Positions 1 through 32,000 of a DNA stretch of 32,000 nucleotides are shown here, in pieces. A program made the translations under genes and the position numbers. Each line of letters starts with the position of its first letter. The stretch's first letter is position 1. The DNA comes from an uncultured Ketobacter sp. (GTDB lineage Bacteria > Pseudomonadota > Gammaproteobacteria > Pseudomonadales > Ketobacteraceae). Under the pieces are notes generated by a model that saw only the letters and a program-made list of their open reading frames with translations, was not told where the DNA came from and ran no database searches. The stretch covers positions 57,855 through 89,854 of the forward strand of contig CAXHEX010000012.1 of the NCBI GenBank assembly GCA_964016105.1, written 5' to 3'.

Positions 1-2
1 AT

Positions 3-428
3 ACACAACCCATCGCGCCTTTTCTGGAGGTTTTTCAAACTCAAGATGGTTTGCCACAGCAAAGTCAGGTCCCAACAAGCCCCCAGCTCGGCGCTGCTGA
101 ACCCAAAGCCTGGTTGCCGATTCAATCACCCGGCCTGACACCGGGACCGGTGCAGGCCCGTGCGCATGATCGGCCGTTCACGCGGCCATTTTTCTTGATC
201 GGGTCAGACAGCCGTTCTCGGCAGTGGCTACAGACACACCGCGATCGGCTCAAGGAGATCGGTGCGGTCGGAATGCTGGTGCAGGCAGAGACGATGGATG
301 ATTTGCGAACGATTGCCAGATTGGCTGACGGCCTATCGATCCTACCGGCCTCGGGCAACGACATCGCGAAGGCGCTGAGCGTTTCGCATTATCCGGTGCT
401 GATCTCGGCGCACGGCATCGAGCAGTGA
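3..428 (+). CDS. ICE protein, PFL_4695-like, 5'-partial. The reading frame is open to the left window edge.
   Basis: The frame of the 51..428 ORF has no stop back to base 3. The C-terminal sequence FFLIGSDSRSRQWLQTHRDRLKEIGAVGMLVQAE...HYPVLISAHGIEQ resembles the conserved ICE protein that precedes traD in this ICE class. Its TGA stop overlaps the GTG start of the next gene. Confidence 0.6.
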   Translation, partial: TQPIAPFLEVFQTQDGLPQQSQVPTSPQLGAAEPKAWLPIQSPGLTPGPVQARAHDRPFTRPFFLIGSDSRSRQWLQTHRDRLKEIGAVGMLVQAETMDDLRTIARLADGLSILPASGNDIAKALSVSHYPVLISAHGIEQ

Positions 429-2524
429 GCGCGCATCCCATCGAGGCCCTGCTGCGGCCCCCAGTCGAGCTGTGGTCGACATTGGTGGCCTTTGCGACGG
501 CAGGGATAGCCATTCTGGCTCCTTGGGCGCTGATGATGCCGCCGGGTGTCGCCTATGGCGCTGGCGCCGTACTCGGACTGATCGGTCTGATCCGGGGTCG
601 ACAAGCCTTGCGGGTACTGCGCTACCAGGGCAACATGCGCCGACTGCCCATCTATAAGGTACGTTCCCGCAAGATTCCCCTCAGCCGCCGCAAGCTCTTT
701 TTAGGACGGGGCTTTCGCTGGACCCAGAAACACACGCAGCGATTGCGCGATACCATCCGGCCGGAGGTCCAGCGTTACGTCCAGCCGGGTACTCTGTATC
801 AATGGGCGCGCCGCAAGGAGGTCGCCTGGGAATCGGTCCCGATTCTGAGTTTGTTGGCGCAGCTGTTTCGGGTCCGGGCTTGGTGGAATCCGCTTTCGCC
901 GTTGCCAGCCGTCGGTGGCAAACCGGCCCTACACGCTGTCGAGCCGGACGAGCAGGACGTGTGGATGGACATCGGCGAGCGGGTGGGGCATACCCTGGTG
1001 TTGGGGACCACTCGCGTCGGTAAGACCAGGCTGGCCGAGATCCTCATCACCCAGGACATCCGCCGCGGTGACGTGGTGATCGTTTTCGACCCCAAGGGTG
1101 ATGCGGGTTTGTTGCGGCGTGTGTATGCCGAGGCAAAACGAGCCGGACGGACCAAAGACTTCTATATGTTCCATCTGGGATTTCCGCAGGTTTCGGCTCG
1201 CTACAACGCCATCGGTAACTTCTCGCGCATCACCGAGGTTGCCACCCGCATCGCCAACCAGTTACCCAGTGAAGGCAATTCGGCGGCCTTTAAGGAGTTT
1301 GCCTGGCGATTCGTCAACATCATTGCCCGCGCACTGGTGGCGCTAAACCGCCGTCCGGATTATCAGCAGGTCCGACGCTACATCAACGACATTGAACCTC
1401 TGTTCACGGAGTATGCCGAGGCGCATCTGGATACACACGGCTCCGAGGACTGGAAGGAACAGGTCGAGGAACTGTCAAGCAAGATCTCGGAACGTAACCT
1501 GCCGGCAGCCCTGCGGGGTCGCAGTAAAGAAGCTATCGCGCTGATGCGGCACCTGCAGGCACAGGACCTCTATGATCCAGTCCTCGATGGGCTGGTGTCT
1601 GCCTTCAAGTACGACAAGACCTACTTCGACAAGATCGTCAGCTCCGTCGGCCCGCTGATGGAGAAGCTGACCACGGGCAATATCGCCGAACTGATCTCGC
1701 CGGATTATCTGGATCAGAACGATACGCGTCCGATTTTCGAATGGATGGAAGTCATCCGACGCAAGGGGATCGTCTATGTCGGGCTGGACGCCCTGACAGA
1801 TACCACCGTGGCCAGTGCGGTGGGCAATTCCATGTTCGCTGATCTGGTGTCGGTCGCCGGACACATTTACAAGCATGGCGTGGACGGAGAATCCATCGAC
1901 ACCCCGCCCACCATCTCCATGCATGCCGATGAGTTCAACGAACTGATCGGTGACGAGTTCGTTCCCCTACTGAACAAGGCCGGTGGCGCCGGCTTTCAGG
2001 TCACGGCCTATACGCAGACCTGGTCGGATGTCGAAGCGCGCATCGGCAATCGTGCAAAAGCAGGGCAGGTCGCAGGTAACTTCAACACAATGATCATGCT
2101 GAGGGTGAAAGAGCTGGCTACAGCAGAGATGCTCACTGATCAGCTACCCAAGGTTGAGGTGTTCACGTTGATGAGTGTCTCGGGTGTCAATGATTCCTCG
2201 GAGCCGGGTTCCGGGATCGATTTCAGCTCCCGTAACGAGGATCGAATCAGTGTTTCAGAAGTCCCGTTGCTGACACCGGCCGAGCTGATAACCCTACCCA
2301 AGGGACAGGCCTTTGCACTCCTGGAAGGTGGGCAGCTATGGAAGATTCGCATGCCGTTGCCCGCAACGGACTCGGATATGCCTGAGACGCTCACCGAGAT
2401 AACCAATGAGATGGAGCGCACCTACATCACCAACGATCACTGGTACCGCGTGCAGGAACCGTGGTGGGGAGCCGCGCCGGACGTCAGCGAGCCCGAGGTA
2501 GAACCGGAGGCCTCCGATGGCTGA
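425..2524 (+). CDS. traD: Conjugative coupling protein, TraD/VirD4-like (PFGI-1 class)
   Basis: 699 aa. N-terminal TM segments, Walker A LVLGTTRVGKTRL, then VIVFDPKGD. The GTG start overlaps the upstream stop (GTGA). The N-terminus HPIEALLRPPVELW is typical of this TraD class as I remember it. Confidence 0.85.
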   Translation: MSAHPIEALLRPPVELWSTLVAFATAGIAILAPWALMMPPGVAYGAGAVLGLIGLIRGRQALRVLRYQGNMRRLPIYKVRSRKIPLSRRKLFLGRGFRWTQKHTQRLRDTIRPEVQRYVQPGTLYQWARRKEVAWESVPILSLLAQLFRVRAWWNPLSPLPAVGGKPALHAVEPDEQDVWMDIGERVGHTLVLGTTRVGKTRLAEILITQDIRRGDVVIVFDPKGDAGLLRRVYAEAKRAGRTKDFYMFHLGFPQVSARYNAIGNFSRITEVATRIANQLPSEGNSAAFKEFAWRFVNIIARALVALNRRPDYQQVRRYINDIEPLFTEYAEAHLDTHGSEDWKEQVEELSSKISERNLPAALRGRSKEAIALMRHLQAQDLYDPVLDGLVSAFKYDKTYFDKIVSSVGPLMEKLTTGNIAELISPDYLDQNDTRPIFEWMEVIRRKGIVYVGLDALTDTTVASAVGNSMFADLVSVAGHIYKHGVDGESIDTPPTISMHADEFNELIGDEFVPLLNKAGGAGFQVTAYTQTWSDVEARIGNRAKAGQVAGNFNTMIMLRVKELATAEMLTDQLPKVEVFTLMSVSGVNDSSEPGSGIDFSSRNEDRISVSEVPLLTPAELITLPKGQAFALLEGGQLWKIRMPLPATDSDMPETLTEITNEMERTYITNDHWYRVQEPWWGAAPDVSEPEVEPEASDG

Positions 2525-3251
2525 GGCTGTCGCAGATCCTCGTCGCCGGGTAGTTCAGCAAGGACTGTTTTCGAAGACCTTATCGGCTGTCGCGAAGGTC
2601 ATCCTGTGGTTATTGTTTTCGCTGTTGTTCTCTATCATCGTGGAGTGGGCAGGCATGGTGCTTTGGTGGCCGGATGAAGGGGTCGATCACAGCCGTACCA
2701 TGCTGGTCACGGAGATCAGCTACCTCGACAATGATTTCCGTCGCAGTGTTGTGACCTCCGATCCGGCGCGATTCGCCAAACGGTTCGCCGATAATTCCTA
2801 CCACTACCTTTTCGAGGTGACGCGGTTTGCGGATTTCATCCAATGGGTGTCACTGCCTCCGCGGAAGTACGAGCAGGGCGTAAGGGCGACGCTGCATAAG
2901 GCCTATAAACCCATGGCAGAGTACGTACTGGCCATGATGCAGGTGACCCAAGTGTTCTCAGTGCGCCTTGCCATTTTGACCCTGGCGATGCCGATCTTCC
3001 TGCTGTTTAGCCTGGTCGCGCTCGTCGATGGATTGGTGCAGCGAGATCTGCGGAGGTGGGGCGGGGGTAGGGAGAGTTCCTTCGTCTACCACTATGCGAA
3101 GAAGGCGGCATTACCTTTGGTTGTCCTGACCTGGGTGACCTATCTCGCCTTGCCGTTCAGTCTGCATCCGACCTTCGTTATCTTGCCGTTTGCAACGTTG
3201 TTCGCGCTAACGGTGGCGGTCACAGCGAGCACATTCAAGAAGTACCTGTGA
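2517..3251 (+). CDS. ICE inner-membrane protein (PFL_4697-like)
   Basis: 244 aa with several hydrophobic helices. It overlaps the traD stop by 8 nt. Its position directly after traD is conserved in this ICE class. Confidence 0.65.
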   Translation: MAEAVADPRRRVVQQGLFSKTLSAVAKVILWLLFSLLFSIIVEWAGMVLWWPDEGVDHSRTMLVTEISYLDNDFRRSVVTSDPARFAKRFADNSYHYLFEVTRFADFIQWVSLPPRKYEQGVRATLHKAYKPMAEYVLAMMQVTQVFSVRLAILTLAMPIFLLFSLVALVDGLVQRDLRRWGGGRESSFVYHYAKKAALPLVVLTWVTYLALPFSLHPTFVILPFATLFALTVAVTASTFKKYL

Positions 3252-3282
3252 ATAGAATGAAGCGAGAGGTCTTCGCATCGGA

Positions 3283-3329
3283 TCTCTTGTTCAGAAACCC
3301 CGCACTTGTCTGAATTGATTTTCCATATC
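3283..3329 (+). promoter_or_regulatory. Conserved roughly 45-bp intergenic motif, copy A, upstream of the RAQPRD-gene operon
   Basis: TCTCTTGTTCAGAAACCCCGCACTTGTCTGAATTGATTTTCCATATC. It shares the cores AAACCCCGCAC and TGAAT(T/C)GATTTTC with copy B at 10775..10819. It ends 56 nt before the ATG at 3386. Confidence 0.55.
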
Positions 3330-3385
3330 TAGTCCTCCCCGAATCCCCCACCATGCGCGTCATGCGCAACACGGGGAGGACATCC

Positions 3386-3688
3386 ATGCAAATTACCAAA
3401 CTGCTGGTCTCAGGACTGCTGGCGGCTGTATTGCCGGTTCAGTTTGCCATTGCTGACGCAGACGGTGAGCGGGCGGCACTCGCCCGGATTATCCACGAAC
3501 TACAGGCAATCGATCCGCTGATCACGGAAGCGGCTTCGCAAGCCAATCCGGATGCCCGCGTTCGTTTCCAGTATGAGTGGCTGCGCCAGGATCTTGATCG
3601 GATTCGACTCGGGATCCAGGAGCACGTCGATGCACCACGTTCGGAGCCAAGGACTTTCCCGCCGCTGCGCGGCGATTACCGTCGGTGA
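3386..3688 (+). CDS. RAQPRD-family ICE protein (secreted)
   Basis: I prefer the internal ATG at 3386 because GGGAGGA lies 5 nt upstream and it gives the signal peptide MQITKLLVSGLLAAVLPVQFAIA. The APRSEPR segment sits where the family's RAQPRD motif lies. The ORF track extends to 3353. Confidence 0.65.
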   Translation: MQITKLLVSGLLAAVLPVQFAIADADGERAALARIIHELQAIDPLITEAASQANPDARVRFQYEWLRQDLDRIRLGIQEHVDAPRSEPRTFPPLRGDYRR

Positions 3689-3697
3689 TGTCAGGTC

Positions 3698-3928
3698 ATG
3701 ACGGCTGCACAGAATACGGCATTTCAAGCGGGCTCCGGTTTTACACCGGCCACGTTGCTGACCGGCATCGCATCGGTCGTGCTGGTGCTGGCCTTCGTCT
3801 GGGTTATTTGGGTCTCGCTGGGCACCTTCCGTGCCTGGCAGAACGGGCAGGTCGTTTTGTTCGATGTGGTCTGGTCGGCACTGCGCGCCAGCATCGTGCT
3901 CATGGTGTTGGGTTTTTATCTGCGGTAG
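3698..3928 (+). CDS. Small two-TM ICE membrane protein (PFL_4701-like)
   Basis: 76 aa with two hydrophobic helices. It starts 10 nt after the previous stop, in a syntenic position. Confidence 0.6.
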   Translation: MTAAQNTAFQAGSGFTPATLLTGIASVVLVLAFVWVIWVSLGTFRAWQNGQVVLFDVVWSALRASIVLMVLGFYLR

Positions 3929-4013
3929 CGGCCATTGGCCATTGTCGCAGGGGTTCGGGGAGTTCCCCGGTATTCATAACAGGGGGCAACCCCGTTACCT
4001 CGGAGAGAAAGTA

Positions 4014-4364
4014 ATGATGAAAAAAGCAGTAAAAAAGGTGGTAACCGCAGCTGGGTTGCTCGCAGTTACGGCAAGTCAGTCGGTATTCGCGGCGTTGCCG
4101 ACCCCGGTGGCACCCAGTACCGCACCCGCAGCCGGTGACTGGATTGGGCTCATTTCGGGTTACATCAAGGATGGTGGTCTGGTTCTGGGTCTGGCGATTG
4201 CTGTGCTGGGCTTCCTGTGGATTGCCTATCTCGGTTTCGCCAAGTTCAACGAGGCTCGCCAGGGCAAGGCCGAATGGGCCGAAGTGGGCGTGCTCGGCAT
4301 AGTCGGTGCGATCGTACTGATCTTTGCAAGCTACCTGCTCACCGAAGCCGCGGGCGTCATTTAA
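4014..4364 (+). CDS. ICE membrane protein, pilin-like candidate (PFL_4702-like)
   Basis: The start is placed at the ATG at 4014, with GGAGAG 7 nt upstream. Signal peptide MMKKAVKKVVTAAGLLAVTASQSVFA, then two C-terminal TM helices. The 3831 start in the ORF track is an unlikely extension. Confidence 0.65.
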   Translation: MMKKAVKKVVTAAGLLAVTASQSVFAALPTPVAPSTAPAAGDWIGLISGYIKDGGLVLGLAIAVLGFLWIAYLGFAKFNEARQGKAEWAEVGVLGIVGAIVLIFASYLLTEAAGVI

Positions 4365-4367
4365 CCC

Positions 4368-4748
4368 ATGTCGGATCGAGACGACATTCTGGCCGACCGG
4401 CTGAATGTAGAGCCGGCGATCTTCAAGGGCTGCTCGTCGTCCGAACTGGGCATCATCGTGGGTGTGGCCGCGCTCATCTGGTTACCCGTTAGCCTCCTCC
4501 TGGCGGGTTTGTTGGGCGCGGTCACCATGGGGTTCGGCATGGCCGGTGTCGGTGTCGTGGGAACAGTCATCGTTATGGCGGGGCTGTTCCAGCGGCTGAA
4601 ACGTGGCCGACCGGATGGCTATTACCAACAACAGATTGCCATCTGGTTGTCGGATCATGGTCTGCGCAGCTCGCCGTTCATTCGGCGCAGTGGCGCCTGG
4701 GATATCGGGAGAACACGGTATGCGACGTTACCGCACCGAGATCGATAA
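4368..4748 (+). CDS. ICE conjugal transfer membrane protein (PFL_4703-like)
   Basis: 126 aa with two TM helices (LGIIVGVAALIWLPVSLLLAGLLGAV, GVGVVGTVIVMAGLF). It starts 4 nt after the previous stop. Confidence 0.6.
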   Translation: MSDRDDILADRLNVEPAIFKGCSSSELGIIVGVAALIWLPVSLLLAGLLGAVTMGFGMAGVGVVGTVIVMAGLFQRLKRGRPDGYYQQQIAIWLSDHGLRSSPFIRRSGAWDIGRTRYATLPHRDR

Positions 4749-5373
4749 CGTTCGCGCTCACCTGCGCTCACTATGGGTGGTGATCGGCCTTCAGTTCGTC
4801 GTGATCCTGGTTCTCTGGTTTGGCTGGAGCCAGGCGCCGAAGCAGATGACGGTTCATGTCCCTCCCGACCTGCGCTCCGGGGCGACACTCTCGGTCGACG
4901 AAGTGCCGGCGGCAAATGTTTATGCCTTTGCCTTTTACATCTTCCAGCAGCTTAACCGTTGGCCCGACGATGGAGCCAAGGACTATGGCAAGGCTATCTT
5001 CCGCATCTCTCCGTATGTGACGCCGCGATATCGGACGGAACTCATGGCCGATCTGGAACAGAAAGGCCGTAAGGGTGAGCTGGCCTACCGGGTTCGAGGT
5101 GTGCATGAGATTGCCGGACATGGTTACGAGGAACGTCGCGTCGATGTGCTCGCGCCAGGCATTTGGGTGGTCTGGCTGGATCTCGACCTGTTCGAGTCGG
5201 TGAAAGGCATGACGGTGAAGAAAACCGCCATTCGCTATCCCTTGCGGGTGGTCAGTCTCGCAGTCGATCCGGAAGCCAATCCCTGGGGGCTGGCGTTGGA
5301 CGGCTTTGCGAGTGACGGGCCGCGCCGGCTGGAAGAATCGGAACTCGGTGTAGATGCCGGGCAAGAACAATAG
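4720..5373 (+). CDS. ICE protein with N-terminal TM anchor (PFL_4704-like)
   Basis: I prefer the ATG at 4720 (MRRYRTEIDNVRAHLRSLWVVIGLQFVVILVLWF). This overlaps the upstream gene by 29 nt. The longer 4603 start would overlap it by 146 nt. Confidence 0.55.
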   Translation: MRRYRTEIDNVRAHLRSLWVVIGLQFVVILVLWFGWSQAPKQMTVHVPPDLRSGATLSVDEVPAANVYAFAFYIFQQLNRWPDDGAKDYGKAIFRISPYVTPRYRTELMADLEQKGRKGELAYRVRGVHEIAGHGYEERRVDVLAPGIWVVWLDLDLFESVKGMTVKKTAIRYPLRVVSLAVDPEANPWGLALDGFASDGPRRLEESELGVDAGQEQ

Positions 5374-5385
5374 CAGGAGCAACCC

Positions 5386-6183
5386 ATGCGAAAAAAAACA
5401 TCGAACCATTCCGTAATGGCTACCTGGCTGGGCGTGACGCTGCTCTTGATGCAGTCGCTCGTGCAGGCCGAGACGGAAACGCTTGAGCGGATCGAGTGGA
5501 AGAAAGCACCGATCCGGTTGGAACTCGCAGTGGGTCAGGAACAGCGGATTGAATTTCCCGCCGCAGTAAAGGTGGGTGTGCCGGCCTCCGTTCAGGGTGT
5601 GTTGCGCACGCAGAGTGTCAACGGGATGGTCTACCTGTTGGCGCACACGTCCTTCGGATCCAACCGGCTCATGGTGCGTGAACTCGATAGTGGACGACTC
5701 TATCTGCTCGATGTCACGGCCACTGAAGATGGTGGGCCGGGTCATCCGATTCAAATTTATGTGACGGGTGAACAGGGCAGTGAGAAAGATCAGGCGACTG
5801 CCGGACATGAGCCGGAACAGGAGCGGCCTGATTTTATTCAGCTGACCCGCTTCGCCGTCCAACAGCTCTATGCCCCGGCTCGCCTGGTCAAAGATCAGCC
5901 TGGTATTGTTCGGGTGCCGGTCAGCCGTGATCCTGTCGATCTGTACCATGGTGGCGTCGTCGAAGGGGTCCCGCTGGTGGCATGGCGCGCCAATGGTCTC
6001 TATGTCACAGCGGTCAAGCTCACCAACCGTACCGAACAGGCGCTAACACTGGACCCACGCAATATTCGGGGCACCTGGCTGACGGCAACCTTTCAGCACC
6101 ACCGTCTGCTTCCCAAAGGCGATGAAGCTGATACCACGGCTGTGTATCTGATCTCTGCCCGGCCATTCGGCATTTCGCACTAG
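5386..6183 (+). CDS. ICE periplasmic protein (TIGR03749-like)
   Basis: 265 aa with signal peptide MATWLGVTLLLMQSLVQA. AGGAGC lies 7 nt upstream of the ATG. Syntenic position. Confidence 0.55.
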   Translation: MRKKTSNHSVMATWLGVTLLLMQSLVQAETETLERIEWKKAPIRLELAVGQEQRIEFPAAVKVGVPASVQGVLRTQSVNGMVYLLAHTSFGSNRLMVRELDSGRLYLLDVTATEDGGPGHPIQIYVTGEQGSEKDQATAGHEPEQERPDFIQLTRFAVQQLYAPARLVKDQPGIVRVPVSRDPVDLYHGGVVEGVPLVAWRANGLYVTAVKLTNRTEQALTLDPRNIRGTWLTATFQHHRLLPKGDEADTTAVYLISARPFGISH

Positions 6184-6191
6184 GGCTTACC

Positions 6192-7601
6192 ATGGCAATT
6201 GCAACCTCCAACCGACTCTTACCCCTGCTTGCCGGCGCCGTTGTGCTGATGCTGGTATTCGTCACCCTGAAATCCTGTTCGCAGGAACCTGAAGATGCAC
6301 TCGTTCTGGAGAGCGTGCCCCAGGCGCCTGCGCCGGATGCGGACAGTCCTGCCGATACCATCAAGACGCTGACGGCCAATGTCGCGTCCATGACCACGGA
6401 AGTACAGGCTTTACGCAAGGACAATGACCAGCTGCGCAAAGAGAACCGCGATCTGCTGGCCAACCGTCACCAGATCGAGGAGAACGTCACTACCCGGGTC
6501 AAGCGTGAGCTGCTCTCCCATGAAAAAGACCGGGAGTCACGCGACCGGATAGATGCCGGTGTGCTTTCTTCCCTGACGGCACGTGTGGATGCGCTGTCCC
6601 AGTCTCTTTCCCAGCGTTACCCCAACCAAAGTGGCAGTGACATCCCGGTGGGTCTTGGCCTCGATGACGTCGGAGAGGGAGCTGCAACTTCCGACAGCCT
6701 GATCTGGGTCGAACCGCTGGATAGCGTCGACGATGCTGCGTTAGAGGCCAATGGAAACAGTTTGCTGCAGAGGGTAGGTCAGTCGACCGGAAGTGCGTTG
6801 ACATCGGCGACTGAAAAGACTCCAAAAATTAAACAGGCACTGACTCAGGAACTCAGCACCGTCCATCCCGTTTATACGGTTCCCCGTAACGCCACCCTGA
6901 TCGGTTCGACGGCCATGACGGCCCTGGTAGGCCGGGTGCCGGTGCAAGGACAGGTCCGTGATCCGATGCCGTTCAAGGTCATCACCGGCGCAGATAATCT
7001 GGCCGCCAATGGTCTCACGGTGCCGGGCGTTCAAGGCATGGTGTGGAGTGGGACCGCTGTTGGAGACTGGACGCTTTCATGTGTGACCGGTCGCCTCGAT
7101 TCGGTCACCTTCGTTTTCGAGGATGGCACCATCCGAACCATTTCCGGCGATGACCGAGGCAATCAGGGAGGTGGCTCAGAGAAGCCGCTGGGCTGGATCT
7201 CCGACGAACAGGGCATCCCCTGCATCACCGGTGAACGCAAGACCAACGCGCCGGCCTTTCTTAGCCAACGGATCGGTGTGATGGCCATCCAGGCTGCGGC
7301 GGAAGCGGCGGCCAATGCCGAGACAACATCGGTGGTGAGCAATGCGGGCAGTGTCACCAGCAGCGTCAGCGGCGATACCGGCCGCTTCGTGTTGGGCAAG
7401 ACCATTTCCGGCGGTAGTGAGGAAGTGTCGAAGTGGCTGCTGGAGCGCCAGTCCCAGAGCTTCGACGCCGTCTTCGTCCCGGCCGGCATCCGTATTGCCA
7501 TCCATGTAGACCGGGAACTCCCTATTGATTTCGATACCACTGGCAGGAAATTGACCCATGAAACCGTCCTCGACCCCTATCGCCGTACTCGGCTTGATTA
7601 G
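6192..7601 (+). CDS. ICE protein with TM anchor plus coiled coil (TIGR03752-like), probable T4SS channel component
   Basis: 469 aa. N-terminal hydrophobic segment, heptad-like TTEVQALRKDNDQLRKENRDLLANRHQIEE, and a beta-rich C-terminal part. Confidence 0.55.
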   Translation: MAIATSNRLLPLLAGAVVLMLVFVTLKSCSQEPEDALVLESVPQAPAPDADSPADTIKTLTANVASMTTEVQALRKDNDQLRKENRDLLANRHQIEENVTTRVKRELLSHEKDRESRDRIDAGVLSSLTARVDALSQSLSQRYPNQSGSDIPVGLGLDDVGEGAATSDSLIWVEPLDSVDDAALEANGNSLLQRVGQSTGSALTSATEKTPKIKQALTQELSTVHPVYTVPRNATLIGSTAMTALVGRVPVQGQVRDPMPFKVITGADNLAANGLTVPGVQGMVWSGTAVGDWTLSCVTGRLDSVTFVFEDGTIRTISGDDRGNQGGGSEKPLGWISDEQGIPCITGERKTNAPAFLSQRIGVMAIQAAAEAAANAETTSVVSNAGSVTSSVSGDTGRFVLGKTISGGSEEVSKWLLERQSQSFDAVFVPAGIRIAIHVDRELPIDFDTTGRKLTHETVLDPYRRTRLD

Positions 7602-7980
7602 CCTGGTGCTGGCCGGTTGCGCCAGCACCAAGGACACCGTATTACCTCAGGATGGCCCTTCGATGAAGGCGATCTATGAGGGCCACGTGCATGAGATGAA
7701 TGCCGACAATCCCCAGGTCATTCGTGGTGAGCTGGGTGATCGGCCTATCGTCGCGGGTGAAGCGGCGCTGCATGGTTATACACGAGATGCTTTTAACGAG
7801 ATCGATGTGCTGTTTCCTCGCCTGCCTAATCCGACGCTGGTGATGTACATCTTCCCGCACCTGGCCGGTTATGCCGGCGCACCTGTGCCTGGCTATACGA
7901 CCGCCTTCCCGATGTATGAACAGGTGGAATATGCGCTACCCGGTGAAGTCCGTAGCCATCAGGGTGGTATCCGCCGGTGA
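7558..7980 (+). CDS. ICE conjugal transfer lipoprotein
   Basis: Lipobox LVLAGC in MKPSSTPIAVLGLISLVLAGCAST. 140 aa. It overlaps the upstream gene by 44 nt. Confidence 0.7.
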   Translation: MKPSSTPIAVLGLISLVLAGCASTKDTVLPQDGPSMKAIYEGHVHEMNADNPQVIRGELGDRPIVAGEAALHGYTRDAFNEIDVLFPRLPNPTLVMYIFPHLAGYAGAPVPGYTTAFPMYEQVEYALPGEVRSHQGGIRR

Positions 7981-10757
7981 GTTTCATGAAATCAGTCCCT
8001 ACGCCCTCAAAGCGAGAGGAGCAAAGCGACGACTGCAGGGATGCAGGAGGTAGAGCGACGCGGGATGCCAAAGCCGAAGACTTGCCTGTCACCACGAACC
8101 AGGTCAAGCAGCTGTATGGACGCCCGCCGTCGTTTACCGACTTCCTGCCGTGGATGGAATACAACCCGGCAAGCCGTACCTTTCTGCTGGAAGACGGGAT
8201 CAGTGTCGGCGCCCTGTTCGAGCTGACCCCGGCCGGTACTGAGGCGCGTACACCTGCGTTCATGACCCAGTTGCGCGATGCGATCCAGACCGCGCTGACC
8301 GATGCGATTCCTGAAGAAGACGACGCACCGTGGATCTTGCAGGTGTACGTCCAGGACGATCCGAGTCTTCAGGGGTTCGAGAAGGAGATCGCGGACTATG
8401 CTCAACCTGGTGCGCGTGAGTCAGGCTATACCCGCCACTTCCAGCAAACATTGTCGGAGCATCTCGCCCGGATTACACGTCCCGGTGGTCTCTTTGAGGA
8501 CACCGCGGTGACCGGTACCCAGTGGCGAGGCCAGGTCAGGCGTGTGCGGGCCACGTTATACCGTCGTCTGAAACCCAATGGTCGGGTGCCTTCCGCCGTG
8601 GAAATCGAGGAATCCCTGAACGATGTGGCCACCAAGTGGGTAGCCTCACTCGCCTCGGCCGGAATTCGGGTACGCCGCGGTACAGGTCGGGACCTCTACG
8701 AATGGTTGCTGAAATGGTTCAACCCAAGGCCTGAAATTACGGGTGGTGATCCCGATAAGTTGCTGGAGATTGCCCCCTATCCGGGGGATGAAGACCTGCC
8801 GTTCGGGCATGATCTTGCCGAGCGCCTGACGCTGACGATGCCCCGCTCAGATAACGCTTCGGCGACGTGGTGGTTCGATGACCTACCTCATACGTTGGTG
8901 ACCATCCAGGGACTGCGCCGAGCGCCCGAGGTCGGTCACATGACCGCAGAGCGACAGGCCGGCGATCATGTCTTCTCACTGTTTGACCGATTCCCCGAAT
9001 ACACCGTGATGGTGCTGACCCTGACGGCCAAGCCTCAGGACTTTACTCGTAATCATATCGCCCAGGTCAAACGGGCCGCAGTTGGGGATTCCGCGGAGGC
9101 CGAGCTCACCAAGGAAGACGCCGAGGCCGTGGAGCGGGAGATGGCGCGCGGTAACAAGCTCTATCCGCTAGGCATTGCGTTCTATGTGCGTGGGAACGAT
9201 ATGAAGACCCTGCGCGCCAATGTCAATCAGTTGAACGCGTTGTTGTTGCCAAACGGGCTGCAACCGATTCTCCACGAAGCCGATCTGCTGGCACTCGACA
9301 GCTATATCCGCAATCTTCCCATGGCATACGATGCCACATTGGAGAAATCCAGTCGCCGATCACGACTGGTGTTCTCCAGTCACACGGCGAATCTGCTACC
9401 CCTGTACGGCCGATCCAAAGGTACCGGCCACCCGGGCCTGGTGTTCTTCAACCGGGGAGCCGAACCCCTCGTGTTCGATCCCCTGCATCGGGCCGACCGC
9501 AAGAAGAACGCACACATGCTGATCCTCGGTCCCACTGGCGCCGGCAAGTCGGCAATGCTGGTCTATCTGCTGCAACAGATGGCCGCCATGTACCGACCGC
9601 GCATCTTTATCATCGAGGCCGGCGGTTCCTTCTCATTGCTGGGTCAGCAGTTTCAGGCCCATGGTCTGGCCGTCAACCAGGTCACCCTGAATCCGAATAC
9701 CGATGTCAGTCTGCCGCCTTTTGCTGATGCCTTGCGTGTGTTGCAGAAAGAACGTCAGCAGCAATTGCGCGATGATCCGGACGCACTGGAAGACGACGAC
9801 GAGCTGGATGAGGAGGGCACCGGCCGTGACGTGCTCGGCGAAATGGAGATCGCGGCCCGTATCATGATAACCGGGGGTGACGAACGCGAGGATGCGCGCA
9901 TGACCCGGGCCGACCGGCTGTTGATCCGTAATGCGATTTTCCTGGCGGCCAAAACTGTCAAGGAGACAGGCCGCGATCAGGTGCTCACCCAGGATGTCGT
10001 CGCTGCACTCCAAAGTATCGGTCACGATGAAAGCCTGCCGGACCACCGGCGCAACCGGGCCATCGAGATGGGTGACGGCATGGCGCTGTTTTGTTCAGGC
10101 CTCGCCGGACACTTTTTTAACCGTCCGGGCACGCCCTGGCCCAAGGCGGACATCACGATTCTGGAGATGGGAATACTGGCCCGGGAAGGCTACGAAGATC
10201 AGCTCACCGTCGCTTACATCTCCATGATGAGCCATATCAACGATCTGGTAGAACGCCACCAGCACGATGCAAGGCCGACACTGGTGGTGACCGACGAAGG
10301 GCACATCATTACCACCAATCCGTTGCTAGCCCCCTATGTGGTCAAGATCACCAAGATGTGGCGCAAGCTCGGCGCCTGGTTCTGGATTGCCACCCAGAAT
10401 CTGGAAGACTTCCCGGATGCCAGTCGCAAGATGCTCAACATGATGGAGTGGTGGTTGTGCCTGGTAATGCCCAAGGAAGAAGTTGAGCAGATTGCACGCT
10501 TCAAGGACCTGACTGACGTGCAACGCAGCCTGTTGCTGTCGGCTCGCAAGGAGCCTGGCAAGTATGTCGAGGGTGTCGTGCTTTCCGACAATATGGAAGC
10601 GCTATTTCGTAATGTCCCGCCGCCGCTATCACTTGCGCTTGCCATGACCGAGAAACACGAAAAGGCCGAGCGTGGCGCGATTATGCGGGAGCGCAATTGC
10701 AGCGAACTCGAGGCGGTGCATGTCATCGCTGAACGCATCGCAAAGAAACGCGGTTAG
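7977..10757 (+). CDS. Conjugative transfer ATPase, VirB4/TraC-like (PFL_4706 family)
   Basis: 926 aa. Walker A ILGPTGAGKSA and Walker B-like LVVTDEGH. The GTG at 7977 overlaps the lipoprotein stop (GTGA). An in-frame ATG at 7986 is an alternative start. Confidence 0.9.
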   Translation: MSFMKSVPTPSKREEQSDDCRDAGGRATRDAKAEDLPVTTNQVKQLYGRPPSFTDFLPWMEYNPASRTFLLEDGISVGALFELTPAGTEARTPAFMTQLRDAIQTALTDAIPEEDDAPWILQVYVQDDPSLQGFEKEIADYAQPGARESGYTRHFQQTLSEHLARITRPGGLFEDTAVTGTQWRGQVRRVRATLYRRLKPNGRVPSAVEIEESLNDVATKWVASLASAGIRVRRGTGRDLYEWLLKWFNPRPEITGGDPDKLLEIAPYPGDEDLPFGHDLAERLTLTMPRSDNASATWWFDDLPHTLVTIQGLRRAPEVGHMTAERQAGDHVFSLFDRFPEYTVMVLTLTAKPQDFTRNHIAQVKRAAVGDSAEAELTKEDAEAVEREMARGNKLYPLGIAFYVRGNDMKTLRANVNQLNALLLPNGLQPILHEADLLALDSYIRNLPMAYDATLEKSSRRSRLVFSSHTANLLPLYGRSKGTGHPGLVFFNRGAEPLVFDPLHRADRKKNAHMLILGPTGAGKSAMLVYLLQQMAAMYRPRIFIIEAGGSFSLLGQQFQAHGLAVNQVTLNPNTDVSLPPFADALRVLQKERQQQLRDDPDALEDDDELDEEGTGRDVLGEMEIAARIMITGGDEREDARMTRADRLLIRNAIFLAAKTVKETGRDQVLTQDVVAALQSIGHDESLPDHRRNRAIEMGDGMALFCSGLAGHFFNRPGTPWPKADITILEMGILAREGYEDQLTVAYISMMSHINDLVERHQHDARPTLVVTDEGHIITTNPLLAPYVVKITKMWRKLGAWFWIATQNLEDFPDASRKMLNMMEWWLCLVMPKEEVEQIARFKDLTDVQRSLLLSARKEPGKYVEGVVLSDNMEALFRNVPPPLSLALAMTEKHEKAERGAIMRERNCSELEAVHVIAERIAKKRG

Positions 10758-10774
10758 TCGTCGATCTGGCAATT

Positions 10775-10819
10775 TCTCTTTGATAAACCCCGCACGCTTG
10801 TGAATCGATTTTCGCTATC
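10775..10819 (+). promoter_or_regulatory. Conserved roughly 45-bp intergenic motif, copy B, upstream of the second transfer operon
   Basis: TCTCTTTGATAAACCCCGCACGCTTGTGAATCGATTTTCGCTATC. It ends 55 nt before the ATG at 10875. See copy A at 3283..3329. Confidence 0.55.
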
Positions 10820-10874
10820 GAAGCGCCTGTTTGCGCGTCACGATAACACGCATATCGACACAGAGTAGACCACT

Positions 10875-11360
10875 ATGATTTGGAAAGCCTCAAAACACCG
10901 TCCACAGATTCCATTGGTGTGTCTTGCTTCCGTACTCCTGTATTCAGGAGCCACGTTGGCGGATCAGCATCAACAGAACCTGCCTCATGTAATCGAGGCG
11001 TTTACGTCGGTCAAGTATCCCTTCGTCGGTGCCAGAGGCATCGGTAACGATTCGTATGGACTGGATATCACCATCTATGAAATCGATGGGATCGAGTCGA
11101 TTGAACGAGACCTCTCTATTGAGATGCCAGCCGATCCCGAAAAGTCGAAGCGGGTCGCGCTGGATCGCATCCAGCACATGGATGATCAGTCAAAAACAAA
11201 AATGCAAATGGCGGCGAAAGGGTTGGCGAAGGCGATGCAGTATGGCGTGGATCGCTATCCAGCCATTGTCTTCGATGGCCAGGCAGTCGTATACGGCGTA
11301 ACCGATGTGCAGAGCGCACTTGCGCATTACCGGGTATGGCGGCGGGAAGGTAAGCGATGA
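10875..11360 (+). CDS. ICE periplasmic protein (PFL_4709 / DUF1525-like)
   Basis: 161 aa with a signal peptide (IPLVCLASVLLYSGATLA). The C-terminal YGVDRYPAIVFDGQAVVYGVTDVQSALAHY is typical of this family as I remember it. Confidence 0.55.
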   Translation: MIWKASKHRPQIPLVCLASVLLYSGATLADQHQQNLPHVIEAFTSVKYPFVGARGIGNDSYGLDITIYEIDGIESIERDLSIEMPADPEKSKRVALDRIQHMDDQSKTKMQMAAKGLAKAMQYGVDRYPAIVFDGQAVVYGVTDVQSALAHYRVWRREGKR

Positions 11361-12376
11361 TCCGCCAGAGCTTTCTATCGTTCTGCCTTGTCATTGCGCT
11401 ATGGATGCCGGTCACCGGGTTCTCCGGTACTACGACCACACCACAGATCGTAGCCCAGACGACAACGGCGGCTTTCTCCTGCATGCGCTGGATGCCAATT
11501 GGCACCTGTTTCTGGTTACGCTGTTCCTGGACCGGCTGCAGCGTACGCACCTCGATCAAGGTGGGGCATTACAACCCGGATCTGGTGGTCAGTACCTACA
11601 ACGAGCTGGGCGGGAATCCGTGGACCGAGATCCGCGCGACCCTGGGTTTGGCGCAGAAGACGGCGGCCGCGGGTCTGTTGGGCGCCTTGTTGCCGGTGCC
11701 GATTGACAGTGCTGGCAATCGCACGGAAGGAACCTCGGAGCGTGACCACAAGAATCTGGTCTACCGGGAAACTGACGCCATTGGCCACCCGCTGAGCTCG
11801 CTGACAGGTATCGTTGCTGGTACCGGTTTGTTGTGTCCGTCAGAGACTACTTCTTTCTTTCCCTATTTCCAGTCCGGCCTTGATGCCCTGTCGTGGCGGC
11901 AAGAGATCCCGGAGATCTTCTATCCCGCCAGCCTGATTCCCGGTCTGCGCGAGCTGGGCACCTGGCCCCTCCAGACCTGGGGTGGTGTCTATCCGCGCAC
12001 CGGCTGGACGACCCAGTCGGAAGAGCCCAAGGCGGCTGCCCTCAATGCCCAGCGGGCCGGTGACATCGTCACGCGTACGGGACAACCGCACGTCTATGTA
12101 CCTGTGACCGGCTCATCGGGTTCCATGAAGGTTTGGTCACCGGGTCCCTTGATGGAGAAGGATCGCAGCACCGGTACCTGGCAGATGTTATTGCCGCTAT
12201 CTGAATCGAGCTGCAACGTCTTTGGCACCAATGATCTTGCCAGCCTGACCGGCTGGGGTGGCGGTCGCGTCGACACCGAGGGCGATTATGTCTGGAATCT
12301 ATGGCGGCCCTACAAGTGCTGTGAGCGCCGGGGTCAGTGGTTTCTGTTTGATATTGACTGGATTGCTTACCCCTGA
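11357..12376 (+). CDS. ICE protein, TraU-like (PFL_4710 family)
   Basis: 339 aa with a signal peptide. Cys-rich segment CMRWMPIGTCFWLRCSWTGCSVRTSIKVGHYNPDLVVS. ATGA overlap with the upstream gene. Confidence 0.6.
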   Translation: MIRQSFLSFCLVIALWMPVTGFSGTTTTPQIVAQTTTAAFSCMRWMPIGTCFWLRCSWTGCSVRTSIKVGHYNPDLVVSTYNELGGNPWTEIRATLGLAQKTAAAGLLGALLPVPIDSAGNRTEGTSERDHKNLVYRETDAIGHPLSSLTGIVAGTGLLCPSETTSFFPYFQSGLDALSWRQEIPEIFYPASLIPGLRELGTWPLQTWGGVYPRTGWTTQSEEPKAAALNAQRAGDIVTRTGQPHVYVPVTGSSGSMKVWSPGPLMEKDRSTGTWQMLLPLSESSCNVFGTNDLASLTGWGGGRVDTEGDYVWNLWRPYKCCERRGQWFLFDIDWIAYP

Positions 12377-13737
12377 TGAAAACGAACGCTAAACACCCAT
12401 TCCCTCATCGACACGCGATCAGCTGGCTGCTGATTGGCCTCCTCAGTTTGAATAATGCGCATGCCATCACCAAGGGGCCGACGGAAGACAGTTTCTGGTA
12501 TTACGAGATCGGTGGGGCAGAGCCGGTATCAGCGCCTGCCAATCCTTCTGTGGTATCCGTTACCCTGGGCGGCTCGGCGCAATTGGGGCTGGGTTATAGC
12601 TGCGGCAAATTCGACCCCGTGGCAGCCGTGACCAATACGCTGAACGACATCGGCGCCGGTATCGACAACATGATGAACGCTATGACGGCCGCGGCCAGTG
12701 CCGCGATTGCCGCACTCCCGGCGCTGATCCTGCAGCGCGCCAATCCCGGACTCTACGACATGTTCCAGAACGCCCTGCTGCAGGCCGAGGAGACCATGCA
12801 GCTGGCGACCAAGTCCTGTGAGCAGATGGAGGCCGAGATCGCCCAGGGCAAAAATCCCTATGCCGATCTCATCACGCTCTCCAAAGGCAATGACTGGAAG
12901 CTCCAGATGGGCGTAGGCGGCAATGATGCAGTAACCGCCAAGGACGCCGTCGAGACCTCTAACGGGGACAATGGCGTGCCCTGGATCGGCGGGCAGGCCG
13001 GAGGCTCGGGGCAGCCAGTGCTGGAATTTACCGGCGACATCGTCAAGGCCGGGTACAACATCAATATGAATCGCCCGATCACGACGGCAGGCCCGGTGCC
13101 TCCTGCATCGGCCACCCGCCTGACGGAGATCTGGACAACACCTACCGATGCGCGTAACTGGGTCGTCGATGTGGTCGGCGAAAACATCGTTACGACCTGT
13201 GATACCTGCCGCAAGGACAGTATTCCCGGTACCGGACTGCTGCCAAAGCTCAATCAGGAAGCGACTACCGTAACGACGGAAATCCAGAACCTGGTCTCCG
13301 GCGCAACGCCCCCGACACTGGCCAACCTGGACAATATTACTGCCCCCGGCGTGGCCATCACCCGCCAGGTCATCGAAGCGATCCGGGAGATGCCGGCCTC
13401 CGAACAGAGCCTCATCATGGGCCGGCTGGTTTCCGAGATCAGTACGGCACGCACGGTGGAGAAGGCGCTGTATGCCCGCCGTTTGCTGCTTTCCGGCCGC
13501 CAGGTGCCCGAGGTCTATGCTACCGAGGTGGCCCGCGAGCACGCGGACAAATCCATCACCGAGTTGGACAAGGAGATCGAGAACCTGTTGTTCGAGACCC
13601 GGGTGCGCAAGGAGGTGGTTTCCGACACGATTGCGACCTTGCTTCAACGCGCCGCGGCCCGTCGGCAGTCGTCCCTGAAAACGCCAGAAGTCCCGACCAT
13701 CGATCCACGTCCGCTGAGCAATGGCCGTGTCCAATAA
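12376..13737 (+). CDS. ICE periplasmic protein (PFL_4711 family)
   Basis: 453 aa with a signal peptide (ISWLLIGLLSLNNAHA). TGATG overlap with the upstream gene. Syntenic position. Confidence 0.55.
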   Translation: MKTNAKHPFPHRHAISWLLIGLLSLNNAHAITKGPTEDSFWYYEIGGAEPVSAPANPSVVSVTLGGSAQLGLGYSCGKFDPVAAVTNTLNDIGAGIDNMMNAMTAAASAAIAALPALILQRANPGLYDMFQNALLQAEETMQLATKSCEQMEAEIAQGKNPYADLITLSKGNDWKLQMGVGGNDAVTAKDAVETSNGDNGVPWIGGQAGGSGQPVLEFTGDIVKAGYNINMNRPITTAGPVPPASATRLTEIWTTPTDARNWVVDVVGENIVTTCDTCRKDSIPGTGLLPKLNQEATTVTTEIQNLVSGATPPTLANLDNITAPGVAITRQVIEAIREMPASEQSLIMGRLVSEISTARTVEKALYARRLLLSGRQVPEVYATEVAREHADKSITELDKEIENLLFETRVRKEVVSDTIATLLQRAAARRQSSLKTPEVPTIDPRPLSNGRVQ

Positions 13738-14104
13738 CGGATTTGCCTTGCGTCGGCGCTGGTTCTTTTTGCTGACCCTGCTGGCATTTGGTCTGGCACT
13801 GGTGGCTGGCGCCATCCTCTGGCATTCGGTCGAGACCACCTCTGTAGTCGCGGTGCAAACACGGATCGATGCCTTAAAGCCACTCCTGACTAGCATTCGA
13901 GTTTCTCTGATTGCCCTGTTGGCGATGGGCTGGCCATGGATCGTGAACGCTCTTCAACGTTGGGGACGTCTGGATGAGATACAGGCCACGAACTTGCTCG
14001 CTGTACGCTGGCGTATCGTGACCTGGCTCGTCGTGATCGAGCTGGTGTTGGGGCAGAACCTGCTAGGCCAGATGCTGGCCGTACTGCAGGGGAGCGGGGC
14101 ATGA
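13721..14104 (+). CDS. Hypothetical ICE membrane protein
   Basis: 127 aa with three hydrophobic helices. It overlaps both neighbours (17 nt upstream, ATGA downstream). Confidence 0.45.
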   Translation: MAVSNNGFALRRRWFFLLTLLAFGLALVAGAILWHSVETTSVVAVQTRIDALKPLLTSIRVSLIALLAMGWPWIVNALQRWGRLDEIQATNLLAVRWRIVTWLVVIELVLGQNLLGQMLAVLQGSGA

Positions 14105-15666
14105 CCGTCGACAGCTATCTCGAACTCTTCACTACGTTATTCGGCTGGACCTTCTACGGAATTTTGTGGGATGTGCTGGTCGGCACCGGTATCGTGTTCC
14201 TGCCGTTCCTTGGCATCCTGATCGACAACTGGCGGGAACCGGCCCAGGGTGGTGAGTTCGGTACCGTCACCGGATTGTCGTTGCGGCGCATGGAGCTGGA
14301 GCTCTTCATCGCATTACTGGTGGTTGTATTATCCGGTCAACCGGCCGCGTTGACGCCACTGAACGCGGCTTCGCTCAACTACACGCCGCCACCGACTTTG
14401 ATCGATCCCACGCCACCGACGGCGACTGTGGCCGCACCCCAGAGCACCTACGGTTCCACCGGCTTCACCGGTTCGCCGGCTACGGTGAACATCCCGGTGT
14501 GGTGGTATGCGGTGCTTTCGATGACCTCGGGATTCAATCACGCGGTGGTCGAAGGCCTTCCAAGTGCTGCGGATATGCGTACCTACGAACAACAGGCGCG
14601 GCTCGCGACCATTGCGGATCCGCGTCTGCGCCAGGAAGTGAGCGATTTCTTCAGCCAGTGCTACATTCCGGCCCGGTCGATGTACCAGTCAGAACGACCC
14701 GCCACTGCTGCGGTGAATGCTCTTCTGACGACCTATGGCCCCGACGATCCGGACTGGATGGGATCGCAGGTCTATCGCAATACGCCGGGCTACTATGACA
14801 CCCTGCGTGCCACCACGCAGGTCAGCGGCTGGGCCTACAATGCGGCCCGTGATACCGAATATGATCCTACGGCTCCACCCACCTGGGGCAGGCCTTACTG
14901 CAAGCAGTGGTGGGAGGACGCCTCGGGTGGCCTGCGTGAAAAGTTGATCAACGAGGCCGATGCCACATCGGCTGGCTTTTCAGGTCTCGTGGTTGCGATT
15001 GCCCCGGCCCTGGCCAGCGAACAGCAAAATGATGCCGTGGCCAAGACCGTTCTGGCGAATTCCCCGCCATCGTGGTCGAACAACGACCTCGTGGCCCACA
15101 ATTCCGGCAGTACCGGATTACTCAGTACGGTAGAGAATGTCGCCAAGGGTGGCCTGGCATCCGGCGGCGTGGTGGCCGCCTCGGCGCTGTTCTCGGTCAC
15201 CATGACCGCAGTCCTGCAGGCGCTCCCGATGGTGCAGGCCGTGCTCCTGCTCGGCATCTATGCCTTGCTGCCCATGATCGTGGTGCTGTCGCGTTATTCC
15301 ATCTCCATGATGGTCATCGGCGCCATGGCTATCTTCACCGTCAAGTTCTGGAGCGTGCTCTGGTACCTGGCGCTGTGGGTGGATCAGAACCTCATCCTGT
15401 CCATGTACCCGGATGTGAATGTCTTCCTGCAGATGTTCGCCAACCCCGGCGAGCACGACATCAAGCGCATGTTGCTCAACATGATCACGACCAGCCTCTA
15501 TCTGGGTTTGCCATTGCTCTGGAGCGGAATGATGGCGTGGGCGGGATTGCATATCGGGCGTTCGATCAATTCGGTACAAGGCGAATTCACACGGACCGCT
15601 CAAGATGCAGGGCGACAAGGTGGAAGTATCGGTAAGGCCGTTGTGTCCAAGGGGGCGAAGCGATAA
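14101..15666 (+). CDS. traG: Conjugal transfer protein with TraG N-terminal domain (polytopic membrane)
   Basis: 521 aa. N-terminus MTVDSYLELFTTLFGWTFYGILWDVLVGTGIVFLPFLGILIDNW, a central periplasmic region and C-terminal TM helices. This is the last gene of the + strand block. Confidence 0.75.
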   Translation: MTVDSYLELFTTLFGWTFYGILWDVLVGTGIVFLPFLGILIDNWREPAQGGEFGTVTGLSLRRMELELFIALLVVVLSGQPAALTPLNAASLNYTPPPTLIDPTPPTATVAAPQSTYGSTGFTGSPATVNIPVWWYAVLSMTSGFNHAVVEGLPSAADMRTYEQQARLATIADPRLRQEVSDFFSQCYIPARSMYQSERPATAAVNALLTTYGPDDPDWMGSQVYRNTPGYYDTLRATTQVSGWAYNAARDTEYDPTAPPTWGRPYCKQWWEDASGGLREKLINEADATSAGFSGLVVAIAPALASEQQNDAVAKTVLANSPPSWSNNDLVAHNSGSTGLLSTVENVAKGGLASGGVVAASALFSVTMTAVLQALPMVQAVLLLGIYALLPMIVVLSRYSISMMVIGAMAIFTVKFWSVLWYLALWVDQNLILSMYPDVNVFLQMFANPGEHDIKRMLLNMITTSLYLGLPLLWSGMMAWAGLHIGRSINSVQGEFTRTAQDAGRQGGSIGKAVVSKGAKR

Positions 15667-15671
15667 CGGAT

Positions 15672-15887
15672 TTACAAATCCTCTTCATACCACCCGTAAG
15701 GATCAGTGCCATTGTCAAACTTCCGGGTACGGAAATTATAATTGCCAGTCAGGTCGCCATCCTCAGAATCATCTTCTTCGGATGTGACGACGCCAGCAGC
15801 CAGCAAGCCAATAAGGCCAGCGACAAGTTTGCTCGTGACGCCAATGATTGCTTTCAGAACTAATAATAATTTTCTTGAATAGTGCAT
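15672..15887 (-). CDS. Hypothetical small membrane protein with an acidic C-terminal tail
   Basis: The ORF track gives 15672..16004, but that overlaps the GNAT gene by 50 nt. Internal ATGs at 15938 or 15887 avoid the overlap. Sequence: MHYSRKLLLVLKAIIGVTSKLVAGLIGLLAAGVV then TSEEDDSEDGD...GWYEEDL. No clear Shine-Dalgarno sequence for either start. Confidence 0.3.
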   Translation of the reverse strand: MHYSRKLLLVLKAIIGVTSKLVAGLIGLLAAGVVTSEEDDSEDGDLTGNYNFRTRKFDNGTDPYGWYEEDL

Positions 15888-15954
15888 AGTGCTTGGGCTC
15901 AGGACGCGCCGCAACGCTGCGCGCTCCTTGAATCTCATGGTTATGTTCGCGTAG

Positions 15955-16491
15955 TTACCAATAAACGGGATCATTAAATTCCTTAACGCATATGGGGCGT
16001 TCATTAATAGCTGGAATTGGCTCTCCCGTTAATGATTGGCCAAGCCAGCCTACTGGCATTGAGAGCTTTAGAGGGGCCTGGATGATATCTTCTGACAGGG
16101 GTTCAAATCCCACCTTTGAGTAGAAGGATGGATCACCATATGTGATAGCAACACTCACAGAACTATTTTTCAGTTCATTGAGTCCATAATTGATTAGTGC
16201 CTGGCCTACGCCTTTTCCCTGATGTTTAGTGCTCACTGCAACCGGAGCGAGCATATAAACCAGAATAGACCCATTAAACCGAAGGCGAGTAAAGAAAATA
16301 GAACCAATAAGCGATTCATTTTGAAATGTGCCGAGACAGATTATTTCTTCATTGTCGATATTGGAGGATAGCTCTGAGGCAAGATTGCCAATTAGCTTAC
16401 CTTCTTCGTCTCCTTCAGATGATGTGAAAACAGACGTGAAAAGCCTCGTCACTTCATTTTGATAGTTTTTGTCGAGAACCTTATGCTTCAT
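15955..16491 (-). CDS. GNAT-family N-acetyltransferase
   Basis: 178 aa. Acetyl-CoA binding motif A: VSTKHQGKGVGQALINYGL. AGGA lies 7 nt upstream of the ATG. The region is visibly more AT-rich than its flanks. Confidence 0.8.
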   Translation of the reverse strand: MKHKVLDKNYQNEVTRLFTSVFTSSEGDEEGKLIGNLASELSSNIDNEEIICLGTFQNESLIGSIFFTRLRFNGSILVYMLAPVAVSTKHQGKGVGQALINYGLNELKNSSVSVAITYGDPSFYSKVGFEPLSEDIIQAPLKLSMPVGWLGQSLTGEPIPAINERPICVKEFNDPVYW

Positions 16492-16538
16492 AGATTGTCC
16501 TGCAATCGTGTTTCGCTAACATTTTGAACATCAGGATA

Positions 16539-16628
16539 TCAAACAGACTTGGCGCGATACTCCCAAAACACGATTAGCCCGATAATGAACGCGGCGAATA
16601 GTGTGAACTTGCTGAACTGAAAGTCCAT
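16539..16628 (-). CDS. Candidate 29-aa hydrophobic micro-ORF, below the ORF-track cutoff
   Basis: My own translation of the - strand gives ATG...TGA = MDFQFSKFTLFAAFIIGLIVFWEYRAKSV, a single predicted TM helix. It lies in the 180-bp gap between the 332-aa gene and the GNAT gene. The Shine-Dalgarno sequence is weak (AGAG). Confidence 0.2.
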   Translation of the reverse strand: MDFQFSKFTLFAAFIIGLIVFWEYRAKSV

Positions 16629-16671
16629 GTCTCTATGATTTTACGAGGCGTGATTCGGGATGTTAATTTTT

Positions 16672-17670
16672 TCAGAACTCCCCATCCCGGACCACATTAC
16701 CTTTGCTGATTATCTTGACAGTTTTAGGATGAACCGGTTCGTTGTCCGGCAGCAGTCCCTTGCCTTTCTCAATCACCTTGGCAGCGACACTGGTCAGCTT
16801 GCCTAATGTGTCAGAACCGGCAAGCGCCTTGCTATCGCTATAGTAGTCAAACCAGGGCAGCCCGGCACTCGTGTAATCTTTAGCTGTCGGCGGCGTATGC
16901 GGGGGCTGGTGCCCTGTGATTGACAGATATTGCTCACTGTTGGCCAGGTGGACGAAGCACCGGAAGCCATTGTCCAGATCCCAGGCATCGATGCCGTACT
17001 CGTCCTCGTAGATCTCCTGCCGCATCAAGCCGCCTGGAGCAAGTCCCATATCCGGAGCAGCGGATTCGCAGACCGTGCGACTGAACATTGGCATCTCGAG
17101 GTAGTCCATGTCTGCTTCCACGGTGCGCTCGAAATGTTCGACGTAAACATCATGCTTCATCGGGTAGACGATGATCTGGAGTCCGCCATGTTCAGCCTTA
17201 CCGGTAATCTGCTCCTCGGCTGTAAATCCTTCACCAAGCGGCATGGCGACAAACTGCCGTATGAAAGCCTCCGAGACGTTGAAACCGTCCAGCCAGGGCT
17301 GCTCCGGAATCACCGCATAGTCCTGCGGATCAGCCGAAAGCCCATTGCTCCAGTGCTCCCCGGAAACCGCGTTGATCTTGCCGGCGGCAATCTTGACGGC
17401 GCAGGGGTAGTCACCTGAGAAATTGATCCAAAGCGCCTCTGACTGATACATGGGTATGAAGACGCCACCATGTGTCCGCCAGGTATCAGGCAAGTTGTCT
17501 GCGAAGTCATCTACGTGCTCCACCGGGAAACGACCCAAGCCCGGGGGGAGGGGGTATTCCCGGTTGTCATCCGGGATCCGCAGGGTGCGTTGGAAGTCGA
17601 TGCTACACGCCGCTTTCTTGTGGACCTCCGGAAACCGGAAGGTCAGTTGGTTGTTCATTAGTTCGATCAT
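16672..17670 (-). CDS. Hypothetical protein of unknown function (332 aa)
   Basis: Good Shine-Dalgarno sequence (GGGGAG 8 nt upstream of the ATG). It starts 33 nt after the stop of the XRE gene. No catalytic or nucleotide-binding motif that I recognise. Notable segments: LRIPDDNREYPLPPGLGRFP, QPWLDGF, FVAMPLGEGFTAEEQITG, GGLQIIVYP. Confidence 0.6.
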   Translation of the reverse strand: MIELMNNQLTFRFPEVHKKAACSIDFQRTLRIPDDNREYPLPPGLGRFPVEHVDDFADNLPDTWRTHGGVFIPMYQSEALWINFSGDYPCAVKIAAGKINAVSGEHWSNGLSADPQDYAVIPEQPWLDGFNVSEAFIRQFVAMPLGEGFTAEEQITGKAEHGGLQIIVYPMKHDVYVEHFERTVEADMDYLEMPMFSRTVCESAAPDMGLAPGGLMRQEIYEDEYGIDAWDLDNGFRCFVHLANSEQYLSITGHQPPHTPPTAKDYTSAGLPWFDYYSDSKALAGSDTLGKLTSVAAKVIEKGKGLLPDNEPVHPKTVKIISKGNVVRDGEF

Positions 17671-17703
17671 TGTCTTTTCTCCCCTGAGTCAATAATTCAG
17701 GTG

Positions 17704-18054
17704 TTACCAGTCGCCATCACGGACATCCCGGGCAATACGCAACAGCGCGTGATCCGGTGCGGATTTGAGCTGGCGGATCAGGTCAGCGAACAGTTGCGGC
17801 CGCTTGCGAATGATCTCCTGCAAATCCGTCGATACCTTCCCGGCCATTGCCAGCAGCACATCCGGGTCTTCGCCGAGCTCCTCGGCTAATGCCCGGATCT
17901 TCGCCTCCGACGGTGGCGCCACATCCCCGCGTTCTATCTTGCTGAGATAGGCGGGCTCCACGCCGATTCGCTGAGCGACCTGCCGGACGGAAAACCGCCG
18001 ATCCTCTGACTTCAGGGCCTCGCGATGTTTACGGATGTATTCTCCGAATGTCAT
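17704..18054 (-). CDS. XRE-family helix-turn-helix transcriptional regulator
   Basis: 116 aa from the ATG at 18054. HTH segment FSVRQVAQRIGVEPAYLSKIERG. The ORF-track start at 18234 would overlap the preceding gene and read across the palindrome and promoter, so I rejected it. Confidence 0.8.
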   Translation of the reverse strand: MTFGEYIRKHREALKSEDRRFSVRQVAQRIGVEPAYLSKIERGDVAPPSEAKIRALAEELGEDPDVLLAMAGKVSTDLQEIIRKRPQLFADLIRQLKSAPDHALLRIARDVRDGDW

Positions 18055-18089
18055 GTGTACTATATAGTACACATTTGTTTCTGAGGCAA
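18053..18089 (-). promoter_or_regulatory. Putative sigma70 promoter with a perfect 22-bp palindromic operator; a leaderless mRNA is predicted
   Basis: The - strand reads TTGCCT (18089-18084), a 17-nt spacer, TATATA (18066-18061), GTACAC, then ATG (18054). The palindrome ATGTGTACTATATAGTACACAT (18053-18074) contains the -10 box and the first two bases of the start codon. Confidence 0.55.
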
Positions 18090-18145
18090 GCTTTCTCGGT
18101 AATGCAGGTGGGTGTTGAAAACATCGGACAGCCTTGGATCGATTG

Positions 18146-18868
18146 TCACTGCCACGAGCGCAGGCCCACGGACTGGCTGCCACTACCTTCTGACCTAACC
18201 TCGAGATTTGGGCTCTTTGATGCAAGGTAGGCAATGGGTTGATCCAGGACGAAGGGATAGAGCACTGTCAAGGAGGACAGTGTTGGGATGGGCACAGCTT
18301 TCCCAACATAGCGAAGTGCCGCCTCGATCAACCAGGCAACGGCCTGATCATTTGTGATGACGATCAGATCCTTCCGTACCAATCGTTTGCCATTTTCTAC
18401 TCTTTCAATTGCTCCCCAACTCGCCTGGCTCTGAATGACCATATTGGTCATGCGCCGGGTACCTTCACGTTCGCCATAGGTTTCACTCATCCGACGATGA
18501 AGTTCGGCTGAGGAACAGTCACCTTGTAACGCAGAAAGGCGCCCTACCAGCTCAGCGACCTTCCCGAAGAACGGGTAGGTGGCAATCGCCATTCCCCAAG
18601 TTAGCGCAGCTATAGGCGTGCTCGGATCTGCCTTGAATATCTCGACACCTTTCTCAGCAAAACCAGAAAGCTCAGGGCGCGGTTCTAACCAAAGCCGGTT
18701 CAACACAGTCCGGGTTTTTTTGCGCGCAGCTGCGCCAAGGCCCGCATCATCCAGCAAGGTATCTAGTTCGTCGAGCGTACCGAAATCAGCACGAACCCGC
18801 AGGGCAGCTGCTGCCCATTCGAGCGGGATAAAGCGGTCAAAACCAATTTTAGGTGCTGATGGTGTCAT
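18146..18868 (-). CDS. brxA: Putative BrxA (terminal gene of the type 3 BREX operon)
   Basis: 240 aa. It starts 5 nt after the pglZ stop. The assignment rests only on position, since BREX type 3 order ends in brxA. I did not recognise any diagnostic motif. Confidence 0.45.
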   Translation of the reverse strand: MTPSAPKIGFDRFIPLEWAAAALRVRADFGTLDELDTLLDDAGLGAAARKKTRTVLNRLWLEPRPELSGFAEKGVEIFKADPSTPIAALTWGMAIATYPFFGKVAELVGRLSALQGDCSSAELHRRMSETYGEREGTRRMTNMVIQSQASWGAIERVENGKRLVRKDLIVITNDQAVAWLIEAALRYVGKAVPIPTLSSLTVLYPFVLDQPIAYLASKSPNLEVRSEGSGSQSVGLRSWQ

Positions 18869-18873
18869 ACAGT

Positions 18874-20868
18874 TCAGTTCACGTATCTCACTTTAATAAA
18901 AGGTACCAGCAGCTCTTCGACGGATATTCCGCCATGAACTACCACCTGATCATCCTTGGTTACAAATGCCCTGCGGCCCTCAGCAAATAGAGGCATGAAG
19001 TTCGCAGGTAGTCCAGCTATATCGAGTCGAAAGGTATCCCCATAGGTTGCTTGAGTTTCAGCAACCATGGCTTCGTTGCGATAGGCCCGGACGCGCTCAC
19101 CACGCATTTCGGATGCGACACCCTGATTGGGTCTGCCTATCCCGACCGCCTCAACATTGCCGTGATCGGCGGTCAGATAGACATGGAAGCCGTTGTTTAG
19201 CAGCATGGAAAAAAGACGCTCGACAAAGCCCGATTCGCACCAGCTTTTGATTTGGGCCGCTACGCCCCGTTTACCGAGTACCGCGCCATGGATAATCTCA
19301 TCGACGGTATCCACCACAAGCCCGGCAAGCTTTACTGATGGATTGGTGAGTTCCGCCTCAAGGGCGGGAAGATCGTCATTACGTTTGATGGACTTCTGGT
19401 AGAACACTTCGCTGGCATTGATGCCATGATCCTGCCAAAAGCGCTTCCATTGGCCTGGTTCCTTGGATGTCGACTCAATACTGTCGGCAAACTCACGGGG
19501 TCTTAGGCCGGAAAATAATGCCTGCCGGGAGACTGACGTTAACGTCGGCAGCCAGGCGAAGCAGGTGTGCTCGTCAAACATCAACCTTTGCGACTGGTTG
19601 ATCACGCTTTCGCGTATCTGGACCCACTGATCGACCGCCAGTCCATCAAAGACCACCAAGGCGATCTTCTGCTCTCCCTCATCCCGGCACATGGATAAGT
19701 AGCGCGGGATGTGGTGGACCATGATAGGTCCTTTGGCGGCGGGCAGAGATGGCAGGTCAGCGAAATGCTTTTCGACCCATTCACACAATCGCGCATCAGC
19801 TGCATCGAGCAGATCTTGCATTGCATCTTTAATGCTTTCGGCATAATGCGCATCCAGCCCATGAAACCGCGACAAGATTTCACCCATGCGACGGGAGAAG
19901 TGGGTCCAATCACGGTGAGATGACTCAACCGTCGGCAATTCACCCGTTAGGTTCTGAATACCATCGCGGACCAGGATTTGCATCGATGCCGGATCTTGCA
20001 CAACGCCCAGCTTGGCCCACTCAGGCAACGCTGTCGGTACACCCTGAACAACGAGCGGGTGTAACGTGCCATCCAGGAACATGGAGTCGATAATCACACG
20101 CACATCATGGTGATCGAAAGGAACCTCTATCTTGGCGACATAATTTTCTGGTGCCGGTTCGCCCATCCGAGATCCGGTGATTCCTTGTTGGGTCAAATAG
20201 CGATACCAGGCATCTTGAACAACGCGCAGGGTGACACTTTTGTGGGCGAACAACTCGGCGATGGGAATACCTTCAAACGTGTCGTGCTCTCCAAGCACTT
20301 GCTCGACATGCTGTGCCAGCACGGCCGGGAGCGGTGTGTCTCCATAATGAAGCCGAAGCAATTCACGCCAAAGGTCTTCTGGACGTGTCAGCAGATGGGG
20401 GCTGATTCGGAAGATATGCGTCAGCACGAACTCCTTGGTGGCCGCTTCGCCCAACGACTGATGTGCATGCTTTGCCTGGGCCGCAAACAGCGAAGGCCAC
20501 ATGTCGCTGCCCAACTGCTTTACCACGGCATAGCTTAGTTTCGGGAATAGCTCTGTGAGCCCCAGACTGAGCTTGCGTGCCTGGCGTAGGTAGTCCCAGG
20601 GGAGGTCGTTGGTGTTGGTGCCCCGAAGATGAAGAACAAGTGCGTTAGATGGCGCTGGTTGGCCGTGGTCCCAGGCGTCGCGATAGCGTTCCTCGTACTC
20701 CGCCCGAAAGGCGACACTATCCTCGAAGGGCAGCACTTCGAAACCTCGCTCACGCAAACCGGACAGAACCTGCTCATCCAGCAAAACATCGTCTGGGTCC
20801 GAGACGACCCACAGTCGAGCCAGATCTGCCGGAAACTCCTTGAGGATACGGTCAACCCAAAGCGTCAT
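18874..20868 (-). CDS. pglZ: PglZ, alkaline-phosphatase-superfamily BREX protein
   Basis: I prefer the ATG at 20868 (MTLWVDRILKEF), which overlaps the helicase TGA (ATGA). C-terminal PglZ-type motifs: VVFDGLAVDQW, LPTLTSVSRQALFSG, YLTADHGN. Confidence 0.8.
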   Translation of the reverse strand: MTLWVDRILKEFPADLARLWVVSDPDDVLLDEQVLSGLRERGFEVLPFEDSVAFRAEYEERYRDAWDHGQPAPSNALVLHLRGTNTNDLPWDYLRQARKLSLGLTELFPKLSYAVVKQLGSDMWPSLFAAQAKHAHQSLGEAATKEFVLTHIFRISPHLLTRPEDLWRELLRLHYGDTPLPAVLAQHVEQVLGEHDTFEGIPIAELFAHKSVTLRVVQDAWYRYLTQQGITGSRMGEPAPENYVAKIEVPFDHHDVRVIIDSMFLDGTLHPLVVQGVPTALPEWAKLGVVQDPASMQILVRDGIQNLTGELPTVESSHRDWTHFSRRMGEILSRFHGLDAHYAESIKDAMQDLLDAADARLCEWVEKHFADLPSLPAAKGPIMVHHIPRYLSMCRDEGEQKIALVVFDGLAVDQWVQIRESVINQSQRLMFDEHTCFAWLPTLTSVSRQALFSGLRPREFADSIESTSKEPGQWKRFWQDHGINASEVFYQKSIKRNDDLPALEAELTNPSVKLAGLVVDTVDEIIHGAVLGKRGVAAQIKSWCESGFVERLFSMLLNNGFHVYLTADHGNVEAVGIGRPNQGVASEMRGERVRAYRNEAMVAETQATYGDTFRLDIAGLPANFMPLFAEGRRAFVTKDDQVVVHGGISVEELLVPFIKVRYVN

Positions 20869-23690
20869 TGGTTTGCGCCCTCTTGGCTGCCAATACGGAG
20901 CATGATCACCGCATTGAGATCGGGCGTGCAATTTTCAGCGTCCGCCAGGGCCGCCATTCTTGCTTGGTGTTCGGCCTCTAGTCGTTTGCGGCGATGTTCC
21001 CGCACAGCGGGGAGACCGATCCGTCCTATGGCCTGGTGGCGTGCTTCAAACGCATAGCGCGCTCGTTCACGCTCGCCGGCCAACCATTCGCGGTGTTCTT
21101 CCAGTAACCCTGAGAACACAGACTCCCCTTGGGTTTTAGCCGCTGCCAGCGATGACTCGAACCACTCCAAGGCGCTCTCTGCCTCGACGGCTGGGGCGAG
21201 TGATACCGTCTCGGTCAGCAGCAGATCCCAGATTCGTTTGGCGGTGGGTACAAAAGTGCGGCCATCATTCGCCACGAACACCGGCAAGAAACGTTTTCGA
21301 CTAAAGCTGTCTGAGGCACTGGAGGCGCTGAGACTAATCTCCCAAAGCGACCACACCCCCTGTACCGTGCCAGGTAGGCCTGTCACCGTGGTGATTGGCA
21401 GCGGCAGGCCGGCTACACAACGTGGCAGCTCACCAATTACTGCACGTGCGCGTGAGTCCTCGAGGGTGATCCACTCTATGTCTGGGTTTTGTTCGGCGGT
21501 GCGTGCATCGAAGCAAACTCGGGGCGACTCGCTCCCATCTGCCCACTTTACGCGCCAGGCATCACCTGCTTTCTCAGCTGAACCGTTCCGAGTTGGCAGG
21601 CCATTAACGATGGCCCGTTCAAGCCAATACTGGGCCGGATGGTCACGCCACTTGCGGGCATCATCTGCCTCCAGTGTGTGGTCTTCCGTTAACAGATCGG
21701 TATCTTCTCGGCTGGCGGCAACCTTCTCACGTACCTGGTCAATGACGGCGTCACATTCCTTGTCGATGGATTCGGGGTCTTGCAGTCCATGCACAAAGAG
21801 CTCATCGAAGATGGGCTCCACTTCAACTGAATCCATCACGTCCGCTGCTTTGTCGACGCCAAACTCCTGGGCAATAACCTCGAGTTTATGTTCCAGCACC
21901 TCGCGCACCCGGTGCTCCACCGTGTCATCCAGAACGAGGTTGATTGCACGCACCACATGCGGCTGGCCGATACGATCCACACGGCCGATGCGCTGTTCCA
22001 GTCGCATGGGGTTCCACGGCATATCGAAATTGACGACGACGTGGCAGAACTGCAGATTCAGACCTTCGCCACCCGCATCGGTGGAAATCAGCACTCTCAT
22101 ATCGCGTGAGAAGGCTTGTTGAGCGCGAGTACGGGCGTCCAGGTCCATACCGCCGTTGAGCAGTGCCACGGAAAATCCGCGGCTCTCAAGAAACTCTGCC
22201 AGCATCGCTTGGGTCGGTACGAATTCGGTGAAGATCAGAACCTTAAGTTGGGGGTCATTCTCTTCCTGCTGGAGTTTGTAGATCAGCTCCAACAGCGCCT
22301 CAGCCTTGGCGTCGGCGCCCTGGCGCTCGGTTTCGCGCGCCAGCTCCAGTAGCATCTCTACCTCCGCCTTCTCCCGTTCCCAGCCACTGGTCTGTACGGC
22401 AATCTCGAGTTGGGATTGGCCGTCCAGCTCTGCCCACTCGTCGACATCCGGTTCATCAAACAGGTTCGTTTGTAATTGGGGTGTCTCCAGCAGCGTCAGG
22501 CGTTTTTCCAGAGTAGTGCGAATCGCGGCAGTGCTGGATGTGACCAGCCGCTGCATCAAGATCATCAAGAAGCCGATGTGTCGCTGCTTGGCTGCCAAAG
22601 CCTGGTTGTAACCATGGCGCACATAATCCGTTACGGACTCATAGAGCCGTTGCTGCGCAGCATGCTTATCCAGCCAGGCAACGGGTAAAAGGCGAGTCGC
22701 TCTCGGCTTGAACAGGGGTTGGCCTTCGGCAGTGATGGAGACTCGTTTTTCGGTACGAATCACAAAGGGGCGCACCCGCTCATGGTTGATGCTGGACTCA
22801 TCGGGGAAGGAGTCACGGTCCAGCAATTGCATCAGCCGCATGAACTGATCCGTTTTACCCTGATGCGGTGTTGCAGACAGCAACAGCAGATAGGGGGCGG
22901 CTTCGGAGAGTGCCGCGCCCAGCTTATAGCGGGCTACCTGTTCGGTACTGCCGCCAAGGCGGTGCGACTCATCGATGATCACCAGGTCCCATCCGGCTGA
23001 GATCAGATCCTCGAAGCGTTCGCGGTTGTAGGTGTTGAGCTGTTCCAGGCTCCAGCCACGCCGTTTTTCAATCGGCTTCACCGAGTCCAGGGAACAGATT
23101 ACCTGGTCGTGCATCCGCCAAAGATTGTCCTCTTCATCTCGCCACTGCCGGAAGGCGGTAATCTCGGAAGGTTCGATAAACCGGAAGTTCTCACCGAAGT
23201 GCAGGCGCATCTCGGCCTGCCACTGACGCACCAGCCCTTTGGGGGCGACGACGAGCACTCGCCGCACCATGCCGCGCAGTTTGAGCTCGCGCAGAATCAA
23301 GCCTGCCTCGATGGTTTTACCGAGACCTACCTCATCGGCCAGCAGGTAGCGGATACGGTCCCGGCTCATGGCCCGATTCAGGGCATAGAGCTGGTGTGGT
23401 AATGGCACCACGCTGGACTGGATCGGCGCCAGCAGCAGGTTGTCTTCCAGGGCATCGAGCAGCTTGGCCGCGGCGGTAGTGTGCAGAATCTGCTCAACCG
23501 TTGGCTGTACGCTGGACAGATCGGCGAGATCCTCGGAACGGGCGCGCACAACCGCATCCTTGTTCGGCAGCCAGATCCGATAGGCTAGTTCTCCCCACAG
23601 GTTTTGGCGATCGACTACCCGGCAGGGTGAAGCCTGCCGAGCATGCCAACACCAATCACCGATGCCAAACCCCGTTACAGCATCCGTCAC
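20865..23690 (-). CDS. brxHII: SNF2/RapA-like superfamily 2 helicase (BrxHII)
   Basis: 941 aa. Motif I LADEVGLGKTIEAG, II VIIDESHRL, III LLSATP, V STDAGGEGLNLQ, VI QRIGRVDRIGQ. The GTG start overlaps the methyltransferase stop (GTGA). Confidence 0.85.
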   Translation of the reverse strand: MTDAVTGFGIGDWCWHARQASPCRVVDRQNLWGELAYRIWLPNKDAVVRARSEDLADLSSVQPTVEQILHTTAAAKLLDALEDNLLLAPIQSSVVPLPHQLYALNRAMSRDRIRYLLADEVGLGKTIEAGLILRELKLRGMVRRVLVVAPKGLVRQWQAEMRLHFGENFRFIEPSEITAFRQWRDEEDNLWRMHDQVICSLDSVKPIEKRRGWSLEQLNTYNRERFEDLISAGWDLVIIDESHRLGGSTEQVARYKLGAALSEAAPYLLLLSATPHQGKTDQFMRLMQLLDRDSFPDESSINHERVRPFVIRTEKRVSITAEGQPLFKPRATRLLPVAWLDKHAAQQRLYESVTDYVRHGYNQALAAKQRHIGFLMILMQRLVTSSTAAIRTTLEKRLTLLETPQLQTNLFDEPDVDEWAELDGQSQLEIAVQTSGWEREKAEVEMLLELARETERQGADAKAEALLELIYKLQQEENDPQLKVLIFTEFVPTQAMLAEFLESRGFSVALLNGGMDLDARTRAQQAFSRDMRVLISTDAGGEGLNLQFCHVVVNFDMPWNPMRLEQRIGRVDRIGQPHVVRAINLVLDDTVEHRVREVLEHKLEVIAQEFGVDKAADVMDSVEVEPIFDELFVHGLQDPESIDKECDAVIDQVREKVAASREDTDLLTEDHTLEADDARKWRDHPAQYWLERAIVNGLPTRNGSAEKAGDAWRVKWADGSESPRVCFDARTAEQNPDIEWITLEDSRARAVIGELPRCVAGLPLPITTVTGLPGTVQGVWSLWEISLSASSASDSFSRKRFLPVFVANDGRTFVPTAKRIWDLLLTETVSLAPAVEAESALEWFESSLAAAKTQGESVFSGLLEEHREWLAGERERARYAFEARHQAIGRIGLPAVREHRRKRLEAEHQARMAALADAENCTPDLNAVIMLRIGSQEGANQ

Positions 23691-26443
23691 GCATCGGCCT
23701 CCGTGCGTGTCAGCGCATGGTCATACCACATCAGCAGCTGCTCATCTTCCTGCAAGGAGGCTTCGGGAATCTTCTGCGCGAGCTTGATGATCGTCTGGTA
23801 GTCCTTGTTTACCCAGGCTGCCTTGAAGCCGGTGCGTAGCACCTCGAGGCGGAACTCTTTGAGCTTGCGACCAGTAAAGGCGAGGTAGGTCTCGAACTCC
23901 TTCAGCAGTGCCTTCTCGCGCTTCTTCTCCAGGTCCTGGGCCTTGTTAGGGTCGGGTACAAACCAGCGATCCTTGGCTTTGGCCACGAGGCGTTTATCAT
24001 TCTTCTCCAGGCCGCGCAGATCCTTGTGGTTGGTGGAGAGGTAGCTGTGGATCTGGCTGGGCACATCACCGCTGCCTTCGTACTTGAGGAAGTTGTCTTC
24101 CAGCAGGGCCGCTAGCTCTGGCTTGGCCTCGTGTTTGCGCCAACCGGCGCCCAGTTGCTTGGTGAATTCTGGATGAATCTCCTGGTAGGTGGACGGGCGC
24201 TTTTTGAGGAACTCGGTCAACCAATCAATGGCGCTGCGCTCGTCACTGACGAACAGCTCCATTTGCGGTGCCTGAGCCATCTGTGCGCGTTTTTTGTCAT
24301 ATTCGGCGACCTGTTCGGGCAGGAAGACCATGCCGTCAATCTCATTGAATCGGCTGCGGAGCCCGCTCAGGAATTCGTCGCTGGAAAGTGGTACTGGGGC
24401 GTCATGGCGGACAAACCATGCCACCAACCGGTCATAGATGCGCCGAGGGTCACGTTCAACGATGAACTCTAACTCACCATCTCTGGCCTTCGTAACCGAG
24501 AGTTGCTTTAAGTGGGTCTGTACGAAATCCCAAGCTGACTCGGGTGTAGCACCGCGCTCGGCAAAGCGCTGTTCCAACCCGCCGTTGGGCTTATAAACAG
24601 AGATAACCAAATCCTGTTTCACTGTGTTCGGCGATACAACTTGCTGGAAACTTCCTTGTTTCTTATCGAGTGCAGTGACCTCAGCCACCACGAAACCTGT
24701 CTGCTGAAGCGCTACTTGGATTGCGTTCCAAACGGCTGCTCGACTATTCGAAAAAACCACGGTCATCCAGCGTCCGGGCTTTAGCACTCGGTAGTATTCG
24801 CTAAAACATCGATGCATCAGATGCTGATATTCAGGGATTCCTTTCTGTCGAACTCGATCAACAATTGCCTCAGGATTTGGATCGGTCTTTACGCCATGCC
24901 AAGACTCCACAAGGAAATTCAGATCTGAATAATAGATGTTTTCTCCGAAAGGCGGGTCAGTAAAGATGTAGTCAATACTTTCATCTTCTAAAGCAAGGCG
25001 AGCAGCGCTTCCAGTATTAATAGCTGCAACACTTTTTGGGGCGTACCCACTAAATGTCTTGACTAGGCGTCCTAGCTTTCCATCGAGGATGTACCACGGA
25101 CTAGGCTCAGCAGTTTGAGATGCGACGTAGTAAACACCGCTTAGAAATTGGTTTACTTGCGAGAAACCAGATGGTCTAAATCGGTTCAAAATGGATGCTG
25201 TCCAGAATGCCTGCTCCACCATAAAGAGCAGCATGCCTCTGGTGCGTGGTTCTGGATATGTCCGAGCTTTATGCCACAGGAGCGCCATGGCGTGTGCAGC
25301 TCTAGGGAGAAACATATAGTGCATGGCAGAAGAGTTTGTTGTTTTCATTCGACCAACCCGTGTCATTTGACAGTCTGGGAATCGATCGGTGGGTAGATCT
25401 GCTGGCAGCGGAAGATCGGATATTTTTGCCAAATTAACCAAGTCAGCATCATCTGGCTTTTTAGAATGTTTGACTTTTCCGATCTTGTAACGAATCAGTG
25501 CCGGTACACGCTTAGGTCTCTTTTCGGCTTTTCCTGTAGCTGGGTCTATAAAAGTTTCAAAATGGAGATCCATCTGCTCCTTTTTCGCCTCTGCACCACA
25601 ATGCGGGCATATTAAAATGTCCGCTACCTTTTGCGTTTCTTCGTCGAGCGCAACTTCCGTAAACACCATCTCACCGGCACATGATGGGCAACTGAGCACC
25701 TCACTCCATACTGTGTAATCAATTTGCGCTTTGGTCTTGCCATCCGTATGCAGTGTTTCGTACATCCAGCCGATTTCCTGCTCTAACTCCTTGAGTAGTT
25801 TCTTCCCCGCCTTAGCAAACGACTCCACATCGAATGGGATGTTGTAGTTGGCGCCGATAAAGGTGGCTGCGGGTGATAGGTCATTGAGGATGACGCGTCG
25901 GGCACCCCACTTAGGCGCGGGGTGGCCTTCTTTTTTCCAGGTCATCTCCAGCTCATGCCGGTACACGGCAGGGGCCGAGCCACACCATTGAGTCGCCACA
26001 CCGGTCATGCCTGAGCCTGCGAACCCATCGAGCACAATATCCCCCGGTTGGGTGTAGTGCAGAATCGATGGGACGATGGCCAGATGGGGCACCTTGGTAT
26101 GGTAGGAGTGTGCTTTGTAGATCTGATCTGTTTTACCCACTGACACGTCGATGGCCAGCGGTTCCCGCGAATACTTCACTTCTGGATCGTAGGGCTTGCC
26201 GTAATGTGCGACAAAATCCGACAACCACGGATTGGGGCAAGCGGTGTAGTACGGTGGATCAGACATGGCGAGGATCGCTTCGTCCGGCCCCTGCGGGAAG
26301 CCTTCCTGCTTGCGGAATTCAGGATCCTTCAGCTTCTCAGCGAGAAGCTGCGAAAAGTGTTCCCGGCGTGCATGGTCGCTAGGAAACGTTTGGCCTAGGC
26401 ATTCGACAGGGCCGCTCGCCTGATTCTGTAGTAGATCATCCAT
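23687..26443 (-). CDS. pglXI: Large DNA (N6-adenine/N4-cytosine type) methyltransferase, PglXI-like
   Basis: 918 aa. SAM motif LDGFAGSGMTG, catalytic FTDPPFGENIYYSDL, a CxxC...CxxC zinc ribbon (CPSCAGE...CPHCGAE) between them, an extra N-terminal SDPPYYTACPNPW, and a roughly 400-aa C-terminal extension. Confidence 0.85.
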   Translation of the reverse strand: MDDLLQNQASGPVECLGQTFPSDHARREHFSQLLAEKLKDPEFRKQEGFPQGPDEAILAMSDPPYYTACPNPWLSDFVAHYGKPYDPEVKYSREPLAIDVSVGKTDQIYKAHSYHTKVPHLAIVPSILHYTQPGDIVLDGFAGSGMTGVATQWCGSAPAVYRHELEMTWKKEGHPAPKWGARRVILNDLSPAATFIGANYNIPFDVESFAKAGKKLLKELEQEIGWMYETLHTDGKTKAQIDYTVWSEVLSCPSCAGEMVFTEVALDEETQKVADILICPHCGAEAKKEQMDLHFETFIDPATGKAEKRPKRVPALIRYKIGKVKHSKKPDDADLVNLAKISDLPLPADLPTDRFPDCQMTRVGRMKTTNSSAMHYMFLPRAAHAMALLWHKARTYPEPRTRGMLLFMVEQAFWTASILNRFRPSGFSQVNQFLSGVYYVASQTAEPSPWYILDGKLGRLVKTFSGYAPKSVAAINTGSAARLALEDESIDYIFTDPPFGENIYYSDLNFLVESWHGVKTDPNPEAIVDRVRQKGIPEYQHLMHRCFSEYYRVLKPGRWMTVVFSNSRAAVWNAIQVALQQTGFVVAEVTALDKKQGSFQQVVSPNTVKQDLVISVYKPNGGLEQRFAERGATPESAWDFVQTHLKQLSVTKARDGELEFIVERDPRRIYDRLVAWFVRHDAPVPLSSDEFLSGLRSRFNEIDGMVFLPEQVAEYDKKRAQMAQAPQMELFVSDERSAIDWLTEFLKKRPSTYQEIHPEFTKQLGAGWRKHEAKPELAALLEDNFLKYEGSGDVPSQIHSYLSTNHKDLRGLEKNDKRLVAKAKDRWFVPDPNKAQDLEKKREKALLKEFETYLAFTGRKLKEFRLEVLRTGFKAAWVNKDYQTIIKLAQKIPEASLQEDEQLLMWYDHALTRTEADA

Positions 26444-26491
26444 TATCGTGATTCCTTATTTCTTCTTGTCGGCCCATGTCGTTCTAAAACC

Positions 26492-29400
26492 TCACTCAAC
26501 CACAAACCGCAGTTTGTCCGCGTCCTTGCCCTTGCAGCGATCGTTTAGGAAGGATTCGAAGCGCTTGCGCAGGTCCTCCGGCGTGGCGGGGGATCCGCCG
26601 GTCAATAGCGCCTTTTTGATGTCATCACTGGTGACCAGGATTTTTTCGAGGCCGGATAATGCCTCTTGGATACTGGCCACGAACTCGGGGGTGACCGGAT
26701 CAGGCAGGTCCTTCGATGCCAGGAATCCCTGGATCAGGTTGCGTTGTGCATCCTTTAGCAGCTCAAAGTTGGCCTGGATGATGGGGTCCTCAAGGTTTTC
26801 CAGCAGTGTTTGCTGCCAGTCAGCCAACATGCGGTCCAGTTCGTCGTCCAGTCCTTTGAGTACGTTGGCTGCCGGTAGCAGCTCGCCTTGTTCGTTGGCG
26901 GGACGGAAGCTGCAGTGGGGGCAAACCGGGCTGGCAACGAGTTCGGAATCCACCAGCGAGGCGCAGCTCTTGAGTTTGTCCAGTTTGTCGTCGAAGCCAG
27001 TGAGTTGGCCGGTGGGCATCAGTGAGATACCTGCCAGCGCACGCAGGGTGGTGATGCGCGCGTCTTTGCGTAGGGCAGACTTGGTCTTGTCTTCCGCTAC
27101 CCCGAGACGGGCCTTGCTGTGTTGGGCCACGTAGGCGGTGACGTAGTCCTTCTTTAGCGTGGCCAGGCGTTGGCGGTACTCTGCGGCATGCTGTGCGCTG
27201 CGGTCAGCGGCGAGCTGATCGAGTATCTCCTTGCGGGCGATCTGGGCCTGCTGTACCCAGGGATGGTCGGTTGTTAGCACCATCTCGGCCTGGGAGAGAT
27301 AGGCCGCCGTGGCGCCGAGTTCGGCGACCAGGTCGCGCAGCTTCTCGACCGTATCCAAAACCTCGAGATTCTTCTTTTGGGTGTCGATGTCGGCCTGGGT
27401 AATGCGCAGGTTCTTGAGCTTGCCGATGGTGTTGTAGGGCGACAGCTTCTCCAGGAACTCCTTGAGCGCTTCCAGCCGTGTGCGCCAATCCTGCAGCTCT
27501 TCTTCACGCAGCAGAGACTGGCCCCAGAAACTGAGGCGGTTTTGCAGGTCGGTACCGACAGTAAGCACCCGTTGCACCTGCTTGGCCACGGCATCCAGCA
27601 ATTCCTTGACCGGCTCGTCCTTACCCTGGGTAGCCATCTGAGCGAGGCCTGATGGCAGGCCCAGCAGTTCGAACAGTGAGCGCAGCACCGCGACGTTGAT
27701 CTCTTTGGGTGCCTCGACGTGCTTGAGCTGATGGAGTTCATCCAGGGAACGCTCGGCCAGCAGGGAGATCTTGCCGGAATCGATCTTGTCGCCGGTGATG
27801 GCCAGCACGATGTCGCCGGAATAGACCAGGCCGCCCAGCACGGCTACCAGCAGGTCGGGCTCCAGGCGGAAACGGACGGGTGCGAAGTATTCGACGTCAG
27901 TGGGGCCGCTGATCAGTTCACTGCGGTTGAGTACCTGGCCATGGCCTTTGGCCTGTAGCCGGTTCACTACCTCTTGGGCATATTTGGATCGCGTCGGCTC
28001 AATGCGGTCGCCGTCCAGCATTTCCAGCGCGTCCAGTATGGCGATAGCGTCCTTGGTTCGGGTTCCGCCAGCCAAGGCCTTCAGCGTATTGGTGATCAGC
28101 TGTTTACGGTTAGCCTCGGTTACCAGCACAGAGAAGGTGGGGTACTCCGGCGCCAGGTCCCCGAAGTGGGTTCCCAGCGCCAGGCCGGAGGTGACATTCA
28201 CGATGTCGCGGAAGTTAGCGCGCTCATCTGGCCCCAGCCGCAGCTTGTCGCGTATCGATACGCCCTTGGCCCATTCCTGCAGGGTTTTGGTTTTACCCTG
28301 ATAGGTGACCTCGAAGGCGGACATCTGCTTGTCTTGCAGCCATTTGCTCATGTCGCGCAGGGCATCCTTGGCCTTGTCCAGGTAGATGGCCTTGGCGGCA
28401 CCACTGGCGGTCGATGCCAGTTCCTGGGCGGCGGCGTAGAAGGCGAGATGGCGCTTGATGGCTTCGTCCAGCCCCTTGAGACGGAAGAACACCTCATCGA
28501 CCTTGCTTTCATCCCGGAAACGGGGCGGCTCGAAGGGTTGGATGAAGTAGATATAGAAGTCGCGCTCCGGCTGCGCCGTGGGACGGTCGTTGGGCGCACC
28601 CAGGAACAGGTAACCGTTGCGCTCTACACGGTGGTCCTGCCACTCAACCTGATGTTGCCAGATCTTGTAGCCGGTGACATAGGCATGCTCATCGGTACAT
28701 TCCATGAGCTGCATCAGGGCGCTGTAGTAGGCGCGGTCCAGCGCGTCATCAGACAATGCTTCCGCGCGTTTCTCGATCTGGGCGTCGTAGTCGACGTCCT
28801 TCTTGAGATCGAGGTAATACTGTTCGGTGTCCGGCGCCTTGGAGATAAACTGGCCGTTGACCGTTTTGACGATCTCGCGCAGGGTGGTCTGCACTGCGGT
28901 CAGCAGGTCATCGGACGGTTCACCACCCATGTCCTCGATGCCGGGCTGATACAGGCAAAGGGTGTCACGCAGCTCCTCGGCTGTTGGTCCCACCGGTACA
29001 TAGATATCGCCGCCCGTGGTCAGGCGGTGGACGGACAGTCCCTTGATGACCCGCGCGGCCATCGCCTTGTAGGCTGGTCGGGTAAACGCTTTCTGCACCC
29101 GTTCGGCAAGCACCTCTGCCACCGCCAGTACCGGGCCGATATTGGGGTCTGAGCGTAGTACGGAGTTGCTGGTGACCGTTTCCCAGAATTTATCGAAACC
29201 AATCAGTCCGGGGTGACCGGTTGGCACTGTTTCGTCGAGGATGTCCTGAATCTGATCGCGCAGGGTCACCAGCGCACCGCGTTTTTCGGTGAATACCAGC
29301 TGCTCGAAGGTGTTGATGTAATCGGGGTGCACCGGGAACAAGCGGACGTATTCATCCATCCGCTCGTTCATGTTGCTGTAAAACTTGGAAAAAGGCGTGA

Positions 29401-30217
29401 GGTAGTTGCGGATCTTGTCCTGCTGATCGGCTGATTTCTTGAGTAGACGCTCGGCTACGACAAAGCTCACATCCTGACGGGCGAGCAGCACCTGGGTGAA
29501 GCGCTCGCTTACCCGACGCAGGCTGTCGGCCACATGCTGGAAACGGCTGCTGTCGAAGATGGCCTCCTGCACGCCAGCCACGAAGCGGAAGCGCAGGTGC
29601 TTGGTGACTTCGCCGATTTCTCGCAGGAATGAGAGATCGAGGACCAGGTCGTGGTCCTTGCGGGAGCGCAGGTATTCGAGAAACTCATCGACGACGAGCA
29701 GCAGCCCCTGGTTAGGATGTACCTCGTCGAAGGCGGCCATCATCTTCTCAAAGGCAGCCTTGTTGTTGACCACTTTGTCGGCAGGCGGAAAGCTGAAGCT
29801 GACACCCTGGCTTTCCAGGAAGAGTTCGAGTTCCTGGGTGATGATGTCACGCAGGGGCATCTGGCTGGAGATTTCGACGCGGTGCACTTTGAACTTGCCC
29901 GCAATAGTTTCTGCGGCTTTAGCGACCTTCGAGTGGCGGATCATCGGGACAAAGGCGGTGTCCTCTGCGATCAGCGACAACACGGACATCAAGTGCGACT
30001 TACCGGTGCCGTAGTTACCCACGACAAGCACGCCCTTGTGATCGACCGATTCATCGAACGAAAGCTGCGGGATCATCTGTTTGGCAATCCGTTCCGCCAT
30101 GTCATCGGATATGACGTAGGTTGCGACGAGTTTCTTTGCCTCGTCGGGCCGATTTGCATCGAGCAATTGAATGACCGACTCAATCGGCTCGAACTGTATG
30201 AGATCCCCGTAGCGCAT
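26492..30217 (-). CDS. brxC: Large P-loop ATPase, BrxC/PglY-like
   Basis: 1241 aa. Walker A GNYGTGKSH and Walker B LLLVVDEFLEY near the N-terminus, then a long helical remainder. GAGAGGAAAA Shine-Dalgarno sequence upstream. Confidence 0.8.
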   Translation of the reverse strand: MRYGDLIQFEPIESVIQLLDANRPDEAKKLVATYVISDDMAERIAKQMIPQLSFDESVDHKGVLVVGNYGTGKSHLMSVLSLIAEDTAFVPMIRHSKVAKAAETIAGKFKVHRVEISSQMPLRDIITQELELFLESQGVSFSFPPADKVVNNKAAFEKMMAAFDEVHPNQGLLLVVDEFLEYLRSRKDHDLVLDLSFLREIGEVTKHLRFRFVAGVQEAIFDSSRFQHVADSLRRVSERFTQVLLARQDVSFVVAERLLKKSADQQDKIRNYLTPFSKFYSNMNERMDEYVRLFPVHPDYINTFEQLVFTEKRGALVTLRDQIQDILDETVPTGHPGLIGFDKFWETVTSNSVLRSDPNIGPVLAVAEVLAERVQKAFTRPAYKAMAARVIKGLSVHRLTTGGDIYVPVGPTAEELRDTLCLYQPGIEDMGGEPSDDLLTAVQTTLREIVKTVNGQFISKAPDTEQYYLDLKKDVDYDAQIEKRAEALSDDALDRAYYSALMQLMECTDEHAYVTGYKIWQHQVEWQDHRVERNGYLFLGAPNDRPTAQPERDFYIYFIQPFEPPRFRDESKVDEVFFRLKGLDEAIKRHLAFYAAAQELASTASGAAKAIYLDKAKDALRDMSKWLQDKQMSAFEVTYQGKTKTLQEWAKGVSIRDKLRLGPDERANFRDIVNVTSGLALGTHFGDLAPEYPTFSVLVTEANRKQLITNTLKALAGGTRTKDAIAILDALEMLDGDRIEPTRSKYAQEVVNRLQAKGHGQVLNRSELISGPTDVEYFAPVRFRLEPDLLVAVLGGLVYSGDIVLAITGDKIDSGKISLLAERSLDELHQLKHVEAPKEINVAVLRSLFELLGLPSGLAQMATQGKDEPVKELLDAVAKQVQRVLTVGTDLQNRLSFWGQSLLREEELQDWRTRLEALKEFLEKLSPYNTIGKLKNLRITQADIDTQKKNLEVLDTVEKLRDLVAELGATAAYLSQAEMVLTTDHPWVQQAQIARKEILDQLAADRSAQHAAEYRQRLATLKKDYVTAYVAQHSKARLGVAEDKTKSALRKDARITTLRALAGISLMPTGQLTGFDDKLDKLKSCASLVDSELVASPVCPHCSFRPANEQGELLPAANVLKGLDDELDRMLADWQQTLLENLEDPIIQANFELLKDAQRNLIQGFLASKDLPDPVTPEFVASIQEALSGLEKILVTSDDIKKALLTGGSPATPEDLRKRFESFLNDRCKGKDADKLRFVVE

Positions 30218-30229
30218 AAGTTTTCCTCT

Positions 30230-30706
30230 CTAACCCTTTTTTTCAATTACAAATGGGACCAGGCCATCCAGGCCGTAGTCCTGATATTCCGGATGCCCCA
30301 TCTGGGCATAGGTCAATCGACCATCAACGAGCTCCCCTGGCCATACCGCCACCACTCGTCGGCTGTGAGCGTGGCGCTTGAGCAGATCCAACGGATCGAG
30401 CTTGAGCGTCTGATCGAATAGCAGCTCGATGTTGTCGAGCAGCAGCAAATCGCCATTGGCGTCCTCATCGGCCAGCTCGCGCAGAATGACGTTGGTCTGC
30501 AGCGCCCTTTGCCGCTGAGGTATTGCCGCGAGACGGTTTCCTGCCGTCGCACCGACATTCATTACCTTCATATCCCGCTGATTGGCCAGTGCGGCAAGGA
30601 GGGCTGTCTTGCCACTGCCTGGCTGGCCTATCAACAGGATCAGCTTGCTGTGCAGTGCGCCCACCTCGTCGACAAGTTGTGCAAGTTTTTCCAGCATCCG
30701 CACCAT
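30230..30706 (-). CDS. brxF: Small P-loop ATPase, BrxF-like
   Basis: The start is placed at the ATG at 30706 (MVRMLEKL), overlapping the upstream stop by 1 nt (TGATG). An ATG at 30697 is an alternative. Walker A GQPGSGKT and Walker B LLLLDNIE. About 158 aa. Confidence 0.65.
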   Translation of the reverse strand: MVRMLEKLAQLVDEVGALHSKLILLIGQPGSGKTALLAALANQRDMKVMNVGATAGNRLAAIPQRQRALQTNVILRELADEDANGDLLLLDNIELLFDQTLKLDPLDLLKRHAHSRRVVAVWPGELVDGRLTYAQMGHPEYQDYGLDGLVPFVIEKKG

Positions 30707-31653
30707 CACTCCATCTCGGCTTCGAGCCGCTGCTGATCGGGGGATCGATAGCCAGGTGCGATAACAAGGTTCTCTACGCCATAGAGTGCCTGCCTGTTCT
30801 TCAGCCAAAGGTGGTACTCAGGTCCTTTTAGACTGTGATCTTCTGAGCAGTCCACATTCCACCGGCGAAGTACGTAACCTGCGACAGCAGCTCGAACGTT
30901 GACATTCAACACTCCGTTTTGCATGTCGTAGTCGGCTTCTATTGTTTTGGGATGCTTGAGACTGGGATGTGGCACGATTTCCAGTTCTACAATTCGATTC
31001 CACTGGATATCCGATTCCCGAGTTTCATGTTCTTTGATCATGCTGTCGGTGATCGTCGGGTCAAAGATGCGCGTGATTACGAAATCTGAGAATCTGGATT
31101 GCCGCCGGTCGTAGCCGCGGACATGCCAGCGCAGACCGTTATCTACCAGTACAAATGGCACAATTTCACGTGTAGTTCGGCCGCTGCTCAGGGAGCGGTA
31201 GCCAATTTTTACCGCTTTTTCTTGATGGATCGCGCGGGTTAAAACAGACAGCGTCGATAGGGAAGGCCTGTTCAGTTGTGCGGGCATCTCGCACGCAATG
31301 AAGCCCTTGTGCGTACCAACGAAGTCATCACCGAATCCGTATGCAAGGGCTGCCAGCGCCTGGCTGGAGGAGTAGTCGAAAAGCGGTTCAAAAGCGTTCG
31401 AGCGGGTGTAGATTTTGGCCTTGGTGTCGTATTCCAGATTCTTCGGGGCCAGTTCCTTATATAAGGTGATGTCCCTGGTCGCAGCCGCTTCCTTGATGCC
31501 AAATCGGCTGACGATGTCATTTCGGCCGATGGTGCCCAGGAAGCAGACCTTGAAATCGATGTGAGACAAGCGTTCCTTCTGCGTCTGATTAATATCTTCT
31601 AGCCGCATGACTGGCATGTGATCACCTATTTTTGCCGCATTCGTACCCATCAT
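30706..31653 (-). CDS. brxR: WYL-domain transcriptional regulator with N-terminal wHTH (BrxR-like)
   Basis: WYL-type segment IGYRSLSSGRTTREIVPFVLVDNGLRWHVRGYDRRQSRFSDFVITRI. Putative N-terminal HTH DIVSRFGIKEAAATRDITLYKE. The start is uncertain: 31653 has no Shine-Dalgarno sequence, while 31617 is preceded by AGGTGA. Confidence 0.75.
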   Translation of the reverse strand: MMGTNAAKIGDHMPVMRLEDINQTQKERLSHIDFKVCFLGTIGRNDIVSRFGIKEAAATRDITLYKELAPKNLEYDTKAKIYTRSNAFEPLFDYSSSQALAALAYGFGDDFVGTHKGFIACEMPAQLNRPSLSTLSVLTRAIHQEKAVKIGYRSLSSGRTTREIVPFVLVDNGLRWHVRGYDRRQSRFSDFVITRIFDPTITDSMIKEHETRESDIQWNRIVELEIVPHPSLKHPKTIEADYDMQNGVLNVNVRAAVAGYVLRRWNVDCSEDHSLKGPEYHLWLKNRQALYGVENLVIAPGYRSPDQQRLEAEME

Positions 31654-31740
31654 GGCCGGTTATGATAATAAATAAATCATGTCAGAGTCAATATAAGATG
31701 TTGACATCATCAAAATGATTATGATTTAATCGGACGCTAA
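31654..31740. promoter_or_regulatory. AT-rich control region upstream of brxR, with repeated ATGAT/ATCAT half-sites and candidate divergent promoters
   Basis: - strand: TTGACT (31691-31686), 18 nt, TATCAT (31667-31662). + strand: TTGACA (31701-31706), 18 nt, TTTAAT. ATGAT/ATCAT pentamers start at 31662, 31676, 31706, 31715 and 31721. Two pairs form inverted repeats (ATGAT-N9-ATCAT and ATCAT-N4-ATGAT). Confidence 0.45.
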
Positions 31741-32000
31741 GTGACTGAACCCTGTTTAGCCTGGTGCTAAGCGCAGAGATCTCTGGACAGGAAACAAAGG
31801 TGAGTTCTGGAAATCCAGAAAATCATCGGTGGGCAGTTTGGGTCTATCGGCACACAAAAATTGGAGTTACTGGAGTTGCGATGCAAGGCAAAAACAAAGA
31901 ACGGCCTGAATTGCAAGAACCGAGCTTTACAAGGCGGTTCGTTTTGTTCTGTGCACAGCGACAGGTTGGATGTTGATGGTCTCGGTGATGCGTTGATTGG

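Follow-up and report, generated by a model that had tools for sequence, protein, structure and literature searches.

Small XRE-type repressors which are paired with a dedicated partner are known from several systems. In HipBA of E. coli, the gene for the XRE-type HTH protein comes first and the gene for the larger partner second, the two form a single autoregulated operon with a palindromic operator, and the last residue of HipB, a Trp preceded by an acidic residue, is placed in a pocket of HipA (Evdokimov et al. 2009, as cited in PMC10627512). In the CapH/CapP, ImmR/ImmA and DdrO/IrrE pairs, which occur in mobile or defence loci, a small XRE protein with a C-terminal extension is accompanied by its dedicated partner. 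The C proteins of restriction-modification (R-M) systems and the Aca repressors of anti-CRISPR operons are likewise small HTH autoregulators of mobile elements that act at a palindrome over a strong promoter, and their logic is that expression surges on entry and is then shut off. For several C genes the mRNA of the regulator is known to be leaderless. Further, a defence hotspot flanked by TraG is known for related Pseudomonas islands, the PAPI-1/PAGI-type ICEs (GI-Hotspot 2, PMC12629846), where it is defined by TraG and a helicase, and the term XRE does not occur in the main text of that paper.

The locus considered here resembles each of these systems in part. It is located in a 32,000-nucleotide stretch of DNA from an uncultured Ketobacter sp., the whole of which is referred to below as the window. 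The locus comprises two genes of the minus strand, a 116-aa XRE gene (18054-17704) and, after a gap of 33 nt, a 332-aa ORF (17670-16672) which is preceded by a Shine-Dalgarno sequence, and both ORFs were found exactly at the limits given in the original prediction. The features of this pair are listed below.

17704 to 18054, minus strand: gene for the XRE-family repressor of 116 aa, with its ATG at 18054 and TAA at 17706-17704
16672 to 17670, minus strand: gene for the 332-aa protein, read as an ORF, whose family is very large and unannotated
17679 to 17684, minus strand: Shine-Dalgarno sequence GGGGAG of the 332-aa gene, within the 33-nt spacer and 8 nt 5' of the ATG
18055 to 18089, minus strand: putative promoter and operator of the cassette, as read from the sequence
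17707 to 17724, minus strand: codons for the XRE tail VRDGDW, which was compared in 65 pairs
16675 to 16692, minus strand: codons for the 332-aa tail VRDGEF, the family hallmark being V-[RK]-[DE]-G-x-[W/F]-COOH

Both are genuine genes on which purifying selection acts. Their median dN/dS values among close relatives are 0.05 (XRE) and 0.07 (332-aa gene); the divergence of the two is also correlated (r = 0.85), and GGAG-like sites are kept in the spacers of related loci, whose lengths range from 14 to 98 nt. The putative promoter consists of a -35 box TTGCCT (18089-18084), a 17-nt spacer and a -10 box TATATA (18066-18061). A perfect 18-bp palindrome, GTGTACTATATAGTACAC (18072-18055), spans the -10 box and abuts the ATG of the XRE gene. 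It occurs once in the window against an expectation of 0, and no further copies of this operator were found elsewhere in the window, the BREX locus included. The palindrome at the ATG and a TTGACA-like -35 box are kept in nearly all of more than 60 loci from many phyla, and in distant pairs the palindrome has another sequence while its position is unchanged. The XRE gene is not preceded by a Shine-Dalgarno sequence and due to this its mRNA is predicted to be leaderless. As judged from sequence, a palindrome which abuts the ATG and lies over the -10 box implies a leaderless, self-repressed operon, in agreement with the two-gene operon of the original prediction; the pair consists of a small, evidently autoregulated HTH gene and a second gene lacking a known motif or fold. 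The small HTH autoregulator, the palindrome over a strong promoter, the presence on a mobile element and the predicted burst on entry followed by shut-off would place this operon close to those of C proteins and Aca repressors. Likewise, the gene order, the apparent autoregulation of one operon and the palindromic operator are like those of HipBA, and the pair shares with type II toxin-antitoxin operons two adjacent co-oriented genes (here with a 33-nt spacer), a small putative DNA-binding protein and a palindrome at the promoter, here abutting the ATG.

The XRE protein matches HTH_31 (1e-11) and HTH_3 (1.7e-9) of Pfam, and its best PADLOC model is capH (1.9e-10, residues 1-110), whereas the match to the PADLOC model Control_protein is only 0.003. 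Its N-terminal HTH domain (about residues 1-70) is followed by a C-terminal extension which runs to the tail VRDGDW-COOH, and its length is exactly 116 aa, free of indels, in 65 loci. A small XRE of this kind with a C-terminal extension, a dedicated partner and a location in mobile or defence loci is shared with CapH/CapP, ImmR/ImmA and DdrO/IrrE. However, unlike CapP, ImmA and IrrE, the 332-aa partner lacks the COG2856/ImmA-IrrE zinc metallopeptidase domain and HEXXH, and no separate regulated operon is evident for the cassette. The partner also differs from those in the other systems. In contrast to HipA, it has no match to the HipA family of Pfam and its predicted beta-rich fold is different; it itself bears the tail that is shared with the repressor, and it is widespread without the HTH gene. 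Unlike the C-protein R-M systems, the 332-aa gene has no nuclease motif or fold (PD-(D/E)XK, HNH) and no linked or conserved neighbouring methyltransferase. An anti-CRISPR/Aca operon would be compatible in layout, but the position of the HTH gene in front is atypical of it, as are the size and conservation of the partner, which is not a small Acr.

The 332-aa protein is acidic (pI 4.8), soluble and beta-rich. Its residues 185-204 form a variable, disordered loop, and its C-terminal tail is flexible. The original prediction that it holds no assignable motif was borne out, as no match to it was obtained in Pfam, NCBIfam, PADLOC, PHROGs or PDB sequences with either the single sequence or a 64-sequence profile, and no TM segment was found (the maximum 19-residue Kyte-Doolittle mean is 0.86). 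Modelling of the protein and a structural search, which had been proposed as a check, gave a confident AlphaFold2 model (pLDDT 89.5 and 90.9, pTM 0.88) and no fold match in PDB by Foldseek. The best PDB matches, viz. TEAD YAP-binding domains (E 0.17, TM about 0.15), were treated as noise. The family has more than 8000 homologues at 90% clustering and at least 4,480 clusters at 50% identity (E ≤ 1e-3), and its members are 58-64% identical between phyla. The four segments which had been singled out as conserved-looking (residues 30-49, 124-130, 140-157 and 271-279) do lie in the most conserved blocks of the alignment. The invariant polar residues are D128, Q124, Q139, E152, Q154, Q165 and Q218, and the alignments contain neither HEXXH nor any family-wide conserved Cys, Ser or His. 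A P-loop, an ADP-ribosyltransferase, a Q/E dyad of the eqolisin type and the D-T/S-G of aspartic proteases were considered from the alignment only, without support from fold or profile. A CAP-Gly domain, which reads EEY/F-COOH tails, was considered on account of a GK(I/V)N motif (GKNDG in CAP-Gly) and the acidic-aromatic tails, and was rejected, as hhalign of the family against a manually written CAP-Gly alignment gave a probability of 0.2%. A literature search covering the XRE/332-aa pair, wsv390 and the Naegleria annotation retrieved no description of the family.

Homologues of this protein are also present outside bacteria. The giant virus protein Harvfovirus A0A3G5A0P2 is a true homologue (Foldseek E 4e-21, TMq 0.69), as are amoebal proteins, which are 44-50% identical to the bait P0222, itself 38% identical to the protein of the window. 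The heterolobosean amoebae in question are Naegleria and Willaertia; the homologue from Naegleria gruberi is annotated as 'bacterial integral membrane protein-like protein'. These amoebal and giant-virus homologues have no XRE partner, are often longer due to insertions in the variable loop or to extra domains (e.g. a ubiquitin-like one), and are equally uncharacterised. The only component which the amoebal and bacterial members have in common is the 332-aa family domain. Fusions of related proteins with UBA, ZZ or ubiquitin-like domains also occur.

What is new here is that both proteins of the pair share a hallmark tail, VR[DE]Gx[W/F]-COOH. In almost all of the 65 pairs, the XRE ends in (V/I)RDG(D/E/N/Q)W, with two deviating at the first or second position. 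The corresponding tail of the 332-aa protein is present in nearly all of the same pairs, 62 of them with the exact form VR[DE]GxF, and one protein is truncated. The XRE tail is also kept in distant pairs with different operators. The hallmark is also found in XRE-less Poribacteria homologues and in members from viral contigs, and the Naegleria and Willaertia homologues have (V/I)RDGDW at their C-termini. Searches for a third protein family with the VRDGDW tail in viral contigs and metagenomes yielded essentially the XRE or the 332-aa family, and no other ORF of the window carries this tail. Although conserved, the tail of the 332-aa protein is modelled with low confidence (pLDDT 54-66, against more than 90 for the remainder of the model), in keeping with a linear motif that acts in trans. 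As in HipB, the C-terminal Trp of the XRE is preceded by an acidic residue, and by analogy the shared tail suggests a HipB-like docking of the repressor on its 332-aa partner. However, it could instead be a common degron or processing site.

The linkage of the two genes was assessed by examining whether the XRE co-occurs in the neighbourhoods of the homologues, a check that had been proposed with the original prediction, and it proved to be conserved very deeply. A full-length XRE gene lies 14-98 nt upstream of the 332-aa family gene in 65 of 81 related genomic loci, which are from Gammaproteobacteria, Alphaproteobacteria, Nitrospira, Chloroflexota, Acidobacteriota, Actinomycetota and others. 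Viewed from the other gene, 47 of the 51 assessable metagenomic XRE genes ending in VRDGDW have the 332-aa partner directly downstream. Plasmid homologues (37-48% identity) also have the XRE upstream, and on viral contigs the pairing is seen in about 15 of 35 loci. An exception is one actinobacterial plasmid, where the gene is accompanied by a different kind of HTH partner, which is encoded downstream and has no such tail. The genomic context of the pair is not conserved, as 318 flanking ORFs fall into 245 clusters, and no conserved third gene was found beyond TraG_N and orf110 in the ICEs and a tyrosine recombinase in Poribacteria, which are lineage-specific. Intact homologues without an XRE are present in at least 15 Poribacteria loci and in a phage lineage, where the gene lies between Prim-Pol, a PD-(D/E)XK nuclease and two GT2 genes.

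Next to the pair in the window is a complete BREX of type 3, whose seven genes strongly match BrxR-WYL, BrxF, BrxC, PglXI, BrxHII, PglZ and BrxA; brxA is on the same strand as the pair and 91 nt upstream of it. As had been noted, the XRE gene and brxA (stop at 18146) are not separated by any terminator-like site of the minus strand. However, the description of the pair as appended to the BREX locus is not supported. In the closest ICE relatives, the pair adjoins a TraG_N gene (80-99% identical) at the edge of a defence hotspot, whose content beside the pair varies (BREX, DISARM, type I R-M, DRT3, IetAS, CRISPR, or nothing). The gene upstream of the XRE in close relatives is DrmD-like, a type I MTase (three loci), Drt3b, DrmA/DrmD, IetS, a different BrxC or Cas3e. 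With respect to BREX models in PADLOC, the 332-aa protein has no match and the XRE matches generic HTH models only. Because the pair has a conserved putative promoter and operator of its own and remains constant beside TraG_N while BREX varies, it is an autonomous mobile cassette and not a part of BREX. The location of variable defence cargo beside TraG of the ICE superfamily is as in GI-Hotspot 2, but unlike the hotspot described there (PMC12629846), the XRE/332-aa pair is a constant element between TraG_N and the cargo. An association of the homologues with defence genes, which was to be looked for, is strong only in the ICE lineage, whereas in other phyla the neighbours are heterogeneous, mostly ordinary metabolic or regulatory genes. 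The pair was also rightly picked out as the most unusual item in the window.

The reading which we prefer, and whose chances we consider to be evenly balanced, is that of a mobile two-gene cassette in which a self-repressing, tail-docking XRE is combined with a 332-aa effector that has a role in conflicts between mobile elements and their hosts. In this reading, the cassette is self-contained and horizontally mobile, and it happens to have the conjugation genes of the ICE on one side and, on the other, a BREX-3 system which came in as cargo. Its XRE gene would be transcribed from a near-consensus sigma-70 promoter and translated from a leaderless mRNA, and the XRE most likely binds the palindrome over the -10 box and transcription start, shutting off its own bicistronic operon, so that entry into a naive cell may lead to a burst of expression followed by repression. 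The product of the second gene would be an acidic cytoplasmic protein with a beta-rich fold matching no solved structure. In the most economical reading, its conserved domain has a site which receives the VRDGxW/F tail in trans, and the repressor may dock on it by mimicry of the tail, as the C-terminal Trp of HipB does on HipA. Such docking would couple the activity or stability of the repressor to the amount or state of the effector, and the output of the cassette would be the 332-aa protein itself. Our preferred guess is that this protein takes part in such conflicts, serving either defence or counter-defence/establishment. The strong conservation of the family and its presence in eukaryotes, which are unlike defence and anti-defence genes that usually evolve fast, count against such a role, as do the mostly ordinary neighbours outside the ICE lineage.

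Other interpretations of the pair have to be weighed against the preferred one. It is unlikely, in our estimate, that the cassette represents a type II toxin-antitoxin (TA) or abortive infection system in which the 332-aa protein arrests growth and the XRE serves as antitoxin and co-repressor and neutralises that protein through its own tail. The HipBA-like layout (an HTH gene in front of a larger one, with a palindromic operator in the promoter region), the C-terminal Trp tail resembling that of HipB, the mobile and patchy distribution in variable contexts including defence islands, the reversed order and overlap of the genes in Miltoncostaea, and the orphan XREs (4 of the 51 assessable genes), orphan antitoxins being common in TA families, would all agree with it. 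However, many XRE-less homologues from Poribacteria, phages, amoebae and giant viruses are intact and conserved, two loci in which the XRE is truncated (L022 and L031) retain an intact 332-aa ORF, no similarity was detected to known toxin families or PADLOC models, and the conservation between phyla is unusually high. As intact homologues exist without the XRE, it can be argued that the protein is not an obligate toxin, and its action as a classical growth-arresting toxin is unlikely. That the pair is ordinary cargo, i.e. a conserved enzyme or binding protein acting, for example, in protein modification or quality control and provided with a dedicated repressor, is somewhat unlikely. Very strong purifying selection, a family that spans kingdoms, housekeeping neighbours at many loci and the eukaryotic-type UBA, ZZ and ubiquitin-like fusions, which point to biology at the protein level, speak for it, whereas the patchy, multi-copy and mobile-element-linked distribution, the location at the edge of a defence hotspot in ICEs and a tail-mimicking XRE, which suggests more than simple regulation, speak against it.

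It is also rather unlikely that the 332-aa gene is an establishment or anti-defence gene under an Aca- or C-protein-like timer, where a burst of the protein upon arrival of the ICE, plasmid or phage in a new cell would counteract host immunity before the XRE ends it. The cassette directly adjoins the conjugation genes of the ICE and is also found on plasmids, between Tn5-like transposases and on large viral contigs; the phage homologues are within a replication/DNA-modification module; and the near-consensus promoter with its overlapping operator, the leaderless repressor gene and the acidic nature of the protein (pI 4.8) are in keeping with this explanation. However, the anti-defence proteins known so far tend to be small, to evolve fast and to have a narrow distribution, while this family shows 58-64% identity across phyla and reaches eukaryotes, many of its loci are in ordinary chromosomal contexts, and a timer of this kind gives no role to the mimicry of the tail. 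A pair of repressor and anti-repressor or protease, similar to ImmR/ImmA, DdrO/IrrE and CapH/CapP, in which the 332-aa protein would sense a signal and inactivate or process the XRE and itself at VRDG|xW, appears improbable. The XRE does resemble CapH along its whole length, the gene order is that of immR-immA, the identical motif at both C-termini with its invariant Gly at -2 might serve for recognition or cleavage, genes for M12, caspase and trypsin-like peptidases come after that of a distant homologue, and fusions of related proteins to UBA, ZZ or ubiquitin-like domains are known. Nevertheless, HEXXH and family-wide conserved Cys, Ser or His are lacking, there is no match to Pfam peptidases, the sole operator in the window is the cassette's own, hence no downstream regulon, and the loss of two residues would hardly inactivate a repressor. 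Lastly, an accessory component or regulator of the adjacent BREX-3 is very improbable, as the proximity of the pair to brxA (91 nt, same strand, no terminator-like site between them) and the presence of a BREX also upstream in the relative L016 are outweighed by other observations. BREX-3 is upstream of the pair only in the window's own contig, the BREX of L016 is a different one and the other relatives have other systems, the pair is present in dozens of genomes without any BREX, its promoter/operator is found nowhere in the BREX locus, and no BREX model of PADLOC is matched.

Returning to the preferred cassette of a tail-docking repressor and its effector, a bolder form of it, which is possible but doubtful, is that an undescribed cross-kingdom domain with a fold unseen in solved structures recognises its own tail, and that a bacterial XRE has copied this tail, giving rise to a new repressor-effector circuit borne by mobile elements at the border of a defence hotspot. 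If true, this would possibly be a new mechanism of defence or counter-defence, with a link to ubiquitin-type signalling in eukaryotes. The family, which lacks annotation and solved relatives but can be modelled with confidence, clearly invites structural and functional work, and the shared tail provides a concrete and cheaply examined docking hypothesis, viz. repressor on effector. For the ICE lineage, the pair can be taken as a marker of the inner edge of the hotspot on the TraG side, in which BREX, DISARM, R-M, DRT, IetAS and CRISPR are exchanged and due to this it is a useful anchor for mining new defence cargo. Further, if the 332-aa protein acts in conflicts between hosts and mobile elements, then bacterial conflicts and protein signalling in eukaryotes would be linked by its occurrence in amoebae and their giant viruses and by the fused UBA, ZZ and ubiquitin-like domains.

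The limits originally given for the pair of ORFs, XRE gene and 332-aa ORF, proved exact when the sequence was read; both are on the minus strand, and the two genes and their control elements are arranged as follows.

Features of the XRE/332-aa pair in the window
18089-18084: predicted -35 box TTGCCT, with a 17-nt spacer to the -10 box
18055-18072: perfect 18-bp palindrome GTGTACTATATAGTACAC, abutting the XRE start codon
ATG at 18054, stop codon 17706-17704, minus strand: XRE gene, 116 aa (Pfam HTH_31, 1e-11; HTH_3, 1.7e-9)
17670-16672, minus strand: 332-aa ORF

The two genes are separated by 33 nt, and GGGGAG lies 8 nt 5' of the second ATG. Upstream of the pair is a complete type 3 BREX system (viz. 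BrxR-WYL, BrxF, BrxC, PglXI, BrxHII, PglZ and BrxA) and, as noted originally, no terminator-like site was found between brxA and the pair. On the opposite side a GNAT gene and a small ORF are followed by plus-strand ICE conjugation genes (TraG_N, TraU, DUF1525 and TraC). However, this arrangement should not be interpreted as showing that the pair is appended to the BREX locus, as in relatives the same pair and TraG_N are found beside differing defence genes. The closest relatives of the pair (83-98% identity) adjoin the same TraG_N gene (80-99% identity), and the gene immediately upstream of XRE varies among close relatives from locus to locus.

Genes upstream of XRE at related loci (L-numbers)
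L002: DrmD-like helicase
L004, L005, L008: type I methyltransferases
L006: Drt3b
L007: DrmA/DrmD of DISARM
L009: IetS
L012: no recognisable gene
L014: Cas3e; TraG_N match absent at this locus
L016: BrxC, different from that of the window

Since the upstream genes vary beside a constant TraG_N and pair, BREX-3 represents exchangeable cargo, and what stays constant, at the inner margin of a defence hotspot, is the pair; an accessory role of the pair in BREX is practically excluded. A TraG-flanked hotspot is known in the related Pseudomonas PAPI-1/PAGI islands (PMC12629846). The first gene of the BREX-3 operon encodes a WYL-domain (BrxR-like) regulator (30706-31653, minus strand), and BREX thus has its own regulator, distinct from XRE. 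In its longest form the PglZ ORF (18874-20931, minus strand; 685 aa with a TTG start) shares 67 nt with the end of brxHII; the public annotation of the source contig has a later start (664 aa), probably the correct one. The ICE end together with the pair occurs twice on one Sedimenticolaceae chromosome, OZ245019.1 (L002 and L007, about 110 kb apart), with different cargo in each case (DrmD-like helicase versus DISARM DrmA/DrmD). Elsewhere the pair is flanked by Tn5-like transposases (Methylomarinovum), has ordinary chromosomal surroundings, or adjoins a GmrSD/HNH/cysteine-desulfurase cluster.

On the TraG_N side, the GNAT acetyltransferase gene (15955-16491, minus strand; Pfam Acetyltransf_9, 1.5e-9) has a GC content of 0.42 versus 0.56-0.60 in its surroundings. 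Of the ICE relatives, just L008 shares it with the window's contig, and it appears to have been inserted recently between the 332-aa gene and the small ORF by TraG_N. This 110-aa ORF (15672-16004, minus strand), which follows the 332-aa gene in the same orientation, combines a single hydrophobic helix with an acidic C-terminus. It is kept directly beside TraG_N in ICE relatives (52-95% identity), and may be a lineage-specific third operon gene or belong to the ICE backbone.

A 90%-clustered database contains more than 8000 relatives of the 332-aa protein, none of them named, and at 50% identity the family comprises at least 4480 clusters (E<=1e-3). A genome scan gave at least 595 loci, of which the best 80 (57-98% identity) are distributed over Gammaproteobacteria, Alphaproteobacteria, Nitrospira, Caldilineaceae, Dehalococcoidia, Vicinamibacterales, Acidimicrobiia, Poribacteria and others. 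At 65 loci the 332-aa gene is preceded, at a distance of 14-98 nt, by a 116-aa XRE gene without indels, and this order is kept in Euzebya and Bosea plasmid homologues of just 37-48% identity and in about 15 of 35 viral-contig loci. The linkage also holds from the XRE side: metagenomes scanned for genes ending in VRDGDW-stop gave 53 XRE-like genes. For 51 of them the sequence extended far enough 3', and in 47 of these a member of the 332-aa family follows directly, the other four being orphans. Two orphan XRE genes with the VRDGDW tail, on the metagenome contigs L172 and L209, are followed by Phd-type antitoxin-like and PIN-type toxin-like ORFs and no 332-aa gene. The flanks of the pair are not conserved (318 ORFs fall into 245 clusters) and are heterogeneous in Pfam and PADLOC content; the divergence of the two genes is correlated (r = 0.85) and both are under strong purifying selection (dN/dS 0.05 for XRE and 0.07 for the 332-aa gene). 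The pair is a self-standing unit.

No Shine-Dalgarno sequence precedes the XRE ATG. The predicted -10 box, TATATA, is at the palindrome centre, and from the placement of both boxes the predicted transcription start therefore falls at or beside the A of this ATG. This geometry is common to almost every locus across phyla, with the -35 box being the consensus TTGACA in many of them; in more distant pairs the position of the palindrome is constant while its sequence differs. The 32-kb window contains a single copy of the palindrome. From these sequence features we infer a bicistronic operon that is leaderless and under negative autoregulation.

The two proteins share a C-terminal tail. In almost all 65 pairs the C-terminus of XRE is (V/I)RDG(D/E/N/Q)W-COOH; that of the 332-aa protein is VR(D/E)GxF-COOH in nearly all (62 exact, one protein truncated). 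In the window only these two ORFs bear the tail. It is retained by distant XRE partners despite their differing operators, and is also present in XRE-less Poribacteria, viral-contig members and many 50%-cluster representatives, making it a hallmark of the whole 332-aa family. The listed Naegleria and Willaertia proteins, recovered with a distant family member as search seed, end exactly in (V/I)RDGDW. In the structural model of the 332-aa protein the last ~10 residues have pLDDT 54-66 versus >90 elsewhere, which is compatible with a linear motif acting in trans. As the domain is the sole component common to amoebal and bacterial members, it is itself taken to be the tail receiver, which is the simplest reading; the XRE repressor would have copied the tail and would dock by it on its 332-aa partner. 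A precedent for such docking is HipBA, where, as described in PMC10627512, the C-terminal Trp of the XRE protein HipB sits in a pocket of HipA.

The original statement that the 332-aa protein has no assignable motif holds: Pfam, NCBIfam, PADLOC, PHROGs and PDB sequences gave no match, nor did a profile search with 64 relatives. The protein is acidic (pI 4.8) with no membrane segment. Its AlphaFold2 model is confident (pLDDT 89.5 with 64 sequences and 90.9 with 130; pTM 0.88 in both) and mostly beta, residues 185-204 forming a disordered loop of variable length. Foldseek gave no solved structural relative (best E 0.17, TM 0.15); it did detect clear relatives in predicted giant-virus proteins, one from Harvfovirus (E 4e-21, TMq 0.69) and one from Hyperionvirus (BFVD), the latter carrying a ubiquitin-like domain annotation. 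Some long relatives have extra UBA, ZZ, TPR, Sel1, protein kinase or DUF932 domains, VWA matches being weak and sub-threshold; in some metagenomic relatives (P0205, P0300, P0185) an N-terminal UBA or a C-terminal ZZ zinc finger is fused. The UBA/ZZ fusions and the ubiquitin-like annotation hint at a link of eukaryotic members to ubiquitin-type signalling.

With regard to function, a classical toxin is unlikely, because intact homologues persist without XRE in several lineages. In one phage lineage an XRE-less homologue lies between genes for Prim-Pol, a PD-(D/E)XK nuclease and two family-2 (GT2) glycosyltransferases; this block, conserved in eight IMG/VR contigs (L108, L110-L113, L116, L117 and L123), looks like a replication/DNA-modification module. 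The Poribacteria homologue, likewise lacking XRE, has a basic (Lys/Arg-rich) extension at its N-terminus, and next to its gene on the 3' side is a conserved ~300-aa tyrosine-recombinase-like ORF; the two may form a small mobile unit (L036, L039-L044, L050, L055, L063, L068 and L079; more than one copy in some genomes). A distant homologue on the Bradyrhizobium barranii plasmid pBb1S5b (L089) has neither HTH partner nor tail, and 3' of it are M12 metallopeptidase, caspase-family and very large trypsin-like peptidase genes (locus 3971-8741). The pair may serve in defence or in counter-defence/establishment. The 332-aa protein may alternatively be an anti-repressor or a protease; the polar residues that are invariant family-wide are Q124, D128, Q139, E152, Q154, Q165 and Q218, and the family alignments contain no invariant Cys, Ser or His. 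It may also have an unrelated cellular role.

In the libraries and literature searched no published description of the partner family was found, and the literature likewise gave none of its cross-kingdom spread or of the repressor's mimicry of the partner tail. An HTH autorepressor with a partner gene is a familiar regulatory layout; the features that appear undescribed are the partner family, its spread across kingdoms and the tail mimicry by its repressor.

What the first reader, a model, noticed from the sequence alone, without database searches (positions are those of the whole stretch)
18146..31653. Complete seven-gene type 3 BREX locus with a WYL (BrxR-like) regulator
Seven co-oriented genes sit 0-50 nt apart or overlap by 1-4 nt. 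In order they are WYL regulator, small P-loop protein (GQPGSGKT), 1241-aa P-loop ATPase (GNYGTGKSH), 918-aa DPPF/FAGSG methyltransferase, SNF2-type helicase, PglZ (DG...TSVSR...DHG motifs) and a 240-aa protein. This is the brxF-brxC-pglXI-brxHII-pglZ-brxA order defined computationally for BREX type 3 by Goldfarb et al. 2015. An upstream WYL regulator of this kind has been described for other BREX types. To my knowledge type 3 has had little experimental study. All ORFs are intact, so this is a good candidate for functional work on methylation motif, phage range and the role of the helicase.
Basis: partly seen in the sequence, partly recalled or inferred. Interest (0 to 1): 0.7.

Follow-up and report, generated by a model that had tools for sequence, protein, structure and literature searches.

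The report
Intact type 3 BREX phage-defence operon
This is a complete, textbook-order type 3 BREX anti-phage operon with its BrxR repressor, carried as cargo on a conjugative element; it is an ordinary member of a known family, except that the DNA-recognition part of its methyltransferase has been swapped relative to near-identical relatives.

Summary
The observation and the interpretation both hold. Seven co-oriented minus-strand genes (18146-31653) are tightly coupled and match, at full length, the models for BrxR, BrxF, BrxC, PglXI, BrxHII, PglZ and type 3 BrxA. All checked catalytic motifs are intact. The same order recurs in 38 related loci.

The regulator is a close homologue of the solved BrxR of plasmid pEFER (E 1e-95), not merely BrxR-like.

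New context:
- The operon lies in a defence island on a PFGI-1/ICEclc-type conjugative element. Thoeris is divergently upstream.
- The closest relatives are 93-99% identical in BrxF, BrxC, BrxHII, PglZ and BrxA. Across the central part of PglXI they are only 15-70% identical, and its target-recognition insert (aa ~155-486) is 24-49% identical. That segment has GC3 of 0.47-0.49, against 0.73-0.75 next to it. This points to recombinational exchange of the specificity module.
- Relatives often carry extra defence genes inside the operon. This copy has none.

Caveats: the 240-aa "BrxA" matches no DUF1819 model. No pEFER-style BrxR operator was found. Function is inferred.

Type 3 BREX is already catalogued in hundreds of taxa, and cultured strains carry similar loci. 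This is a new member of a known kind, of modest interest.

The parts
31662..31691 (-). Best sigma-70-like promoter match of the region (TTGACT-18-TATCAT), just upstream of brxR
   Evidence: 10 of 12 matches, the top minus-strand hit in 15600-32000. This is a consensus match only. The block 31654-31736 is the part of the upstream region that is conserved in L030.
31676..31710 (.). Only inverted repeat upstream of brxR (ATGATGTCA-N17-TGACATGAT). It straddles the -35 box and is a candidate BrxR operator, unproven.
   Evidence: ATSATGTCA occurs 3 times in the window against 0.56 expected. The right arm is not conserved in L010. The architecture differs from the pEFER R-BOX, which is 11-5-11.
30706..31653 (-). 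brxR: wHTH-WYL-CTD transcriptional repressor (315 aa, or 303 aa if it starts at Met13, 31617)
   Evidence: PDB 7QFZ (BrxR of E. fergusonii pEFER) E 1.2e-95, residues 18-303. Also CapW and BrxR_Acin; precomputed PF26109 WHD_BrxR, PF13280 WYL and PF26107 BrxR_CTD. WYL 43.8 bits.
30230..30706 (-). brxF: small P-loop (ORC/Cdc6-STAND-like) protein, 158 aa. Walker A is GQPGSGKT. The Walker B position reads LLLLDNIE.
   Evidence: NF033453 BREX_3_BrxF 192.4 bits (cut-off 50). PADLOC BrxF E 4.4e-45; motif conservation in 29 homologues.
26492..30217 (-). brxC: 1241-aa AAA+ ATPase of the type 3 (DUF6079) BrxC/PglY family
   Evidence: PF19557 1921 bits over 1-1241. PDLC02482 1805 bits. GNYGTGKSH and LLVVDE are invariant in 25 homologues.
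23687..26443 (-). pglXI: 918-aa N6-adenine DNA methyltransferase and presumed specificity subunit. Motif I is FAGSG (aa 141) and motif IV is DPPF (aa 496).
   Evidence: PDLC02541 PglXI 1350.9 bits over 5-915. PF01555 57.4 bits; motifs conserved in 32 homologues.
24986..25981 (-). Target-recognition insert of PglXI (aa ~155-486, includes a CxxC...CxxC zinc ribbon). It is the core of a recombined, lower-GC segment that extends to about aa 720 (window ~24,300).
   Evidence: DNA of L030, L010 and L026 is 88-94% identical along the operon but not alignable at 24,986-25,980. TRD identity is 24%, 49% and 35%, against 93-99% for BrxF, BrxC, BrxHII, PglZ and BrxA in those loci. GC3 is 0.485 (TRD) and 0.468 (aa 487-640), against 0.754 in brxC and 0.728 in the pglXI C-terminus.
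20865..23690 (-). brxHII: 941-aa Swi2/Snf2 (RapA-like) helicase
   Evidence: PDLC02500 1421 bits over 9-935. SNF2-rel_dom, Helicase_C and ResIII; the nearest solved structure is RapA (E 2.4e-41); motifs DEVGLGKT, DESH, SATP and QRIGRVDRIGQ are intact.
18874..20868 (-). pglZ: 664-aa alkaline-phosphatase-fold protein of the BREX-3 subfamily
   Evidence: NF033449 BREX_PglZ_3 729.5 bits (cut-off 250). PF08665 85 bits. DG, TSVSR, DHGN and HGG are conserved.
18146..18868 (-). brxA (type 3 form): 240-aa protein, last gene of the operon
   Evidence: PADLOC BrxA PDLC02444 220.7 bits over 3-238. Present after pglZ in 24 related loci at at least 85% query coverage. No Pfam or PDB sequence match.

Best explanation
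The region is a functional-looking type 3 BREX (bacteriophage exclusion) operon, brxR-brxF-brxC-pglXI-brxHII-pglZ-brxA. It is carried as cargo in a defence island of an integrative conjugative element.

Inferred mechanism, by analogy with type 1 BREX and the related MANTIS system:
1. PglXI recognises a short asymmetric DNA motif through its internal recognition insert. With help from the BrxC AAA+ ATPase, and probably BrxF, it N6-methylates one adenine of that motif on host DNA.
2. Incoming phage or plasmid DNA that lacks the mark is recognised by the same PglXI-centred complex. Its replication is then blocked by PglZ (a phosphodiesterase/nuclease-fold protein) and the RapA-like BrxHII motor. 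BrxHII takes the place of BrxL in type 1.
3. BrxR, a dimeric wHTH-WYL repressor, keeps the operon at low expression from a promoter just upstream of its own gene. It releases the DNA when its WYL domain binds a ligand (single-stranded DNA in other BrxR/CapW proteins). Defence protein levels therefore rise after an attack.

The specificity module of PglXI was acquired by recombination from a different, lower-GC lineage. This copy should therefore mark a different motif from its near-identical relatives.

Shown here: gene identities, gene order, intact motifs, mobile context and mosaicism. Inferred: methylation, restriction, regulation and ligand.
For: - Full-length matches of all six core proteins to type 3-specific models.
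- Tight gene coupling.
- Catalytic motifs are intact and conserved across 23-32 homologues.
- The order F-C-XI-HII-Z-A recurs in 38 loci from many proteobacterial and other lineages.
- BrxR is about 60% identical to the solved, experimentally characterised BrxR_Efer. It retains the Arg equivalent to the DNA-binding R17, here R28 (PMC9122601).
- A BrxR homologue sits directly upstream of brxF in 10 of about 25 related loci that have enough upstream DNA.
- ssDNA-triggered BrxR derepression is documented for an ICE-borne BREX (PMC13622015).
- MTase-directed specificity and AAA+-dependent MTase loading are shown in MANTIS, whose components are reported to be homologous to the type 3 BrxC, methyltransferase and helicase.
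- ICE context: TraD, TraC and the TIGR0374x-5x ICE proteins lie at 1-15666. Thoeris, a DUF6361-PLD-helicase trio and NERD-UvrD lie beyond 32000 on the same scaffold.
- PglXI mosaic.
Against: - No experiment exists on this locus or on any type 3 BREX.
- The operon comes from a metagenome scaffold, so expression and host are unknown.
- No BrxR operator of the published 10/11-5-10/11 type was found. The one inverted repeat present is not conserved in L010.
- The 'BrxA' shows no sequence-level relationship to DUF1819 BrxA.
- BrxF has N in place of the Walker B glutamate, and this is conserved. Its ATPase activity is therefore doubtful.
- The sister element L030 carries a split brxC. Such loci can decay.
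Confidence: 0.88

Rival explanations
1. The locus is an inactive or decaying remnant. It is intact by ORF criteria but is not expressed, or is not functional, in its host.
For: The closest relative on the same ICE family (L030, Ca. Thiodiazotropha endolucinida) has brxC split into ORFs of 1004 and 416 aa. Only a consensus-level promoter is detectable. The sequence comes from a metagenome, so there is no phenotype.
Against: All seven ORFs are full length against their profiles. All catalytic motifs are retained. Start/stop coupling is preserved. A 13.5-kb stretch without a single disruption is unlikely without selection.
Confidence: 0.07
2. It is a different methylation-based system that shares an SNF2 helicase and a large methyltransferase: DISARM, a DUF499/MANTIS BREX-related system, or a type I/III R-M variant.
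For: BrxHII also matches DrmD models (NF038317 at 363 bits; PADLOC DrmD at 327 bits). PglXI also matches a generic PADLOC 'MTase_II' model at 956 bits. PMC12839542 reports that the type 3 ATPase, MTase and helicase have homologues in DUF499 systems.
Against: The DrmD score is below its 610-bit cut-off and far below the BrxH model at 1421 bits. PglZ, BrxF and BrxA of the BREX-3 type are present. The ATPase is DUF6079, not DUF499. No DrmA/DrmB (DUF1998), DUF3870, PLD nuclease, HsdS/HsdR or Res gene is in the operon.
Confidence: 0.02
3. BrxR is mainly a regulator of the whole defence island rather than a dedicated BREX regulator. From the shared 297-bp divergent intergenic region it would also, or instead, control the Thoeris operon that starts at 31951 on the + strand.
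For: Thoeris (ThsB-ThsA-ThsB) is transcribed divergently from the same intergenic region. The Thoeris-brxR-BREX-3 arrangement is conserved at 95-98% protein identity in L010. BrxR homologues are known to sit beside many different defence systems and islands (PMC9122601).
Against: The brxR stop overlaps the brxF start. L030 shares brxR and only 83 bp upstream of it, without Thoeris. Nine other relatives have a BrxR homologue next to brxF with no Thoeris hit. No promoter-like site facing thsB was found.
Confidence: 0.2

Closest known systems
Type 3 BREX as defined by Goldfarb et al. 2015 and re-analysed in PMC12839542 (Nucleic Acids Res 2026)
   Same: The six genes and their order are the same (brxF-brxC-pglXI-brxHII-pglZ-brxA). 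BrxHII is 941 aa and RapA-like. PglXI has an internal ~300-aa recognition insert with a four-cysteine zinc ribbon and a ~280-aa C-terminal region. BrxF is a small ORC/Cdc6-STAND-like P-loop protein.
   Different: Nothing differs in architecture. This copy is the compact form, without the accessory genes that many relatives carry between brxC|pglXI or pglXI|brxHII (BxaP in PMC10799925). It has an upstream BrxR. The paper calls BrxF an inactive STAND, but here Walker A is canonical (GQPGSGKT), although the Walker B glutamate is N.
BrxR of Escherichia fergusonii plasmid pEFER (PDB 7QFZ; PMC9122601)
   Same: Full-length homologue (E 1.2e-95, residues 18-303 against 7-293). It has the same wHTH-WYL-CTD architecture and the conserved DNA-binding Arg. 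It is the first gene of a BREX operon on a mobile element.
   Different: pEFER BrxR controls a type 1 BREX plus BrxU. Its operator, GAAACCTACTG-N5-CAGTAGGTTGC, is absent here. The only repeat upstream here is 9-N17-9.
Type 1 BREX (E. coli, Salmonella, Acinetobacter, V. cholerae SXT ICE)
   Same: It shares the PglZ + BrxC + adenine MTase core. Self-marking is by methylation of an asymmetric motif. The MTase acts as the specificity factor (PMC11341690, PMC11842806). It is under BrxR control and is carried on an ICE (PMC13622015).
   Different: PglX is replaced by the unrelated-architecture PglXI (PF01555 type, with an internal recognition insert). BrxL is replaced by the SNF2 helicase BrxHII. 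BrxB is replaced by BrxF. BrxA is not detectable as DUF1819.
MANTIS / Gao_RL (DUF499 BREX-related type 2; bioRxiv 10.64898/2026.09.23.753747)
   Same: It is the experimentally characterised BREX-related system whose family is reported to share homologues of the type 3 ATPase, MTase and helicase. An AAA+ ATPase of the ORC/Cdc6 clade loads an N6-adenine MTase. [quoted passage not shown]
   Different: MANTIS has a DUF499 ATPase, a DUF3870 protein and a PLD helicase-nuclease, and it has no PglZ. None of those families is found here.

Membership tests
BREX type 3 | PglZ of the BREX-3 subfamily | tested here: met
   NF033449 at 729.5 bits (cut-off 250), profile 2-641 of 642. PF08665 at 85 bits. Metal and nucleophile motifs are conserved.
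BREX type 3 | BrxC/PglY-type large P-loop ATPase | tested here: met
   PF19557 at 1921 bits over the full length. PADLOC BrxC PDLC02482 at 1805 bits. Walker A and B are invariant. The type 1 NCBIfam BrxC model scores only 51 bits against a cut-off of 400, as expected for the type 3 clade.
BREX type 3 | PglXI methyltransferase (N6_N4_Mtase type, not PglX) | tested here: met
   PADLOC PglXI PDLC02541 at 1350.9 bits, 5-915 of 918. PF01555 at 57.4 bits. FAGSG and DPPF are intact.
BREX type 3 | BrxHII Swi2/Snf2 helicase | tested here: met
   PADLOC PDLC02500 at 1421 bits, 9-935. PF00176 and PF00271. RapA is the nearest solved structure, as PMC12839542 describes for BrxHII.
BREX type 3 | BrxF small P-loop protein upstream of brxC | tested here: met
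   NF033453 at 192.4 bits (cut-off 50), profile 2-148 of 149.
BREX type 3 | BrxA as the last gene | tested here: inconclusive
   It matches the PADLOC type 3 BrxA model at full length (220.7 bits). It is syntenic in 24 related loci at at least 85% query coverage. There is no PF08849/DUF1819 hit for it or for 12 homologues. hhalign against pEFER BrxA gives probability 0.6%. There is no PDB hit. So it belongs to the type 3 'BrxA' family, but homology to type 1 BrxA was not shown here.
BREX type 3 | Gene order brxF-brxC-pglXI-brxHII-pglZ-brxA on one strand | tested here: met
   The same order is found in 38 related loci.
BREX type 3 | Motif-specific adenine methylation of host DNA and exclusion of unmethylated phage | not testable with these tools
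   This needs a methylome and plaque assays.
BrxR family of WYL repressors | wHTH + WYL + C-terminal dimerisation domain | tested here: met
   Full-length alignment to 7QFZ, E 1.2e-95. Precomputed PF26109, PF13280 and PF26107.
BrxR family of WYL repressors | Conserved DNA-binding arginine of the wHTH (R17 in BrxR_Efer) | tested here: met
   R28 aligns with R17 (alignment; role of R17 from PMC9122601).
BrxR family of WYL repressors | Operator of two 10-11-bp inverted repeats with a 5-bp spacer near its own promoter | tested here: inconclusive
   No such repeat lies in 31,600-31,960. The only inverted repeat is 9-N17-9 over the -35 box, and it is not conserved in L010. The pEFER R-BOX sequence is absent. 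Picton et al. found no such inverted repeat for about 44% of BrxR homologues.
BrxR family of WYL repressors | Ligand (ssDNA)-dependent release from DNA | not testable with these tools
   Known for VchInd5 BrxR and CapW.
DISARM | DrmA + DrmB (DUF1998) + a DrmD-class SNF2 helicase scoring above its cut-off | tested here: not met
   NF038317 DrmD scores 363 bits, below its 610 cut-off. No DrmA-type or DUF1998 protein lies in the operon.
MANTIS / DUF499 BREX-related systems | DUF499 ATPase, DUF3870 protein, PLD helicase-nuclease, and no PglZ | tested here: not met
   None of these families is hit, and PglZ is present.

The most novel reading that the evidence does not exclude
The window and three near-identical backbones form a natural swap series: L030 (Thiodiazotropha), L010 (Halieaceae) and L026. 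BrxF, BrxC, BrxHII, PglZ and BrxA are held at 93-99% identity while the PglXI recognition insert is exchanged (24-49% identity). The DNA-level breaks fall between the conserved methyltransferase motifs I and IV. If these systems are all active, PglXI alone sets the target motif for both modification and restriction in type 3 BREX. Its insert would then be a portable specificity cassette that recombination reshuffles among mobile elements, a type 3 counterpart of HsdS shuffling.
Probability: 0.45. Interest if true: 0.5.

Novelty: new member of a known kind. Interest (0 to 1): 0.3.

Why it matters
Type 3 BREX is the least studied of the common BREX types. In the searched literature I found no methylation motif, phage range, or role for its SNF2 helicase. 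By sequence search, no solved structure exists for its type 3-specific proteins other than BrxR.

This locus is a clean, compact, intact example with a well-understood type of regulator. Comparison with its relatives gives a ready-made design for specificity-swap experiments.

It is not unique, however. Similar loci exist in cultured strains that would be easier to work with: Pseudomonas asuensis JCM 13501, Methylococcus capsulatus Texas and Vreelandella aquamarina. The value of this copy is as one good candidate among many, plus the observation of recognition-module exchange.

Tried and rejected
- Pfam PF08849/DUF1819 for the 240-aa protein and 12 homologues: no hit. A profile search of the PDB gave no hit. 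hhalign against pEFER BrxA gave probability 0.6%.
- I looked for the pEFER BrxR operator, or any 8-12-bp inverted repeat with a 0-20-bp spacer, upstream of brxR. Only one 9-N17-9 repeat turned up, and it is not conserved in L010.
- Megablast of the operon against PLSDB plasmids gave only a 76% brxC fragment in a Roseomonas plasmid. It was uninformative.
- DISARM, MANTIS and type I/III R-M readings were rejected on profile scores and gene content.
- Rfam and tRNA scans of the window found nothing.
- The HTH + 332-aa pair after brxA was tested as a possible BREX accessory. It is absent from all 38 related loci, so it is treated as a separate module.
- The first AlphaFold model of the 332-aa protein (16 sequences) was poor, with pLDDT 41.7. 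A 57-sequence alignment gave pLDDT 88. Foldseek against the PDB then found nothing.
- A search of 5.8 billion proteins with the PglXI recognition insert found no match above 75% identity over at least 77% of the insert. The donor of the insert remains unidentified.

Full report
**Observation**

The minus strand of 18146-31653 carries seven ORFs of 315, 158, 1241, 918, 941, 664 and 240 aa.

The junctions, read directly from the sequence, are:
- brxR|brxF: TGATG, a 1-nt overlap
- brxF|brxC: a 12-nt gap containing AGAGGA
- brxC|pglXI: a 48-nt gap containing AAGGAA
- pglXI|brxHII: GTGA, a 4-nt overlap
- brxHII|pglZ: ATGA, a 4-nt overlap
- pglZ|brxA: a 5-nt gap

The mechanical ORF list extends brxF and pglZ to upstream TTG codons. 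The profile matches start at the ATG codons that give these junctions.

**Identity of the genes**

Three independent profile libraries agree.

| Gene | Evidence |
|---|---|
| brxF | NF033453 'BREX-3 system P-loop-containing protein BrxF', 192 bits (cut-off 50) |
| brxC | PF19557/DUF6079, 1921 bits over the whole protein; PADLOC BrxC, 1805 bits |
| pglXI | PADLOC PglXI, 1351 bits over residues 5-915; PF01555 |
| brxHII | PADLOC BrxHI\|BrxHII, 1421 bits over 9-935; SNF2-rel_dom and Helicase_C; RapA is the nearest solved structure |
| pglZ | NF033449 'BREX-3 system phosphatase PglZ', 729.5 bits (cut-off 250) |
| brxA | PADLOC BrxA, 220.7 bits over 3-238 |

I aligned each protein with 22-31 homologues recovered from other genomes. 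The following are intact in the window and at least 90% conserved:
- the Walker A and B motifs of BrxC
- motifs I and IV of PglXI
- SNF2 motifs I, II, III and VI of BrxHII
- the DG / TSVSR / DHGN / HGG residues of PglZ

BrxF has a canonical Walker A. At the Walker B position it reads hhhhDN-E, and the N is conserved. It probably binds nucleotide but may not hydrolyse it. This partly qualifies the 'inactive STAND' label in PMC12839542.

**The regulator**

The 315-aa protein is not merely WYL-containing. It aligns over residues 18-303 with the crystallised BrxR of E. fergusonii pEFER (7QFZ, E 1.2e-95). It aligns more distantly with CapW and Acinetobacter BrxR. Precomputed Pfam hits are WHD_BrxR, WYL and BrxR_CTD. 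R28 corresponds to R17, which is essential for DNA binding in BrxR_Efer.

The true start may be Met13 (31617). That ATG is preceded by AGGTGA, and homology begins just after it.

The best promoter-like site of the whole 16-kb region is TTGACT-18-TATCAT at 31691-31662. It lies inside the only upstream block shared with L030 (31654-31736).

I fetched the published pEFER operator, GAAACCTACTG-N5-CAGTAGGTTGC. It is absent here. The only inverted repeat is ATGATGTCA-N17-TGACATGAT over the -35 box, and its right arm is changed in L010. The operator therefore remains unidentified.

**Rival classifications**

The DISARM DrmD model scores 363 bits, below its 610 cut-off and far below the BrxH model. 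No DrmA/DrmB, DUF499, DUF3870, PLD, HsdR/S or Res protein is in the operon.

The one proposed check that fails is PF08849 for BrxA. A profile of 13 type 3 BrxA proteins finds no PDB entry. It does not align to pEFER BrxA (hhalign probability 0.6%). [quoted passage not shown]

**Context**

The window is part of a 169-kb metagenome scaffold, LARK21-1_SAMN15783160 scaffold_10.

Positions 1-15666 on the + strand encode the transfer apparatus of a PFGI-1/ICEclc-type integrative conjugative element. It includes TraD (TIGR03754), TraC (PFL_4706 type), the TIGR03747, 03749, 03752, 03755, 03756 and 03757 proteins, and TraG_N.

Beyond position 32000 the scaffold continues with:
- a divergently transcribed Thoeris operon (ThsB-ThsA-ThsB), whose thsB starts at window 31951
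- a DUF6361-PLD-helicase trio
- a NERD-UvrD protein

The BREX operon therefore sits in a defence island on an ICE.

L030 (Ca. Thiodiazotropha endolucinida) carries the same ICE family (traG region 92% identical) with BREX-3 at the same place. L010 (Halieaceae UBA5085) shares the Thoeris-brxR-BREX-3 block at 92-98% protein identity outside PglXI, which is 73% identical.

DNA homology with L030 and L026 stops at 18,142, 4 bp past the brxA stop. With L030 it also stops at 31,736. This delimits a 13.6-kb module that appears in different surroundings.

**Comparison with relatives**

A scan of one genome per species found 38 loci encoding a PglXI relative. All that are long enough keep the order brxF-brxC-pglXI-brxHII-pglZ-brxA.

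A BrxR homologue lies directly upstream of brxF in 10 of about 25 loci with enough upstream sequence. The BrxR-type 3 pairing is therefore common in this clade.

Many relatives have 1.8-5 kb inserted between brxC and pglXI, or between pglXI and brxHII. The inserts encode:
- a recurrent ~600-aa Schlafen/AlbA_2-HATPase_c_4 protein
- a GHKL ATPase
- a SIR2 + HerA pair
- an AAA_21 + DUF4276 pair
- a second PglXI copy, in L015

The pglXI|brxHII site is already known as an insertion point for the defence gene BxaP (PMC10799925). The window has neither insertion. It is the minimal form.

**A mosaic methyltransferase**

The three closest backbones are L030, L010 and L026. They are 93-99% identical to the window in BrxF, BrxC, BrxHII, PglZ and BrxA (BrxA is not covered in L010). 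They are only 55-73% identical in PglXI.

At DNA level the operon aligns at 88-94% identity, except for window ~24,986-25,980, which does not align at all. In protein coordinates this is aa ~155-486. That is exactly the insert between motif I (FAGSG, aa 141) and motif IV (DPPF, aa 496), which PMC12839542 identifies as the target-recognition domain with a four-cysteine zinc finger.

| Locus | Insert identity | Note |
|---|---|---|
| L030 | 24% | backbone 95-98% |
| L026 | 35% | backbone 93-97% |
| L010 | 49% | backbone 94-98% |

The rest of the methyltransferase core, to about aa 720, is 47-87% identical across the three loci (47-70% in L030). The last ~200 residues return to 87-100%.

The divergent segment has GC3 of 0.47-0.49. 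GC3 is 0.75 in brxC and 0.73 in the pglXI 3' end.

The best matches to the window's insert are only 71-77% identical. They are in loci with more distant backbones, such as Pseudomonas asuensis. A search of 5.8 billion proteins found no match above 75% identity over at least 77% of the insert.

The simplest reading is recombinational replacement of the specificity-determining part of pglXI inside a conserved operon. [quoted passage not shown] The prediction is that this copy marks and restricts a different motif from its near-identical relatives.

**Mechanism**

This section is inferred; only the anatomy is shown here.
1. BrxR represses the operon from its own promoter. It is released when the WYL domain binds ssDNA produced during a restricted infection, as shown for an ICE-borne type 1 BREX.
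2. BrxC, perhaps with BrxF in the role BrxB plays in type 1, loads or activates PglXI on DNA.
3. PglXI hemimethylates an asymmetric motif on host DNA.
4. Unmethylated incoming DNA is recognised by the same complex. It is then blocked through PglZ, which is a metal-dependent nuclease in type 1 (reference 15 of that paper), and the RapA-like translocase BrxHII.

**Novelty and score**

Type 3 BREX was defined in 2015. It was surveyed across roughly 900 taxa in 2026: one search reports BrxHII in 702 taxa, which is 77% of type 3 systems. BrxR is structurally and functionally characterised, and ICE carriage of BREX is known.

The locus is therefore a new member of a known kind. The statement that type 3 lacks experimental work is correct (no solved structures). 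But cultured strains with similar loci exist, so this metagenomic copy is not a privileged entry point.

The recognition-module exchange is the most useful new point. I score interest at 0.3.

Noticed in passing
window 16672-18074 (minus strand): A two-gene module lies directly after brxA: an XRE-type HTH gene (18054-17704, 116 aa) and a 332-aa protein (17670-16672). A perfect 22-bp palindrome, ATGTGTACTATATAGTACACAT (18053-18074), overlaps the HTH start codon.

The 332-aa protein has no Pfam, NCBIfam or PADLOC match. Its family has more than 8000 members at 90% clustering and 3840 clusters at 50%. Family members are fused to ubiquitin+RING, Ser/Thr kinase, TPR, Sel1 or DUF932 domains.

A confident AlphaFold model (pLDDT 88, beta-rich) has no Foldseek match in the PDB. 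The module is absent from all 38 other BREX-3 loci. The HTH partner is conserved in L042. In L041 the gene is flanked by transposases.
   Followed up: partly
window 26228-26263 (PglXI aa 61-72): PglXI carries a second DPPY-like motif near its N-terminus, SDPPYYTACPNP. It lies upstream of motif I, and every position is at least 90% conserved across 32 homologues. It is outside the Pfam-matched methyltransferase core, and PMC12839542 does not mention it. Its role is unexplained.
   Followed up: no
L003, L007, L008, L012, L015, L017, L021, L026 (between brxC|pglXI and pglXI|brxHII): Relatives carry defence-type genes embedded inside the BREX-3 operon. These are a recurrent ~600-aa Schlafen/AlbA_2 + HATPase_c_4 protein (found at either junction), a GHKL ATPase, a SIR2 + HerA pair, an AAA_21 + DUF4276 pair, and a second PglXI paralogue in L015. 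The window has none.
   Followed up: partly
window 31951-32000 and scaffold beyond (L002 1-9703): A Thoeris operon (ThsB-ThsA-ThsB) is transcribed divergently from brxR across a 297-bp intergenic region. It is followed by a DUF6361-PLD-helicase trio and a NERD-UvrD protein. The Thoeris-brxR-BREX-3 block is conserved in L010.
   Followed up: partly
window 1-15666 (+ strand): Transfer genes of a PFGI-1/ICEclc-type integrative conjugative element: TraD, TraC, the TIGR03747, 03749, 03752, 03755, 03756 and 03757 proteins, and TraG_N. The traG region is 92% identical to L030 from Ca. Thiodiazotropha endolucinida. This suggests a sulfur-oxidising gammaproteobacterial host range.
   Followed up: partly
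window 15955-16491 (minus strand): A GNAT acetyltransferase gene has markedly low GC (0.42; GC3 0.385) against about 0.58 around it. It has weak similarity to AAC(6') enzymes, far below their cut-offs. It is probably a separate recent acquisition.
   Followed up: no
L030 6225-9951: In the closest relative (Ca. Thiodiazotropha endolucinida) brxC is split into ORFs of 1004 and 416 aa. This is either decay of the system or an assembly error. L030 also has a 755-aa gene in place of the window's HTH-332aa-GNAT genes.
   Followed up: no
window 31617-31653: brxR may start at Met13 (31617) rather than at 31653. AGGTGA lies 4 nt upstream of that ATG, and homology to solved BrxR starts at residue 18. 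The promoter-like -10 box ends only 8 nt before the annotated ATG.
   Followed up: partly
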